Below are positions 1 through 64,000 of a DNA stretch of 64,000 bases, in pieces. Under the pieces are notes generated by a model, which saw only the letters and a program-made list of their open reading frames with translations, searched no databases and was not told the origin of the DNA. The position numbers were made by a program, and so were the translations under genes. How positions within the stretch are numbered: position 1 is the stretch's first letter; every line of letters starts with the position of its first letter. Source of the stretch: Planctomycetota bacterium (GTDB taxonomy: Bacteria > Planctomycetota > UBA8108 > SXIK01); assembly GCA_965223845.1 (NCBI GenBank), contig CBDCXR010000004.1, positions 2,368,001-2,432,000 of the forward strand, given 5' to 3'.

Positions 1-705
1 ATCGATGACATCGTGAGTCGCTACTGGTCCGCGAGTGCCGGTCCGTGGCTCACCGCTCTGCAAAGCTCTCCGGCGCGCCGCGGCACGACTCTGCTCGCCA
101 TCGTGCGCCAGTCGTCCGACCGGGCGAAGGGTGCGCTCCGCCGCGTCGTCAACGTCGACTTCGAGATTCTCACCGGCGATGGCGAACCGATCGTGAGCGA
201 GGAGCCGACCATCCTGCTCACCGGCCAGGCGTCGGTCCAGGTCACCACGTTCCTCGTCAGCCGAAACGATGGCGACCCCATCGAGTTCGATCCGACGTTT
301 ACGACGCGCGGACGTCCGAACCGCTGGGAACACGAGTTCGCGCTGCCGGATCCCGCGAATCGATTCACGTTCATCGGACTCAGCGACTCCGGCGAGCTTC
401 TCGCGTCGACGACCGTCGAGGTGAGCTCGATGGCGGCGCCGCAATTCGTCCGCGGCGATGTCGACGGAAACGGTTCGCTCAACGTGAGCGATCCGATTCG
501 TACGCTCCTCCATCTCTTCGTCGGCCAGGAGATCGCCTGTCGGGACGCGGCCGACGTCGACGACGATGAGTCGCTCAATATCAGCGACGCAATCCTCCTT
601 CTCGAGTACATCTTCCGGGACGGCACGCCACCGGCGCCGCCCTTCCCGGAGCTCGGCCCCGACTCGGAAGGAGAAGACGCGCTCGGCTGCTCGAGCGGGG
701 TCTGA
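1..705 (+). CDS. 5'-truncated protein with Ig-like domain and C-terminal dockerin type I module
   Basis: Frame is open from base 1. C-terminus FVRGDVDGNGSLNVSDP...C-RDAADVDDDESLNISDAILLLEYIF is a duplicated Ca-binding dockerin motif. Confidence 0.85.
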   Translation: MDDIVSRYWSASAGPWLTALQSSPARRGTTLLAIVRQSSDRAKGALRRVVNVDFEILTGDGEPIVSEEPTILLTGQASVQVTTFLVSRNDGDPIEFDPTFTTRGRPNRWEHEFALPDPANRFTFIGLSDSGELLASTTVEVSSMAAPQFVRGDVDGNGSLNVSDPIRTLLHLFVGQEIACRDAADVDDDESLNISDAILLLEYIFRDGTPPAPPFPELGPDSEGEDALGCSSGV

Positions 706-753
706 GTTCGCGACTCGGCCCGAGAAACCGAATGGAGAGGGGAATCGCTCCGC

Positions 754-1197
754 TCACGCGCTCTGGTCGTCCGAGACGCTCGAGGCGCGCGAGCGGCGCG
801 CTCGCGGCAACACGAACACCTCGCGGGCAAGCTCCGAGTCGAGCTCAGCGCGCGAGTAGTAGCCGCCACGCGTGAGCGCCGAGCTTTCGAGCAGCTCCGG
901 GTGGAGAGCGGCGAACGTTCCCCAAGACTTGCTCGGATCCTTTCGCATGCCCTCGTGAATCAGGACGAGGTACGCCCACGTGATCGTCTCGTGGTAGAGG
1001 GCGGGCATTCCCTTCGACTCCGCGTAGCGCCGGAGCTTCCGCGGAAACTCGGCGAGGACATCCGCGAGCGGCGGCCGGCGAAGATAGAGATACGCGAGCC
1101 GGACGTGGTCTTCGTGGGAAAGACTCGGCAGGCTGCACGTCTCGAATCCTCGCACGAGCTCCTCGTCCGTACGCGCGCTCGACGAATGCGTCGTCAC
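754..1197 (-). CDS. conserved hypothetical protein (HEDHVRLA / YHETIT motifs)
   Basis: Globular-looking 147 aa. GTG start overlaps the stop of the upstream gene (GTGA coupling at 1194-1197). Confidence 0.7.
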   Translation of the reverse strand: MTTHSSSARTDEELVRGFETCSLPSLSHEDHVRLAYLYLRRPPLADVLAEFPRKLRRYAESKGMPALYHETITWAYLVLIHEGMRKDPSKSWGTFAALHPELLESSALTRGGYYSRAELDSELAREVFVLPRARRSRASSVSDDQSA

Positions 1198-1481
1198 GAC
1201 CCCTTCTCCGCGAGACGATGGCTGTCTGAGGCGTCGAGATCGAGTCGGTAGACGCGCTTCAGGTCCTCGATCACGCTCAGTGATTCTCTCCCGAACGGCC
1301 GCTTGCCCTCGAAGGCGTGCAGACAGATCCCCTCGAGCAAATCGCCGAGCGAGATGTCGTGGTACTCCGCGAGCGCTTTCAGCACTTTGACGAGGCGGCG
1401 CTCCATCCGTACGCCGGTCTGAACACGCTCGACCTCGTGGCGCTTCGAGCGCCGTTCGCGGTGTTGTCGTCGCGGTGACAT
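1194..1481 (-). CDS. small ribbon-helix-helix-like DNA-binding protein
   Basis: RVQTGVRMERRLVKVLKALAEYHDISLGDLLEGI has a beta-helix-helix pattern. Start could also be 1490. Confidence 0.65.
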   Translation of the reverse strand: MSPRRQHRERRSKRHEVERVQTGVRMERRLVKVLKALAEYHDISLGDLLEGICLHAFEGKRPFGRESLSVIEDLKRVYRLDLDASDSHRLAEKGS

Positions 1482-1657
1482 AGTTACCATGGTACCAAGA
1501 TCACGGACTGATGTCCAGCCGCCGAGAGACCCTCCGGAGTTTCGCCCCGGCGGCGATGGGATGGACTCCTCCCATCCGAATCCGTACTCTTTCTCGGTCC
1601 CGCCCGAGAGGTCGGGGACAACGCCCAAACCGCGAGCGATGCGAGGAGCTGAGTTTC

Positions 1658-2488
1658 ATGCCACCGTCCCCTCCCCTCCGCGAGACGATCGAGCGCGCCG
1701 CCACGGCGATTCGGGCGCGCACGGACGCGCGTCCCCGCTACGGCATCACGCTCGGGACGGGTCTCGGCGGACTCGCCGGCGAGATCGACGTCGACGTCCG
1801 CATCCGCTACGAGGAGATCCCGGGATTTCCCGAGCCCCGCGTGGAGTCTCACGAGGGGACGCTGATCATCGGCCGTCTCGGCGGTCAGACCGTCGCCGCG
1901 CTCGAAGGTCGCTACCACTTCTACGAAGGGTATACCCTCGACGAGATGACGCTTCCCCTGAGAGTCCTCAAGGCACTCGGCGTCGAGATCGCGATCTTTT
2001 CGAACGCCGCGGGTGGACTGAACCCGCAGTTCGACCGCGGCGACATCATGATCATCGTCGATCACATCAACCTGATGGGCGTCAACCCCCTCATCGGCCC
2101 GAACGACGACTCGCTCGGCCCCCGTTTCCCCGACATGGCTCGACCCTACGACGAGGCCCTCTCGGCAAGACTCGAAGACATCGCGCGCGCTGAGCGAATC
2201 GCCGTCCGTCGCGGAATCTATGCGGCGATGACGGGCCCGTGCCTCGAAACTCGGGCCGAGTACCGGATGCTTCGCACCATCGGCGCCGACGCGATCGGCA
2301 TGTCGACCGTGCCCGAGGTGATCGTCGGCGTCCACGCGGGCTTGCGAAACGTCGGGATCTCGTGCATTACGGACCTCTGCCTTCCCGACGCGCTCGAGCC
2401 GGTCGTGATCGAAGACATCATCGCGGTCGCCAACGAGGCCGAACCGAAGATGACGAAACTGATCACGGAGCTGATCGGAGAGGACTAG
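1658..2488 (+). CDS. punA: purine-nucleoside phosphorylase (trimeric PNP family)
   Basis: Motifs LGTGLG, GRYHFYEG, NAAGGLN, GPCLET, GMSTVPEV; GAGGAG upstream of ATG 1658. Confidence 0.95.
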   Translation: MPPSPPLRETIERAATAIRARTDARPRYGITLGTGLGGLAGEIDVDVRIRYEEIPGFPEPRVESHEGTLIIGRLGGQTVAALEGRYHFYEGYTLDEMTLPLRVLKALGVEIAIFSNAAGGLNPQFDRGDIMIIVDHINLMGVNPLIGPNDDSLGPRFPDMARPYDEALSARLEDIARAERIAVRRGIYAAMTGPCLETRAEYRMLRTIGADAIGMSTVPEVIVGVHAGLRNVGISCITDLCLPDALEPVVIEDIIAVANEAEPKMTKLITELIGED

Positions 2489-2895
2489 GAGCCAATCCAA
2501 GAGACCGCACTCGGCCGCGAAGCGACCTCCCGGGTGCCTTCGCGGGCGCGAATCTTTGACGAAATCACAGAATCGCCCGCGATCGCTACGCCTCGCCGTC
2601 CGAGCGGCCTCGTTCTCGGCTTCGAACCGATTCTTCGCGCGAGCTCGTGGCCCAGGTGTTTCCGTCGGCACACGCGCAGTAGAATCTGGCGAAGGCGCCG
2701 GCCAGAGCGAGACTCCGGAGGCGAGGTCCCGAAGCGAGCGAGAACGGTTCTTCGGAACGTCTCGCCGCGCGGCGTCTATCCGGAACTAGCGGGTCCCGGC
2801 GGCGAGATACTCACCCGCGAATTCCCGAAATGCTCGACCCGGTTCGAGCCGACGAAAAGAAGGATCCACGAGTCACCCACAAGGAGCCCACTCTC

Positions 2896-3549
2896 ATGGG
2901 ACGAAATCTCGACGACTTGAAGACACAGCCGGCCCCCAACGACGATCTCCCCCGCTTCGACGACGAAGACGACGACTGCGAGAGCGGACGGGGCCTCGGC
3001 CGCGAATCGCGTGCGGAGTACGACCTCCTTCGGAACGAGCGGACGATCTTCGTCTCCGAGCCCGTCTCGCCGAAGCTCACCCAGCGCCTTACGACGCAGC
3101 TCCTCTGGCTCGACTCGCAGAGCGAAGACCCGATCAAGCTCTACATCAACACGCCGGGTGGATCCGCCGACGATGGCTTCGCGATTCACGACATGCTGAG
3201 CTACGTGAAAGCCCCGGTATACAACATCTGCTTCGGCCTCAACGCGAGCGCGGGAATCCTCATCCTCCTCGGCGTCCCGAAGGAACGCCGGCTCGCCCTG
3301 CCGAACGCTCGCCTCATGATGCACCAGCCGTCCGGCGGCGGCCGCGGTCAGGCATCTGACATCGAGATCACGGCCCAAGAGATTCTCAAGCTGCGCGAGC
3401 GCGCGAACGAGTTGATCGCCGCGGGGACCGGCAAGCCGGTCGAGACCGTCGCGTCGGTGACCGACCGCGACTACTGGCTCTCTGCGGAGGAAGCGCAAGA
3501 GTTCGGCCTCGTATCGCGCGTGATCACGTCGCTCCGCGACATCATGTAG
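2896..3549 (+). CDS. clpP: ATP-dependent Clp protease proteolytic subunit
   Basis: YINTPGGS, catalytic Ser in NASAG, His in MHQPSGG, DRDYWLSAEEA; AAGGAG RBS at 2881. Confidence 0.95.
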   Translation: MGRNLDDLKTQPAPNDDLPRFDDEDDDCESGRGLGRESRAEYDLLRNERTIFVSEPVSPKLTQRLTTQLLWLDSQSEDPIKLYINTPGGSADDGFAIHDMLSYVKAPVYNICFGLNASAGILILLGVPKERRLALPNARLMMHQPSGGGRGQASDIEITAQEILKLRERANELIAAGTGKPVETVASVTDRDYWLSAEEAQEFGLVSRVITSLRDIM

Positions 3550-3592
3550 CCGCGCGGGCTCGCGAATCACCGAATCTCGAGAGAGGGGATCG

Positions 3593-4246
3593 ATGTCCGC
3601 GGAACCAGCGCCTGCGGCGCGTTCGTCGACGCGGCCGCGCCTAGGAGTCTTGTTTTCGGGCGGGGGGCGAACGCTCGAAAACCTCGCGCGGAGCTGCCGC
3701 GACGGGAGCCTCGCGGCGGACGTCGTCGTCGCGGTCTCTAGCCACCGCGGTGCCGGCGGAGTCGAGCGCGCCGCCGAGTACGGCATCCCGTGCGAGGTCG
3801 TCGACTATCGCGAGCACGCGAGCGACTTCGCCAGCCGAATCGAGAAGGTCATCCGTGAGCACTCGGTCGACCTTGTTCTCCTCGCCGGCTTCATCCGGCA
3901 TTTTCCGGTCGCTCCCGAACGCGCCGGACGGGTGCTCAACATCCATCCGTCGCTGCTCCCGAAGTTCGGCGGACGCGGCTACTACGGGGAGCGAGTTCAC
4001 GCGGCCGTTCTCGCCGCGGGCGAGACTGTCTCCGGTTGTACGGTCCACGTCGTGACCGACGAGTACGACCAAGGGCCGATCGTCGTCCAGCGCGTGGTCC
4101 CGGTAGAAGAAAGCGACACGCCCGCCAGCCTCGCCGAGCGAGTCTTTCGCGAGGAATGCATCGCCTACCCGGAAGCCGTTCGGCTCTTCGCGGCAGGGCG
4201 AGTCCGCATCGACGGCGGCTCGGCGGTGATTCTCCCCGCCGACTGA
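3593..4246 (+). CDS. purN: phosphoribosylglycinamide formyltransferase
   Basis: SGGGRTL, LAGFIR, NIHPSLLPKFGG, GCTVH.V...D.GPI. Confidence 0.95.
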   Translation: MSAEPAPAARSSTRPRLGVLFSGGGRTLENLARSCRDGSLAADVVVAVSSHRGAGGVERAAEYGIPCEVVDYREHASDFASRIEKVIREHSVDLVLLAGFIRHFPVAPERAGRVLNIHPSLLPKFGGRGYYGERVHAAVLAAGETVSGCTVHVVTDEYDQGPIVVQRVVPVEESDTPASLAERVFREECIAYPEAVRLFAAGRVRIDGGSAVILPAD

Positions 4247-4295
4247 CCGTTTTCGGTGGACTCCTCGGCGGAACGCTCCGCTCGCGTTTGAGCGT

Positions 4296-4727
4296 TCAGC
4301 GAACCGGTGAGTATTCCGTCGGGACGAGAAACGTCGAGTCGATCTTCTTGACGAGCCGGCCGTTCGCGATCGACGCCCCGTACGCCGCTTTCCAGTCGGG
4401 ATCGTTCAGAAAGCCGTCCCAGGACTTCTTGCGCGCTTCGCGGCTCGGGTACGCGAGGATGTACACCAGCGTGTCCCGGTCGTCGGCGGGCGTCCAGTAC
4501 CCGACGAGCGTCATCCCGTGCTTCACGAAGAGTGCGTTCGTGTGCTCGCGGAAACGCCGATGGAGATCGTCGATCTTGCCTTCGTTCGTGTAGTAGGTCC
4601 GCATCTCGTAGACGCGAAATCCCGGTGGAAGCTCGGAGGGGCGCTTCTCCGCTTCCCCGTTTCCGAGGGCGAACGAGCTGACGGCAACGACAACGAGAAG
4701 GGTGGAAAGGAGCGCGGAGCGGAGCAT
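4296..4727 (-). CDS. NIPSNAP family protein with signal peptide
   Basis: VYEMRTY...LHRRFREHT...VGYW...YILAYPSREAR..SW..F..DPDW; hydrophobic N-terminus. Confidence 0.9.
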   Translation of the reverse strand: MLRSALLSTLLVVVAVSSFALGNGEAEKRPSELPPGFRVYEMRTYYTNEGKIDDLHRRFREHTNALFVKHGMTLVGYWTPADDRDTLVYILAYPSREARKKSWDGFLNDPDWKAAYGASIANGRLVKKIDSTFLVPTEYSPVR

Positions 4728-4873
4728 GGGATTCCTCGTCTGCGAGTCGAGTGCGGGACGATCGATGGCGGTCAAGAACGCGCCCGATGAGACTCGCAAC
4801 CCGTAGGCGGGTCAAGCGCGCGGGATCGCGTCCTCGCGCGGCCGAGACGACGGAAGCGGCGATTTCTGCCGCG

Positions 4874-6301
4874 TCAGTTCCCGACTCCGCTCGCGGCTTC
4901 GTCCCCGCGGTACTGCTGCCACCACTCGCGCCACTTCGTGGCGTTCGCCCCGCAGTCGACGCCCGTCGCCTGCGCGAGGAGGCGTCCGGCGATGCCGAGG
5001 CGCGTCGGGTCGAGGTCATCGAGGTTTTCGATGAGCGTCTCGACGAGCCGGCCGTTGTAGACCGCGTCCTCCTCTCCCGCCCAGACCGCCAACTGACCGC
5101 CGACGAAGAAGGCCTCCGCTTTGCCGAAGAGAAGGGCCGCGGTCATCTTCTCGAGCGGACGATCGCTGAGCGAGATCTGACCGGGCGGGACGACCCAGAA
5201 CTCAAGCGCCGGGAGGCTGAGGGTCAGGTTCGCGTTGGGATCGTTCCCCGTCCAGCGCGTCGGCCGGAACCGACCCGCCACCACGATTCGTGCGACCGCC
5301 CCGACGAGCGGTAGATCCTCTTCGAGCTCGAAATCGACCTCGTGCGTCCAAGAGGTTCCGGGATCGAGCACGATCTGCTTTTCGCGCGCGTCGACCTCGA
5401 CGCGGAGACGGCGCTTCACCGTCGATCGATCGCCGCTCGCGAGGACGCGCGTCACCTCGACTTCGGCGTAGCCGAGAACGCCCTGCTCGAGGTGTACGTA
5501 CGCGCGCTGATTCATGTGGTTGCGCAGGCGAAACGTCAAATCGGGGATGCTGCCGAGATCGAAGACCGCGCCCGAAACCTCGAACGACGGCTCGAGCAGC
5601 TCGCGCGCCGCGAGGCGATCGCGACAACGCCGCCGCAGGCGGCGGATCTCCCAGGCGTGCGGGTGGTTCGGATCGAGCGTGAGGAGAGCCTCCGCGATAT
5701 CCTGCGCCTCACGGAGACGCCCGCTTTGCGCGAGGCGCTCGGCCTCTTCGCGCTTCGCGGCGAGAAAGAGCGCGACGGCCCCATCGATGCGGCCGGTGAC
5801 GCCGGCACCGCCGTCGACCGTCGCGATGATGCTCTCGACGCGAGCGGTTCGCGTCTGAGCGCTCCGCAACCAGTAGCGAAGCTGCGGCAAAACCGCCGGG
5901 CCGAGGAGGTGAAGCTTGCTCGCGCCGCGATTCTGATCGCGGGGGTTCGACGACAAGACGAGACGAATGGCCTGCATGACCTCCGGCGTCGGCCGGCGGA
6001 GGGCGTCAGTCGGCGGATCTGGCACGTTTTCGCTTGCGAGGTTTGGCGAATTCGCCCCCTCCGCCTCCGCGCCCGAACTCGCGGTCCCTGCGGAGCTGCC
6101 GGTCTCTCGAGCGGCGGCAGTGCCTCGGGGAGATTCGGCCGAGACCGAGCCGGGCTCCGGCGTCGACGAATCACCATCGACGGGCGCGGGACTCTCCGTC
6201 TCTGCGCCCTTGATCTCCCCTCCGGGCGACTCGACCTCTTGTCCTCGGACGGGATTCAAGAGAAAGAGCGAGAACGAGAGGATAGCGACGATCCGGTTCA
6301 T
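4874..6301 (-). CDS. secreted hypothetical protein (low-complexity linker, TPR/HEAT-like helices, beta domain)
   Basis: Signal peptide MNRIVAILSFSLFLLNPVRG; C-terminal TG.D.G....W..WW motif. Confidence 0.7.
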   Translation of the reverse strand: MNRIVAILSFSLFLLNPVRGQEVESPGGEIKGAETESPAPVDGDSSTPEPGSVSAESPRGTAAARETGSSAGTASSGAEAEGANSPNLASENVPDPPTDALRRPTPEVMQAIRLVLSSNPRDQNRGASKLHLLGPAVLPQLRYWLRSAQTRTARVESIIATVDGGAGVTGRIDGAVALFLAAKREEAERLAQSGRLREAQDIAEALLTLDPNHPHAWEIRRLRRRCRDRLAARELLEPSFEVSGAVFDLGSIPDLTFRLRNHMNQRAYVHLEQGVLGYAEVEVTRVLASGDRSTVKRRLRVEVDAREKQIVLDPGTSWTHEVDFELEEDLPLVGAVARIVVAGRFRPTRWTGNDPNANLTLSLPALEFWVVPPGQISLSDRPLEKMTAALLFGKAEAFFVGGQLAVWAGEEDAVYNGRLVETLIENLDDLDPTRLGIAGRLLAQATGVDCGANATKWREWWQQYRGDEAASGVGN

Positions 6302-6568
6302 GCGACGAGTCTCGAAGCGATCTGGGCTCGGTTTGGACCAGCGCGATCCGGCGCCGGCTCCGGCCAATCGAATGCATTCCGCGGGACGCGGACGCTTTGC
6401 GAACAGCGCGGCACAACGAACAGCGATAGGGAAAGAGAGGCGTCGCCGGCCCCACCGCGTCGACCGCCCCCGCGGACTCGGCGTCTCGGCTGGTGCCCCT
6501 GGAAGCCCTTACTATCCTACCATCGGGGACTTTTCGTCAACCGCCCCGTCGGTCTCGCCGCTCCCCGC

Positions 6569-6614
6569 GAAAAAGAGCGGCCGGAAGACGCCCTGAGGAA
6601 CGTCTTCCGGCCGC
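6569..6614 (-). terminator. Rho-independent terminator downstream of rpsA
   Basis: Perfect 14-bp stem GCGGCCGGAAGACG/CGTCTTCCGGCCGC followed on the minus strand by TCTTTTTC. Confidence 0.85.
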
Positions 6615-6681
6615 GATCCTGCCGCCCCGTACGCTAGACCGGCGCAACCCGCACACACGCCCGAACGAGGGCGTAAGAACC

Positions 6682-8622
6682 CTATTCGGAGGGCTTCTCT
6701 CCGTCCGCGGGCTCGCTCGCAGCTTCCTCGGGAGCGGCCTCCCCGCTTTCGGCGGGAGCAGCTTCCTCGGCCGGAGCCGTCGTTTCGGTCGTCTCGGGCG
6801 CACTCTCCGCCTCAGCCGCGGGCTCGGCAGTTTCGGCGGGCTCCGCCGCTGCGGCCGGCTCCGCTTCGGCGCTCGGCGCGGCCTCCGCGGCGGGCTCCGC
6901 CGCCGCAGCCGTACCGGTGTCGTCGCCACCATCTTCCGTCTGCGCTTGATAGCGCGCGAGAGCGGTCTCCGCCTCGTCGGCATCGACTCCCTTCAGACTG
7001 AGACCGATCTTCCTCTGATCGACGTCGACCTTGATCACCTTGACGACGACCGTCTCGCCGACCTTCACCACCTCCTCCGGCGTCGCGACCTTGCGGTCCG
7101 CGAGTTCGGAGATGTGAAGGAGACCTTCGAGCTCGTCGTCGAGCTTCACGAACACACCGAAGTTCGTGATCTTCGTCACTTCGCCGACGACGATCGTTCC
7201 GATGATGAAGCGCGCGGGGATCTCGACCTCCCACGGATCCTGCTCGAGCTGCTTGATGCCGAGCGCGATCCGCTTTCGCTCCTGGTCGACCTGAAGGACC
7301 ATCGCACGGATGTTGTCGCCCTTCTTCACCACCTCGCTCGGGTGGATCACCTTTCGCGTCCACGACATGTCGGCGACGTGGAGAAGGCCGTCGATGCCGT
7401 CCTCGAGCTCGACGAACGCACCGTAGTTGGTCAGGTTCCGGACCTTGCCTTCGATGATCGTTCCCGGCGGGTACTTCCCTTCAACCTGCGTCCAGGGGTT
7501 GACCCCGACCTGCTTCATGCCGAGCGAGATCTCTTGCTTCTCCTTCTTGATCTCGAGGACGACGACCTCGATCTCCTCACCCACGGAGACGACCTGGTTC
7601 GGATGGCTGATCCGCTTCGTCCAGGACATCTCGGAAATGTGGACGAGCCCTTCGACGCCCTCCTCGAGCTGGACGAACGCGCCGTAGGAAAGAACGTTGA
7701 CGACCGTGCCCTTCGCCTTCGATCCGACGGGGTACTTCGTCTCGATGTTCGTCCACGGACTCTCTTGCCGCTGCTTGAGACCGAGCGAGATCCGCTCCTT
7801 CTCCTTGTCGACTTTGAGGACCTTAATCTCGAGCTCCTGCTCGATCTTGAGGAGCTCCGAGGGGTGATTGATCCGTCCCCAGCTCATGTCGGTGATGTGG
7901 AGGAGGCCGTCGATCCCGCCGAGATCGACGAAGGCACCGAAGTCCGTGATGTTCTTCACAACACCCTTGCGGACCTGACCGATCTCGATGTCGGCGAGGA
8001 GCTGGTTCTTCTGCGCTTCGCGCTTCTCCTCGAGGAGCTTCCGACGCGAGACGACGATGTTCATCCGCGACTCGTCGATCTTGATGATCTTACACTCGAG
8101 ATCCTGACCGATGTACTCGGCGATGTCGCCCGTTCGGCGGATCCCGATCTGCGATGCCGGAAGAAAGACCGGAACGCCGATGTCGACGAGCAGTCCACCC
8201 TTGATCTTCCGCGCCACCTTGCCGCGAACGACGTCCCCTTCGTTGTACGTCGTGATGACGCGCTCCCAGCCGCGGATGCGATCGGCCTTCCGCTTCGAGA
8301 GCATCAACATCCCGTTCTCGTCCTCGTCGATCGACTCGAGGAGGACTTCCACCTCGTCGTCGACGCTGACCTCTTCGGGATTGTCGAATTGCTCGAGGGG
8401 TACGACACCCTCGGACTTGTAGCCGATGTCGACGATCACGTCGCTCGAGAGCTTATTGACGATCTTGCCCGTGATGATCTTCTCGGCTTCGAACTCCTTG
8501 ACGGACTGATTGTAGATCGAGTCCATCGCTTCGACGCTCTTTCCTCCGAGCGCTTCCTCCATCTGCTTGAGGATGTCGGCGTCGTCGAGCTCGAACTGCT
8601 TCACGAGGGGGTTGGTGGACAT
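6682..8622 (-). CDS. rpsA: 30S ribosomal protein S1 with long acidic Ala/Glu/Pro tail
   Basis: Six S1 repeats (e.g. [43 protein letters not shown]). Confidence 0.98.
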
Positions 8623-8715
8623 AGGGATCCGTGGACCTTTCCGACCTGGCTTCTGCGGCGATCGCCGCTGGGGTTGCGATCGAGTCCGGCGCTCCTGCCG
8701 AGCGCGCGCCGTCGA

Positions 8716-9465
8716 TCAGTCTTCGTTCGATGGGGAAGGGCTCTCGACCGCCTCCCCGGTCTGCGACTCGTCCGCGAAGATCCGCTCCGCGCCCGCGTCG
8801 CGCGCCAGGTCGCGCCACGCGGCTCGGAGCCGCTCGAGGAACGAATCGTACGATTCTTTCTTTACGTACTGGATCGGCGAACCGAACCACACCGCAATAG
8901 GGTGACGCTTCGGCCACCGCCGCCCGCGCGGCCACGCCTCGAACGTGCCGAGGACGAGGACGGGGACCACCGGCGCGCCGCTTCGCTTCGCCACGAGGGC
9001 GATCCCTGATTGCAAACGCTGCACTCTACCATCGGGGCTGCGCGTTCCCTCAGGAAAAAACGCGAGGACGCGGTTCGCTTCGAGCGCACGGAGCGAGATC
9101 CTCAAGCCCTCGATCGCGCCGCGCTCCGGCGTGCGATCGACGGGGATGGAGCCGAGCTTCCGCAGGTACCAAGCGCCCAGCCGACGGCGAAAGAGCGTGT
9201 CCTTCGCGAGATACGCGAGTGGGCGCTTCGCGGCGCATCCGACCACCGGCGGATCGAGATTGCTCTGGTGGGTGCAAGCGAGGATGACGGGCCCCGATTC
9301 CGGGACGCTCTCCCGGTGGTACCGCCGAAATTGAAAGAAGAGTCTGAGAACGAGGCGACAGAAGCCTCGCGTGACGCCGTGGACACTGAGGAGCCCCGGC
9401 TCGGGACCGATCGCGGTCAGCTCGCCCGTCCGCCCGCTCTCCGCCGCTCCGCCTCCCGTTGGCAT
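8716..9465 (-). CDS. plsC: 1-acyl-sn-glycerol-3-phosphate acyltransferase (lysophospholipid acyltransferase)
   Basis: HQSNLD (HxxxxD) and FFPEGTRS motifs. Confidence 0.9.
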   Translation of the reverse strand: MPTGGGAAESGRTGELTAIGPEPGLLSVHGVTRGFCRLVLRLFFQFRRYHRESVPESGPVILACTHQSNLDPPVVGCAAKRPLAYLAKDTLFRRRLGAWYLRKLGSIPVDRTPERGAIEGLRISLRALEANRVLAFFPEGTRSPDGRVQRLQSGIALVAKRSGAPVVPVLVLGTFEAWPRGRRWPKRHPIAVWFGSPIQYVKKESYDSFLERLRAAWRDLARDAGAERIFADESQTGEAVESPSPSNED

Positions 9466-9498
9466 CGACCTTCCCCGTCGAATTCGATTTGCCGAGAT

Positions 9499-10185
9499 TC
9501 ACTCCGGCGCCGCCTCGAACGCCCGGACGTGCCCGACGAGCGCCGCGACGACGCCGGCGGCGTCCAGCCCGTCGGTCTCGACGACCGTCGCACCCGGCGG
9601 GACGACGAGCGGTGCGTGCTCGCGCTCGCGATCGTGGCGATCGCGGCGGAGCGTCTCGGCGAGAACGTCGTCGTACGATTTCGAGTGACCCGCGGCCTCG
9701 AGATCGCGCCAGGCCCGCCGCGCCCTCTCCTCCGCCGTCGCGTCGAGGAAGAACTTGAGCGGCGCATCGGGAAAAATCACGGTGCCCATGTCGCGTCCCT
9801 CCGCGACCACTCCGGGCGGCCGCGCGAAGCCGCGCTGAAACTCCACGAGGAGCTCGCGATATTCGCCGTTGTTCGCAATCCGGTAAACCTGCGGCGTAAC
9901 GTCCGGCGCCTTGAGCCGGTCGGTGACTTCTCGGTCGCCGATGTAGACGCGAGTCCGATCGTTTTCCTCGAACCGGAGCGCAAGCTTTCCGATCAATCGA
10001 CCGACGAGGCCGGCGTCGTCGAACTCGCCGCCCGATTCGAGGACGAGGAGGGTCACCGCGCGGTAAATGAAGCCGGAGTTGAGATACGTGAGCTCCAGCT
10101 CGCGTGCGAGGCGACGCGCCACCGTGCTCTTTCCCGCGCCGGCGGGACCGTCGATGGTGATGACGAGGGAAGGGGAGTCGGGCAT
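9499..10185 (-). CDS. cmk: cytidylate kinase
   Basis: ITIDGPAGAGKST, EGRDMGTVIFPDA, RRDRHD. Confidence 0.95.
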   Translation of the reverse strand: MPDSPSLVITIDGPAGAGKSTVARRLARELELTYLNSGFIYRAVTLLVLESGGEFDDAGLVGRLIGKLALRFEENDRTRVYIGDREVTDRLKAPDVTPQVYRIANNGEYRELLVEFQRGFARPPGVVAEGRDMGTVIFPDAPLKFFLDATAEERARRAWRDLEAAGHSKSYDDVLAETLRRDRHDREREHAPLVVPPGATVVETDGLDAAGVVAALVGHVRAFEAAPE

Positions 10186-10216
10186 CGTGTAGGCCGGGTG
10201 ACGGTGAGGCTCGCGG

Positions 10217-11215
10217 TCAGTCGGAATCTAGTCGCGAGACGCTGTCGACCGGAACGACGGTCCCGGGCGGGAGAGCGCTATTGAGGCTCCCGGAGCGGAA
10301 GCCCTCGACGTCGAGTGCGACGAAAAGGAAACCGGCGGCTTTGACCACACGCGCGACGTCCGCCCGCCGGGCGGGATCGGCGAACACCGCGAGATCCTCG
10401 GGCGGCAGTTCGACCCTCGCGACCTGCCCGTGGTGCCGCACCCGCAAAACGCGGAACCCGAGCGACCGGAGACCCGCCTCCGCACTCTCGACCTGACGCA
10501 GTTTCTCGTGGGTCACCTCGCTCCCGTAGGGGATGCGCGAAGCGAGGCACGGCGCGGCAGGCTTGTCCCAAGTCGGAAGACCGAGCGCGCGCGAATAGCG
10601 ACGAATCGCGTTCTTGTTGAGCCCACACTCGAGGAGTGGGCTCCTCACGCCGCGCTCCGATTTCGCGCGAAGTCCCGGACGATAGTCGGCGGTGTCGTCG
10701 GCGTTCGAGCCATCGAGGACGTAAGGGATTCCGCGGGAGGAGGCAAACTCTCGCACCTTGTCGAAGAGCTCGCTCTTACAGTGGTAGCAACGGTTTTCGT
10801 CGTTCTTCCGATAATTCGGGTTCGAGTACTCGTCGGTGCGCAGGATCTCGAGCGGGGCCCCCATGCTCGCCGCGAGGTCGCGGGCGGCGACGAACTCGTT
10901 TCGGTCGAGGCTCTCCGAGTGAGCGAGGACACCCGTCGCGCGGTCGCCGAGCACGGCGTGAGCCACCCGGAGGAGGAACGCGCTGTCGACTCCGCCCGAG
11001 TAGGCCACGGCGACGCGATCGAGCTCGATGAGCGCGTCGAAGAGCGCGACGAACTCGCGCTCCGCGAACACCGGATCGGCGAATCCGGCGGCGACGACGC
11101 GCGCGGGAACGCACGGGGACGTGTCAGCTTCGCCGACCGGGCCGGATTCGGCCGAGTCGTACGGGGGACGGGTGTCCCGCGCCGAAGTGAGGTTCGTTCT
11201 CGTCCGTCGCACCAT
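10217..11215 (-). CDS. larE: LarE-family ATP-dependent sulfur transferase (PP-loop)
   Basis: YSGGVDS PP-loop, NRCYHCK, DYRPG, WDKPAAPCLASRIPYG, GFRSGSLN. Start uncertain. Confidence 0.9.
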   Translation of the reverse strand: MVRRTRTNLTSARDTRPPYDSAESGPVGEADTSPCVPARVVAAGFADPVFAEREFVALFDALIELDRVAVAYSGGVDSAFLLRVAHAVLGDRATGVLAHSESLDRNEFVAARDLAASMGAPLEILRTDEYSNPNYRKNDENRCYHCKSELFDKVREFASSRGIPYVLDGSNADDTADYRPGLRAKSERGVRSPLLECGLNKNAIRRYSRALGLPTWDKPAAPCLASRIPYGSEVTHEKLRQVESAEAGLRSLGFRVLRVRHHGQVARVELPPEDLAVFADPARRADVARVVKAAGFLFVALDVEGFRSGSLNSALPPGTVVPVDSVSRLDSD

Positions 11216-11352
11216 GTGTCTAGCGTCCCGCGTGCTCAGCTCTCCGATCGAAACCGCATGATACCACGACTCGCGAGGGTTTCCGTCGGCGCCTTGTCCC
11301 ACCGCGGGGACTCGAGTTCAATGAGCGTTCGTCCCGACGGGATCGCCTCGCC

Positions 11353-12063
11353 ATGCCTTTCCTCTACACATTCGCCGCCTGTCTGATCGCTTACCTCGTC
11401 GGCAGCGTTCCGTTTGGCCTTCTGCTCGGCTTCCTTCGCGGGACCGACATCCGGCGTCACGGAAGTGGCAACATCGGCGCAACGAATCTCGCGCGGACGC
11501 TCGGGGCGCGCTGGGGCGCCGCCGCGTTCGTCCTCGATTTCGCCAAGGGCCTCGGGCCCACGCTCGCGGCGGTTTGGCTCGTCGGCTCGAACTCAGAACG
11601 ATTCTGGCTCGGCGCGAGCGGCTGGGTTCCCGTCCTCGTCGGCATCGCGGCCTTCAGCGGCCACGTGTTTCCCATCTACCTCCGGTTTCGCGGAGGGAAG
11701 GGAGTCGCCACCGCCTTCGGAGTCGTCGCGGCTCTCGCGTGGCTCCCCACCGCGATCGCGGCCGCGATTTGGGTTCTTCTCTTCGCATTGACCAGAACGG
11801 TGTCGATCGCATCGATCGTCGGAGCGGGATTTCACCCGATCGCCGTGGCCCTCCTCCGCCCGGGAGACGACGTCGGGGTGTACGTTCCGATCCAAGTCGC
11901 GAGCGTCGTCGCGGCCCTGCTCATCGTCGTTCGTCACCGAGCGAACATCGCGCGGCTGATCGCAGGGACGGAGTCGTCCTTCCGCCGCGGGCGATCGACG
12001 TCCGAGTCGCCACCGAAGTCGGGTGACGACAGCGACGCCGAAGGCGCGGAGAAGACGAAATGA
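11353..12063 (+). CDS. plsY: glycerol-3-phosphate acyltransferase PlsY
   Basis: YLVGSVPFG, DIRRHGSGNIGATN, GHVFPIYLRFRGGKGVAT, RHRANI.RL..G.E. Confidence 0.95.
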   Translation: MPFLYTFAACLIAYLVGSVPFGLLLGFLRGTDIRRHGSGNIGATNLARTLGARWGAAAFVLDFAKGLGPTLAAVWLVGSNSERFWLGASGWVPVLVGIAAFSGHVFPIYLRFRGGKGVATAFGVVAALAWLPTAIAAAIWVLLFALTRTVSIASIVGAGFHPIAVALLRPGDDVGVYVPIQVASVVAALLIVVRHRANIARLIAGTESSFRRGRSTSESPPKSGDDSDAEGAEKTK

Positions 12064-13085
12064 AGGAAGACCCGAGCACCACTCAAGATCGCCGAGCCGT
12101 GCTCGTGCTCGGCTCGGGGGCCTGGGGAACGGCGATCGCGATGCTCCTCGACGCGCGCGGACACGACGTGCGCGTATGGGGTCACGACGCAGACTACGCG
12201 GAAGATATTCAGCGCACGCGGCGAAATCCGAAGTACCTTCCGGACGTCGAGATTCCCGGCGCGATCGAGTTCAGCGGCGATGCAGCTCGACTGGCAGAAG
12301 GCGCGACGACCGTGTTCAGCGTCGTCCCGACGCAGTGTCTCACGGCGACGCTCGATTCGATCGCCGCTTCCCTGCCGGAAGAAGCCGACTACGTGTCGTG
12401 CTCGAAGGGATTCGAGATCGGATCGCTTCTTCGCCCGTCGGAAATCCTCGCGCGACGCTTCGAGCGGGCGGGGGTCGTCGTCCTCAGCGGGCCGAGCCAC
12501 GCCGAGGAAGTTTCGCGCTTCCTCCCCGCCGCACTGGTCGCCGCGGCCGACCACGCTCCGTCCGGCGAGCGTGTGCAGAGTCTTCTCACCGGGCCATCGG
12601 TTCGTGTGTACACGAGCGCGGACGTCGTCGGCGTCGAAATCGGCGGGGCGACGAAGAACGTGATCGCCATCGCGTGCGGAATCGCCGACGGCCTCGGATT
12701 CGGGATCAATACGAGGTCGGCACTGATGACGCGGGGGCTCCACGAGATTCGACGACTCGGACTCGCACTCGGCGGCGAACGCGCGAGCTTCTCGGGACTC
12801 TCGGGAATGGGGGATCTCGTCGCGACGTGCTCGAGTCGCCTGTCTCGAAACTACTCCGTCGGCGAACGGATCGGGCGCGGCGAGACGCTGGATGCAATCC
12901 TGGCCTCGACGACGAAGGTGGCCGAGGGAGTCCCGACGACGCGGTCGGTGCGGGCGTTGTCGGAGACGCGAGGGGTCGATCTCCCGATCACGCGCGAGGT
13001 GCACCGCGTGCTCTTCGAGGGTGGGACTGCGCGCTCGGCCGTCGAGGCCTTGATGGCTCGGGAGGCTCGTCCGGAGTCGGATTAG
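12060..13085 (+). CDS. gpsA: NAD(P)H-dependent glycerol-3-phosphate dehydrogenase
   Basis: GSGAWGTA, SKG, SGPSHAEEV, KNVIAIA, GLSGMGDL..TC.S..SRN. Confidence 0.96.
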   Translation: MKEDPSTTQDRRAVLVLGSGAWGTAIAMLLDARGHDVRVWGHDADYAEDIQRTRRNPKYLPDVEIPGAIEFSGDAARLAEGATTVFSVVPTQCLTATLDSIAASLPEEADYVSCSKGFEIGSLLRPSEILARRFERAGVVVLSGPSHAEEVSRFLPAALVAAADHAPSGERVQSLLTGPSVRVYTSADVVGVEIGGATKNVIAIACGIADGLGFGINTRSALMTRGLHEIRRLGLALGGERASFSGLSGMGDLVATCSSRLSRNYSVGERIGRGETLDAILASTTKVAEGVPTTRSVRALSETRGVDLPITREVHRVLFEGGTARSAVEALMAREARPESD

Positions 13086-13111
13086 GCGCGGGGAAGAGAT
13101 GGACCACGACG

Positions 13112-13963
13112 ATGAGTGAATCGCTGTCTCCCAGTTCTCGTGTCGTGCCTTGCTCTCGCGCCGCCGATGGATCTTCGGTTCTCGCCGATTCGAGCGATGT
13201 CGTCGTGGTCGAGGAGCCGCTCGAGCTCCGTGTCGACGGGCGGGCCATCGCGACGCTCATGCGGACGCCCTCTGACGATCGCGATCTCGCGCTTGGCTTC
13301 TTCTTCGGAGAAGGCTGGATCGAATCGCCGAGCGACGTCATGGCGCTCCAGATTTGCGGCTCAGCCGCGGAAGCCTCGGAAGCGAACAACGTGGTCGACC
13401 TCCGCCCGCGCCCCGGGCTCCGTCCCCCCGCAACGGGAGAGGATCGGATGGTGTCGACATCGAGCTGTGGGGTCTGCGGCAAGCGTACGATCGACGAGGT
13501 CTTCGCGCTCGCACCTCGCGCCGACTCGACGCGCCTAGACTCCCGCTCGGGCGCCCCCCTTCGCATCCCGCGCTCCTCCTTCGCGTTCTTCGCCGAGCGT
13601 CTTCGCGCCGGTCAAGAGGTGTTTGCGTCGACCGGGGCGCTTCACGGCGCGGCGCTCTTCGAGGGCGACGCGTGCCGGGTGATCCGCGAAGATGTCGGTC
13701 GCCACAACGCGGTAGACAAAGTCATCGGCTGGGCTTTTCTCAACGAGCGCCTGGCGCTCGATCGCTGCGTGCTTCAAGTGAGCGGACGGGTGAGCTTCGA
13801 GATCGTGCAGAAGGCCTACCGCGCGCGCATCCCGGTGATCTCGGCTGTCTCGGGAGTGTCCTCGCTCGCCATCGACCTCGCCGAGCGCGCGGGAATCACG
13901 CTCGTCGGGTTCCTCCGCGGAACGAGCTTCAACGTCTACTCGGGAGCCGAGCGGCTCGAGTAG
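13112..13963 (+). CDS. fdhD: formate dehydrogenase accessory sulfurtransferase
   Basis: [47 protein letters not shown]. Confidence 0.93.
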
Positions 13964-14094
13964 TCCCGGTTGACCCTGGAACGCTTCGCACCCACCGGCC
14001 TCCTGCGGTGGCATTTCGGCCCGGCGAGAGCTATTCTCCACTTCTCGGTGCAACGTTGCCCCGAGAGAGAATCACCGCATTTCAGACGACCTCG

Positions 14095-14976
<882 letters not shown>

Positions 14977-15037
14977 ATCGCAGGCCGGGGTACCGCCCGC
15001 CGGCGGCGCGGTGCCGCGCGAGCGGGACGGCGATCGG

Positions 15038-15616
15038 ATGAAGCCCGTCGGCGTCCTCGCCCTCCAAGGATCGTTCCCGCTCCACGAGAGAGCGCTCCGC
15101 CGCCTCGGGGTCGACGTGCGCCGCGTGCGACGCGCGGCCGACCTCGAGGGTCTCCGCGGCTTGATCATTCCCGGCGGCGAGAGCACGACGATGTCGCATC
15201 TCGCGCGGGAGTACGAGCTGTTCGAACCGCTCGTCAGCGCGGCTCGGCGCGAGCTGCCGATCTTCGGCACTTGCGCCGGGGCGATCTTGCTCGCGCGCGG
15301 AGACGGTGATCCGCCCACGCTCGGCGTCGCGCCGATCGGCATCGAGCGGAACGCCTACGGCCGACAAGTCGACAGCTTCACGGCGCCCATATCGCTCTCG
15401 TTCGCCTCTCGACCGATCCACGGAGTGTTCATTCGAGCGCCTCGACTCGCGGAACCGGACGCGGGAAGCGGAGCGGAGGTCTTCGCGCGTCATGAGGGGA
15501 GCCCGGTACTTTTGCGCTGGTCGAATCTACTTTTGGGGACGTTTCATCCGGAGCTGACCGAGGATCTTCTGGTGCACAGGTACTTCCTCGGCATGTGCGG
15601 GGGCGAGGAAGAATGA
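15038..15616 (+). CDS. pdxT: pyridoxal 5'-phosphate synthase glutaminase subunit
   Basis: GVLALQG, PGGEST, GTCAG, RNAYGRQVDSF, FHPEL. Confidence 0.96.
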   Translation: MKPVGVLALQGSFPLHERALRRLGVDVRRVRRAADLEGLRGLIIPGGESTTMSHLAREYELFEPLVSAARRELPIFGTCAGAILLARGDGDPPTLGVAPIGIERNAYGRQVDSFTAPISLSFASRPIHGVFIRAPRLAEPDAGSGAEVFARHEGSPVLLRWSNLLLGTFHPELTEDLLVHRYFLGMCGGEEE

Positions 15617-15695
15617 AGAGGGAAGAGGGAAGAAAGAAGAGAGGAGTTACCACGAAGGACACGAAGGGCAGGAAGGGAAGAGGAAGGAGAGAGGG
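15617..15695 (+). repeat. purine-rich tract with 9-bp CACGAAGG(A/G) tandem units
   Basis: AC-CACGAAGGA-CACGAAGGG-CAGGAAGGG-AAGAG at 15649-15682; related inverse copy at about 35518-35552. Confidence 0.65.
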
Positions 15696-15765
15696 TAAGT
15701 AGCTGAGAGTGATGACGAGATATTAGTTTTTGGGGAATGGTTTTTGGATTTGTTGAGAGTGCGCA

Positions 15766-16749
15766 GTGACTGATTCGAGTTCTGGCGTTCGTCGCGATGT
15801 TGGGATCGCCCTCCGGGGGTTTTGCATGGGCGCGGCGGACGTCGTCCCCGGAGTCTCCGGTGGAACGATGGCGTTTATCCTCGGGATTTATGAGGAGCTC
15901 ATCGACAGTATCCGCTCGTTTGGACGGGGCGAGTTCCTGAGTGCTCTCCTCCGCGGTCGATTTCCGGCCGCGTGGCGCGCCGTGAACGGTCGCTTTCTCG
16001 TCGCGCTTGCCGCCGGGATCGGGACGGCGATCGTCGTTCTCGCGCATCTCATCGTTTCGCTCCTCGAGTCGCACGGCGTCTATGTCTGGAGCTTCTTCTT
16101 CGGGCTGATCGTAGCGTCGATCGCCGTCGTCGGCCGTCGCATCGACCGTTGGCGGCCGGCACTCCTCGGCGCACTCGCGGCGGGCACCGCTTTCGCCTAC
16201 GGGATCGTCGGTCTCGTTCCGGTGCAGACACCAGAGACGTGGTGGTTTCTCGTCGCGAGCGGAGCGATCGCGAGTTGCGCGATGATCCTCCCCGGAGTTT
16301 CCGGCGCGTTCCTCCTCGTTCTTCTCGGCAAGTACCGCTTCGTTCTCGACGCCGTGAAGACGATCGACGTCGCGACCATCGCGTGCGTCGGAATCGGCGC
16401 GACGCTCGGGATCATCACGTTCGCACAGATCCTCGGCTGGTTGTTTCGGCGCTACCACGACCTCGTCGTCACGCTCCTCGTCGGGCTGATGCTCGGAAGC
16501 CTCCGGAAAATCTGGCCGTGGAAAGAGGCTACCGAGTGGCTCCGCGACGATTCCGGGGCGATCGTCGAGATCTCCGGGGGGCAGCGCGTCCCCCTCGGCG
16601 AAACGAACGTGCTTCCGCCGATGGGCACCACCGCCGAGTGGCTCACCGTCGCCGGAGCGACGGCGCTCGCGCTTCTCGGGTGCGGGCTCGTTCTCCTCCT
16701 CGAGCGCTCCGCTCGGACCGGAGACCCGAGTGTTGCGCCGGGGAGCTGA
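15766..16749 (+). CDS. DUF368 family membrane protein
   Basis: GFCMGAADVVPGVSGGTMAFILGIYE and AMILPGVSGAFLL; multiple TM helices. Confidence 0.92.
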   Translation: MTDSSSGVRRDVGIALRGFCMGAADVVPGVSGGTMAFILGIYEELIDSIRSFGRGEFLSALLRGRFPAAWRAVNGRFLVALAAGIGTAIVVLAHLIVSLLESHGVYVWSFFFGLIVASIAVVGRRIDRWRPALLGALAAGTAFAYGIVGLVPVQTPETWWFLVASGAIASCAMILPGVSGAFLLVLLGKYRFVLDAVKTIDVATIACVGIGATLGIITFAQILGWLFRRYHDLVVTLLVGLMLGSLRKIWPWKEATEWLRDDSGAIVEISGGQRVPLGETNVLPPMGTTAEWLTVAGATALALLGCGLVLLLERSARTGDPSVAPGS

Positions 16750-16764
16750 TCTCTCGCCGACGAC

Positions 16765-17493
16765 TCAGTCGGTTCGCGGCCGGACGACGATCGCACGCGG
16801 CTCGGTCGGGCAGTACATCTGGCAGACTCCGCAGCCGGTGCAACCTTCGACTTTCACCTCGACTTCACCGCCGTAGTCGGGGATGTCGATCGCCAGCGGA
16901 CCGAGCGGGCACTTGTCGACGCAGATCTGGCAGTCTTCGCCCTGACTCCGCACGCAGAGGTGCACGTCGACCTCGGCGAGCCCCATGTCGATCTCCTCGG
17001 CGCGCACGGACTGCAGCGCACCGGTCGGACAGGCCTTCATGCAGGAGAGATCTTCGCAGACGACGCAGGCCTGAGACTCCGGCTCGATCATCGGCTTGTT
17101 CGCGCGTTCGGGCTCGGGATCGGCGACGAGCTTGATGGCGCTCACCGGGCAGGCGGCGACGCAACTCCCGCTCGAGACGCAGCGCGCGAGAAACTCGAGC
17201 TCGGGGAGCGCGCCCGGCGGTCGAAGAAGCGTCGCCCCGCTCGAGCTCGGCTCCGCGGGGACCGCTCCCGCCCCGTACGCCCCACCACCGTACGCGCCCG
17301 CCCCGTACTCGCCGCCGCTCGACGGCGGATTGTCTTCCCAGGTCTTGAACTCCGAGATCCGTTGCTCGGCGAGATCGGCGATCGGCTCGAACAGTTTCCG
17401 AAAGCCTTGGCGAAAGAACCCTCGGCGATGCACCCGGGCGCCCTCGTCTTCGCTGTCGGCGTCGTCCTGGCGCTTCAAATCTTGGTCACTCAT
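16765..17493 (-). CDS. NapG/MauM/NapF-like polyferredoxin
   Basis: LRPPGA plus four Cys clusters: CVSSGSCVAACP, CVVCEDLSCMKACP, C..S.GEDCQICVDKCP, CTGCGVCQMYCP. Confidence 0.88.
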   Translation of the reverse strand: MSDQDLKRQDDADSEDEGARVHRRGFFRQGFRKLFEPIADLAEQRISEFKTWEDNPPSSGGEYGAGAYGGGAYGAGAVPAEPSSSGATLLRPPGALPELEFLARCVSSGSCVAACPVSAIKLVADPEPERANKPMIEPESQACVVCEDLSCMKACPTGALQSVRAEEIDMGLAEVDVHLCVRSQGEDCQICVDKCPLGPLAIDIPDYGGEVEVKVEGCTGCGVCQMYCPTEPRAIVVRPRTD

Positions 17494-17794
17494 CGCGATC
17501 GATGACGGTGGTCGTCTGCGGGAGGGAAGGGCGCGGCCGGCCCGGCGAATCGCCGCCGCGCGACGCGCGGACGCGAGCATCCAGAGTGCGACTCGCGCCG
17601 CAATCGCCCTCAGTATACCAGAACCTAGCCGGCGAACGTCGACGCCGCCTCGTGCTCGACGAGGCGCTCAACCGCCGAGAGAAAGATGAAAATTCAAGCG
17701 GGTCCTGGCGGCGGCGCTCGAATTACCGTAGATCTTGCGTCGATCTCGGCCGTACCGAGCCCGGTTCTCTCACCCAAGACGGGAGTCGATCGAA

Positions 17795-19501
17795 GTGCAC
17801 GCCACCTACAGCCTGGGGCTCGATTTCGGGACGAGCAGCGTGCGGGCGCTCGTCGTTCGCCTGGCCGACGGCGCGGAAATCGGCGCCGGCCAAGGACCGT
17901 ACGCACACGGCACGGGCGGCGTGATCGGCGACCCGCGGGATCCGAACTTCGCGCGACAAGACCCTCGCGACTATTTCGACTCGCTCGTCACCGCCGTCAC
18001 CGCGGCGGTCGAAGAGGCGCGCGAGGACGCAGAGTTCGTCACCGGCAGAATCGTCGGAATCGGGATCGACAGCACGGCGAGCACGCCGATCCCCGTCGAC
18101 GACGAGATGCTTCCACTCGCCGCCCGGCCGGAGTGGGAAGACCACCCCGACGCCCTCGCGTGGCTGTGGAAGGACCACACCGCGCACGCCGAGGCCGCGC
18201 GGATTACGGCGCGAGCGCTCGAGCTCCGGCCCGAGTACCTCACCAAATGCGGGGGGACGTACTCGAGCGAGTGGTACTGGGCGAAGCTCCTCCATGCGCT
18301 CGAGCGAGCGCCGGAAGTCCTCGCCGCCACCGCGGGCTGGATCGAGCAGGGCGACTACATCGCCGCGCGACTCACGGGCGTCTCGCGCGTCGAGAACGTC
18401 ACCGTCAATTCGTGCGCCGCGGGACACAAGGCGCTCTATCACTCATTATGGGGATTCCCCGACGAAGACTTCCTCCGCGCCGTCGATCCGCGGCTCGGCG
18501 ATTGGACGAGACGCCACCCGCTCCCTCGTCCCCGGCCGGCCGGGACTCAAGTCGGCGGCCTCGCCGCGGATTGGGCGCAGCGGCTCGCACTCGAACCCGG
18601 AATCCCGGTATCGGCCGCCGCAATCGACGCGCACGTCGGAGCCGTCGGTGCCGGCGTCCGACCGGGCGTTCTCGTCAAGATCCTCGGGACGAGCGGCTGC
18701 GACATGGCCGTCCATCCGGCAGCGGAACCGCTCGGTGACATCCCGGGTCTCTGCGGCATCGCCGAGGAGTCCATCCTCCCCGGACACTGGGGACTCGAAG
18801 CGGGCCAGTCGGCGCTCGGTGACCTCTTCGGCTGGTTCGAGCGTCAGTTTGGGGCGCCCGCCGGATTGACTCACGCGGAGCTCACTCGTCGGGCCGATCG
18901 ATTTCGCCCCGGCGAGACGGGACTCCTCGCGCTCGACTGGAACAACGGCAACCGCACGGTGCTCGCCGACCCGCGCCTGACGGGTCTTCTCGTCGGCCAG
19001 ACGCTTTTGACGCCGCCCGAGGCGATCTACCGCGCACTCATCGAAGCGACCGGGTTCGGCGCGCGCGTGATCCTGGACCGGTTCGAAGAGTTCGGCGTCC
19101 CGATCGAGGAGATCGTCGTTTGCGGCGGGATCGCCGAGAAGAGTCCGTTTCTGCTCCAAACCTACGCCGACATCACGGGACGCGCGATCGCCGTGTCCCG
19201 GTCGCGCCAGACCTGCGCCCTCGGCGCGGCGATCTTCGGCGCCGTCGCGGGGGGAACGGACCGCGGGGGACACGCCTCCGTCGAAGCGGCGCAGCGCGCG
19301 ATGACCGGCCGAAAACCCGAGGTGTACCGTCCGCGCACCGACGCGAACTCGGTCTACTCCGAGCTCTACCGACTTTATCGACGGCTCCACGACGCGTTCG
19401 GCGGAGTCACGAGCGGGAACGCGTCGACAAAGAACGATGGCTTGGGATCCGTGATGAAGGATCTCATCCGGCTCCGGGAAGAGTCGACGGCCCCGCGTTG
19501 A
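17795..19501 (+). CDS. araB: ribulokinase (FGGY family)
   Basis: LGLDFGT.SVRA, GIDSTAST, LWKDHTA, YSSEWYWAK, DAH.GAVG, ALDWNNGNRT. Confidence 0.92.
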   Translation: MHATYSLGLDFGTSSVRALVVRLADGAEIGAGQGPYAHGTGGVIGDPRDPNFARQDPRDYFDSLVTAVTAAVEEAREDAEFVTGRIVGIGIDSTASTPIPVDDEMLPLAARPEWEDHPDALAWLWKDHTAHAEAARITARALELRPEYLTKCGGTYSSEWYWAKLLHALERAPEVLAATAGWIEQGDYIAARLTGVSRVENVTVNSCAAGHKALYHSLWGFPDEDFLRAVDPRLGDWTRRHPLPRPRPAGTQVGGLAADWAQRLALEPGIPVSAAAIDAHVGAVGAGVRPGVLVKILGTSGCDMAVHPAAEPLGDIPGLCGIAEESILPGHWGLEAGQSALGDLFGWFERQFGAPAGLTHAELTRRADRFRPGETGLLALDWNNGNRTVLADPRLTGLLVGQTLLTPPEAIYRALIEATGFGARVILDRFEEFGVPIEEIVVCGGIAEKSPFLLQTYADITGRAIAVSRSRQTCALGAAIFGAVAGGTDRGGHASVEAAQRAMTGRKPEVYRPRTDANSVYSELYRLYRRLHDAFGGVTSGNASTKNDGLGSVMKDLIRLREESTAPR

Positions 19502-19571
19502 GCGGCTCCTTCCCGGCGGACTCAGCCACGCGGAGACGCCGAAAGCGGCGCGGCGCCTTGCCCCCGGAGCT

Positions 19572-19600
19572 TTGCGCGCCGGATACCGCCGTGCTAAGAT
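19572..19600 (+). promoter_or_regulatory. putative sigma70 promoter of the S41 peptidase gene
   Basis: TTGCGC-17 nt-TAAGAT, with extended TG (TGCTAAGAT). Confidence 0.5.
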
Positions 19601-19685
19601 CCACGTATCCTATCCTGGACAAGCGACTTACGTACGAGTCGATCCGACCCGTACCGAGGAGAGAACCCAGCGGAGACAACCCAGT

Positions 19686-22625
19686 ATGGTGACTACGCCG
19701 AGCGATCACGGCTCTGGGGGCGTTGTGCCTCGCGCGGAACCGGACGCGCTGCGCAGCGCGGCGGCCCGCGCGCTCTTTCGCGGCTTGCTGCTCGTCGCAC
19801 TCACGGTCGTGGTAATCGTTCTCGCCGTCTCACCCGGGTTCACCCCGGTCGAGGGCGGTGACAACAACTCGGTGCGCGAGCCGTTCGCGGTCGGTCTCCT
19901 GCCCGAGCTCGCGGAGCACCTCGAACGGAACTACCTCGATCCGCAGAAGCTCGCCGAGCCGCGCGAGCTCCTCCGTCGTGCGTTCGTCGCGCTCGAGACC
20001 TCCGTCGACGAAATCTACGTAGAAAACTCCGACCCAGACGACCCGTACGTCCGAGTTCACATCGGGAACAAGGTCCACGTTTACGACCTGCTCACCGTCG
20101 ACCGCTTGAGCGAGGCGGTCCCGATGCTGAACGCCCTCTTTCGGTACATTCAGAACAACTACGAGGGCGAGCTCAGCGTCCGCGACATACAGTACGACGT
20201 CCTCAATGGATTCTTGACCGGGCTCGATCCGCACACGCTGGTGTTCAGCCCGAAAGAGTTCGAGGACTTTTCCGTCCACATCGAAGGCGAGATCGCCGGT
20301 GTGGGCATGTACGTCGGGACGCGCGACGGCAAGCTGACCGCGGTCGAGATTCTGAAGGGAACGCCGGCCGAACGTGCCGGCTTTCAGCGCGGCGACGTGA
20401 TCGTGCAGATTGGGGACGAGTCGACGGTCAATATGACCGTGCTCGAAGCGGTCGACATCATCCGCGGGCCGATCAAGTCGACGGTGACGCTCACCGTCAA
20501 ACGGAAGTCGAAGGATGATCCGAAGAAAGTCGAGACGCTCGCGATCGACGTCGTGCGCGAACGGGTCGTCATCAAGAGCGTCGAATCGTCCCTCATCCGC
20601 GACTGGAAGGGCCCCGGCCTCGGCTCCGCGGACGCGCCCGTCGGTTACGTATCGATTCGCAATTTCGACAAGAACACGACCAGCGGACTCGTGGAGCACC
20701 TCGAGAAGCTGTCGGAGCAGAACGAAGGGAAGCCTCTCGCGGGACTGATCCTCGATTTCCGCGGCAACTCCGGCGGTCTCCTCGACCAGGCCGTCAAGAT
20801 GTGCGACCTCTTCCTGAAGGAAGGCGATGTCGTCGTCCAGGCGTACCGCGGACGCCTCGCGAACCGGCAGAGAGCCGTCGACGACGGCTCGGAGCCCGAG
20901 ATGCCGTTGGTCGTTCTCGGCGACGAACGCTCGGCCTCTGGCGCCGAGATCGTCATCGGTGCTCTGCAAAGAAACGACCGCGCGGTCGTTCTCGGCACCC
21001 GCACGTTCGGCAAGGGCTCCGTGCAGCAGCTCCACCCGCTTCACAGCGTCGCGCCGAAGGTGGCCCAGCTCAAGATCACGGTCAGCGAATATCTAATCCC
21101 GGGCGATATCTCGATCCAAGAAAACGGCGTCGTGCCTGACATCCGCGCGATCCCGGTCGTTCTGAACGGCGATCTCACCGCGGAGGAGTTCGATCTCTTC
21201 CCGGACGAAGATCGGCTGAGCGAAAGGAACTACAACCGCCGCATCGTCTCCCGCTTCGCGCGCGACGAGAAACCTGCACACACGATCAAGTATCTCCATG
21301 TTCCGGAAGAGTACGACCCCGACAACGATCTCTTCGTTCGCGGCGAATTGACGCCGACGACCGACAAGCTCGTCACCGTGGCGCTCAGCGTGCTCGAAGA
21401 GCTTCGGGAGACGCCGAAGCGTTCGGAGATGCTCGCGGAAAAGAGCGCTGCGATCCGCACGCTCGGTGACTCGCTCTTCGGCGAGATCGTCACGAAGCTC
21501 GGAGAGCTCGGCATCGACTGGACCGCCGGTCCGGCGCCGGAACGGCCCTCGGTGGAGCTGAGCCTCAGCACCAAGCTGATCCAGGAGCCGTCGGGCGACG
21601 AAGAGGATCCCGTCCCGATCAACAAGCTCCTCGTGACCGCAAAGCTCAAGAACCGAGGCGACGAAACGCTCTACCGAGTGAAGGGCCGGTCGTCGTCCGA
21701 CTATGTCTTCTACCGCGACCGCGAGTTTCTCTTCGGCAAGATCGAGCCGGGTGCGACCGTCGAACGGTCCCTCCGCGTCACGCTGCCGTACTTTCCGATC
21801 GCCCGGAGTGACGTGATGGGCGTCGAGCTCAGTGGGCACGACAACGCGGTCTTCGCGACCGCGGAGACCGCGATCGCGCTCTCGGGCGCGGGCCGGCCGC
21901 GTTTTTCGATCTCGACGTCACTCGTCGATCGCGAGACCGACGCCGCTCTCGGGCATCTCAGCCCAGGTCGCGAGGTCCGGCTGCGGGCGGTGGTGACGAA
22001 CACGGGAAACGGACCGTCTCACAAGGGCGCGCTGATCCTCCGCAACGAAACCGGCCGGCAAATCTTCCTCACGAAGGGACGGATCGAGTTCAAGGACCTC
22101 GCCCCCGGAGAAGAGAGCGTCGCGGAATTCGAGTTCTCCGTCCGGGATGGGGAACCAGTCTCGGAGTACGAGCTCGAAGTCGCCGCGATCGACACCTACG
22201 CCGGCGCGTCCATCAGCCGTCGCCTCAAGATTCCGAGCGAAGACGACGGCGGCCTCCCGCCAAAGGAGATCACCTACGAGGCGCCGCGGATCACCGCGAG
22301 GCTGAACGCGTCGCCCGAGACATCCGGCCAGCCCGAGCCGCTCCTCGTCACGTCTCTCGCCGCGGTCGAACTCGAGGCGAAGGTGTCCACTCCTACCGGC
22401 GTCCCGTTCAAGTTCTGGATCGTTCGCACGACGGGCGCACGGCACAGCGAGGAGCTCCCGGACAAGATCTTCTACGACGACTCGAAGGGCGCGACGGAGG
22501 CGTCGTTTTCGACGCGCGTTGCGCTCGAGGAGGGAACGAACGTGTTCACCCTCGTCGCGCACGATCGAAACGAACTCGAGACCCGCGAGCGCCTGGTCAT
22601 TCGCCGAGCGACACCGGAGAAATAG
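19686..22625 (+). CDS. S41 C-terminal processing peptidase with PDZ and C-terminal Ig/CARDB-like domains (MXAN_5808-like architecture)
   Basis: N-terminal TM, LDPHT, GVGM PDZ, DFRGNSGGLL, SASGAE (Ser), TFGKGSVQ (Lys), V.N.G Ig-like repeats. Confidence 0.88.
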   Translation: MVTTPSDHGSGGVVPRAEPDALRSAAARALFRGLLLVALTVVVIVLAVSPGFTPVEGGDNNSVREPFAVGLLPELAEHLERNYLDPQKLAEPRELLRRAFVALETSVDEIYVENSDPDDPYVRVHIGNKVHVYDLLTVDRLSEAVPMLNALFRYIQNNYEGELSVRDIQYDVLNGFLTGLDPHTLVFSPKEFEDFSVHIEGEIAGVGMYVGTRDGKLTAVEILKGTPAERAGFQRGDVIVQIGDESTVNMTVLEAVDIIRGPIKSTVTLTVKRKSKDDPKKVETLAIDVVRERVVIKSVESSLIRDWKGPGLGSADAPVGYVSIRNFDKNTTSGLVEHLEKLSEQNEGKPLAGLILDFRGNSGGLLDQAVKMCDLFLKEGDVVVQAYRGRLANRQRAVDDGSEPEMPLVVLGDERSASGAEIVIGALQRNDRAVVLGTRTFGKGSVQQLHPLHSVAPKVAQLKITVSEYLIPGDISIQENGVVPDIRAIPVVLNGDLTAEEFDLFPDEDRLSERNYNRRIVSRFARDEKPAHTIKYLHVPEEYDPDNDLFVRGELTPTTDKLVTVALSVLEELRETPKRSEMLAEKSAAIRTLGDSLFGEIVTKLGELGIDWTAGPAPERPSVELSLSTKLIQEPSGDEEDPVPINKLLVTAKLKNRGDETLYRVKGRSSSDYVFYRDREFLFGKIEPGATVERSLRVTLPYFPIARSDVMGVELSGHDNAVFATAETAIALSGAGRPRFSISTSLVDRETDAALGHLSPGREVRLRAVVTNTGNGPSHKGALILRNETGRQIFLTKGRIEFKDLAPGEESVAEFEFSVRDGEPVSEYELEVAAIDTYAGASISRRLKIPSEDDGGLPPKEITYEAPRITARLNASPETSGQPEPLLVTSLAAVELEAKVSTPTGVPFKFWIVRTTGARHSEELPDKIFYDDSKGATEASFSTRVALEEGTNVFTLVAHDRNELETRERLVIRRATPEK

Positions 22626-22721
22626 TGATCCAACGAACTCGACCGCTGCGGCGACCGCCCCCACCGGCGCCGCGGCGCGTGCCTGCGGGTGAAGGCGTCT
22701 CTCGGGCGAAAGTCGCCGTTT

Positions 22722-24539
22722 TCAGCGAGCGGACTCGAGGTTCGCCTTGAGTCGCGCGATCTTCGCTTCGAGCTCCTTCTTTCGAAGCGAGAACTTCGCC
22801 AGATCGGTCTCGGCCTTCTCACGGCGACTCTTGAGCTGGGATTCGAGATCGTTCTTCGCCCAGCGGAGCTCCTCGAGCACGTCCGCGAACTCGAGCTCGG
22901 CCTTCCCGAGCTCGGATCGCCGCTCGGCGTCTCGGCGGCGCGAGGCGATCGCCCCCGCGGAGGCAGCCGCCGTACCTTCGATCTTCGCGCGGGCTTCGTC
23001 CACGTCGCACTGCGCGAGATCGCGGTCTGCGGCGATCGTTCGGATCTGCGCGTCGATGCGGTATCGATCGCCTTCGAAGAGCTCCCGGAGATACCCGTCT
23101 TCATCCTCGAGCTCGGCGAGTCGACTCTCGACGTACCGTCGATTGCCCTGCGCGATACGTACGTCCCGGGAGTGAACGAGGACCTCGATTTCCTTCGCGA
23201 GCGCCGTCCACTGAGGAGCGTCGGGAGCAACGCCGCGCTCGTCGAGCCGCGCCATCGCCGCTCGTCGCTCCGCCATTTTCGGCTCGAACAGGAAGCCGTC
23301 GCGCGCGAGCACTGTCGCCTCCTCGCGAAGGGGAGGAGGAACGCTCTCTTCGCGCTTGAGCCACTCGAGCTTGAACTCTTCCTGAAGCGCGTAGATCCGA
23401 AGATAGGTCCACTCGATCTCCTCGACGATCACTCGCCCGCGAGCCAGGAGACGAAGCGTCTCGCGCGCACGAGTTTCCGCGCCACTAACGTCTGCGGCGG
23501 CGGGCTCCGCCTTCGCGAGGAGCGTTTCGATCTTCGCGGCGATCGCGCGGAGCTCCGACTTCTTTTCGTCGATCGAAGTCGCGAGCGGGAGAAGTGCATC
23601 GTAGAGACCGAGTCGACTCTCTAGCTTTCTCAGGACCGCCACCGATCGGAGATAATCGATCCACTCTCGCTCCGACCGGATCCGGCGGAGGACGAGCGTC
23701 GCGGGAGTGCGCCGCGAGGCGAGCTCGGCGAGGCTCTCGACGACATCGGTGTTCACGATGGGAGGAAGCATCCACCGCCGGAGGCGTGACGAGGTCGTTG
23801 CGTGCCAGAGGAGCGAATGCGTCGCGCTTCGCCGAAGAGTGCCGCCGAGAGTGATCTCGCAGACCTCGGGAATCGCACTGCCGAAGCTTTCCTCTCGCGA
23901 CGGCACGTCCCCACGGTCCGGGTCGAGCGAGTCCCCGCCCGGCTCAACCGTCTCGTCGGCCGCCGAGTCTCGATCCTCCGCTGGAGCTCCGTCGCGGGCT
24001 TCCGCGCTCCCGTCGCCGTCGCCCTCTTCCGCGGGGGGAGCCGGTTCGGGGCGCGCACGGCGAGCGCCATACGAAAAGCCTCGGACGAACGCGGGAAAGC
24101 CGAAGTCGCCGTCGTTCAGCAAGCCTTCGGCCGGGTACTCCCGGGCGACACCTCCGTCTTCCCACCGGACAATCGCGAGGAGACGATCGCCTTGCGTCTT
24201 TTCGAAGTCCTCCGGGCCCGTGATGTTCCACGCGCTCGCGCCGCGACAGCCGATCGCCTCGAGTGCGCGCGCGATCTCGGGTCCGGTCGCGTCGAACTCG
24301 AGCACGGTCTCGTGCGTCGGACCGCTCCGGTGACAGGCGAAGACCTCGAGGATGCGCGATGGGTTGACGAAGCGGCTCGCGATGTGCACTTCCCCCCGTT
24401 CGGGGACGGCGACGACACTTCCACTCGGCGTCGTGGGCGATTCCTCGGCGAGAACGTCTCGACCCAGCCCACAGAGGAGCAACAACGAGACGGTGACGAC
24501 CACGACTCCCGCCGAAGCGGGGTTCAGGGACCCAGACAT
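22722..24539 (-). CDS. secreted YdjY-like domain protein with C-terminal coiled coil
   Basis: Signal peptide; LEVFAC...HETVL...I..AL.AIG resembles YdjY; long heptad-rich C-terminus. Confidence 0.65.
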   Translation of the reverse strand: MSGSLNPASAGVVVVTVSLLLLCGLGRDVLAEESPTTPSGSVVAVPERGEVHIASRFVNPSRILEVFACHRSGPTHETVLEFDATGPEIARALEAIGCRGASAWNITGPEDFEKTQGDRLLAIVRWEDGGVAREYPAEGLLNDGDFGFPAFVRGFSYGARRARPEPAPPAEEGDGDGSAEARDGAPAEDRDSAADETVEPGGDSLDPDRGDVPSREESFGSAIPEVCEITLGGTLRRSATHSLLWHATTSSRLRRWMLPPIVNTDVVESLAELASRRTPATLVLRRIRSEREWIDYLRSVAVLRKLESRLGLYDALLPLATSIDEKKSELRAIAAKIETLLAKAEPAAADVSGAETRARETLRLLARGRVIVEEIEWTYLRIYALQEEFKLEWLKREESVPPPLREEATVLARDGFLFEPKMAERRAAMARLDERGVAPDAPQWTALAKEIEVLVHSRDVRIAQGNRRYVESRLAELEDEDGYLRELFEGDRYRIDAQIRTIAADRDLAQCDVDEARAKIEGTAAASAGAIASRRRDAERRSELGKAELEFADVLEELRWAKNDLESQLKSRREKAETDLAKFSLRKKELEAKIARLKANLESAR

Positions 24540-24676
24540 TCTCACGCGACGCCTCCTCTGCGGGGGGTGAAGAAAGTCGACGATCGATCCTTCGGAAAAC
24601 GAGATTTACGCTCGACGGCCGCGGTATTGTACCCCGGAGAGCTCGGGGGACCGGAACCGGAGCCCGGAAGCCGCGA

Positions 24677-25927
24677 TCAGATGCCGGAGAAATCGAGCGT
24701 CGCAAAGAGATCGTCGAGGGTCTCTGCACGCCGGATCTCCTCGACCGCACCGTTCTCGCGAACGAGCAGCTCCGCCGAGCGCAGCTTTCCGTTGTAGTTG
24801 AACCCCATGGCGTGACCGTGGGCGCCGGTGTCGTGAATGACGACGAGGTCGCCGATGTCGATCTCCGGAAGCGCACGATCGATTGCGAACTTGTCGTTGT
24901 TTTCGCACAGCGACCCCGTGACGTCATAGACGTGGTCGGCGGGGGCGGTCTCCTTGCCGACGACCGTGAGGTGGTGGTAGGCCCCGTACATCCCAGGTCG
25001 CATGAGATTCGCCATCGACGCGTCGAGCCCGACGAAGTTCTTGTAGGTCCCCTTCTTGTGGCGGACGCGGGACACGAGGAAGCCGTGTGGCCCGGTGATG
25101 AGACGGCCACTTTCGGTGTACACGCGGAGCGGATCGAGACCCGCGGGAACGATGATCTCCTCGTAGAGGTCCCGAACGGAGCGCCCCACCGCCTCGAGGT
25201 CGACGGGAGACTCCTCCGGCCGGTACGGAACGCCGAAGCCACCGCCGAGGTTCACGAACTCGACCCGGAGATCCAGGCGATCTTTCAAATCCCGAGCGAG
25301 CTCGAAGAGCATCCGCGCGGTCGTCGAAAACGCCTCGAGCTCGAGCGCGTTCGAGATCACCATGGTGTGGAGCCCGAACCGCGTCGCCCCCGCCTCGCGC
25401 GCGGCCGCGTACGCGTCGAAGAACTGCGCGCGCGTCACCCCGAACTTCGCCTCCTTCGGGTCGCCGATGATGCGGTTCCCCTCACGCTCCGGCCCGGGGT
25501 TGAACCGAAACGAGATCATCTCGGGCATGCCCGCGTGCTCGATGAGAAACGGCAGATGGCTCACATCGTCTAGGTTGACGATCGCCCCGATCTCGCGCGC
25601 CTTGACGAACTCTTCCGCGGGCGTGTTGTTGGACGAGAACATCACGTCCTCGCCGCGGATGCCGACGCGATCGGCGAGCACGAGCTCGGCGAGCGAGCTG
25701 CAATCCGCCCCGAAGCCCTCGTCGGCGAGAAGCTTCAAAATGAACGGATTCGGCGTCGCCTTGACCGCGAAGAACTCCTTGAATCCTTCGCACCAAGCGA
25801 ACGCCTCGTTGAGGCGCCGCGCGGTGCGGCGAATGCCCGTCTCGTCGTAGATGTGGAGGGGCGTCGGGTACTCGGCGGTGATCCGCTCGAGCAGCTCTCG
25901 ACTGAACGGAAGAGTCTTGTCGTTCAT
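24677..25927 (-). CDS. lysA: diaminopimelate decarboxylase
   Basis: YPTPLHIYDE, FAVKA (PLP Lys), KFG, NLGGG, ESGR, GSLCENND, GAHGHAMGFNYNG. Confidence 0.95.
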   Translation of the reverse strand: MNDKTLPFSRELLERITAEYPTPLHIYDETGIRRTARRLNEAFAWCEGFKEFFAVKATPNPFILKLLADEGFGADCSSLAELVLADRVGIRGEDVMFSSNNTPAEEFVKAREIGAIVNLDDVSHLPFLIEHAGMPEMISFRFNPGPEREGNRIIGDPKEAKFGVTRAQFFDAYAAAREAGATRFGLHTMVISNALELEAFSTTARMLFELARDLKDRLDLRVEFVNLGGGFGVPYRPEESPVDLEAVGRSVRDLYEEIIVPAGLDPLRVYTESGRLITGPHGFLVSRVRHKKGTYKNFVGLDASMANLMRPGMYGAYHHLTVVGKETAPADHVYDVTGSLCENNDKFAIDRALPEIDIGDLVVIHDTGAHGHAMGFNYNGKLRSAELLVRENGAVEEIRRAETLDDLFATLDFSGI

Positions 25928-26018
25928 GGATTCCTGGCGCGAAGTCAACCGGCGGCGCGCGGAACGCCGACCGCCGGAGACGGTCGGCGAGATCGGAGCG
26001 CCGCGAAGAGAATCGGGG

Positions 26019-26027
26019 AGCATACCA
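26019..26027 (-). promoter_or_regulatory. extended -10 element upstream of lysA
   Basis: TGGTATGCT on the minus strand about 90 nt before the start codon. Confidence 0.45.
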
Positions 26028-26495
26028 CACGGGGCGCGCGGAGTCCCGGGAACCGGATTCCGGGCAAGGAGCCCCGGCGGTCGCCCCACTCGGCGTGAGA
26101 TTCGCGCGAGGGCGCCGGGCGGCGACGGCGGATCGTGACCGCGACCTCGACGGCCACTCGGGCCGTCGAATCCCGCAGTCATCGCGGTGCCGAACACCGG
26201 CTCTTCGAGAAGACGTCGAGTTCGTTCGTTCGACGTTAGCCGGCCGTCGTACCCCGATTTGGGCCGCCGCCTCACGCCCCGGTCTCTCTCCGTGCGTTCG
26301 CCACGTCCGAAAGTGACCTGGACGCTCGTCCCCCAACGCGTAAGATGGACTCGGTGATGTTCTATCCGGCGTCATCGCCCGCGCGTCGCCACGAGGCGAA
26401 CCGACGACGCCCTCTTCGGCTAGTGTCGATAGCTTCCTCGATTCGATAGTCTTCCGAAACACGTCGGCGTGTTCGTGGGAGATCGTATGCGCCCC

Positions 26496-28412
26496 ATGAG
26501 GGTACTCTTCGTAGTTCTCTTGGCGATTGCGCCGACCGCGATGACTCGCGCGGCGTCCTCGTTTTCGCTAGGCGACGGGACGGCGGCGGTCGGCGCGAGC
26601 GCGACGATCGAGCTGAGCCTGTCCTCGGACGAACCCGTTCAGGGTCTGACCGCCGCCATCGAATGGAACGGTGCCGAGCTCGAGGCCGTCGCGCTGACTC
26701 CGGCCGATGTTCTCGCGGGCGCCGATACGGTCGTCACCCGGCTCGAGGGCGACTACGCCGTTCTGGGTGTGATCGTCGATGACGACGGCGTGGGCGATCC
26801 GGCGCTTCCGATCGGCGATCAGGTTCTCGCTGCGATCGAGGTTCGCTGCCGCGGCGCGGTCGAAACCACGGAGCTGCGCTTCGCTGACGGTAAGTACGCC
26901 GTAGCCGAAGGTGGCCCGCTCCTCGACAACCTCGTCGTCGTCGAAGGTCAAACGATCGACCGAGAGACCGGCCTCGGGCTGTCGGCAGGTTCTGTCACCT
27001 GCGGCGAAGGAGTGACGCGTCTCTCGTTCGACGATCGCGGTCGAGAATCGAAGGCCGGCGTTTTGCTGTCGAACACCGGACCGGTCGAAGGCTACACCGT
27101 CGCCGTCTGCCACGCTCCGTCCGATCTGAGTCTACGTTCCATCGAAGTCGGTGCGGCGGCCATCGCGGTCGGCGTCGAGTTCTCGGCGGCGTCGGTCTTC
27201 GATGGCGGCGGGACGCTGGCGGTGATTTTCGATATCGATGCGCCGTTTCAGGGTCAAGCGCTCGCCGTCGGGGATCGCCACGAGATCGCCGTGTTCGAGT
27301 ACGAGTGCCTCTCTCCCGGCGCTCCGACGAGACTCGAGTTTTGTGATGCAATTCTGGGCGAACCTGCGCTCGCGAACACGGTGGTCATCGCCGGACTCTC
27401 CGTGGCTCCAGTTCGGAGCGGCATCACGTACGAATGCGCGCCTGCCGACCCGTGCGGACCGGAGATTTGCGGCAACGGAGTCGACGACGATTGCGACGGA
27501 TCGATCGACGAGGAAGACTGCGCGTCCGTCGCGTTTTCCTGCGGCCCGCGGAAGGCCGCGGACATCGGCCAGCCGATTCTCGGCACGGTCGGAAGCGACG
27601 TCGAGCTCTGCTTCTTCCTCGAGACGAGGGAGGATCACGCGGTCGGTGAGCTGCCGCAGTTCGATCACGTCCAGGGCTTCTCGATGGGGGTCGCTCACCC
27701 CTGCTCCCTCACGGCCGGCAAGGACTTCGACATCTCGGGAACGATCCTCGAAGCGATCGGCGCGGAATTCGTATCTCTCGAAACGGACGCCGTCGCGACG
27801 GACGGCGACGGTTGCGAGCTCGTCATCGGAGTACTCGTCGATGCGCTCCCGCCGTTCGATGGAGCGACGATCCCGCCCCTCGACGGCCCACAGCGAATGG
27901 GTTGCCTCACGATGACGATCGCCGACGACGAGGCGCTCTGCGGCACTCCGCTCGCGGTAGAGTTCGTCGACGGCGTGAATATCGCGGGTCAGGCACCGGT
28001 GAAGAATCTCGTCTCGGTCGAGAACACGGCACGCGCGCCCGCGCTGATCAGCTGTGAAATCGAACCTGTGAGTCGCGGCCGTTTCTACCGGGGAGACTGC
28101 GATTTCAGCGGCGGGGAAATCGGGCTCGCCCTCAACATCAACGACGCCGGGGCGATGATTAGCTTCTTCTTCCATGATCCCGCCGTGCGCTTCGAGCCCC
28201 CGTGCCTCGACGCGTGCGACTGCAATGACGATGGTCGCCTCGATCTCGCCGATACGACCTGCGTCCTTCGGTTTCTGTTTCGGAGTGGTCCGATCCCGCC
28301 GCCACCCGGCCCGGGAGTCGAACGGGTCGACGGAGGATTCGCCGACACGCGCGCCGGAATCGATCCGACCTTCGATCTCCTCGACTGCGTAGAAGGCAGT
28401 CGCTGCGATTGA
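26496..28412 (+). CDS. secreted scaffoldin-like protein: three cohesin-like domains, a Cys/Asp metal-binding motif and a dockerin
   Basis: Signal peptide; three related beta-sandwich repeats (VQGLTAAIEW / VEGYTVAVCH / VQGFSMGVAH ... F.D...N.V.V); PEICGNGVDDDCDGSIDE; FYRGDCD...DACDCNDDGRLDLAD. Confidence 0.8.
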   Translation: MRVLFVVLLAIAPTAMTRAASSFSLGDGTAAVGASATIELSLSSDEPVQGLTAAIEWNGAELEAVALTPADVLAGADTVVTRLEGDYAVLGVIVDDDGVGDPALPIGDQVLAAIEVRCRGAVETTELRFADGKYAVAEGGPLLDNLVVVEGQTIDRETGLGLSAGSVTCGEGVTRLSFDDRGRESKAGVLLSNTGPVEGYTVAVCHAPSDLSLRSIEVGAAAIAVGVEFSAASVFDGGGTLAVIFDIDAPFQGQALAVGDRHEIAVFEYECLSPGAPTRLEFCDAILGEPALANTVVIAGLSVAPVRSGITYECAPADPCGPEICGNGVDDDCDGSIDEEDCASVAFSCGPRKAADIGQPILGTVGSDVELCFFLETREDHAVGELPQFDHVQGFSMGVAHPCSLTAGKDFDISGTILEAIGAEFVSLETDAVATDGDGCELVIGVLVDALPPFDGATIPPLDGPQRMGCLTMTIADDEALCGTPLAVEFVDGVNIAGQAPVKNLVSVENTARAPALISCEIEPVSRGRFYRGDCDFSGGEIGLALNINDAGAMISFFFHDPAVRFEPPCLDACDCNDDGRLDLADTTCVLRFLFRSGPIPPPPGPGVERVDGGFADTRAGIDPTFDLLDCVEGSRCD

Positions 28413-28530
28413 TCGAACGCCGACCTGTCCGGCGAGGCTCGACACTCGAGCCCGAATCTCCCAAAATGCTCGCTCGTCGGCCGCGGGGCTGATCGAGAGC
28501 GGAGTGTGAGAGAGGGAGCGTCGAGTCGCG

Positions 28531-29763
28531 GTGGCGAAGCGGAAACCGGCGGGGACGGCCAGAAAGCGTCGTGCGCCAGGCGAAGGCGGCGGATCAAGTC
28601 CCTTCGACCGGCGGGCGCTGCGCCATTTGACGGATCTCCTCGAGATCGAGGGCGTCAGCGGTGATGAAGCTCGCGTCGCCGAGGCCGTACGCGACAAGCT
28701 CGTCGCCGCAGGCGTCTCTCGCCGTTCGATCGGGCACGATCGCGCCCACGAGTCGATACCGGGCGACTTTCGCACCGGGAATCTCATCGTCAAGTTGCCC
28801 GGTACGTTCCGCGCGCCGCGACGACTTCTCGCGGGTCACCTCGACACCGTTCCGCTCTGCCGCGGCGCGAAAGTCGCTCGGCGAGGCGATCGTCTCGAGT
28901 CGGAAGGAGCGACCGCGCTCGGCGCCGACAACCGCACGGCGGTCGCGTGCATCGTTTCAGTTCTCGAGGAGATCGTTCAGCGGAAGCTCCCCCACCCTCC
29001 GCTGACCGCGCTCTTCACCGTGGCCGAAGAGGTCGGGCTTCAGGGCGCGAAACGAGTCAAGATCAGCGATCTCGGGCGGCCGCGCCTCGGGATCAACATC
29101 GACTCCGGCGCACCCTACAAGATCATCGTCGGAGCCGTCGGAGCCGAGCGCTGGGAGGCGCACGTCCACGGAATCTCTTCCCACGCCGGCGTCCATCCCG
29201 AACACGGGGTCTCCGCCGCGCTGATCGCGAGTCGAGCGATCGCGGACGTCGCGGAGCGCGGGTACTTCGGCAAGATTCTCAAGGCGAGGCGGCGCGGTAC
29301 ATCGAACGTCGGAAGCCTGAACGGCGGCGAGGCGACGAACCAGGTCACCGACTACGTTCACGTGCGCGGGGAGTCGCGAAGCCACGATCCTCGATTCGCG
29401 GCGCGGATCACAGGAATCTACCGATCGGCATTCGAGCGCGCGGCGAAGTCGGTCAAGAACACTCGGCGAGACTCGGGTCGCGTGCGATTCTCGTCACACG
29501 TCGACTACTCACCGTTTCGGTTGAGCGCGGACGAGCCCGTCGTTCAGCTCGCGTTCGAGACCGCGCGCGAGCTCGGCGGCACGCCCGAAACGATCATTGC
29601 GGACGGCGGCCTCGATGCGAGCGCGCTCAACGCGAAGGGGATTCCGACGATCACGGTCGGAGCCGGGCAGCACGGCGCGCACACGACGTCGGAGTACGTC
29701 GACCTCGACGAGTACTTCGCCGGGTGCCGATTCGTTCTCGAGCTCGCTACCCGACGAGCTTGA
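28531..29763 (+). CDS. M20 family metallopeptidase (peptidase T-like)
   Basis: GHLDTV, LGADNR, AEEVGL.G, SHAGVHPE.G, GG.D, H...E metal ligands. Confidence 0.9.
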   Translation: MAKRKPAGTARKRRAPGEGGGSSPFDRRALRHLTDLLEIEGVSGDEARVAEAVRDKLVAAGVSRRSIGHDRAHESIPGDFRTGNLIVKLPGTFRAPRRLLAGHLDTVPLCRGAKVARRGDRLESEGATALGADNRTAVACIVSVLEEIVQRKLPHPPLTALFTVAEEVGLQGAKRVKISDLGRPRLGINIDSGAPYKIIVGAVGAERWEAHVHGISSHAGVHPEHGVSAALIASRAIADVAERGYFGKILKARRRGTSNVGSLNGGEATNQVTDYVHVRGESRSHDPRFAARITGIYRSAFERAAKSVKNTRRDSGRVRFSSHVDYSPFRLSADEPVVQLAFETARELGGTPETIIADGGLDASALNAKGIPTITVGAGQHGAHTTSEYVDLDEYFAGCRFVLELATRRA

Positions 29764-29932
29764 ATCGCGCGCCGACTGGGAAGCGAGCCTCAGACAGGTT
29801 CCCAAAATGTAGTGTGCCTCGGCGACCACTTGATCCGGGCGTCGACGAGACGACAATGGTCCGCGTCGCACCCCATCCTCGCGCGTTCCGCGCGATCTCT
29901 TCCCGCATGGATCAGCTCGAACGGACTCTCGC

Positions 29933-31531
29933 ATGGCACAGCCGGAAACCGACTCCTCCGCCCCGTCTCTCTCCGGATTCCTCGGCGCCGTCGAACGCAT
30001 CGGGAATCGCCTGCCCGATCCCGTCACGCTGTTCTTTCTCGGCTCGATTCTGATCCTCGTCCTATCGGAGATCGCGAGCGCGGCGGGTTGGTCGGTGGAC
30101 CACCCCGTGACCGGCGAAGAGCAGACGGTGAAGAGCCTCCTTCGCCGCGACGGGCTCTACTGGGTCTGGGAGAATCTCGTCACGAACTTCACCGGCTTCG
30201 CGCCGCTCGGAGTCGTGCTCGTCGCGATGCTCGGCATCGGCGTCGCCGAGCGCTCGGGTCTCGTCGGGACCTTGCTCAAGCTCATCGTCCTCATCACGCC
30301 GGAAAAGCTGCTCACTCCGGCCGTCATGTTCGCCGGAGTGATGAGCAGCATGGCGATCGACGCGGGCTACGTCGTGCTTCCGCCCCTCGCGGCGGCGGTC
30401 TTCCTTCGCGCGGGCCGATCACCGATCGTCGGCATCGCATGCGTCTTCGCGGGCGTCGCTGCGGGATTCAGCGCGAATCTCCTCGTGACGGCGCTCGACC
30501 CTCTGCTCCAGAATCTGACGCAGAGCGCAGCCGCGATCCTCGACCCAGACTACACTGTCGATCCCCGCTGCAATTATTACTTCATGATCGTCTCGACGAT
30601 CATGATCACGCTGGTCGGCTGGTACGTCACGGACCGCATCGTCGAGCCTCGCTACCGCGATCGCCCCCTCGATCCACCCGAAGACGACGACGGGGCGAGC
30701 GGAGCCGGCGCGGCCGCAGACGATCCGAACTCAACGCAGATCACTGCGGACGACCGGCGCGGCATGATCGGTGCGGCGATCGCTCTCGCTCTCGCGAGTG
30801 GGGTCGTTCTCGCGATGATCTTCGTCGATGGTTGGGCACTCCAGGGAACAGTCGAACTACAACCGGGCTGGCCCGTCGATCGCTGGGTTCGGGCGATCGT
30901 CCCGATCCTCTTCGTGCTCTTCCTCGCGCCGGGGATCGGGTTCGGAATCGCTACCGGGTCGATCAAAAGCGATCGCGACGTCGCCCGCATGATGACAGAG
31001 ACGATGAAGATGATGGGCTCGTATGTCGTCCTCGCCTTCTTCGCTGGACAGTTCGTCGCGTGGTTCAGCGAGTCGAATCTCGGGGTCCTGTTCGCGCTCG
31101 AGGGAATCGCGTACCTGAGTGAGAAAGATCTCCCGCTTTGGCTCTTCGTGCTCGCGATCATCGCTCTCACCGCGGGACTCAATCTTTTCGTGGGCTCCGC
31201 GTCGGCGAAGTGGGCGTTCATCTCGACGGTGTTCGTTCCGGTCCTGATGGGGCTCGGAGTCAGTCCGGAACTCACGCAGGCGGCCTACCGCGTGGGCGAC
31301 TCTGTCTCGAACTCGATCGCGCCGCTCAACCCGTACGTCGTCGTCATGCTCGTCTTCCTCCAGCGCTACGTGCGCCGAGCGGGCATCGGCTCACTCGTCG
31401 CCCTGATGCTCCCCTACACCGTTTGGTTCAGCATCGTTTGGAGCGCCCTCCTCCTCGGCTGGATGGCACTCGGGATCCCGCTCGGTCCGGACGCGAAGCC
31501 ACTCTTCATCGAGCCGATCGGCGGACAGTAG
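29933..31531 (+). CDS. abgT: AbgT family transporter
   Basis: ERIGNRLPDPVTLF, NFTGFAPLG, GFSAN, GSASAKW, YRVGDS.SN...P. Confidence 0.93.
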   Translation: MAQPETDSSAPSLSGFLGAVERIGNRLPDPVTLFFLGSILILVLSEIASAAGWSVDHPVTGEEQTVKSLLRRDGLYWVWENLVTNFTGFAPLGVVLVAMLGIGVAERSGLVGTLLKLIVLITPEKLLTPAVMFAGVMSSMAIDAGYVVLPPLAAAVFLRAGRSPIVGIACVFAGVAAGFSANLLVTALDPLLQNLTQSAAAILDPDYTVDPRCNYYFMIVSTIMITLVGWYVTDRIVEPRYRDRPLDPPEDDDGASGAGAAADDPNSTQITADDRRGMIGAAIALALASGVVLAMIFVDGWALQGTVELQPGWPVDRWVRAIVPILFVLFLAPGIGFGIATGSIKSDRDVARMMTETMKMMGSYVVLAFFAGQFVAWFSESNLGVLFALEGIAYLSEKDLPLWLFVLAIIALTAGLNLFVGSASAKWAFISTVFVPVLMGLGVSPELTQAAYRVGDSVSNSIAPLNPYVVVMLVFLQRYVRRAGIGSLVALMLPYTVWFSIVWSALLLGWMALGIPLGPDAKPLFIEPIGGQ

Positions 31532-31671
31532 CACCGTCCGGTCGGACGGATCGAGCACGCGGCAGTTTCGCGCCTTGAGCTCGGCGGACCGCGTCGCCGA
31601 GAATGGAGCGTGCGAGCGACAGATCGGGTCGTCTGTCGACGTTCTCCTCCTCCTTCGAACCCGAGCGTTAG

Positions 31672-34600
31672 ATGCGAAACCGCCTTCTCGCCATCCTCGT
31701 CGTCGGCATCGCTCCGTTCACTCTCGCCGACGACACTCGTCCGAAGAACGTCCTCTTCATCGCGATCGATGACCTCCGGCCGGAGCTCGGCTGCTACGGC
31801 GTCCCGTACGCGCAGACGCCGCATCTTGACCGGTTCGCCGAGAGCGGTGTCGTCTTTCGCAATCATTTCGTCCAGGTGCCGACGTGCGGTGCTTCGCGCT
31901 ACGCGCTTCTCACCGGACGAAGTCCAGCGCGCTCCGGCGTCACGCGCGGAAACCACTCGTTCTACGGCGGTCCGTCCGCGCTCGTTCGCGGGCCGACCGC
32001 TGGAGCGCAGTCGCTGCCCGAGCTCTTTCGGCGGAGCGGCTACCGTACGGTCGCGATCGGGAAGATCTCGCACACCGCCGATGGCAAGGTCTACGCGTAC
32101 AACGGCGGAGGCGACGGACGCCCCGAGATGCCGAACGCGTGGGACGCGCTACCGACGCCGTACGGCGCGTGGAAGCGTGGATGGGGCGTGTTCTTCGCGT
32201 ACGAGGGAGGCCGGCACCGCGAAGACGGGGGCGGCAACAAAGATCTCCTCGAGTTTACCGCAAAGGCGGACGACGAGCTCCCGGACGGGCAGATCGCCGA
32301 ACGGGCCGTCGAGCAACTCCGCGACCTCTCGTCGCGGGCGGAACCGTTTTTTCTCGCGGTCGGATTCTTCAAGCCGCACCTCCCGTTCGTCGCGACTGCC
32401 GGCGACTGGGAAGCGATGGCCGGCGTCGACGTGCCGCCGCCGGAGTCGCCCGAGCGCACGCTCTCGGAGTACTGGCACGGAAGCGGCGAGTTCTACAAGT
32501 ACGACACGGCGATGAAGAAGACGAAGCCGCTCGCTACCGAAGACCAGATCACCGCGCGGCGGGCGTACCTCGCGTGCGTGCGCTACGTCGATCGCCAAGT
32601 GGGGAAGGTCCTCAGCTCACTCGAGGAGCTCGGTCTCGCGGAGTCGACGATCGTCGTTGTCTGGGGCGATCACGGTTGGCACCTCGGCGATTCGGCGATC
32701 TGGGGAAAACACTCTCCGCTCGAGCGAGCGCTCCGAAGCACGCTCATCATCCGCGCGCCGGGGGTATCCCGCGCGGGTCTCGTCGCCGATGGCGTCGTCG
32801 AGACGATCGATCTCTACCCGACGCTCGTCGATCTCTGCGCGCCTCGATTCACCCGAACGCGATTTCCGCTCGACGGGCGAACTCTCCGGCCGATGCTCAC
32901 CGGAGAACGCGAAGCCGTCCGAACCGCGGCCGTCAGTTACTGGGGCGCGGCGGTCAGCGTTCGAACGGCGACTCACCGACTCGTCGCGACGCGGAAGGGC
33001 GACGATCTGTCAAAGGTCGAGCTCTACGCGGTGAGCGACGGACCGGATCCCGAGGCGTCGAAGAATCTCGCGGCGAGTCGTCTGGACCTCGTCGGACGAC
33101 TTCTCAAGGAAGTTCCCGAGCGTGCCGCGACTCCACACCGTTCGGCCGGTTTCGCGCAGGAAAGCGCATTCCTACCTCGGGGGCTCGAGGAGAAGGACGT
33201 TCTCACGATCGCCGCAACGCCTCGCGGCGTTTATGCGGGGACGAAGGGCGGCGCGTTCCGGCTCGACGGCGACCGATGGCAGCCGACGGACGAGCTTCCG
33301 CCCGCTCGCGTGCCGGCGATCACCGCAACACCCGATGGACTACTCGCCGTCGTCGGGGACGCCCTCTGCGAACTCTCGGCGGCGGGAGAACGACGCCGCA
33401 TCGCGCCGGCTCCCCCGGGGAGTGTGAGCGATCTCGAGACTCGAAGCGGCGTGACGATGATCGCAACGGATCGCGGACTCTTTCGCATTCGCGGAGGAGC
33501 CGCGGAGCCGGATGCCGCCCTCGCGCGGATCGCGGGGAATCCTTTCGACATTCGCTCCGTAGCGATCGGTCCGAGCGGCGCACCCGCGATCGCCGCCGCC
33601 TCCGGCCTCTACGAGAAGCGAGACGATTCCTGGCGCCGCGTTCTCCCGCGAGCGGGGAGCCGCTCCTGGGCGCCCCACGATGTGCGCGCGGTCGCCTACG
33701 ACGTGGTCGACCGCCTTTGGTTCGCGAGTCCACAAGGCGTGGGAGTTCGAGCCGAATCCGGTTGGACGCTCTACGACGGCCGCGATGGCCTACCCTACGC
33801 CGACTTCACCTCGATCGCGACCGGGCTCGACGGTGCGGTGTGGTTCGGCACGCGGCGTGGAGCGATTCGATGGAGCGGCGGCGATTGGGCGTATCGCCAG
33901 AGTCGACGCTGGCTTCCGGGCGACGACGTACGGGATGTCGCGATCGATTCGAACGGAACGATCTGGTTCGCGACGGCAAAGGGCGCGGGTCGCATCTCCT
34001 ACTCGCCGACAACGCTCGCAGAGAAGGCTGACGCCTACGAGGAAGCGATCGAACGCTACCATCGGCGCACTCCCTACGGGTACGTCGACTCCGCGACGCT
34101 TTCGCGTCCAGGCGATCGAAGCGAGTGGCAAAACCACGACAGCGACAACGACGGCCTGTGGACGAGCATGTACGGCGCGAGCCAGTGCTTCGCCTACGCT
34201 GCGACACGCGACCCTGCAGCAAAGGAACGCGCGCGACGCGCTTTCGAGGCGCTCCGCTTCCTCCGCGAGGTCACGCGAGGCGGCGAGCACTCGCCGCCCG
34301 AGGGTTTTGTCGCGCGAACGATCCGCCCGGCGACGGGCCCCGACCCGAATGCCGGTCGCGCGGAGTCCGACAAGAAATTCCGGGCCGAACGCGATCGGAA
34401 GTGGAAGCTCATCGAGCCGCGCTGGCCGAAGAGCGCCGACGGAAAGTGGTACTGGAAATCGGACACGAGCTCCGACGAGCTCGACGGACACTATTTCTTT
34501 TATCCGCTCTACTACGACCGCGTCTGCGAGACGGAAGCCGAGCGCGCTCCCGTTCGCGAAGTCGTCCGGGCGATCACCGATCACCTCATCGCGCACGACT

Positions 34601-35370
34601 TTCGGCTCGTCGACCACGACGGGCTCCCCACTCGCTGGGCGCAGTTCGGTCCACGGGAGCTGAACGACGATCCGACATGGTGGGAAGAGCGCGGCCTCAA
34701 CTCGCTCAGCGTCCTCTCTTACCTCGCGGTCGCGCAACACATGACGGGCGATTCCAAGTACGGTGAAGCTGCGCGCGAACTGCGCGAGAAGCACAGTTAC
34801 ACCCTGAACGTTCTCTACCCGAAAAATCAAAACGGCCCCGCCTCCGGCAATCAGTCGGACGACGAGATGGCCTTCATGGGTTACTACAACCTCATCCGCT
34901 ACGAACCTGATCCGGAACTCCGCTCGGTCTGGACGTACTCGTTCCACGAATACTGGACGCGTGAACGCCCCGAGCGAAATCCTCTGTTCAACTTTCTCTA
35001 CGCGTCGGTCGCCCGCGGCACGAAGTGGGAGGACGCGTTCAACACGATCGATCTCACCGCGAGGGGCGATTGGCTCGCCGACTCACGCGATTCACTCGAA
35101 CGCTTCCCGCTCGATCTCGCCGACTGGCCGATGGCGAACAGCCATCGACTCGACATCGCGTTGCTTCCACAGTTCCTTCGCCCGGGAGTGAAGGCGAAAC
35201 GCGGACACCGACCCGACGGCAAGGTGCTTCCGGTCGACGAACGCTTCTTCACTCACTGGAACCACGACCCGTGGGTCCTGGACACGGGTGGCTCGGGGCG
35301 ACGACTGGCGGACGGGGCGACGTTCTTGCTTCCGTACTACCTCGGGCGGTACTACGGGTTCGTGGAGTAG
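31672..35370 (+). CDS. secreted formylglycine sulfatase (iduronate-2-sulfatase-like) fused to a beta-propeller and an uncharacterised helical domain
   Basis: IDDLRP, CGASR (CxxxR), GKISH, KPHLPF, GDHGWHLG, WGKH; then LWFA/VWFG/IWFA propeller repeats; then SDNDGLWT, DTSSDE. Confidence 0.88.
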   Translation: MRNRLLAILVVGIAPFTLADDTRPKNVLFIAIDDLRPELGCYGVPYAQTPHLDRFAESGVVFRNHFVQVPTCGASRYALLTGRSPARSGVTRGNHSFYGGPSALVRGPTAGAQSLPELFRRSGYRTVAIGKISHTADGKVYAYNGGGDGRPEMPNAWDALPTPYGAWKRGWGVFFAYEGGRHREDGGGNKDLLEFTAKADDELPDGQIAERAVEQLRDLSSRAEPFFLAVGFFKPHLPFVATAGDWEAMAGVDVPPPESPERTLSEYWHGSGEFYKYDTAMKKTKPLATEDQITARRAYLACVRYVDRQVGKVLSSLEELGLAESTIVVVWGDHGWHLGDSAIWGKHSPLERALRSTLIIRAPGVSRAGLVADGVVETIDLYPTLVDLCAPRFTRTRFPLDGRTLRPMLTGEREAVRTAAVSYWGAAVSVRTATHRLVATRKGDDLSKVELYAVSDGPDPEASKNLAASRLDLVGRLLKEVPERAATPHRSAGFAQESAFLPRGLEEKDVLTIAATPRGVYAGTKGGAFRLDGDRWQPTDELPPARVPAITATPDGLLAVVGDALCELSAAGERRRIAPAPPGSVSDLETRSGVTMIATDRGLFRIRGGAAEPDAALARIAGNPFDIRSVAIGPSGAPAIAAASGLYEKRDDSWRRVLPRAGSRSWAPHDVRAVAYDVVDRLWFASPQGVGVRAESGWTLYDGRDGLPYADFTSIATGLDGAVWFGTRRGAIRWSGGDWAYRQSRRWLPGDDVRDVAIDSNGTIWFATAKGAGRISYSPTTLAEKADAYEEAIERYHRRTPYGYVDSATLSRPGDRSEWQNHDSDNDGLWTSMYGASQCFAYAATRDPAAKERARRAFEALRFLREVTRGGEHSPPEGFVARTIRPATGPDPNAGRAESDKKFRAERDRKWKLIEPRWPKSADGKWYWKSDTSSDELDGHYFFYPLYYDRVCETEAERAPVREVVRAITDHLIAHDFRLVDHDGLPTRWAQFGPRELNDDPTWWEERGLNSLSVLSYLAVAQHMTGDSKYGEAARELREKHSYTLNVLYPKNQNGPASGNQSDDEMAFMGYYNLIRYEPDPELRSVWTYSFHEYWTRERPERNPLFNFLYASVARGTKWEDAFNTIDLTARGDWLADSRDSLERFPLDLADWPMANSHRLDIALLPQFLRPGVKAKRGHRPDGKVLPVDERFFTHWNHDPWVLDTGGSGRRLADGATFLLPYYLGRYYGFVE

Positions 35371-35501
35371 CGGCTGAGAATCGGTGTCATCCCACGGCGC
35401 GGCGCGGGGAAGAAGGAAAAGATCGCACGACGATAGTTTGGGACGGGCACGCACGACGGAAGAACGCAGCGCGAACTCCCGCTCAGCGACCCTCGCTCCG
35501 C

Positions 35502-35552
35502 ATTTTTTTTCTCTTCTCTCTTCCCTTCGTGCCCCCCCTAACCCTTCGTGGT
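35502..35552 (-). repeat. CACGAAGGG-type repeat with purine tract (second copy)
   Basis: Minus strand reads ACCACGAAGGG-TTAAGGGGGG-CACGAAGGG-AAGAGAGAAGAGAAAAAAAA. Confidence 0.6.
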
Positions 35553-35593
35553 GCAATCTCCTCCCACGCTCGCAAACCGCCGCACGGATCGGC

Positions 35594-35645
35594 CGAGCGC
35601 GCAGGGGTTCGAACACGCAAGGATTCGAGCGCGCAAGGGTCGAGC
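35594..35645 (+). repeat. three imperfect 15-16 bp tandem repeats
   Basis: CGAGCGCGCAGGGGTT / CGAACACGCAAGGATT / CGAGCGCGCAAGGGT / CGAGC. Confidence 0.55.
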
Positions 35646-36220
35646 TACAGATTGAGCTGCAGCCGCGCCGCCTCCGACATCCGCTCGGGCCCCCACGGCG
35701 GATCCCACACGAGCTCGACTTTCGCTTCTCGCACGCCGAGCGCCCCGCTCACCTTCTGCTCGACCTCGGGCGGGAGCGTCCCCGCGACAGGACACATCGG
35801 CGACGTCAGAGTCATCTTGATGAACGCCTTCCCTTCGACGTCGACCTTGATCTCGTAGATGAGACCGATCTCGTAGATGTTGATCGGAATCTCCGGGTCG
35901 AAGATCGTGCGGAGGACGCCGACGATGCTCTCCTTGATCGCTTCCTCGTCGGGATGCGGCTCAAACGGTTCCGGCGAGGCGGGAGCGGGCGCAGACGGAC
36001 TCGCCGACGCCGGGACGTTCGGATCGGGCGAACTCCCCGCCGCCGAACTGGAATCCGCGGCCGGATCGGTATCCGCGCTCGGTGCGGCGGGCGCCGAGTC
36101 CTCAGGACGTTTGCTCTCCGTCGCGTTCGGGATGTCTTCTTGCATCGATCTTTCTCCCGCGGATTTCTGTTCCCGCTGGGACTCCTCGGGTCCGCCGCCG
36201 AACCACCGCTTCCAGTTCAC
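35645..36220 (-). CDS. sufT: SUF system Fe-S assembly protein (DUF59/SufT) with disordered N-terminus
   Basis: DPEIPINIYEIGLIY, MTLTSPMCPVAG, WDPPW..ERMSE.ARLQL. Confidence 0.92.
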   Translation of the reverse strand: MNWKRWFGGGPEESQREQKSAGERSMQEDIPNATESKRPEDSAPAAPSADTDPAADSSSAAGSSPDPNVPASASPSAPAPASPEPFEPHPDEEAIKESIVGVLRTIFDPEIPINIYEIGLIYEIKVDVEGKAFIKMTLTSPMCPVAGTLPPEVEQKVSGALGVREAKVELVWDPPWGPERMSEAARLQLNL

Positions 36221-36224
36221 GGCC

Positions 36225-36676
36225 CTACTCCGTCGAGACAGACTTCTTCTCGCCGCGCAAGGCGGCGTGCAGTGTGTGCCAGCAGAGACTCGCGCACTTC
36301 ACACGCGTGGGAAACTCGCACACGCCCTGAAATACTGCGAGCTTGCCGAGCGCCGCCGGATCGATCGCATCCTTCGGATCTCCGACGAGCATCGTATGAA
36401 ATCGTTCGAAGATCTCCTCGGCTTCGGCCTTGGTCTTGCCGACGAGCGTCTCAGTGAGGAGCGACGCCGAAGCCGTCGAGATCGCGCAGCCCGAGCCCTC
36501 GAAGCTGATATCTCTCACGCGGTCCCCGTCGAGCTCGAGGTAGAGCGTGAGACGATCGCCGCAGAGCGGATTGTAGCCCTCGAGGGTGCAGGTCGGCTGC
36601 TCGATGGCGCGAAAGTTCCGCGGATTTCGTCCGTGGTCGAGGATGACTTCCTGGTAGAGCTCTCTCAGGTCGGACA

Positions 36677-36677
<1 letters not shown>
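36225..36677 (-). CDS. sufU: SUF system sulfur-transfer protein SufU
   Basis: LYQEVILDH, NPLCGD, GCAISTAS, RVKCA. Confidence 0.95.
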
Positions 36678-37945
<1,268 letters not shown>

Positions 37946-37952
37946 GGATTCC

Positions 37953-39296
37953 TCATCCCTCGGCGACGGCGACCGGAGACTCCCCCGGAAGCTGGGCGAA
38001 CAACGAGCTCTGCAGCGCCGTCCGAACCGGCGCGATGCGGATCCCGTTCAGGACCTCGCACGCGAACGCGTAGGTGAGCAGGCTCTGCGCCGTCGCCGTG
38101 TCGATCCCGCGAGTGCGTAGATAAAAGAGGGGCTCTCTTTCGAGCTCACCGATGGTCGCGCCGTGCGTGCAGCGGACGTCGTCGGCGTAAATCTCGAGCT
38201 CGGGCTTCGAGTTCATTACCGCATCGGGAGATAGGAGCAGCGTTTGATTCGTCTGCTTCGCATCGGTCTTCTGCGCGTCCTCGGCGACGAAGATCTTGCC
38301 GTTGAACGCTGCCGAGCACTCGTCGCGGAGGATGTGCTTGTACATCTCCCAGCTATTGCAGTGCGGTTTCGCGTGCACGATGCGCGTCTGATTGTCGACG
38401 TGCTGGCGGCCGCCGATGGCGACGAGCCCGTTGAGTGTACATTCGGCGCCCTCGTCGTCGAGCGTTGCGTCGACGTTGTTCCGAACGAGTGCCCCACCGG
38501 TGCACACGACGTTCGAGACGAAACGGCTGTCTCGCGCCAGGTCGATCGCCGTGCTCGAGACGTGGATCGTGTCCGCGCCCTCGCGAACGACGCGGACGTG
38601 ATCGAGATCCGCGTTGGCAGCGAGCGCGATTTCGGTCACCGCGTTCGTGAAATGGCGTTCCGAGGGGAGTCCCTCGGCGTAGTCCTCGACGAGCGACAAC
38701 CGCGCGCCGCGACCGAGGCGGACGAGGACGCGCGTGTACGCGCCAACCGCCGGCTCCTCGCCGTTCGCCGCACTGAGAAAGAGGAGGTGAACGGGCTCGT
38801 CGACGACGACGCCGGGAGCGACATCGAGGATCGCACCGCCCTGAACGAACGCCGTGTTGAGTGCGACGAGGCTCCGCTCCGGAACGACGCTCGAAAACAG
38901 CGGCTCCACGGCGGGGACGGCATCGAACGCACCGGTCAGTCCGCGGATCGTCGCGCCGTCGGGTAGATCGCCGAGCTGAGAGAGTTCGGCGGCGAAATGA
39001 CCGTTCACGAAAACGAGTCGAGAGCCGGTCAGCCCGCTGAACTCGTGCTCCTCCACCCGCTCGCGGGAGACCGACGCGACGCTCGAGCGATCCGCCGGGC
39101 GAAACTCGTGCTTCGCGAGCGCGCGCAGATTCGTGTACTTCCAGTCCTCGTCGCGCACGGAAGGAAGGCCCGCCGCGCGGTAAGCGGCGATGGCTTCGCG
39201 GCGGCGCGCGGCGAGCCAGCCGCCGGCATCGCCATTCTGCTCGCGCGCGTCGAAGGCGGTGACAAAGGTGTCGTTGGCATCCATGAGCTGAATCAT
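37953..39296 (-). CDS. sufD: Fe-S cluster assembly protein SufD
   Basis: EDWKYT, AQKTDAKQ, KPELEIYADDVRCTHGAT. Confidence 0.96.
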   Translation of the reverse strand: MIQLMDANDTFVTAFDAREQNGDAGGWLAARRREAIAAYRAAGLPSVRDEDWKYTNLRALAKHEFRPADRSSVASVSRERVEEHEFSGLTGSRLVFVNGHFAAELSQLGDLPDGATIRGLTGAFDAVPAVEPLFSSVVPERSLVALNTAFVQGGAILDVAPGVVVDEPVHLLFLSAANGEEPAVGAYTRVLVRLGRGARLSLVEDYAEGLPSERHFTNAVTEIALAANADLDHVRVVREGADTIHVSSTAIDLARDSRFVSNVVCTGGALVRNNVDATLDDEGAECTLNGLVAIGGRQHVDNQTRIVHAKPHCNSWEMYKHILRDECSAAFNGKIFVAEDAQKTDAKQTNQTLLLSPDAVMNSKPELEIYADDVRCTHGATIGELEREPLFYLRTRGIDTATAQSLLTYAFACEVLNGIRIAPVRTALQSSLFAQLPGESPVAVAEG

Positions 39297-39366
39297 GTCT
39301 CTCCGGTTCCCTGGAGGTCCGGCGCTAGCGATCGAGCCGCGCCGATTCCGTCGCGATCGCAGGGAC

Positions 39367-40113
39367 TCACGCCGCCTCTTCGATCCAGGCGTATCCCTTC
39401 TCCTCGAGCTCGAGTGCGAGCTCCTTTCCTCCCGTCTTGACGATGCGACCGCCGGCGAGGACGTGCACGAAGTCCGGGACGATGTAGTCGAGGAGACGCT
39501 GGTAGTGAGTGATCACGAGCGTGGACCGCTCGGGCGTACGCAGCGCGTTCACTCCCGCAGCGACGGTTTGGAGCGCATCGATGTCGAGGCCGGAATCCGT
39601 CTCGTCGAGGATGGCGAGCTTCGGCTCGAGAACCGCCATCTGAAAGATCTCGTTTCGTTTCTTCTCACCGCCCGAAAAACCCTCGTTCACCGATCGATTG
39701 AGAAGCGCCTCGTCCATGTCCACGAGCTTCATCTTCTCCTTCACCAGGGTGAGGAAATCGAGTGCGTCGATCTCGCTCTCACCGCGGTGCTTTCGAATGG
39801 CGTTGAGCGCAGTCTTCAGGAAGTAGGTATTGCTGACTCCCGGAATCTCGACGGGGTACTGAAACGCCATGAAGATGCCCTCGCAGGCTCTCTCCTCGGC
39901 TTCGAGCTCGAGGAGATCCTTCCCCTCGAACGCGACCTCGCCTTCGACGACCTCGTAGTCTTCGTGCCCCGCGAGCACCTTCCCGAGCGTGCTCTTTCCC
40001 GAGCCGTTCGGCCCCATGATCGCGTGCACCTCACCGGGGCGGATTTCGAGATCGATCCCGCGGAGGATAGGCGTGTCGTCCACATTCGCTTGGAGATTCT
40101 TGATCTTGAGCAT
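39367..40113 (-). CDS. sufC: Fe-S cluster assembly ATPase SufC
   Basis: [38 protein letters not shown]. Confidence 0.98.
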
Positions 40114-40219
40114 CGGGGTTCACCGATTGGGCCGCGCCGGTGCGGCGGCCGAACGTTCCTTCACGTAGTACGAACCGATTCCTGAAACCATCTCGAACGC
40201 TTCGCGCTCGAGGAGGCGA

Positions 40220-41665
40220 TCAGCCCACGCTTCCTTCGAGGCTGACGCTGAGCAGCTTCTGCGCCTCGACGGCGAATTCCATCGGGAGTTCTCGAAAGAC
40301 TTCCTTACAGAAGCCGTTCACGATCATGCCGACTGCGTCTTCCGTCGAGAGGCCGCGCTGGCGACAGTAGAAGATCTGGTCCTCGCCGATCTTCGACGTC
40401 GACGCTTCGTGCTCGACCTGCGCCGTCGGATTTCGCACCTCGATATAGGGAAAGGTGTGCGCGCCGCAGCGATCGCCCAGAAGCATCGAGTCGCACTGCG
40501 AAAAGTTGCGCGCGCCCTCGGCGCCCTTGTTCACTTTGACGAGACCTCGGTACGAGTTCTGACCGCGGCCGGCGGAGATTCCCTTCGAGACGATTGTGCT
40601 CTTCGTGTTTTTCCCGATGTGCACCATCTTCGTCCCGGTGTCGGCCTGCTGACGGTTGTTCGTGAGCGCGACAGAGTAAAACTCCCCGACCGAGTTGTCT
40701 CCCTGCAGGATGCAGCTCGGGTACTTCCAGGTGATCGCCGACCCCGTCTCGACCTGAGTCCACGAGATCTTCGAGTTCACTCCGCGGCACGCGCCGCGCT
40801 TCGTGACGAAGTTGTAGATGCCGCCCTTCCCGTCCTTGTCGCCGGGATACCAGTTCTGCACGGTCGAGTACTTGATCTGAGCGTCGTCGAGCGCGACGAG
40901 CTCGACCACCGCCGCGTGGAGCTGATTCTCGTCGCGCATCGGGGCCGTGCAGCCTTCGAGGTAGCTCACGTACGACCCCTTGTCGGCGACGATGAGCGTC
41001 CGCTCGAACTGCCCGGTATTCGCGGCGTTGATGCGAAAGTACGTCGACAGCTCCATCGGGCAGCGGACGCCCGGCGGCACGTAGCAGAACGATCCATCGC
41101 TGAAGACCGCGGAATTGAGCGCCGAAAAGAAGTTGTCCGCGACGGGGACGACGGAGCCGAGGTACTTTTCGACGAGTTCGGGATGCTGCTCCACGGCCTC
41201 GGAGAACGAGCAAAAGACGATGCCGAGCTCGGCGAGCTTGTCTTTGAACGTCGTCGCGACCGAGACGCTGTCGAACACCGCATCGACGGCGACCCCGGTG
41301 AGGCGCTTCTGCTCCTCGAGAGAGATTCCGAGCTTCTCGAACGTCTCGCGGAGCTCCGGGTCGACCTCATCGAGGCTGCTCAGCTTCTTCTTCGGCTTCG
41401 GCGCGGAGTAGTAGATGATCTTCTGGTAGTCGATCTCGGGAAACTCGACCTTCGCCCAGCGTGGACACGTCATTTTCTGCCACTGCTCAAGCGCCGCGAG
41501 TCGCCAGTTGAGGAGAAACTCCGGCTCGTTCTTCCGCTTCGAGATGTGGCGGACGACGTCCGGTCCGAGGCCGGGAGGGAGAGAATCGGCCTCGATGTCC
41601 GTGACGAAACCGTACTTGTATTCGCGATCCGCTAACTCGTGGATCGACTCAGTCGATGTCGACAT
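40220..41665 (-). CDS. sufB: Fe-S cluster assembly protein SufB
   Basis: [44 protein letters not shown]. Confidence 0.98.
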
Positions 41666-42338
41666 GATTCCTCGCTTCGCGCGATGCCGTGCTGGTCGTG
41701 AAACTCGGCTGCCCCTCGGTCCCGCCCGGTCGGGCGCCGTCACCCTCGCGGTCCCCGAACGCGCTCGGCTGCGTCGCGTTCGATTCCGCGTCGAAACGTG
41801 TTAGCCCGATCGGCTGAACTCTCGGCGCCGCAGCTGCGCTCGAGCCCGATCGCAACGTCTCGACGTACTCCTCGACGGCGCTCAGGTTCCGCTCCATCCA
41901 CTGCGTCATCGTCCGCTCACCCGAAATGAGATCCGCGAGAGACGTGCGCGAGAGGACGCTGTCGAGCATGAGCTGAAGGCCGGACCAGAGCGATCGGATC
42001 GAGCAATCGGGACTGTGGACGCAGAACTCTCGATCCGCGCGGTAGCGCTCGCAGGTCTTCGGCTCGTAGAGCTTGCCCCCGAGCGCGGTGAGCACCTCGG
42101 CGACTGTCGTCTCGGCCGCGGGTCGCGTGAGCGCGTAGCCGCCCTTGCACCCGCGCACGCCCTCGACGATCCCGGCCTTCGCCAGGATGCGGAAGAGCCG
42201 CCCGGCATACTGGCTCGAGAGCCCTTCGTGCTCGGCGATCGAGCCGACGGTGCGGTACTCACCGCCGGCGGCGTCGCCCGCGCGCGCGAGGTGTAGCACA
42301 CACCGAAGACCGTACTCTTCCTGGGCGGTAAACTTCAT
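41649..42338 (-). CDS. Rrf2 family (IscR-like) transcriptional regulator
   Basis: EYGLR, G.RG..GGY.L, three Cys (C..C..C.IRSLW); first gene of the suf operon. Confidence 0.92.
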
Positions 42339-42393
42339 AATGAAAACACTTTAGAGCGCCTGTGGGGACCACCCGACACGGAAAGACTCCGAG

Positions 42394-42435
42394 AGTGTAG
42401 TGATTCTGACCCGATTTTCCACATCTTTGTAGTGA
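42394..42435 (-). promoter_or_regulatory. putative promoter/operator of the Rrf2-suf operon
   Basis: AT-rich island; TACACT -10 box; direct repeat TCACTACA at 42396-42403 and 42428-42435. Confidence 0.5.
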
Positions 42436-42537
42436 AATCGGTCGAACGGCGGGTTTGGGCGCCCGGAGCGTGGCGCACCGACGATCCCCGGCGGGCTTCA
42501 CGGCGATCGCTCGACCGCGGGCTCGAGAAGCCGTCGA

Positions 42538-43005
42538 TCAGAAGACGTCGATGTCTTCGGGTAGCGAATCCGGGACGTCCGGACGCTTGGCGCAGGGGGT
42601 CGGCTCGGAGTGCATCGCCGCCGGCCCCGCGCCGTGAGGCCTCGGTTCGGCCGCGAGTGATTCTCCTCCGGCCCTACGGACGAGCTCGTTCTGGAGCTTC
42701 CAGCTGAGGTCGTCGTCGAAGCACTTCGGGGCGAGCTTCGCGTATCCGACCTCGGTCAGGTAGCGCTCACCGCCCCACTCGAGCACGTCGAGGCCATCGA
42801 AGTAGACGCAGAAGTCGTCGTACCATGCCCACGCCCGCCCGATGGCGCTCTGGTGCCACGTGTCGACCACCTCGAACGCGACTACCGGTCGCCCGTCGAA
42901 GACCTTCACCTTGAAGGACGACTCCCGCCCGGCGGACCGGAGGTGCTCGGCGACGACGTCAAAAACGCTCGACCCGGGATCCTGCGACTCTGGACGTTCC
43001 GGCAC
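42538..43005 (-). CDS. ORF6N-like DNA-binding domain protein
   Basis: F.GRPVV.F..VD..H ... YLTEVGYAKL...F.DDLSWKLQ.ELV resembles the ORF6N consensus; GAGGAG RBS before the GTG start. Confidence 0.7.
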   Translation of the reverse strand: MPERPESQDPGSSVFDVVAEHLRSAGRESSFKVKVFDGRPVVAFEVVDTWHQSAIGRAWAWYDDFCVYFDGLDVLEWGGERYLTEVGYAKLAPKCFDDDLSWKLQNELVRRAGGESLAAEPRPHGAGPAAMHSEPTPCAKRPDVPDSLPEDIDVF

Positions 43006-43125
43006 GGACGACTCCTCGCGATGGTGGGAACGGCGCTCGATAGACCGGAGCAGTCTATCACACCAGGCGAGCGAGCCCAAGTTCGGGCTTCGTTCGAGTG
43101 CCGGCGGATCGCCGGAGAGTCCGGC

Positions 43126-43176
43126 GAAGAAAAAGGAGCCGAAGAAAGGCGACCTCGGACCGCCTCGCTCGGCTCC
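43126..43176 (-). terminator. putative Rho-independent terminator with no evident upstream gene
   Basis: GGAGCCGA/TCGGCTCC stem plus inner AGGCG/CGCCT, followed on the minus strand by TTTTTCTTC. Confidence 0.5.
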
Positions 43177-43616
43177 ATATTCATTCCTTGCGGATTCGGT
43201 AGACGGCAGCGTTCGCTCGCTCGTCCACTCTGTGGGTGAAGCAAATCGTTCTCCTCGCGAAACAGAATTCCTTCGTCGCGTACGTCGAACGATTTCCCGA
43301 CCGAGATTTCGGGGAGAATTCCGCTATCCTCCCGCGAGCGCCGAGGATAACGGTCTCCGACTCGCGCGAAGAAGAAGTCGACCGCTCCGCTCTACCGGAT
43401 CCGGCACCGCACCTGAGTGAACGCTCTCTTCGCACTCGCTCCCGCGTACGTAAGAGACGCTTTACGGCAGCGGTCCCCATCAACGACCGAACGCGCTCCG
43501 CCGCGGTGATCGATTGCGCGGACGACGAGGACCGCGTTTCCCGCCGCGATGTAGAAACGGACGCCGAAGCCGGGTTACCTTTGAAGGGTTCTAAACGACT
43601 CCGGAGGGAGAGACTC

Positions 43617-44555
43617 ATGAACCATCGGCGTGCCGGCTGGATCGCCGCCTTCGTTGGGATCACTACGCTTTGCTGCCCCGCGTTAGCTGGGGAGTCGAGC
43701 GCATCCGTCGCCTACCGCCTGGGCTCCGTCGAATCGACGTCGAGCGCGTTCGTCCGCGTCCCGTTCGACGTCACGGCAAAGCTCGACGTCTCCGTACTCA
43801 CGTGGAGCGTCGAGTTCGATCCGAGCGCACTCGCGTTCGAGTCGGTCGAGCTGTCCGATCAGCTCCGCGAGCGCCTGTCGAATCCCGAGAGCGAGGATGG
43901 CTCTCTCCACGAGGATTCGGAGCTCGAGGTGTTCGTCGACTCCGTCGAAGGCTGGGTTCAGATTTCGCTCGTCTCCGACTATCGCAGTCGCGGGCGCTTC
44001 GCAATCCCGCCGGGACTCCTTCGCTCGGGCATCCATCTTGTTTTTCGCGTCGCGGACAACGCGGCGGAGGGCACGTATCCTCTCCGCTTCTCTCGCGTCG
44101 GTGAAGCCGAGTACGCCGGCAACTTCCTTCTCGACGGCTCGGAGCCGGTTTACAACCGAACCCGCGCGTTCGCGCTCGACGAAGAGTTCAGCCCGGAGTC
44201 AAAGCTGGACGGATCGACGGAGGCAGAGCTCGCCGATGGCGAGATCGTCGTCGCGCACATCATCGGAGACGTCGGAGTGTTTCTGCGCGGCGACGCGAAC
44301 ATCGACGGCTTCGTGGATGTCTCCGACCCGATTCGCGTGCTGGGTTTCCTCTTTGTCTCCGCCGAGCAGTTTGTCTGCCCGCGCACTGCCGACGTCAACT
44401 CCGACCGAGCGCTCGACATCAGCGATCCGATCGCGATCCTGACTCAGCTCTTTGTCGTCGACACGTTCGCGCCGGAGTGGATTCCGGTCGGGTACACGGG
44501 CGCTCACTGCGCAATCGACACGATTCTCGACGAGCCCAGCGACCCAGCCGATTGA
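43617..44555 (+). CDS. secreted cohesin-like plus dockerin protein
   Basis: Signal peptide; VRVPF...SVEFDPSAL.F...FRVADNAAEGTYPLRF; FLRGDANIDGFVDVSDP...TADVNSDRALDISDP. Confidence 0.8.
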   Translation: MNHRRAGWIAAFVGITTLCCPALAGESSASVAYRLGSVESTSSAFVRVPFDVTAKLDVSVLTWSVEFDPSALAFESVELSDQLRERLSNPESEDGSLHEDSELEVFVDSVEGWVQISLVSDYRSRGRFAIPPGLLRSGIHLVFRVADNAAEGTYPLRFSRVGEAEYAGNFLLDGSEPVYNRTRAFALDEEFSPESKLDGSTEAELADGEIVVAHIIGDVGVFLRGDANIDGFVDVSDPIRVLGFLFVSAEQFVCPRTADVNSDRALDISDPIAILTQLFVVDTFAPEWIPVGYTGAHCAIDTILDEPSDPAD

Positions 44556-44614
44556 CTCGGTTGCGCCGACTCGAGGCTGCTTAGCGGGGCGCGGTTTCTT
44601 CTTCGATCGGTACC

Positions 44615-47600
44615 ATGACGCGCTCTCGACGCCGCCCTCAGCATCCGCGCTACGAGATCTCGGAGCGTCTCGCTGCCGGCGGTACGAGCGACGTCTTCCT
44701 CGCACGCGATCGAATCGACGGCTCTAGCGTCGCGCTCAAGATTTGCCGCGACGCGGCGGCCCCCACCCGCTTCACGCGCGAGTTCCGCGTCCTTCGCGAT
44801 CTGCGCCACCCGGCGATCGTCCAAGCGCTCGACTTCGGCGTCATGCCCGATAGCGGCTCGGCGTACGTCGCGCTCGAGCACGTCGAGGGGAGGAGCCTCG
44901 ACGAAGAGATCAAATCCTACTCGCGCCCACTTTCCGCGGACGATCGAGCGCACCTCGTTCGCGTCCTCGCCGAGCTCGCAGACGCTCTCGTCTACATCCA
45001 TCGGCGCCGGATCCTCCACCTCGACCTCAAGCCGTCGAACATGATCCTCGCGACGGCCGGGGTCCGTCTGATCGATTTCGGCTTCGTCGAGGACCGCGAG
45101 CGTCAACCTCGTCGAATCGTTCACGGCACTCCGCGCTACGCGGCGCCCGAGATCCTCGCGGGCCGTCCCGCCGACGAGAGGAGCGACCTCTTCTCGGTGG
45201 GCGTCACGATGTACCGAGCGCTGACAGGAAGATATCCCTACACGCGAACGCAGCTCGAAAGTTCAGCCAGCGGGGATGTCCCGGCTGCGCCGCGTCGTCT
45301 TCGCGCCGAGACGGACGCATTGGACGCGATCGTGCTCCGACTCGTCGCGTGGGCTCCTGAGGATCGCTTCCCGCGCGCTGAAGCCCTCGCGGATGCGCTC
45401 GCGGAAGCGTTCCCCGATGCGCTCGCGGCGACCCGTGCGGCCGGCAGCGCGGAGTTCATCGGCCGGCGCGCCGAGCTCGATCGCTTTCTCGAGTGGCTCG
45501 ATTCGTTCACCACGGGCGACGCTCCGGCTCCTCTAGTCATCCGCGGCGAAACCGGGATCGGGAAGACACGGTTCATCGATCGGTGCACCACGGAGCTCCT
45601 CAGCACCGGAGTGAACGTTTTCAGCGTGCCGGCGAAGTCGCGCCGAGAGTTTGACACACTGCGCCGCCTGGTCCAGCAGGTGTTGGCGCTCTCTCCGGCG
45701 ACACCGGACGCGCTCGATGCGCGATTCGGTTTTCTCCTGTCCGTTCTCGGTCTCGCGGAAGACCCGACCCGCCTCGACGAGCTGCGTGACTTCGACGTAG
45801 AGCAGATTCGATCGCGAATCTTTCGTGAGTTCTTCGACCTCCTCGACGAGTCTACCGCAGAGCGCCTCACGATCGTCAGCGATAACGCCGATCTCGCGGA
45901 TCCTCACTGGCGCGCGCTCGTCGAGCGAGTTCTCCACGGCGGAGTTCCCGCACCGCTCGCGGGACGAGTCGGGTGGATCGTTTCGACGCGAGACGCGGGC
46001 GAGATCGCCGGCGGCGATGCTCTCGATCTCTCGCCCCTCGATCCCGAGGAAACACTCGCTCTTTCCACCGCACTCCTCCCTCGGGCCGACGACGACGTCC
46101 GGCGACGCCACGCGGAGACGGCGCGCGGAAACCCCGGCTTTCTCGCTCAGCTCGTCCGGCGCTCAACTCCTCTACCGAGTGGCAGCCTCGCCGGCGGCGC
46201 CGACCTCGCTCGTGTGCTTCGGCTCGAGTTTCTCAACGTCGAGCGAGACGAGCAGGATGTCGTGATTTGTCTCAGTCTCCTCGGCCGACCGTCGACGACG
46301 GGCGAGCTCGCCCGCATTACAGGGTCTGCCGAAGACGACGTCGATCATCGCATCGACGCTCTCGTCGCGGTCGGCCTCGTCGAGAGACGCGGCACGAGCT
46401 GTGATCTCGGTCACGACGTCCTCGACGCCGAGACGATCTCCACCTTTGCTCCGGATCGGGTTCCCGATCTGCACGCGCGCATCGGCGAAGCCCTCGTCGA
46501 ATCACGCGCCGATTCCCGCGAGGCCGCGCGCCACCTGCTTCGCTCTCCGGAGGTCGAACGCGGTCTCGCCGTCGGACGCGAGGCACTCGACGCCCTCAAG
46601 CAATCGGGAAGAGTCCACAGCGCGCTCGACCTCTGCGCCGAGATGCTCGAGCACGGGTCGACGATGCCCGGAGACCAGCGACTCACTCTCCTCGAAGAGG
46701 AAGGCGACCTCGCGCAGAAGGCCGGACGGCTCGACTCGGCGCTCGAATCGTACGACAAGCTTCTCGACGAGACGGATCTCCAAGGACTCGCGCGCGTCCG
46801 GGCCCAACGAAAGAAGGGCGGCGCCCTCCAGCGCTCCGGACAGAGTGACGCCGCACACTCGGCGCTCCTCGCGGCTCTTCACAGTCTCGATCCCGCCGAC
46901 GCGCCGGCGAGTCCGGCCACTCTCGATGAGGAGCTTCATCTCGCGAACGAACTCGCGGCGTTTCACCTCTATCGCGGCGAATTCGCCCAGAGCACGACGT
47001 TTGCCAACCGTGGCCTCGAGGTCCTCGCGAGCGATGCGGCTCGCGCGATCGACGAGCCGAAGCGCGCTCTGCACGCGCTCAACCTCCATTCGATCGCGGG
47101 CCACATCTACCTCCGCCAATTCGAGTACGAGCGTTCGACCGAACAGTTCGAAAAAGCCCTCGAACACTCGGGGGATCGCGCGGCGCTCCCGAGCTCGGCG
47201 CTCATCCTCAACAACCTCGGCGTCGCTTATCAGCAGTGGAATCGGATCCGTCGAGCCCTCGATGTCTACGAGCGGGCACGAAAGGTGGCGCAGCTCCTCG
47301 GCGACGATACCGCCGTGTTCAGCATCCAGTGCAACGTCGCCGGAGTCCGCGCGCGCCTCGGCCAGCTCAGTCTCGCCGACGAGCTGCTGGAAGTCGCGCG
47401 CGCCATGCCGATATGCACGAGCTCACGCCGAGCCCGGCTGTTCTTCCTGTATACGCGAGCGCTCACGGCGAGACTGGCGGGAATCGACGCGGGCGAGCAG
47501 TGGCGAGAAGTGGTCGCGCTCGCCGACGAACTTCCCGATCCGCTCTTCGCGGGATACGCACGCGTTCACTCGCTCGAGAACGAGATCTTTGCCGGGCGAT

Positions 47601-49762
47601 TCGCGGACGCGCGACGCATCGCGGAGTCGGTGAGCGGAGCGGGCGACGCGCGGCGGCAGCGTGCCGTCGACCTCCGACTCGCGTATCTCGATGCCGTTTG
47701 TGGACATCGACGGAGCGCGGAGACGATCCTCGCGCGCTGGTCGAAGAGCATGTCGCTTCGTGACGATGCCGGTTCGGACTCGGCGTTCCTCTGGGACACC
47801 GTGATCTTCGCCGGGGCGCTGATCGAGCTCGGGGAGCTCGACGGCGCCAAGGAGAAGCTCGAATTCGCCGCGGGACTCTTCGATGAGCTCGGAGAAATCC
47901 CGGGCCGGCTCGAGTGCGCGCTGCAGCTCGCGGATCTCTATCTGCGTTCGAGAGACGGAGACGCGGCGGAGCGCTCGCTCGGCGATGCACGACAGGCGCT
48001 CGCCCTTCACGACACGAGTTTCGGGTCGCGGGACGCGAGACGACGACTCCTCTTCCTCGAGATACGAAGCGCCGTACTCGCAGGCGCGCGGTCGCGGTCG
48101 CGACTTCCCGCGCCACTCCGGCGCGCAGTTCTCGAAGATTCTCTCACGGGGGTCGGCGAGCTCGAGTGGCTCGTCCTCCTCACGGCGACAGAAGGGGGCG
48201 TGAGTGGCCTCGATCCCCGTCTGAAGGCCGCGCGCGACGCATTCGTCGCCGGACTTGGTCCGCACGACCGTGCGAGCTACCTCCAGCGGGACCAGCGACG
48301 ACGACTGGGGCTCGCTCCGGCTGGCGACGCGTTGACGACGCGAGAGACCGAACGCTCGGCGCAGCAGCTCGGAAGCCTCTATCGACTGCGCTCGGCCAAG
48401 GAATTCAACGCGGCCTTCGATCTCGCGCTCGAGGCCATCGGAGCCGAGAGCGTCGCAATCGTCGTCGAAACGAGCGGAGGAGGGCGGAAACTCCTCCACG
48501 CGCGGTCAGCCGGTCGCTCGTCCCTGACCGGCGAGCTCGATCTCAACTCGCTCACGGCCGACGGAAGTCGGTGCGGTGACTGGCTCTCGGTCGAGCTGCC
48601 TCGGCCGGACGAGCGCCGCCCGAGTTTCCTCTGCGCGGAGGTTCCCCGCGACGGGAATGTCGACGACGACGAGACGATCGAGTTTCTTCACCTCGTCGCG
48701 CACTTTTTGGTGCGGCTCCTACCGCGCGTTTCTCCGACCGATCGCGGCGAAAACGGGGACTCGACGCGGCTGTTGCGGCCCGGCACTCCGCCCGATCCGA
48801 ACGCGGAGATCGTCGCCGAGTCTCCAGTGATGCGCGAGATCGTCACCCTCATCGAGCGAACGCGGGACTCGAACCTTCCCGTTCTCATCAGCGGCGAGTC
48901 CGGAGTCGGCAAAGACTTCATCGCGCGGCGCGTGCACGCGCGGAGTCAGCGGGCGAACGAAGCGTTCGTCGCCCAAGACTGCTCGGCCATCCCCGAGGGA
49001 CTCTTCGAAGCCGAGCTGTTCGGCGCAGTCGCGGGCGCGTTCACCGGCGCGACGGAAGCGCGGGAAGGCTGCCTCGTCGCGGCGGATGGCGGGACGTTTT
49101 ATCTCGACGGCATCGATTCACTTCCGCTCGAGGCGCAGGCGAAACTCCTCCGCGTTCTCGAGACGGGCGAAATCCGGCCGCTCGGCAGCGCCGAGTCGCT
49201 CTCGATCGACATCCGTGTCGTCAGCTCGGCTCGCCGCAATCTCAAGGATCTGAGCGCCCGGGGAGAGTTCCGGCGCGACCTCTACTTTCGCGTCGCCGGA
49301 ATCTGTCTCGAGCTTCCCCCGCTGCGCGAGCGGACCGGAGACATCCCCGGTCTCGTCCAGGCGTTCCAACGAGAGATCGCCGAGTCGAAAACCGCGTTCA
49401 CGGCGCCGAGCATCGAAGCCCTCAAGGCATACTCTTGGCCGGGAAACGTCCGTGAGCTCGAGTCCTTGGTTCGCCGGTTGGCGCTCACGGTCGACGGATC
49501 CGTCGAGCCGGAACACGTCCGAGACGCGCTCGGCATCGCGCGCGATGTCCCGCAGTTTCCGACGTGGATCTTCGAGGACCGCGACTACCGCGAAGTCATG
49601 GATGCGGTGAAGCGAGAGTATTTGCTCCATCTCTTCGATCGCTACGACGGGGATCTCGCCCGTGTCGCGGAAGCGATGGGGACGACCAAGCGAAACGTCT
49701 ACCTCCGGTTTCAGCAGGTCGGCCTGAAGCCGACGGAGCTCCGCAACCGGCGCTCGAGCTGA
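44615..49762 (+). CDS. Ser/Thr kinase - AAA ATPase - TPR - sigma54-dependent activator - Fis HTH fusion
   Basis: VALK, HLDLKPSN, DFG, APE; FIGR, GETGIGKT, GNP; LNNLG TPRs; GESGVGK, GAFTGA, FRRDLYFR, WPGNVRELE; C-terminal HTH. Confidence 0.92.
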   Translation: MTRSRRRPQHPRYEISERLAAGGTSDVFLARDRIDGSSVALKICRDAAAPTRFTREFRVLRDLRHPAIVQALDFGVMPDSGSAYVALEHVEGRSLDEEIKSYSRPLSADDRAHLVRVLAELADALVYIHRRRILHLDLKPSNMILATAGVRLIDFGFVEDRERQPRRIVHGTPRYAAPEILAGRPADERSDLFSVGVTMYRALTGRYPYTRTQLESSASGDVPAAPRRLRAETDALDAIVLRLVAWAPEDRFPRAEALADALAEAFPDALAATRAAGSAEFIGRRAELDRFLEWLDSFTTGDAPAPLVIRGETGIGKTRFIDRCTTELLSTGVNVFSVPAKSRREFDTLRRLVQQVLALSPATPDALDARFGFLLSVLGLAEDPTRLDELRDFDVEQIRSRIFREFFDLLDESTAERLTIVSDNADLADPHWRALVERVLHGGVPAPLAGRVGWIVSTRDAGEIAGGDALDLSPLDPEETLALSTALLPRADDDVRRRHAETARGNPGFLAQLVRRSTPLPSGSLAGGADLARVLRLEFLNVERDEQDVVICLSLLGRPSTTGELARITGSAEDDVDHRIDALVAVGLVERRGTSCDLGHDVLDAETISTFAPDRVPDLHARIGEALVESRADSREAARHLLRSPEVERGLAVGREALDALKQSGRVHSALDLCAEMLEHGSTMPGDQRLTLLEEEGDLAQKAGRLDSALESYDKLLDETDLQGLARVRAQRKKGGALQRSGQSDAAHSALLAALHSLDPADAPASPATLDEELHLANELAAFHLYRGEFAQSTTFANRGLEVLASDAARAIDEPKRALHALNLHSIAGHIYLRQFEYERSTEQFEKALEHSGDRAALPSSALILNNLGVAYQQWNRIRRALDVYERARKVAQLLGDDTAVFSIQCNVAGVRARLGQLSLADELLEVARAMPICTSSRRARLFFLYTRALTARLAGIDAGEQWREVVALADELPDPLFAGYARVHSLENEIFAGRFADARRIAESVSGAGDARRQRAVDLRLAYLDAVCGHRRSAETILARWSKSMSLRDDAGSDSAFLWDTVIFAGALIELGELDGAKEKLEFAAGLFDELGEIPGRLECALQLADLYLRSRDGDAAERSLGDARQALALHDTSFGSRDARRRLLFLEIRSAVLAGARSRSRLPAPLRRAVLEDSLTGVGELEWLVLLTATEGGVSGLDPRLKAARDAFVAGLGPHDRASYLQRDQRRRLGLAPAGDALTTRETERSAQQLGSLYRLRSAKEFNAAFDLALEAIGAESVAIVVETSGGGRKLLHARSAGRSSLTGELDLNSLTADGSRCGDWLSVELPRPDERRPSFLCAEVPRDGNVDDDETIEFLHLVAHFLVRLLPRVSPTDRGENGDSTRLLRPGTPPDPNAEIVAESPVMREIVTLIERTRDSNLPVLISGESGVGKDFIARRVHARSQRANEAFVAQDCSAIPEGLFEAELFGAVAGAFTGATEAREGCLVAADGGTFYLDGIDSLPLEAQAKLLRVLETGEIRPLGSAESLSIDIRVVSSARRNLKDLSARGEFRRDLYFRVAGICLELPPLRERTGDIPGLVQAFQREIAESKTAFTAPSIEALKAYSWPGNVRELESLVRRLALTVDGSVEPEHVRDALGIARDVPQFPTWIFEDRDYREVMDAVKREYLLHLFDRYDGDLARVAEAMGTTKRNVYLRFQQVGLKPTELRNRRSS

Positions 49763-49774
49763 TCGGGCGACACG

Positions 49775-49803
49775 TTGACGTCCTCGAATTTAGTGTCCAT
49801 TCT
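49775..49803 (+). promoter_or_regulatory. putative sigma70 promoter
   Basis: TTGACG-17 nt-CATTCT upstream of the DUF1080 gene. Confidence 0.5.
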
Positions 49804-49878
49804 GAGAGGCGGACTCTTCCGCGAGTGCGCGAACGCGCTACTCACCCGTTCGACGACCACGCTTTCGGAGCGACTCTC

Positions 49879-50694
49879 ATGCGCTTTCCCCTCGCTATTC
49901 TCGCTTTCGTTCTCGTCCCCCTCGCGCTCCCGAATCGCGCCGTCTCCGACGACGCCAAACAGTCGACGAAGAAATCCGATCGGGAAAAGGCGAACGCGGA
50001 GTGTCCATTCTCCGGGCGCGCCGTCGACCCGGAGGAGTGGATCTTCAGCGAAGGGAAGCGAGTCCTCTTCTGCTGCGCGAACTGCACCGGAAAGTTCACG
50101 CTCGAAAAGGAAAATCGGCTGTCGGCAGAGGAGCGGAAGGCCGGGTGGAGGCTCGTGTTCAACGGACGGGACCTCGACGGATTCGCGCCACCCACTCGGA
50201 CGGGGAAGTGGTCTGTCGAGGACGGAATCCTGTCCGCCACGGGTGGCCCCGGAGTCCTCGGCACGAAAGAGAGCTATCGCGACTTCGAGCTCCGCTTCGA
50301 CGCGGAGGTCTACGACACCGGCGAGAGGCGCGGGAACAGCGGAGTCTTCATCCGCGGCCCCGATCTCCTCGGATTTCGCGGCCGGTGGCCGAACGGGCTC
50401 GAGGTGCAGATCGACCACGGCGATCCGAACTTTTGGACCGGAGCGATTTGGAAGATCGCGAAGGCAAAGAAGGTGAAGACACGTGACAAAGAGTGGTTCC
50501 AGCTTCGGATCCGCGCCGAGGGGAAGCTCGTCCGCGTGTGGGTGAACGGCGAGCTCGTGACGGAACACGAGCAGAAGGACGACCCCGCGGCCGGTCCGAT
50601 CGCCTTTCAGGTGCATCACGCGACCGACGTCGTTCGCTTGAAGAACGTGAAGGTGCGCGCCCTCGAATCGAAGAAGGCGAGGTCGAAGAAGTAG
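49879..50694 (+). CDS. secreted YHS-like domain plus DUF1080 (3-keto-disaccharide hydrolase family) protein
   Basis: CPFSG...FCCANC..KF; GW..VFNG.DL.G, W.VEDG, NSGVFIR, EVQI, VNG, G.I.FQ.H, KN.KVR. Confidence 0.88.
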   Translation: MRFPLAILAFVLVPLALPNRAVSDDAKQSTKKSDREKANAECPFSGRAVDPEEWIFSEGKRVLFCCANCTGKFTLEKENRLSAEERKAGWRLVFNGRDLDGFAPPTRTGKWSVEDGILSATGGPGVLGTKESYRDFELRFDAEVYDTGERRGNSGVFIRGPDLLGFRGRWPNGLEVQIDHGDPNFWTGAIWKIAKAKKVKTRDKEWFQLRIRAEGKLVRVWVNGELVTEHEQKDDPAAGPIAFQVHHATDVVRLKNVKVRALESKKARSKK

Positions 50695-50790
50695 CTTCCC
50701 GGGATTCATCGGCGCCGCGGTTCGCTCGCCCCTTCCGGCCGAAGGTTCGTGCGAGGCCGCCAGGCCAAACGACGGAGAGACGATCGGTAC

Positions 50791-52107
50791 GTGACCTGGG
50801 GAACTCCGGCCAGCGAGTGGAATCAGCCGATCAGCTTATCGTGGTCGTTCGTGCTCCGGTTCCTCAGGCACCCCATCGGGGGAACGCGCGCGGCGATTCG
50901 CTGGCGGACGGAGCGACGGTCTCTCGGACTCGATTGGTCTCCGACTCTCGTCGGTGCCGCGCTGATCAGCGCGGTGATCGGTCTCGCGGTCACCTTCGGC
51001 CCGCAGTTCATAAGAGCGTCCGGATTAGAGTTGATCTGGGTACTTCTCGCCGCCACCAGCGCCCTCGCGTGGGCATCGTCGAGCGTAGTTCGAGGCGTTC
51101 TCGGAGCTCGATCGGCGTCACCGCGATCCCGGTCGCTCGTCGGCCAGGCGCGCTCTGTGAACGGCACGCGGGCAGCCCGCACCCTGCTCGAAGAGGGGCT
51201 TCGAGCAGAACCGCGAGACCCTCTCCTGCGATGGGCGAGTGGGAATCTCTTCCTCGAGGACGGGGACTACGACTCAGCACAGGCGGAGTTCGAAACGGCC
51301 GCCGACCTCTCGGGCCTGGGACTCGGCTTGGGCGAGCTCGCCGAGACGGCGTATCGAGCCGGCAACCTCGATGCGGCGGCGTCGATCGCGAAGCTCGCGA
51401 CTTGGCGGCTTCCCGACGACCCGATTCACTGGCGAATTCGCGGCGCGATCGCGCTCCATCGGCGCTCGTACGACCGCGCCGCTGAGTGCTTCGCGTATTC
51501 CGCCGAGCACCTCGACGATCCCGCCAGCGAATCGTGGCGCCGTGCCGCCGAGGAAGCTCGCGACGCCCCGTCGACCGATCGCCTTCGCCGAGCGATGGAA
51601 ACGCATCGCGTCGCGATCGTCGGCGAGATCTTCGCGCAGAATCGGGAGCCGACCCGAACCAGCGTCGATCTACGTGCGATGAAGCTCACGTCCAACCGCT
51701 ATCGAATGCGAGTGTTCGATTCTCTCTTCTTCGGTTTCGTCGCCCTCGAGCTGCTGATCGTCGGAGTCGCGCTTCGGATGAACATCGCGGCCAGCCCAGA
51801 CGGATACCTCGCGGGACTGCTCGTGAGCGAGGAATGGATCGAAAGAAATCCCGGTCTGGCGCAGCTCTTCCTTCTCATCGAAGTCGGAGTGTTCGTCGAG
51901 ATTCTCCTCGGACTAGGGGTCGTCGCCATCCTTGTCAGTTCGTACTCGCTTCCCTTCCTAGCCATCGGGTACGGCGTGTTTCGCTGTGTTCGCGTCGCTC
52001 TACGGCGTCGGAGGCGACTTGCGCTCGTTTGGCTCCTACCGATCACCGCGATCGCCGCGGCTTGTTCGGCCTACATCTCCGACGCGGTTCGAATCGTTCT
52101 CGACTGA
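50791..52107 (+). CDS. membrane protein with TPR repeats
   Basis: N- and C-terminal TM segments flank TPR-like helices (GNLFLEDGDYDSAQAEFE). Start uncertain (50749 possible). Confidence 0.65.
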   Translation: MTWGTPASEWNQPISLSWSFVLRFLRHPIGGTRAAIRWRTERRSLGLDWSPTLVGAALISAVIGLAVTFGPQFIRASGLELIWVLLAATSALAWASSSVVRGVLGARSASPRSRSLVGQARSVNGTRAARTLLEEGLRAEPRDPLLRWASGNLFLEDGDYDSAQAEFETAADLSGLGLGLGELAETAYRAGNLDAAASIAKLATWRLPDDPIHWRIRGAIALHRRSYDRAAECFAYSAEHLDDPASESWRRAAEEARDAPSTDRLRRAMETHRVAIVGEIFAQNREPTRTSVDLRAMKLTSNRYRMRVFDSLFFGFVALELLIVGVALRMNIAASPDGYLAGLLVSEEWIERNPGLAQLFLLIEVGVFVEILLGLGVVAILVSSYSLPFLAIGYGVFRCVRVALRRRRRLALVWLLPITAIAAACSAYISDAVRIVLD

Positions 52108-52338
52108 CGACTCGAGCACGCCGGTTCCGCCGTCGCCAAGCGCGGTGACGATCGACGCCGATTTCGCCCGAGGCATGGACATTCGCCTCTATCGCGAACG
52201 GGTCGGAAACCTTCCACAACGAGCGGCGAAGCTGGATCTCCGCCGCCTGACTTCACTTCCGACGTCTGCCGCGAGAACGATTCGCGACCGGTACGCTTGT
52301 TGCGGAGAGACTCGCAAACCCACCGAGTCAAATCCGCC

Positions 52339-52785
52339 ATGGAAACGTTCACCTACTCGCCCCGTCCAAAATCGAAACCGCACCGCCCGACGCGTCGGCG
52401 CTGGATCCCGTGGTCGCGCGTCGCGTGGACCGCGCTCCCCATCGGACTCGCGGTCTACTACCTGACGCTCGTCGCCCCGTCGCTCGTTCCACTCGCGCCG
52501 AACATCGACGTTCCGTACCCGCAGCTCACGCGCACCCTCGAGCCGTTCTGCGCTTGGTGTGGTGCACACCCGGAGATCGTCGCCGCGGTCGGACTCGCGC
52601 TCCTCATTCCCGTCGCGCTGAGCGAAATCTGGCCGCAGCGCATCCACGTCTGGACGATCATTCTGGTGACGTTCGGGCTGAGCGCGACCTACCTCTCGAT
52701 CTCGGCGCCGGTCGATCGGCTGATCACGAGCTTCGACGCGGCCATCTCCTCGTACGAGCGCGTTCCGCCGCCGGAAGCACGTTAG
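52339..52785 (+). CDS. small membrane protein (3 TM)
   Basis: Basic N-terminus followed by hydrophobic helices; coding-like codon usage. Confidence 0.65.
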   Translation: METFTYSPRPKSKPHRPTRRRWIPWSRVAWTALPIGLAVYYLTLVAPSLVPLAPNIDVPYPQLTRTLEPFCAWCGAHPEIVAAVGLALLIPVALSEIWPQRIHVWTIILVTFGLSATYLSISAPVDRLITSFDAAISSYERVPPPEAR

Positions 52786-52802
52786 CGCGCGCCCGAGGGT
52801 CG

Positions 52803-54110
52803 TCAGCTCGTCGTCGGTGTCGCCGACTCGAGAATCGCCGTCTCCCAATCGAGGATCGGCCTCACGGGCCCGGGGAGCGGGCTGTGCCAGCCCGCGGTGC
52901 GGCTCCCGTCGTTCTCGACATCGAACGCGAGGATTTCGTCTTCGCGGTGAACGAGGCGGCGGCGATCCTCGACGAGACGCAGCGTGACCGAGTAGGTCCC
53001 GTCGTTCAAGAGGTCGCCGGGAACATGGCAGGTGAAGCGGACGAGGCCGGTTGGGTACGGCTCTCCCTCCCAGCCCGGCGCATGGGGTGAGCGCGTGTTG
53101 AACGCCACGCTCCCGTCGGGTCCCCGCACGGTGAGGCTGGCGTCGAGGCGAGCGCCCTCGCGTCGATTCCACACTTCGAAGACGAGATCGACCGGACTCG
53201 ATGTCGTGATCCGCGACGCTCCGTCGGTCGGCGCCGCGGCAACGCGCCGAATCCTGATCGCGTCGTTTCCCGGCGCCGCGGTGGGATCCTCCCAGATCCG
53301 CTCGGTCGCTTGATCGCGCGCGCGTGTCAGGTACTCGGAGACGATCGACGAAACGTCTCCCTCGCGCACGAGCCGCCCGCGCTCGAGCCAGAGCGCCCGC
53401 GTGCAGAGGTTCTGCACCGCTCCGGTGTTGTGGCTCACGAAGAGTACGGTTCTCCCCGACTTCGCAAACGTCTCCATCTTGCCGAGACACTTGCGCTGAA
53501 ACTGAGCGTCGCCCACGGCGAGGACTTCGTCGATGACGAGGATCTCCGGCTCGAGGTGTGCGGCGACGGCGAACGCCAGACGCATGTACATCCCCGACGA
53601 GTAGCGCTTGACGGGCATGTCGAGAAAACGCTCCACCTCGGAGAATGCGACGATCTCATCGAAGCGCGAGCGGATCTCGGCGCGCGTCATGCCGAGGATC
53701 GCGCCGTTGAGGAAGATGTTCTCGCGCCCGGTGAGCTCGGGGTGAAACCCAGTCCCGACTTCGAGGAGTGAACCGACTCGCCCCCAGAGGCGTACGCGTC
53801 CCTCCGTCGGCTCCGTGATCCGCGAAAGCACCTTGAGGAGCGTACTCTTCCCCGCGCCGTTACTCCCGACGATGCCGAGGACCTCGCCCTCGCGAACGCG
53901 AAAGTCGACGTCGCGGAGAGCCCAATGAAACTGCGCGGACGTGCGGCCGACCTCGTCGCGTTCTCCGGATCGACGGACGCGACGACGAAGATTCCGAAAC
54001 GGAGCTCTCGCGAGCGAACTGAGCAGCTCCGAAAAGCGGTGGTAGTCGGCGCGCCCGCAGACGCGAAACTGCTTTCCGAGTCCTTCGACCTCGAGCGCGT
54101 AATCGCCCAT
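52803..54110 (-). CDS. wzt: polysaccharide ABC exporter ATP-binding subunit with C-terminal Wzt carbohydrate-binding domain
   Basis: WALRDV, GSNGAGKST, GFHPELTGREN, YSSGM, DEVLAVGD, VSH; about 170-aa C-terminal beta domain. Confidence 0.95.
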   Translation of the reverse strand: MGDYALEVEGLGKQFRVCGRADYHRFSELLSSLARAPFRNLRRRVRRSGERDEVGRTSAQFHWALRDVDFRVREGEVLGIVGSNGAGKSTLLKVLSRITEPTEGRVRLWGRVGSLLEVGTGFHPELTGRENIFLNGAILGMTRAEIRSRFDEIVAFSEVERFLDMPVKRYSSGMYMRLAFAVAAHLEPEILVIDEVLAVGDAQFQRKCLGKMETFAKSGRTVLFVSHNTGAVQNLCTRALWLERGRLVREGDVSSIVSEYLTRARDQATERIWEDPTAAPGNDAIRIRRVAAAPTDGASRITTSSPVDLVFEVWNRREGARLDASLTVRGPDGSVAFNTRSPHAPGWEGEPYPTGLVRFTCHVPGDLLNDGTYSVTLRLVEDRRRLVHREDEILAFDVENDGSRTAGWHSPLPGPVRPILDWETAILESATPTTS

Positions 54111-54961
54111 CAAATCGTATCGGCGAAGTGCCGCTCCATTCGGCGAAAGTAGACGAGGCCGCCGGCGAGAAGCACGAGAGTCGCGGCTAGCGACAAACCG
54201 AGCATGCCCCCGTCCGGAAACGGGGCGCCGAGAAGCGCCCAGCGAAAACCTTCGATCACCCCCACCATCGGATTGAGTCCGTAAAGGAAGCGCCACTCGG
54301 CGGGGATGAGGGCCGCCGTCTCGAAGAGCACGGGACTCACGAAGAATCCGATTTGAATGCAGAACGGAACGACGTAGCGAAAGTCGCGGTAGAGGGCGCT
54401 AAAGGCGCTGAGCCAGACTCCGATGGCGAGCGCAGCGAGACAAGCGAGTCCGACGAACGCGGGAACGCAGAGCGCGGCCCATCCGGGAACGATTCCGTAC
54501 CAGAGGAAGAGTCCCCCGAGGACGAGAAGCGAGCAGCCGAAGTCCGCGAGGCAAACGACGATGCACGAGGCGGGCGCGAGGAGGCGCGGGAAGTACACCT
54601 TCGTGATCAGATTTTGGTTTGCGATGAGACTCTCGCTCGATTGCGTGAGCGCCCCGGCGAAGAGCTGCCACGGAAGCAAGGCGCAAAAGAGACTGACCGC
54701 GTAGGGCGCTCCCGATGCGACCGGCTGTCGTCCGAGGAGGTGAAAGAACACCGAGAAGACGAGGACCGTCGAGAGCGGCTGGAGAATCGCCCACGCAACG
54801 CCGACGACCGTCTGCTTGTAGCGGACACGGAGATCACGCTCAGCGAGGACCCAGAGGAGGTCGCGGTAGCGCCAGAGCTCGGCGAGATCGACGATGCGCC
54901 AGCTCGCCCGGGGCTCGATGACGACCGGGTTCCGTTGGGCGACCGCGCTCGAACGCTCCAT
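54110..54961 (-). CDS. wzm: polysaccharide ABC exporter permease
   Basis: RDLRVRYKQT..G..W, KVYFPR, RDFRY, LNPM...IEGFR; GAGGAG RBS. Confidence 0.95.
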   Translation of the reverse strand: MERSSAVAQRNPVVIEPRASWRIVDLAELWRYRDLLWVLAERDLRVRYKQTVVGVAWAILQPLSTVLVFSVFFHLLGRQPVASGAPYAVSLFCALLPWQLFAGALTQSSESLIANQNLITKVYFPRLLAPASCIVVCLADFGCSLLVLGGLFLWYGIVPGWAALCVPAFVGLACLAALAIGVWLSAFSALYRDFRYVVPFCIQIGFFVSPVLFETAALIPAEWRFLYGLNPMVGVIEGFRWALLGAPFPDGGMLGLSLAATLVLLAGGLVYFRRMERHFADTI

Positions 54962-55102
54962 GTCACCGTACTCCTCGTACACTCTCGACGAAGCGACGTT
55001 CCGATATCTCTTGCACCCGGACGCGTCGCGCGACTTCTACGGTGATCGGCTGATCGAGCCGCGTTCCTATCTTCGGAATCGCAACGAGCACCGCATCCGG
55101 AC

Positions 55103-55945
55103 TCAAGGAGTCGGTGCTGGGGCGCGTTCGGCCTCGCGTCGTCCGGTCCGCGCGGGCTCGACGATCGAGGCGGCGGCGCGGATCGTTTCCGGGCTCGGAC
55201 GCGCCGGCAGGACGAACGACGCGAGTCGCTCGACCGCCGCGGCGGCATCGGTTTGACATTCCTCGTACGAGATCTCGATCGCCGCGCTACCCAATTGCTC
55301 GACCTGCTCGCGGCCTCGTCGCACGTACCACGCGGCGATCGCCTCCGCGCCCTCGCGGGTGGCGGCGCGGACGGTGTCGGTGAGCGTCACCGGCCGTCCG
55401 ACGATGCCGGATTTCCACCGCGCACGGGCGTAGAGCGCGCGGGCCTCCCTGCGCGCCGTCTCGTGCCGGGCGAGGAGACTCGCTACGACGTCGTCCTGCG
55501 GGCGCGTGACGAGCACGACGAGGGCGTCGGGGAAGACTTCGAGCCAGAGCGGAAGCGTGAGCGTAGTCCGCGGATCCTTCCAGCCCCAAGCCTCCGTCCC
55601 GCCGGCAAGGAGACGCCGCCCGAAAGCGAATCGACGCCAGCCGAGGAACATCGCCGAGCGCCACGACCCCATGGCGTAACGCAGATGCGCGACAGCGTCC
55701 GCGCGAACATCGTCGGCGGCGAGAAGCGCGTCGAAGGCCTCCGGCGAGTCCCACCGCGCGCCGGCGAGAGCGAGCAGCCACTCGTTGAGCTCGAGGAAGA
55801 AGCGCGCCTCGCGGTTGCGCTCTTGATGGAGCCCCATGAAGACACCGAGCCGCTCGAGAACACGGGTGATCATCGACGTTCCCGAGCGGTGCATGCCGAT
55901 GACGATCACCGGTCGACTGAGAGACTCGATCGCCGAGCTCGTCAC
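55103..55945 (-). CDS. PAPS-dependent sulfotransferase
   Basis: 5'-PSB loop IGMHRSGTS, WGWKDPRT, 3'-PB R....V..S; GTGA overlap with the upstream GT. Confidence 0.9.
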   Translation of the reverse strand: MTSSAIESLSRPVIVIGMHRSGTSMITRVLERLGVFMGLHQERNREARFFLELNEWLLALAGARWDSPEAFDALLAADDVRADAVAHLRYAMGSWRSAMFLGWRRFAFGRRLLAGGTEAWGWKDPRTTLTLPLWLEVFPDALVVLVTRPQDDVVASLLARHETARREARALYARARWKSGIVGRPVTLTDTVRAATREGAEAIAAWYVRRGREQVEQLGSAAIEISYEECQTDAAAAVERLASFVLPARPSPETIRAAASIVEPARTGRREAERAPAPTP

Positions 55946-56784
55946 GTTGCCCCCAGTTCTCGCTCGACGGAAAGTGCGAGGGCATGTCGCGTACGCGCGT
56001 TCGCTCGCGAGATCGCCGTCGGAGTCGCCGGGTCCCAGCGGCTGAGCTCGTCTGAAGAAGCGAGCTCGACGGCATCCTCGCACAGAGACGCGCGCCAACC
56101 GTGCCAGCCATCGCGCACCTCGTCCTCCGCGAAGCGACGGCGCGCGTACTTCTCGATCGCGTGGTCTCGGCTGAGATAGGGATAGTGGCGCATGAGGAAA
56201 GCCTCGGGAGCGATCCGCCGACCGAGGAACCGGGCCTGATGCCCACCGGTCTTCACGAGGTCGACGCGCCGCCACCACGAAGGCTTCCACGCGCGGACGG
56301 CGTAGTGTTCGAGAGGGGGTCGAAACCAGTAGTACGACCGCATCGTCTCGAGGTAGCGTTCGTGATCGTGATCGGGGTCCTCGCGCGTCGGGACGAAAGT
56401 GAACTCGGCAAAATTCACTGCGTTGTAGCCGTCGCGACTCACTCGCGAGAGCGCATCGACCAGCCGCTCGCCGTCCCGGGGTGACACGTGGATCTCGTCG
56501 GCGTCGGCGTGAAGAATCCATTCGGCTCGCGAGCGCCGCGCGATCTTCTCCTTGAGACGCATCTGCTCGCGGAGTGCAAATTCCCCGCACCGCGGGAGAG
56601 TTTCGATGCCGAGCACCCCACGTCCCACAAACGACCGTGCGATCTCGAGTGTCCGGTCGGTCGACTCGTTGTCGACGAGGACGACCGACGCTCCTTCTGC
56701 GATCAGATGCTCGAGACAACACCGGATCGTCCGCTCCTCGTTGTACGCAGCGACGATCGCAACGAGCGGGACGCGCGTGCTCAC
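55942..56784 (-). CDS. GT2-family glycosyltransferase
   Basis: AYNEE, VDNESTDRT, WILHADADE (DxD); GTGA overlap with the upstream gene. Confidence 0.9.
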   Translation of the reverse strand: MSTRVPLVAIVAAYNEERTIRCCLEHLIAEGASVVLVDNESTDRTLEIARSFVGRGVLGIETLPRCGEFALREQMRLKEKIARRSRAEWILHADADEIHVSPRDGERLVDALSRVSRDGYNAVNFAEFTFVPTREDPDHDHERYLETMRSYYWFRPPLEHYAVRAWKPSWWRRVDLVKTGGHQARFLGRRIAPEAFLMRHYPYLSRDHAIEKYARRRFAEDEVRDGWHGWRASLCEDAVELASSDELSRWDPATPTAISRANARTRHALALSVERELGAT

Positions 56785-58202
56785 GACGGTCCGCCCGTCT
56801 TGGAGTTTCCCGTCCGAGCGCCTCGCGCCGGACGGAAACACGAAGCGATGCTCGCGAGTGATCGTGCCCAGCGTCGCTTCCAGCCGAGCAGGCGCACGGG
56901 GAACGGAGTCAGCGAGCGTCGATTGCGGTACTGGCAAACCGCTAGGCCGCGCGGGCTCGGGAGAAACACCCCGTCGACGAGGCCGCTCCGGCGCAGCACC
57001 TCGACATCGGCGCGCACGACGACGTGCTCGATGCCGGCGTCATGAAAGAGCACCGTCGCGCCCGGGGCGAGCCGCGGCCGGTAGTGCTCGAATTCGTCGA
57101 TGCGAAGAGCGATCTCCGAATCGAAGATCGCGAGGTCGATCGGCGCGTCGACGACGACGTCGAGACTGCTCTGGGTGCGAAGATCGACGACGCGGCCGAG
57201 GCCGGCGGCTTCGATGCGTTCGCGGGCGACGCGCGCGCACTCGGGATCGAGCTCGGCCGTGACGAGACGGCCGCGTCCGTTCGCGACGAGCGCTCGACCG
57301 ATGACTTCGGCCATCCGCCCGTGCCAGGTCCCCGTTTCGACCACGAGCCGCGGCTTGAGGAGTCGCGTGAGGGAGTAGACGAACTCGAGCGTCTCGACCT
57401 CGGCGGTATTGCCGTCGAGCATGGACCAGAGGTGAGGCTCGGAACACTCGGGGCTCGGACGAGATTTTTCGGCCGAGAGGGTGAGGTCGCCGTAGAGAAA
57501 CGATCGGCGAACCGGAGTGCTCCGATCCGTCGTCTCGGGTGAACTCGAGCGGTCGGTTCTCGGATCGACGAGATCCGCCTCCGCCCACGCGACGAGGTGG
57601 CCGCTCTCGCGGATGGTGGCGGACAGTTCTCCCGCGAGTCGCTCGAGCGCCGAGAACTCCCCGGGCGCCGTCGAGTCGGAGTGGTCGGAGACCGCAGATT
57701 CGGACGCTCGCGTGCGCGCCCAGACATCGCGGCGAACCACGCTCGTTTTCCGAATCGGTCCGTCTGCCTCGTAGAGGATGGCGTCGCCCTCGTAGCGGAG
57801 GCGCGATGGCCGGAGCTCGACCGATTCTCCATCGGCGGGGACCGGCCCGTGGAGCGACAGCTGTCCGAGATTCGAGAACGCGTCGAAGAGTCCCATTGCG
57901 CGCTCGATCCATCCTTCGCGAAACGTGACTCCCGTGTCGCTGAGAAGAAGATAGTCTGCGCGACTCGCATCGAAGCTGACATCGAAACGATCGGGTCGCA
58001 CCGCGAGCTCGATCTCGCCGAGCTCGGGAAACCGCGCTGCGAGACCGTCGAGTTCGTCTCGCGTCGAGTCGTCCCCGCTCAAGTCGACGACGGTCAGCTC
58101 GTGCGGCACCGAAACCGTATTCTGATAACTCTCGATCGTCCGTCTCAGCTCCTCGCGTGAGCCGTGATGGAAGAGGGTCGTCGTCAGAACGGGATCCGAC
58201 AT
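56781..58202 (-). CDS. degenerate GT2-like domain fused to a class I SAM methyltransferase (Methyltransf_24-like)
   Basis: N-terminal L.RTIES...EL.VVD.S.DD; C-terminal VVETGTWHG, TAELDP, IDLAIFD, LAPGATVLFHD. Confidence 0.78.
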   Translation of the reverse strand: MSDPVLTTTLFHHGSREELRRTIESYQNTVSVPHELTVVDLSGDDSTRDELDGLAARFPELGEIELAVRPDRFDVSFDASRADYLLLSDTGVTFREGWIERAMGLFDAFSNLGQLSLHGPVPADGESVELRPSRLRYEGDAILYEADGPIRKTSVVRRDVWARTRASESAVSDHSDSTAPGEFSALERLAGELSATIRESGHLVAWAEADLVDPRTDRSSSPETTDRSTPVRRSFLYGDLTLSAEKSRPSPECSEPHLWSMLDGNTAEVETLEFVYSLTRLLKPRLVVETGTWHGRMAEVIGRALVANGRGRLVTAELDPECARVARERIEAAGLGRVVDLRTQSSLDVVVDAPIDLAIFDSEIALRIDEFEHYRPRLAPGATVLFHDAGIEHVVVRADVEVLRRSGLVDGVFLPSPRGLAVCQYRNRRSLTPFPVRLLGWKRRWARSLASIASCFRPARGARTGNSKTGGPS

Positions 58203-58338
58203 TTCGGGCGATACCTCGGCGGAGCGATCGCTAGCGGCCGTCGAGACGGATCGCGGCCGAACGGAGTCTCTCCATCATCGGCACGACGAGACGCGGGATT
58301 GACCGTTCGCCCGAGCGGGCGGCCGAAAGTCGCTCGTC

Positions 58339-59034
58339 TCAGGCGGCGCGGGCCCGGCGCCGGAAGCGAACATCGAGCACGCCGCGCGCGGTCGGCTCGC
58401 CGCCGGTCGTCGGTGGAAGCACCTCGACCTCGAGTCCGCGCTTTTCGGCGCTCTCTCGGATCTCGTCGAGAGTCCACTGTCCCTCGCGCGGAAGCGCCAC
58501 CTTGAGGACGACCGAGCCGATGAGCCGCAGCGAGCGCCGGCAAAGCTCCCGGATCGCACCGCGAGCGTAGGCTCGACTGGGGACGTTCTTGAAGAGGACG
58601 ACGCTCTCGTCGGAGCAGAGGGGAAGGATGCGATCGAGAAGGGCACCGCACGAGGCCGACTCGAAATACGTGAGCGGTTGATAGCAGACGACCTTGGTGA
58701 AAGGATCGTCGTCGCCCGGTCGAGTCGGCGACGAGCCGAAGCGAGACTGCTGCAGTTCGACGTTCACTGCCGAACAGTTCTTCTGCGCGGCGCGAAGCTG
58801 CGTCGGAGAGACGTCCATACCGACGATCCCTTGGCAGCGCCGCGCGAGCTCTCGCGTCACCATGGCGTTGCCGCAGCTGAAGTCGAGAACACGATCGCTC
58901 GACCGCAGGTCCAGTCGCGCGGTGATGTCGCCAACGAGGGTCGCGAGCCCGACTCCGACGTCGACGCCCTCGAGAGTCGATGTCGATGGAGCGGTGTTCG
59001 GCGACAGCGATCGATTCGCGACAGTCATTCTCAT
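58339..59034 (-). CDS. class I SAM-dependent methyltransferase (divergent)
   Basis: RVLDFSCGNA, IVGMDVS..QL..A, FTKVVCY...YF. Confidence 0.75.
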   Translation of the reverse strand: MRMTVANRSLSPNTAPSTSTLEGVDVGVGLATLVGDITARLDLRSSDRVLDFSCGNAMVTRELARRCQGIVGMDVSPTQLRAAQKNCSAVNVELQQSRFGSSPTRPGDDDPFTKVVCYQPLTYFESASCGALLDRILPLCSDESVVLFKNVPSRAYARGAIRELCRRSLRLIGSVVLKVALPREGQWTLDEIRESAEKRGLEVEVLPPTTGGEPTARGVLDVRFRRRARAA

Positions 59035-59375
59035 TCATACTCTCCGGGTTGCGATTCGCTGAGATCCTCTCGGAGCAACGAAGAGCAACCCGCGTGCCGG
59101 TCGCGCGTGGGTGAGAGTCCCGGCGGAACACGCGTCCACACCGCAAAATCACTGAAGAACGCGGGAGGCAGCGCGGTCGGCGGGATTCGTTCTCACCGTC
59201 CTCCTGCGTCGCCCCGACGGACAGTACGGCCGATGTGTCCACGCTCTGGACTCGTTTCGCCTGGGTCGCGTGACTGTCGCCGAATCGGTAGTATGTGCGG
59301 AGAGGCTCGCGGGGGGTGCCCGCAGCGCGCCTCCGCGCGAACGAAGAGCCCGCCACAGCCAAGAAAGCAGTACCC

Positions 59376-59717
59376 ATGCCGGTCATCCCCATCGAAGACG
59401 TCGGAACGTTCGAGTCCGCCCGGACCGAGACGGGCGACGGATTCGTCTTCAAGCACAGCACGCGCTGCCCGATCTCATCTGAGGCGGAATCGCAGGTCGA
59501 CGCGTTTCTCCGCGAGCACCCCGACGTCCCGGTCTGGCGAGTGCTCGTGGTCGAGCATCGCCCGGCGTCGCTCGCGATCGCGGATCTTCTCGAAGTTCCG
59601 CACGCCTCGCCGCAGGTCATCCTCCTCGCCGGAGGCGAGGTGCGCTGGCACACGAGCCACTGGGACGTCACCGAGGCGGCGCTTCGAGCGGAGTGGGAGG
59701 CAGCGGCGTCGCGCTGA
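59376..59717 (+). CDS. ytxJ: YtxJ/BrxC monothiol bacilliredoxin-like thioredoxin-fold protein
   Basis: FKHSTRCPIS, V.H.SPQV, W..SH.. Confidence 0.88.
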   Translation: MPVIPIEDVGTFESARTETGDGFVFKHSTRCPISSEAESQVDAFLREHPDVPVWRVLVVEHRPASLAIADLLEVPHASPQVILLAGGEVRWHTSHWDVTEAALRAEWEAAASR

Positions 59718-60160
59718 TGCGCTCGATGAGTGGAGCGGTTTCGGTCGAGTCTCACCGAGTGACGATCCCGACGCGCGGGAACGCGCAGGTAGTCGACGTC
59801 ACGCCCTCCGTGGAAGCGGCGCTTCGGGACGGACGTATCTCCGACGGCACGGTCACCCTGTTCGTCGTCGGCTCCACCGCCGCGCTCTCGACGACGGAGT
59901 ACGAGCCGGGCCTTGCTGAAACGGATCTCGCGGCGTTCTACGAGCGCGTCGCTCCCGAGGACGGCCACTACGAGCACGAAGTCACGTGGAACGACGACAA
60001 CGGGCACAGCCACGTGCGGGCCACCTTCACCGGCCCATCGATCACGGTGCCACTCGTCGACGGAGCCCTCACCCTCGGCACGTGGCAGCAGATCGTGCTC
60101 CTCGACTTCGACACCCGGCCGCGCGAGCGGAAGATCGTGGTTCAAGTGATCGGCGTGTGA
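59717..60160 (+). CDS. yjbQ: YjbQ/UPF0047 family protein
   Basis: GSTAAL...E.EPG, Y.H....DDNGHSH, LGTWQQI...DFD..PR.R. Confidence 0.92.
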   Translation: MRSMSGAVSVESHRVTIPTRGNAQVVDVTPSVEAALRDGRISDGTVTLFVVGSTAALSTTEYEPGLAETDLAAFYERVAPEDGHYEHEVTWNDDNGHSHVRATFTGPSITVPLVDGALTLGTWQQIVLLDFDTRPRERKIVVQVIGV

Positions 60161-60331
60161 GCGGCGAGCTCGGGCCCGGGATCTACCGCTTCGCCAGAGC
60201 TACGCGACTTCGTCCCGTTTCGGCTCTCGTTCCCGTTCTCGAGTGGACCGGTCCCGAGTCGACGGGGACCGTCGACCTCGGTTCGCAGCCGGGACGGAGG
60301 TCTCTTGCGCCGGCCGAATCGGTCCGAGTCT

Positions 60332-63300
60332 CTACCGCCCGCCGATGACGATATCGAGCTCGAGGTCCGTCTTTCCGACCTTCACCGTCTTTCGGAAATA
60401 GGGCGTCCGATCCATCTTCGCCATCGCCTTCATGTCGAGCGGATTTTCCGGCATGCGCGGGACTTCGAGGATGTACTCGCCCGGATCGACGTCCGGTATC
60501 ACGTAGGTGTCGTCCGGCGCGACGAACCCCGTCCCCGCCTGGAACCGCGCCGCGGCCATCGTCGCCTTCATGTCGGTCGGATCGACATCCTCGGGGCCGG
60601 GGCCGCCGGGACGGCGAAGGGTGACGAGTCGCATCGGAATCGTCTTCGGGAGTCCCCTCACAGATCCGCGAACCGAGCTTCCGACGCCAAAAACGATCTC
60701 GATCTCGCTCTCTCCCTCACCGGTGAGTTCGATCGGTCGGGTCTTGACCGACATCTTTCCTCTCAACGGAGAGCCACCGACCGCGTTCACGAGATATTCA
60801 CCGGCGGCGAGACCAACGAACTTCGCCTTGCCGTCGGCGTCGCTGATCCCCTGCTTGAAACCGTGTCCGAGGAGCTGAACCATGAGCCCGACCTTCGGCT
60901 GCTCTCCTTCGGTCAGCCTCACCGTGAGCTTCCCTCCCTCGGAGAGGACGATGTCGTCGGCGGTGCGTTCGTCCTCGTCGGCGAGTCGGATCGGACGAGG
61001 CTCCGATGCGGCGTAGAGCGGGTGCGAAGCGGCGATGCGGTACGCTCCACTCGCGATGTGCTCGATGCGAAACTCGCCGTCGGCGCCCGAAATCGCGCGG
61101 TTTCTCGGGCTGAGGAACATCTCGGGAAGCATGTTCCCGACGAAGTCGTTCGCATCGTCCGCGTCGACGAGGCGAACCGTCGCGCCCGCGATCGGTGCTC
61201 CGCCGACATCGACGACCTTTCCGCTCACACTCGCGCCGCGCTCGACGACGATCTCGATATCCTCGATGACGTCTCCCGGTGCGAGGTCGAGGACCTTCGA
61301 CAGCCCTCGTGCGTACCCGGGGACGTCAGCTCCGACGCGGAGACGTCCCGGGAAGACCTCTAGGTCGAAGGTACCGTCCGGACTGATCCGTTCGCCGTCT
61401 CGATCGCGTCCGCCGCGCATGAGTGCCGCCATGCTCTCGAGCGGAGCCGACGCCGAGTCGACGGGCGCAGTGCTTACGTTCCCGACCGTGACCGGCTGCT
61501 CGGCCGCATCCACGACGCGTCCGCGCACGCGCGCCGCCCGTTCGAGAACGAGCTCGACGTCGTCTCGACCGGAGGAAACTCCGCTCACCGAGCCGTCGGC
61601 GTACCCGTCGCACTCTGCCTCGAGGCGAAAGGTGGCGCCAGTGATTCCCCGCGCGCTGAATTGGCCTTCGGAATCCGTGATCGCCGTCACGGCGGATTGG
61701 CCGACGAAATCATGCGCGGGGACGATGCGGACGCGTGCGCCCTCGACGGGACCGCCGAGGTCGTCGACGACCGTACCGCCGAGCATGCCATCGGTCGACT
61801 CCGACGCGCCGAGAACGATTTCCACGCCCTCGACATCGCGATCGGAGATCTCGACGTCCTGCTTCACCAGCTCAGCCGACGGAGCGAGAAAGAGCGCCGT
61901 CATCCGGCGCGACGCCTTGAGAGTGTGCGCACCGGACGGGAGACCCTCGAGGTGAAACTCGCCGTTCTGGTCCGTTCGATCCGAACGGGACGTCGCCGCG
62001 AGATCCACGTTCAAGAAGTCTTCGCGAGTCGGGCCGGTCGAGACATGAACCCCCTCGGCGAGCGCGCCGTTCGCATCGATGACGCGCCCGGAGATCGCGA
62101 ATCCGGGCTCGACGACGATGCGAACATCCGCATCCGGCTCCTCCTCGGTGAGCGTCACGATCTCGCTCGCCGCGCGCGGATGGCCGCGCACATCAGCGGT
62201 CGCGCGGAACGCTTCTCCGAACGGAACTCCGCGGATCTCGAACTTCCCCGCGGCGTCACTCCGGACTTCTTTCTCCTCGGCCAGCATCGCGAGGTCGACA
62301 TTCCCGCTCACCGATTCCTCGACGATATCCTCGATGGCGACGCGGCACTCGGCCCGGCCGATCGGCGCGCCGTCGGAGTCGAGGACGACACCGCGGATCC
62401 GCCCTCCCGCTTCGAGTCTAAAGTCGACTCCCGTGGCGTCGACCCCCGCCTCGATCACCACCGTGCGCGCGCGGCTCACCGGCGTCGATACGAGTGTGGT
62501 GTCGCCCGTACGCGCGACCACCGAGTACTTGCCCGGCTTGAGGCCGGTCACCACGTACGTCCCGTCTTCGAACACCGGGACGGCGGGATCTCGCCGGCTC
62601 ACCGGGTTCGTAAAGACCGGCCCATCGTCCTGCGCGGCATCGAACTGGACGATCGCTCCGGCCGCTGGCCGGCCCTCAGCGTCGGTGACCGATCCGAAGA
62701 TGCGCCCCGCCGCGTCGAGGACGAAGTCGAGCTCGAGAACTTGCGGCTGCGCTTCCGCCTCGACGTCGGCGGAGATGAGCACGGTCTCGAGTTCGCGGAT
62801 CTCGGGCGCGTACCCGTCGGCGGCGACGATCACGACGCCCGCGAGCTGGACCGGCTCGGCCGCGTCTCCGCTTCCGTCCGAACCGGGTTCGACGGAGGCT
62901 CCAGCCGGGAGAGGGAGCGAATAACTCCCGTCGTCGCTCGATCGGACGACAACACTGGCCGCAAAAGCGTCGCGCAAGGGAGATGGAACGTCGACCGTCT
63001 CTTCGGCCGTAAACAGGCGATCACGGTGGGCGTGCGCGCGAGCGCGCCGCTCGGAGACGTCGAGCCAGCGCACGAGCGCTCCGCCGATCGGCGCACCGCC
63101 CCGGCCGGTGATCTTTCCCTGGGCGATCAACGTCGAACTCTGGGAGTCCGTCTCGAGCGGAGTCGGGCTCGGCGGCGGAGCGTCCGCGGCTTCCGGTGCG
63201 CCGGCGCCCGACGCGACCGCGGGGTCGCCGCCCTCCGTCCCGTCCGCCGCGGACTCGACCGCCGCGGTCTCGTCGGGCTCGGGGTCGACACCCGGAGGTG

Positions 63301-63421
63301 GATTTGGCGACAACACGAAGAAGAGCCCGAGCCCCACGCAGAGGAGAATCGCAATGGCAAGCGGGACGGCGACGCGCGCGTGTCCTTCGACTCGGATCCG
63401 GTCGGCAATTCGTTCTGACAT
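60332..63421 (-). CDS. membrane-anchored carboxypeptidase-regulatory-like (Cna-B-type) repeat protein
   Basis: N-terminal TM; about nine G.V.D..G.P...A.V ... D..G.F.I.G repeats. Confidence 0.85.
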   Translation of the reverse strand: MSERIADRIRVEGHARVAVPLAIAILLCVGLGLFFVLSPNPPPGVDPEPDETAAVESAADGTEGGDPAVASGAGAPEAADAPPPSPTPLETDSQSSTLIAQGKITGRGGAPIGGALVRWLDVSERRARAHAHRDRLFTAEETVDVPSPLRDAFAASVVVRSSDDGSYSLPLPAGASVEPGSDGSGDAAEPVQLAGVVIVAADGYAPEIRELETVLISADVEAEAQPQVLELDFVLDAAGRIFGSVTDAEGRPAAGAIVQFDAAQDDGPVFTNPVSRRDPAVPVFEDGTYVVTGLKPGKYSVVARTGDTTLVSTPVSRARTVVIEAGVDATGVDFRLEAGGRIRGVVLDSDGAPIGRAECRVAIEDIVEESVSGNVDLAMLAEEKEVRSDAAGKFEIRGVPFGEAFRATADVRGHPRAASEIVTLTEEEPDADVRIVVEPGFAISGRVIDANGALAEGVHVSTGPTREDFLNVDLAATSRSDRTDQNGEFHLEGLPSGAHTLKASRRMTALFLAPSAELVKQDVEISDRDVEGVEIVLGASESTDGMLGGTVVDDLGGPVEGARVRIVPAHDFVGQSAVTAITDSEGQFSARGITGATFRLEAECDGYADGSVSGVSSGRDDVELVLERAARVRGRVVDAAEQPVTVGNVSTAPVDSASAPLESMAALMRGGRDRDGERISPDGTFDLEVFPGRLRVGADVPGYARGLSKVLDLAPGDVIEDIEIVVERGASVSGKVVDVGGAPIAGATVRLVDADDANDFVGNMLPEMFLSPRNRAISGADGEFRIEHIASGAYRIAASHPLYAASEPRPIRLADEDERTADDIVLSEGGKLTVRLTEGEQPKVGLMVQLLGHGFKQGISDADGKAKFVGLAAGEYLVNAVGGSPLRGKMSVKTRPIELTGEGESEIEIVFGVGSSVRGSVRGLPKTIPMRLVTLRRPGGPGPEDVDPTDMKATMAAARFQAGTGFVAPDDTYVIPDVDPGEYILEVPRMPENPLDMKAMAKMDRTPYFRKTVKVGKTDLELDIVIGGR

Positions 63422-63652
63422 TCCTCGCTCCCTCGCGTCTCGCCGGACAGCCCGTCGCACGCAGAGTTTAGTGTTCTCGATCGAGCCCGCGGCGTCCCTC
63501 ACTCCGCTGGACGCCGCCGGACGGCTCGCCCTACGTTCATCAACGCCCCTCACTCGGAGATGTTGCAACGACTTCGCCCGCAGACGAGTTTTTTCGCCGC
63601 CGCCGAAGTCCCCCCGCTCGCGAGCCTCCCCCCGGAGCCCTCGCGGAGTTCC

Positions 63653-64000
63653 TCAGGAACAGCCGCCGAACTGGCACTCGAGGCTGTCGTTCGTCGGATC
63701 GAGACCGCACCGAAGGACCGGCTCGGCCGGTCGCAATCCACCGGCGAAGAGAAAATTGAGGATCCAGATCGCGTCGTTCACGCGGATCCCGCCGTCGTCG
63801 TCCGCATCGGCGGCTTTCGCGCAGGCGGGGTCGACTCCACCGGTGAAGAGGTGCTCGAGGATGGCGACGGCATCCGCGAGGTTCGCCGTCCCGCTCGCGT
63901 CGACGTCGCCTCTTCGAAAGCGCTCGAGAGGCGGCTCGAGCGCTTCCGCGCGCCCGAACTCAGCGACTCCTCCGGTAGCGACCGGTTCGAAATCCTCACC
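63653..64000 (-). CDS. 5'-truncated protein with C-terminal dockerin type I module (absent from the ORF track)
   Basis: Manual translation: ...FRRGDVDASGTANLADAVAILEHLFTGGVDPACAKAADADDDGGIRVNDAIWILNFLFAGG...CGLDPTNDSLEC..GCS*. Confidence 0.88.
   Translation of the reverse strand, partial: GEDFEPVATGGVAEFGRAEALEPPLERFRRGDVDASGTANLADAVAILEHLFTGGVDPACAKAADADDDGGIRVNDAIWILNFLFAGGLRPAEPVLRCGLDPTNDSLECQFGGCS

Follow-up and report, generated by a model that had tools for sequence, protein, structure and literature searches.

A planctomycete protein with three cohesin-like repeats and a C-terminal dockerin-like module, a candidate enzyme-free connector

The cohesin-dockerin pair is the best-known plug-and-socket of bacterial proteins and has been studied almost only in the cellulosomes of Gram-positive anaerobes. 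The gene described here, located within a 64-kb stretch of planctomycete DNA (hereafter, the window), encodes a protein with a predicted signal peptide, two similar repeats (R1 and R2), a Cys/Asp motif, a third, divergent repeat (R3), a dockerin-like module at the C-terminal end and a conserved tail with Cys residues, in this order. Non-cellulosomal proteins with cohesins and dockerins are a known kind, and the window protein belongs to a large, uncharacterised planctomycete family of such proteins. We give an even chance to the hypothesis that, as an enzyme-free structural connector, it is part of a non-cellulosomal network of cohesins and dockerins beyond the cytoplasm; it probably links proteins outside the cell rather than taking part in cellulose digestion. 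The relevant features of the window are as follows (residue numbers are those of P0001, the 638-aa translation from the ATG at 26496 that was chosen in the first-pass annotation).

26487..28412, forward strand: whole gene; intact open reading frame (ORF), 100% identity to the database protein P0002, syntenic ortholog L001
26496..26555, forward strand: putative signal peptide, residues 1-20; heuristic assignment, with a hydrophobic core at residues 3-12 followed by TRA/AS
26556..27011, forward strand: R1, cohesin-like module of type A, residues 21-172; family profile, hhalign, Pfam matches of relatives, DCA; Cys118-Cys169
27012..27434, forward strand: R2, cohesin-like module of type A, residues 173-313; hhalign, PDB profile, DCA; Cys205-Cys283, and Cys271 with Cys314 of the next part
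27435..27530, forward strand: Cys/Asp-rich knot, residues 314-345; sub-threshold MopE match, teneurin-4 profile match; Cys325-Cys342, Cys320-Cys333
27531..28061, forward strand: R3, divergent cohesin-like module of type B, residues 346-522; hhalign to R1 and R2; Cys349-Cys520, Cys372-Cys470, Cys403-Cys440
28062..28313, forward strand: dockerin-like module, residues 523-606; two Ca-loop/helix repeats, PDB profile matches; Cys535-Cys574, Cys576-Cys589
28314..28409, forward strand: conserved C-terminal tail, residues 607-638; Cys631 and Cys637
43617..44555, forward strand: second gene with a cohesin and a dockerin; its 312-aa product, P0245, has a signal peptide, a single cohesin and a dockerin (about 44274-44477); candidate partner
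1..705, forward strand: 3' end of a gene that begins outside the window; C-terminal dockerin-like module at about 436-648 (dockerin HMM, E 2.2e-19); candidate partner
63653..64000, reverse strand: 3' end of a gene that begins outside the window; dockerin-like module plus the same Cys tail; candidate partner

The gene, its product and its family

The ORF is intact from 26487 or 26496 to 28412 and encodes an acidic protein of 638-641 aa; the longest frame (26469-28412, 647 aa) begins with a GTG at 26469, and the stop codon is at 28410-28412. The ATG at 26487 is more likely to be the start than the ATG at 26496, given the GGGAG 5 nt upstream of the former and the 641-aa length of the identical database copy P0002. 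The syntenic ortholog L001 shows 48% identity. P0001 contains 102 Asp and Glu residues against 33 Lys and Arg, and its 24 Cys residues in 638 aa bear out the earlier description of the protein as Cys-rich. By a hydropathy heuristic, residues 3-12, with a mean Kyte-Doolittle value of 3.49, an Arg before them and TRA/AS after them, resemble a signal peptide, and the same pattern is present in 63 of the 67 family members that start with Met, compared to 28 of 67 interior control windows, in agreement with the initial reading of the product as a secreted protein. A hydropathy scan of the window protein finds no TM-like stretch beyond the signal peptide, and nothing was found in it that would anchor it to a membrane or wall. 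An oxidising location outside the cytoplasm is predicted. The absence of a catalytic domain, noted at first pass, holds up as well: searches of Pfam and NCBIfam with P0001 yield sub-threshold matches only, namely MopE (E 0.0033), EF-hand_7 (E 0.031) and acid_disulf_rpt (E 0.0081).

A family search in 1.84 billion representative sequences identifies 4181 proteins at E<=0.001, many of them through the dockerin-like module alone; 120 cluster representatives remain at E<=1e-30, and the confirmed genomic stretches number 316. The relatives come almost exclusively from Planctomycetota MAGs, and each family member combines cohesin-like modules with one dockerin. A few relatives have internal or multiple dockerins (e.g., P0190 and P0112). 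Two or more family genes are present at 43 of 71 loci, where they lie in arrays of as many as 8 paralogs, all in the same orientation. In its own genome, the window gene stands alone amid housekeeping genes. The 28 longer relatives carry SdrD_B, PKD, FG-GAP, Big_5 and TIG/TSP3-type adhesin domains, and none of the 28 contains a catalytic Pfam domain.

Four ORFs of the 64-kb window, including this gene, bear a dockerin. In the ORF at 63653..64000, this module is detected with the family dockerin HMM (E 1.7e-19) and Pfam Dockerin_1 (E 0.001), and the tail with the tail HMM (E 0.0016). None of the 23 window ORFs scanned carries a dockerin on a glycoside hydrolase or another enzyme, and no enzyme domain is seen on the three other dockerin ORFs. 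Likewise, no dockerin-bearing enzyme is found among 12 dockerin proteins encoded nearby at related loci, 10 of which carry only a Pfam dockerin (Dockerin_1 matches 10 of the 12, 7 of these above the cut-off). Thus, the earlier label "non-cellulosomal" fits the window, the 12 neighbouring dockerin proteins and the 28 longer relatives. The gene is followed, after a gap of 118 bp, by a gene for an M20 peptidase; this gene order is the same in L001, and a terminator scan finds no terminator. Functional coupling of the two genes in an operon is nevertheless unlikely. Judged by eye, the N-terminus of the peptidase lacks the appearance of a signal peptide. No RNA element or tRNA was found nearby.

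Cohesin-like repeats and the dockerin-like module

The three repeats are mutually similar, as the first-pass annotation had it: in hhalign comparisons of slices of the 72-sequence family alignment, R1 aligns with R2 at 99.9% (E 9e-32) and with R3 at 98.4% (E 1e-14), and R2 aligns with R3 at 98.6% (E 9e-16), against 0.1% for the control comparison of R1 with the dockerin. A search for DNA-level repeats within the gene finds none, which rules out a recent tandem duplication as the origin of R1-R3 and implies that the triplication of the modules is old. The modules abut one another without linkers. All but one of the 76 R3-type modules fall in a single clade; R3 is a divergent sister type of the R1 and R2 modules.

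The identification of the repeats as cohesins, also proposed at first pass, stands in part. The Pfam Cohesin model (PF00963, gathering score 24.1 bits) does not match P0001 even at E<=10, nor the isolated R1, R2 and R3 at E<=0.1. It matches 9 of the 72 relatives, 8 at R1 and one at R2, and four of these exceed the cut-off (P0053, 24.8 bits; P0070, 26.1; P0081, 28.7; P0085, 31.9); among the modules collected from genome loci, 1 of 45 R1, 0 of 46 R2 and 0 of 46 R3 are matched. A comparison of the family profile A1 with PDB cohesins detects 2vn5_A (E 2.5e-4, 112 columns), 1g1k_A (3.4e-4) and 4dh2_A (0.034). When sub-profiles built from the loci are compared with the PDB, the result for R2 is marginal (5lxv, a ScaC cohesin, E 0.023), R1 reaches the same cohesin at E 0.14, below an Hcp protein (0.0047), R1 and R2 combined yield 5lxv at 0.021 and Hcp at 0.0072, and R3 has no cohesin match; the Hcp matches are probably spurious. 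An additional connection comes from the second cohesin and dockerin gene of the window, P0245. The profile of its family, A7, is similar to the PDB cohesins 6kg8 (7.7e-5), 6kgc (1.1e-4), 3kcp (7.6e-4) and 3l8q (1.1e-3) and to the dockerin 5m2o (4.5e-5), and Pfam Cohesin matches 2 of its 17 homologs. In hhalign comparisons with the cohesin of this gene, R1 scores 92.2% (E 5.8e-7), R2 74.9% (E 2.6e-5) and R3 a non-significant 2.1%; the link to R1 and R2 emerged only with the gene's own family alignment, and P0231 as a single sequence does not match the R1 and R2 profiles. A search with the R1 profile among short proteins, aimed at canonical cohesins that might form a bridge, brought up nothing but 14 fragments of family members. 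For the R3 region of a homolog (P0036, residues 364-546), 28 of the 30 named matches by protein atlas features are in the Cohesin set.

The cohesin domain is described in PMC5429695 as a jelly-roll sandwich of nine strands, arranged in the sheets 9-1-2-7-4 and 8-3-6-5, with strands 1 and 9 parallel. DCA of 622 R1/R2-type modules (Neff 516) yields 99 couplings above the noise level, defined as the column-shuffled maximum; 59 of these are strand-to-strand, and 36 of the 59 connect strands that are neighbours in the cohesin jelly roll. All seven neighbour pairs are represented by ladders, parallel for 1-9 and antiparallel for the others, with the strand limits set from the same couplings and with column shuffling leaving phylogenetic signal in. 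For R3, DCA recovers three ladders only, at low power. The jelly-roll topology also occurs in some CBMs, and the cohesin fold resembles the jelly rolls of CBMs; sequence searches find no similarity to a CBM family in the window protein, its relatives or the isolated modules. Transitive profile evidence and the strand topology derived from coevolution thus support R1 and R2 as cohesin-like, and from the same two sources a cohesin fold is predicted for the repeats, although the Pfam model misses P0001 and R3 shows no direct match to a cohesin.

The C-terminal dockerin (residues 523-606) of the first-pass annotation is supported by profile comparison. The best PDB matches of the sub-profile A5 are 2mte (2.5e-6), 1daq (2.6e-6), 4fl4 (1.3e-4), 2y3n (3.2e-4) and 8ajy (4.8e-4); these five and most of the 21 matches listed are dockerins or dockerin-bearing cellulosomal enzymes. 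Pfam Dockerin_1 (PF00404, gathering score 22.9 bits) does not match P0001 even at E 10, and the only Pfam model that touches its C-terminus is EF-hand_7, at residues 571-630; Dockerin_1 matches 19 of the 72 relatives, two of them above the cut-off (P0028, 25.2 bits; P0081, 28.4). Two tandem Ca2+-loop-helix segments are recognisable, with Asp or Asn at positions 1, 3, 5, 9 and 12, except for a Ser at position 5 of loop 1. Loop 2 is canonical (D575, N577, D579, D583, D586), and among 191 modules these residues are retained in 188, 183, 184, 122 (with Asn in another 63) and 191, respectively. Loop 1 (D534, D536, S538, N547, D550) keeps positions 1, 3, 9 and 12 and, in P0001, contains a 5-residue insertion that is missing from most of the 191 modules; given this insertion and the Ser, loop 1 may not bind Ca2+. 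The matches to solved dockerins and the conserved loop residues make the dockerin identity well supported and suggest Ca2+ binding by this module.

Cysteine pairs and the Cys/Asp knot

The 24 cysteines form 12 pairs, located within modules or among R3, the dockerin and the tail of one chain: those given in the feature list plus Cys482-Cys637 and Cys570-Cys631, with Cys320-Cys333 paired by elimination only. Ten pairs show co-occurrence correlations of 0.81-1.00 across 72 sequences, and six of the ten are among the top DCA couplings, Cys205-Cys283 being the strongest. For example, Cys570 and Cys631 are both present in 71 of the 72 sequences and both missing from one, and for Cys325 and Cys342 the counts are 59 with both, 1 with one only and 12 with neither. 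The tail is probably stapled to the dockerin through Cys570-Cys631 and to R3 through Cys482-Cys637. It contains two cysteines in 93 of the 98 proteins with R3 before the dockerin, and three in 71 of the 76 proteins with an R1/R2-type module before it and in 25 of the 30 dockerin-only proteins. This pattern suggests intramolecular staples; with an even number of cysteines, all in same-chain pairs, cross-links between subunits were rejected, and the disulfide-stabilised assembly suggested earlier loses its footing.

The Cys/Asp motif placed between R2 and R3 in the first-pass annotation is indeed found there (PEICGNGVDDDCDGSIDE, residues 322-339). The motif CGNGVDDDCDGSIDEEDC, an Asp-rich stretch of the DxDxDG type, is present, and Cys325 and Cys342 co-occur. 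The knot matches PF11617 (MopE) at 18.1 bits (E 0.0033; cut-off 27 bits) and NF033662 (acid_disulf_rpt) at 15.9 bits (E 0.0081; cut-off 41 bits), in both cases below the curated cut-off, and all PF11617 matches among the relatives (5 of 72) are below it as well; the family profile is similar to the C-rich domain of teneurin-4 (7plp, E 7.5e-4), which, according to PMC9058538, binds three Ca2+ ions. The Asp-rich stretch bracketed by paired cysteines is shared with the teneurin C-rich domain, TSP3, MopE and the acidic double-disulfide repeats, and the knot, which resembles the Ca-binding TSP3 and teneurin knots, probably binds Ca2+. Unlike these motifs, it is present in a single copy and is optional: the HMM built for this insert detects it in some ORF architectures of the family and not in others.

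Possible roles of the protein

In the connector hypothesis, the Planctomycetota cell would export a very acidic, non-catalytic protein through Sec. Two type-A cohesin-like jelly rolls, R1 and R2, would be followed by the disulfide-knotted Asp-rich insert, probably binding Ca2+, and by a rigid C-terminal unit in which R3, a two-loop Ca2+ dockerin and the short tail abut and are stapled by disulfides. The dockerin would dock onto a cohesin carried by a different protein, either a paralog or the single-cohesin protein encoded at 43617-44555, and the free cohesin-like modules would take dockerins of other exported proteins, three more of which are encoded in the window; the outcome would be Ca2+-dependent, branched, enzyme-free assemblies of the matrix, adhesin or surface-layer type. 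All cohesin-dockerin binding by this protein, including the partner recruitment and self-chaining suggested at first pass, is predicted from its modules. Points against the hypothesis are the failure of Pfam Cohesin and Dockerin_1 to match P0001, the weak or missing PDB cohesin matches of the locus-based sub-profiles, the abutting modules, the lack of an identified anchor and the solitary position of the gene amid housekeeping genes. A precedent for this mechanism is Amy4 of the Ruminococcus bromii amylosome, likewise non-cellulosomal with a cohesin and a dockerin in one polypeptide, in which, as stated in PMC4611034, the cohesin binds the dockerin of the same protein, so that multimerisation is possible. 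In contrast to the window protein, with its three cohesin-like modules and no enzyme, Amy4 is a GH13 enzyme with one cohesin. A bolder version, in which paralogs with 1-5 cohesin-like modules and a dockerin form a self-assembling, enzyme-free material, a Ca2+-dependent, disulfide-hardened branched lattice with R3, dockerin and tail as a new composite module, appears unlikely; arrays of up to eight paralogs would then polymerise into a surface layer, holdfast or matrix, with R3 covalently clasped to its own dockerin and perhaps gating docking in trans.

The architecture is also that of adaptor scaffoldins, such as ScaB of Acetivibrio cellulolyticus and C. clariflavum, which share with the window protein the signal peptide, several cohesins, one C-terminal dockerin and the lack of a catalytic domain (PMC4959524); the dockerin of the window protein, with its Ca2+ loops, is homologous to their type I dockerins. 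The cohesin-like modules could then collect dockerin-tagged hydrolases, while the dockerin joins an anchoring scaffoldin, as in a cellulosome or in the peptide-degrading "planctosome" proposed for Nemodlikiaceae. The latter, a hypothetical non-cellulosomal complex of planctomycete proteins with cohesins, dockerins and thrombospondin type 3 repeats, is modelled in PMC6461901 from a giant protein with an LTD anchor, an adaptor composed of dockerin, hyalin and cohesin, and peptidases that carry dockerins. The adaptor-like architecture, the planctosome proposal and the four dockerin-bearing ORFs of the window speak for enzyme recruitment, but the 23 window ORFs, with the three other dockerin ORFs among them, the 12 neighbours and the 28 longer relatives include no dockerin-tagged enzyme, there is no CBM or SLH match, no Pro/Thr or other inter-module linker and no anchoring scaffoldin, and none of the LTD, hyalin-adaptor or peptidase partners was seen in this analysis. 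Furthermore, unlike the known adaptor scaffoldins, the window protein combines two divergent cohesin subtypes, is heavily disulfide-bonded and very acidic, escapes the Pfam Cohesin and Dockerin models, and comes from a diderm planctomycete rather than a Gram-positive anaerobe. The scaffoldin-like layout seen at first pass therefore survives as far as three cohesin-like modules, a dockerin and the lack of an enzyme are concerned, and falters on the abutting modules and on R3, which seems fixed to the dockerin. The window being 64 kb of a 7.9-Mb contig, dockerin-bearing enzymes may lie elsewhere, and enzyme recruitment is judged rather improbable.

The close association of R3 with the dockerin raises the question of whether the latter is free to dock at all. 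R3 immediately precedes the dockerin in 101 of 101 R3-bearing ORFs (median distance, 0 residues), the Cys counts of the tail are consistent with an R3-tail disulfide, and R3-dockerin DCA couplings rank 13, 31, 38, 39 and 49, weak signals obtained with a Neff of 193 for 290 columns; they allow for a dockerin occupied in cis, which argues against free docking in trans. The protein could accordingly be an adhesin with a rigid stalk and no cohesin-dockerin network, in which the dockerin is permanently docked on R3 while R1 and R2 bind a non-protein ligand, a glycan or a mineral surface, in the manner of CBMs. The likeness of the cohesin fold to CBM jelly rolls and the fusion of longer relatives to SdrD_B, PKD and FG-GAP domains are in line with such a role, which we consider doubtful given the low power of the R3-dockerin DCA and the failure to find sequence similarity to any CBM family. 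Moreover, among the 207 dockerin proteins, 75 have an R1/R2-type module before the dockerin and 31 have no cohesin-like module there, so that the dockerin also works without R3. A different possibility is that the dockerin-like module and the Cys tail are mainly a sorting or anchoring signal, serving a planctomycete pathway of export or attachment, and that the repeats are passengers of unrelated function. The module is C-terminal in the ORFs with a listed domain order and in the four dockerin ORFs of the window, is followed by the short conserved Cys-containing tail, is attached to very different passengers, and accounts by itself for many of the 4181 family matches. Nonetheless, it is homologous to true dockerins, keeps both Ca loops, is systematically accompanied by cohesin-like modules, both within a protein and within an array, and is internal or multiple in the few relatives mentioned above; no sorting machinery was identified, and a sorting signal is accordingly the least probable of these explanations, a very unlikely one.

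In an entire Planctomycetota family, every member carries both modules with no enzyme in sight, and the genes are often arranged in arrays of paralogs. If the predicted binding is real, the family would offer a tractable case of cohesin-dockerin pairing that serves structure or adhesion, and protein engineering would gain new binding pairs that are orthogonal and stabilised by disulfides; if there is no binding, the family would show that annotations of "cohesin" and "dockerin" in phyla of this kind are no sign of cellulosome-like complexes. Should the lattice version be correct, cohesin-dockerin pairing would be a general construction principle of the planctomycete surface and not a means of enzyme display.

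Gene model and chromosomal setting

The target gene is one intact plus-strand ORF with its longest frame extending from GTG 26469 to the stop codon at 28410-28412 (647 aa). The first-pass annotation started it at ATG 26496, which yields a protein of 638 aa (P0001, used here for residue numbering); ATG 26487 is a better candidate, given the GGGAG sequence located 5 nt before it and the length of 641 aa recorded for the protein's database copy (P0002, 100% identity). G+C content across the window is 62-69%, and the ORF does not differ from its neighbors in codon-position G+C bias (GC3 0.77). A domain scan of the window ORFs indicates that its surroundings consist of housekeeping genes:

22722-24545, minus strand: 607-aa protein assigned to no Pfam family; the N-terminus is hydrophobic and the C-terminal half long and charged
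24677-26275, minus strand (opposite to the target gene): PLP-dependent Orn/DAP/Arg-type decarboxylase
neighbor of the target gene: S41 peptidase
downstream of the target gene, plus strand: M20 peptidase
downstream of the target gene, plus strand: AbgT transporter

In a syntenic locus of a 9.18-Mb Planctomycetota chromosome (L001), the same gene order surrounds a 48%-identical gene; the 607-aa protein is kept beside this ortholog (41% identity), and only the decarboxylase gene is inverted (4414-5670, plus strand, in L001). Thus, the target gene is a vertically inherited chromosomal gene rather than part of an island. The window also encodes a sulfatase of 1232 aa that matches the Reg_prop repeat (31672-35370, plus strand) and a protein with a 3-keto-disaccharide hydrolase domain (49564-50694), content that is typical of Planctomycetota.

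Module layout and the cohesin-like repeats

The N-terminus of P0001 consists of a basic residue, a hydrophobic core at residues 3-12 (mean Kyte-Doolittle value 3.49) and the residues TRA/AS, a pattern similar to that in 63 of the 67 relatives starting with M, versus 28 of 67 interior control windows. This agrees with the previously proposed signal peptide, the call being made by heuristic rather than by a trained predictor. A hydrophobicity heuristic detects no membrane-helix-like stretch beyond the N-terminus. In line with the first-pass annotation, Pfam and NCBIfam searches identify no catalytic domain and return only sub-threshold, non-catalytic matches, namely the MopE metal-binding motif (E 0.0033, 18.1 of 27 bits) and EF-hand_7 (E 0.031) in Pfam, and an acidic double-disulfide repeat (E 0.0081) in NCBIfam.

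When the 72-sequence family alignment was cut into domain slices and these were compared by hhalign, the three repeats proved to be similar to each other, as initially suggested: R1 (21-172) matches R2 (173-313) with the probability of 99.9% (E 9e-32) and R3 (346-522) with 98.4% (E 1e-14), and R2 matches R3 with 98.6% (E 9e-16), versus 0.1% for a control comparison of R1 with the dockerin region. The triplication appears to be ancient given that there is no DNA-level repeat within the gene.

The evidence for assigning these repeats to cohesins is indirect, and weaker for R3 than for R1 and R2. Pfam Cohesin does not match P0001 at any threshold and, among modules from the genome loci, detects 1 of 45 R1, 0 of 46 R2 and 0 of 46 R3; it is found in 9 of the 72 relatives (8 at the R1 position, 1 at R2), exceeding the gathering score in 4. 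Locus-based sub-profiles compared with the PDB match the ScaC cohesin 5lxv marginally (E 0.14 for R1, 0.023 for R2, 0.021 for R1+R2), and the R3 sub-profile yields no cohesin match. For the R1 and R1+R2 profiles, the best-ranked entry is 9qpe_A, an Hcp chain of type VI secretion (E 0.005-0.007), which aligns with only a part of the module; this match is probably due to chance. The full-length family profile identifies a Clostridium cellulolyticum scaffoldin cohesin (2vn5_A, E 2.5e-4, 112 columns) and 1g1k (E 3.4e-4). A link to canonical cohesins is offered by one of the other dockerin-bearing ORFs of the 64-kb window, four in total including the target, all with the same dockerin-like module:

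1-705, plus strand: ORF with a C-terminal dockerin-like module, cut by the window edge
43617-44555, plus strand: P0245, 312 aa, with a signal peptide, one cohesin, a dockerin and a short tail
63653-64000, minus strand: ORF with a dockerin-like module and a conserved Cys tail, cut by the window edge

The family profile of P0245 matches PDB cohesins (6kg8, 7.7e-5; 6kgc, 1.1e-4; 3kcp, 7.6e-4; 3l8q, 1.1e-3; and a dozen more) as well as dockerins, and these matches are clearer than those of the target. By hhalign, its cohesin is similar to R1 (92.2%, E 5.8e-7), R1+R2 (92.9%) and R2 (74.9%), so that P0245 appears to bridge these modules to canonical cohesins; R3 shows no link (2.1%). For the R3 region of the homolog P0036, 28 of the 30 named neighbors in protein-language-model features fall in clusters with Pfam Cohesin in 13-18% of members (score 0.93), which is only a lead pointing to Cohesin.

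Jelly rolls similar to that of cohesins are present in some CBMs. Mean-field DCA of 622 R1/R2-type modules (154 columns, Neff 516) yields 99 couplings above the maximum (1.07) of a column-shuffled control, which leaves the phylogenetic contribution to the couplings uncorrected. With strand limits drawn from the same couplings, 59 of these connect two different strand segments, and 36 of the 59 fall in seven neighbor pairs (1-2, 2-7, 7-4, 1-9, 8-3, 3-6 and 6-5), the register being parallel for 1-9 and antiparallel for the other six. This pattern corresponds to the cohesin topology described in PMC5429695, with sheets 9-1-2-7-4 and 8-3-6-5 and parallel strands 1 and 9. Overall, a cohesin-like jelly-roll fold is probable for R1 and R2. 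R3 appears to be a divergent sister type: in a tree of 240 of the 397 modules, 75 of the 76 R3-type modules group in a single clade with an SH-aLRT of 99, separate from the R1 and R2 types.

The reported Cys/Asp motif maps to residues 322-339, between R2 and R3. The family profile matches the C-rich domain of teneurin-4 (7plp, E 7.5e-4) in the PDB; according to PMC9058538, this domain binds three Ca2+ at sites that lie between disulfides and resemble those of thrombospondin type 3 and LDL-A. Because an HMM finds the insert in only some ORF architectures of the family, it can be regarded as an optional, putative Ca2+-binding spacer outside the core.

The dockerin and its association with R3

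When a sub-alignment of the C-terminal module from 45 genes is compared with the PDB, the top five matches are all solved dockerins (CelS 2mte, 2.5e-6; 1daq, 2.6e-6; 4fl4, 1.3e-4; 2y3n, 3.2e-4; and the ScaH dockerin 8ajy, 4.8e-4). Pfam Dockerin_1 matches 19 of the 72 family members, only 2 above the gathering score, and not P0001 itself. Across the related loci, 191 non-identical modules retain the EF-hand-like positions. Loop 1 has Asp/Asn at position 1 (191 modules), Asn at position 3 (184), Asp/Ser at position 5, Asp/Asn at position 9 and Asp at position 12 (191/191); loop 2 retains D575 (188), N577 (183), D579 (184), D/N583 (185) and D586 (191/191). In P0001, loop 2 is canonical; in loop 1, position 5 is Ser, and there is an insertion of 5 residues missing from most of the 191 modules. 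As far as sequence can tell, the module is a dockerin, in accord with the original call.

Among 207 distinct dockerin-bearing ORFs of the 71 related loci, the module immediately 5' of the dockerin is of the R3 type in 101 and of the R1/R2 type in 75, and R1 or R2 never follows R3. R3 and the dockerin are separated by a median of 0 residues; unlike in cellulosomal scaffoldins, the modules abut without linkers.

P0001 is indeed Cys-rich (24 Cys; Asp+Glu 102 versus Lys+Arg 33), and across the 72 sequences the cysteines come and go in pairs, as follows.

Co-occurrence of cysteine pairs in the 72 sequences (both, neither)
576-589: 54, 18 (single, 0)
570-631: 71, 1
535-574: 69, 3
205-283: 51, 21
403-440: 65, 7

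Co-occurrence correlations are 0.81-0.97 for 118-169, 325-342, 271-314, 349-520 and 372-470; by elimination, 482 is paired with 637, and 320 with 333, a pair specific to P0001. The highest-ranking DCA couplings include six of the co-occurring pairs, with 205-283 the strongest in R1/R2-type modules and 403-440, 372-470, 576-589, 349-520 and 535-574 at ranks 4-15 in the R3-dockerin unit. The tail after the dockerin contains two Cys in 93 of 98 R3-dockerin proteins, and three in 71 of 76 R1/R2-dockerin and 25 of 30 dockerin-only proteins, as expected if, in the R3 proteins, the final Cys of the tail is bonded to Cys482 of R3. These counts, together with weak R3-dockerin couplings (503-544, 512-547, 488-593, 502-594 and 496-571; ranks 13-49, Neff only 193), suggest that R3, the dockerin and the tail form one rigid, stapled unit. 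The top coupling within this unit, 485-523 (window ~27948 and ~28062), involves a column with Cys in 44 of the 72 relatives and Glu in P0001; an additional disulfide, missing from P0001, is probably present at the R3/dockerin junction in many relatives. The pairwise pattern and the R3-tail relationship argue for intramolecular stabilization in an oxidizing, extracytoplasmic location; they do not speak for the earlier idea of disulfide-stabilized assembly in the sense of bonds between subunits.

Related loci and a putative protein network

A word-indexed search at E<=0.001 returns 100 proteins, most of which align over 93-100% of the query with an identity of 37-49%, and, among 1.84 billion cluster representatives, 4181 match at E<=1e-3, 434 at 1e-10 and 120 at 1e-30. 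From 316 confirmed stretches in GTDB species genomes, 71 loci were retained, 60 of them labelled Planctomycetota; the labels of the remaining 11, all MAGs, read 'bacterium', Proteobacteria, Bacillota or Gemmatimonadales. Where the source names these proteins, they are annotated as 'hypothetical protein'. At least two cohesin-like genes are present in 43 of the 71 loci, in co-directional arrays of up to eight (L058:1-13280). Tandem paralog arrays are found in more distant relatives (~30% identity; loci L021-L068, e.g., L058, L050, L053 and L056), where two type-A modules plus a dockerin is the commonest architecture. Across the family, there are 1-5 cohesin-like modules, and a dockerin ends nearly every complete ORF. 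In the closest relatives (L004-L008 and L014), the gene is followed by three dockerin proteins of 517, 328 and 508 aa, with the Cys/Asp motif in the 517-aa member and no other recognizable domain; this trio is not found beside the target gene, which is solitary in the window and in L001. Pfam Dockerin_1 is detected in 10 of 12 neighboring dockerin proteins (7 past the cut-off), and none of the 12 contains a catalytic domain. Likewise, no catalytic Pfam domain is found in 28 longer relatives, 13 of which contain SdrD_B, CarboxypepD_reg, PKD, FG-GAP, Big_5, TSP3_bac, Dockerin_1 or Cohesin.

CarboxypepD_reg-like repeats, which are fused to some family members (e.g., P0108, P0128 and P0147), also occur, in at least five copies, in a 1078-aa protein (60332-63568, minus strand) that adjoins an edge dockerin ORF. 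Directly 3' of P0245 is a gene (44615-49762, plus strand) whose 1715-aa product fuses a Ser/Thr protein kinase, an AAA_16/TPR region and a sigma-54 activator AAA+ domain.

What is observed directly is how the modules are laid out, their homologies, the conservation of Ca ligands, the pairing of cysteines and the joint presence of the two kinds of module in the family members and in arrays. These observations are best compatible with the target protein being an exported structural connector in a Ca2+-dependent protein network without enzymes, where cohesin-like modules would act as sockets and the dockerin as a plug, with P0245 as a natural candidate partner; we infer the fold, metal binding, location and all cohesin-dockerin binding. 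In Ruminococcus bromii Amy4, a cohesin recognizes the dockerin of its own polypeptide, which permits multimerization (PMC4611034).

An enzyme-recruiting adaptor scaffoldin or 'planctosome' (PMC6461901; also cited in PMC8542988) appears improbable, given that no dockerin-tagged enzymes are seen, in a search confined to 64 kb of the target genome. A self-capped adhesin, with the dockerin held in cis on R3, is unlikely, albeit slightly less so than the enzyme-recruiting scaffoldin, and a C-terminal sorting role of the dockerin-tail module is the least likely of these alternatives to the structural connector.

Non-cellulosomal cohesin and dockerin modules occur in many phyla; the survey of Peer et al. 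2009 is said to be the standard one. The planctomycete literature surveyed (PMC6461901, PMC11557425, PMC5264255, PMC8542988 and bioRxiv 10.1101/2023.11.21.568195), in the limited portions available, contains no experimental test in Planctomycetota and no description of the target family, the paralog arrays or the R3-dockerin unit, and the supplementary figures of PMC6461901 may list related proteins. Within this coverage, the target family is a variant of the already known non-cellulosomal cohesin-dockerin proteins.
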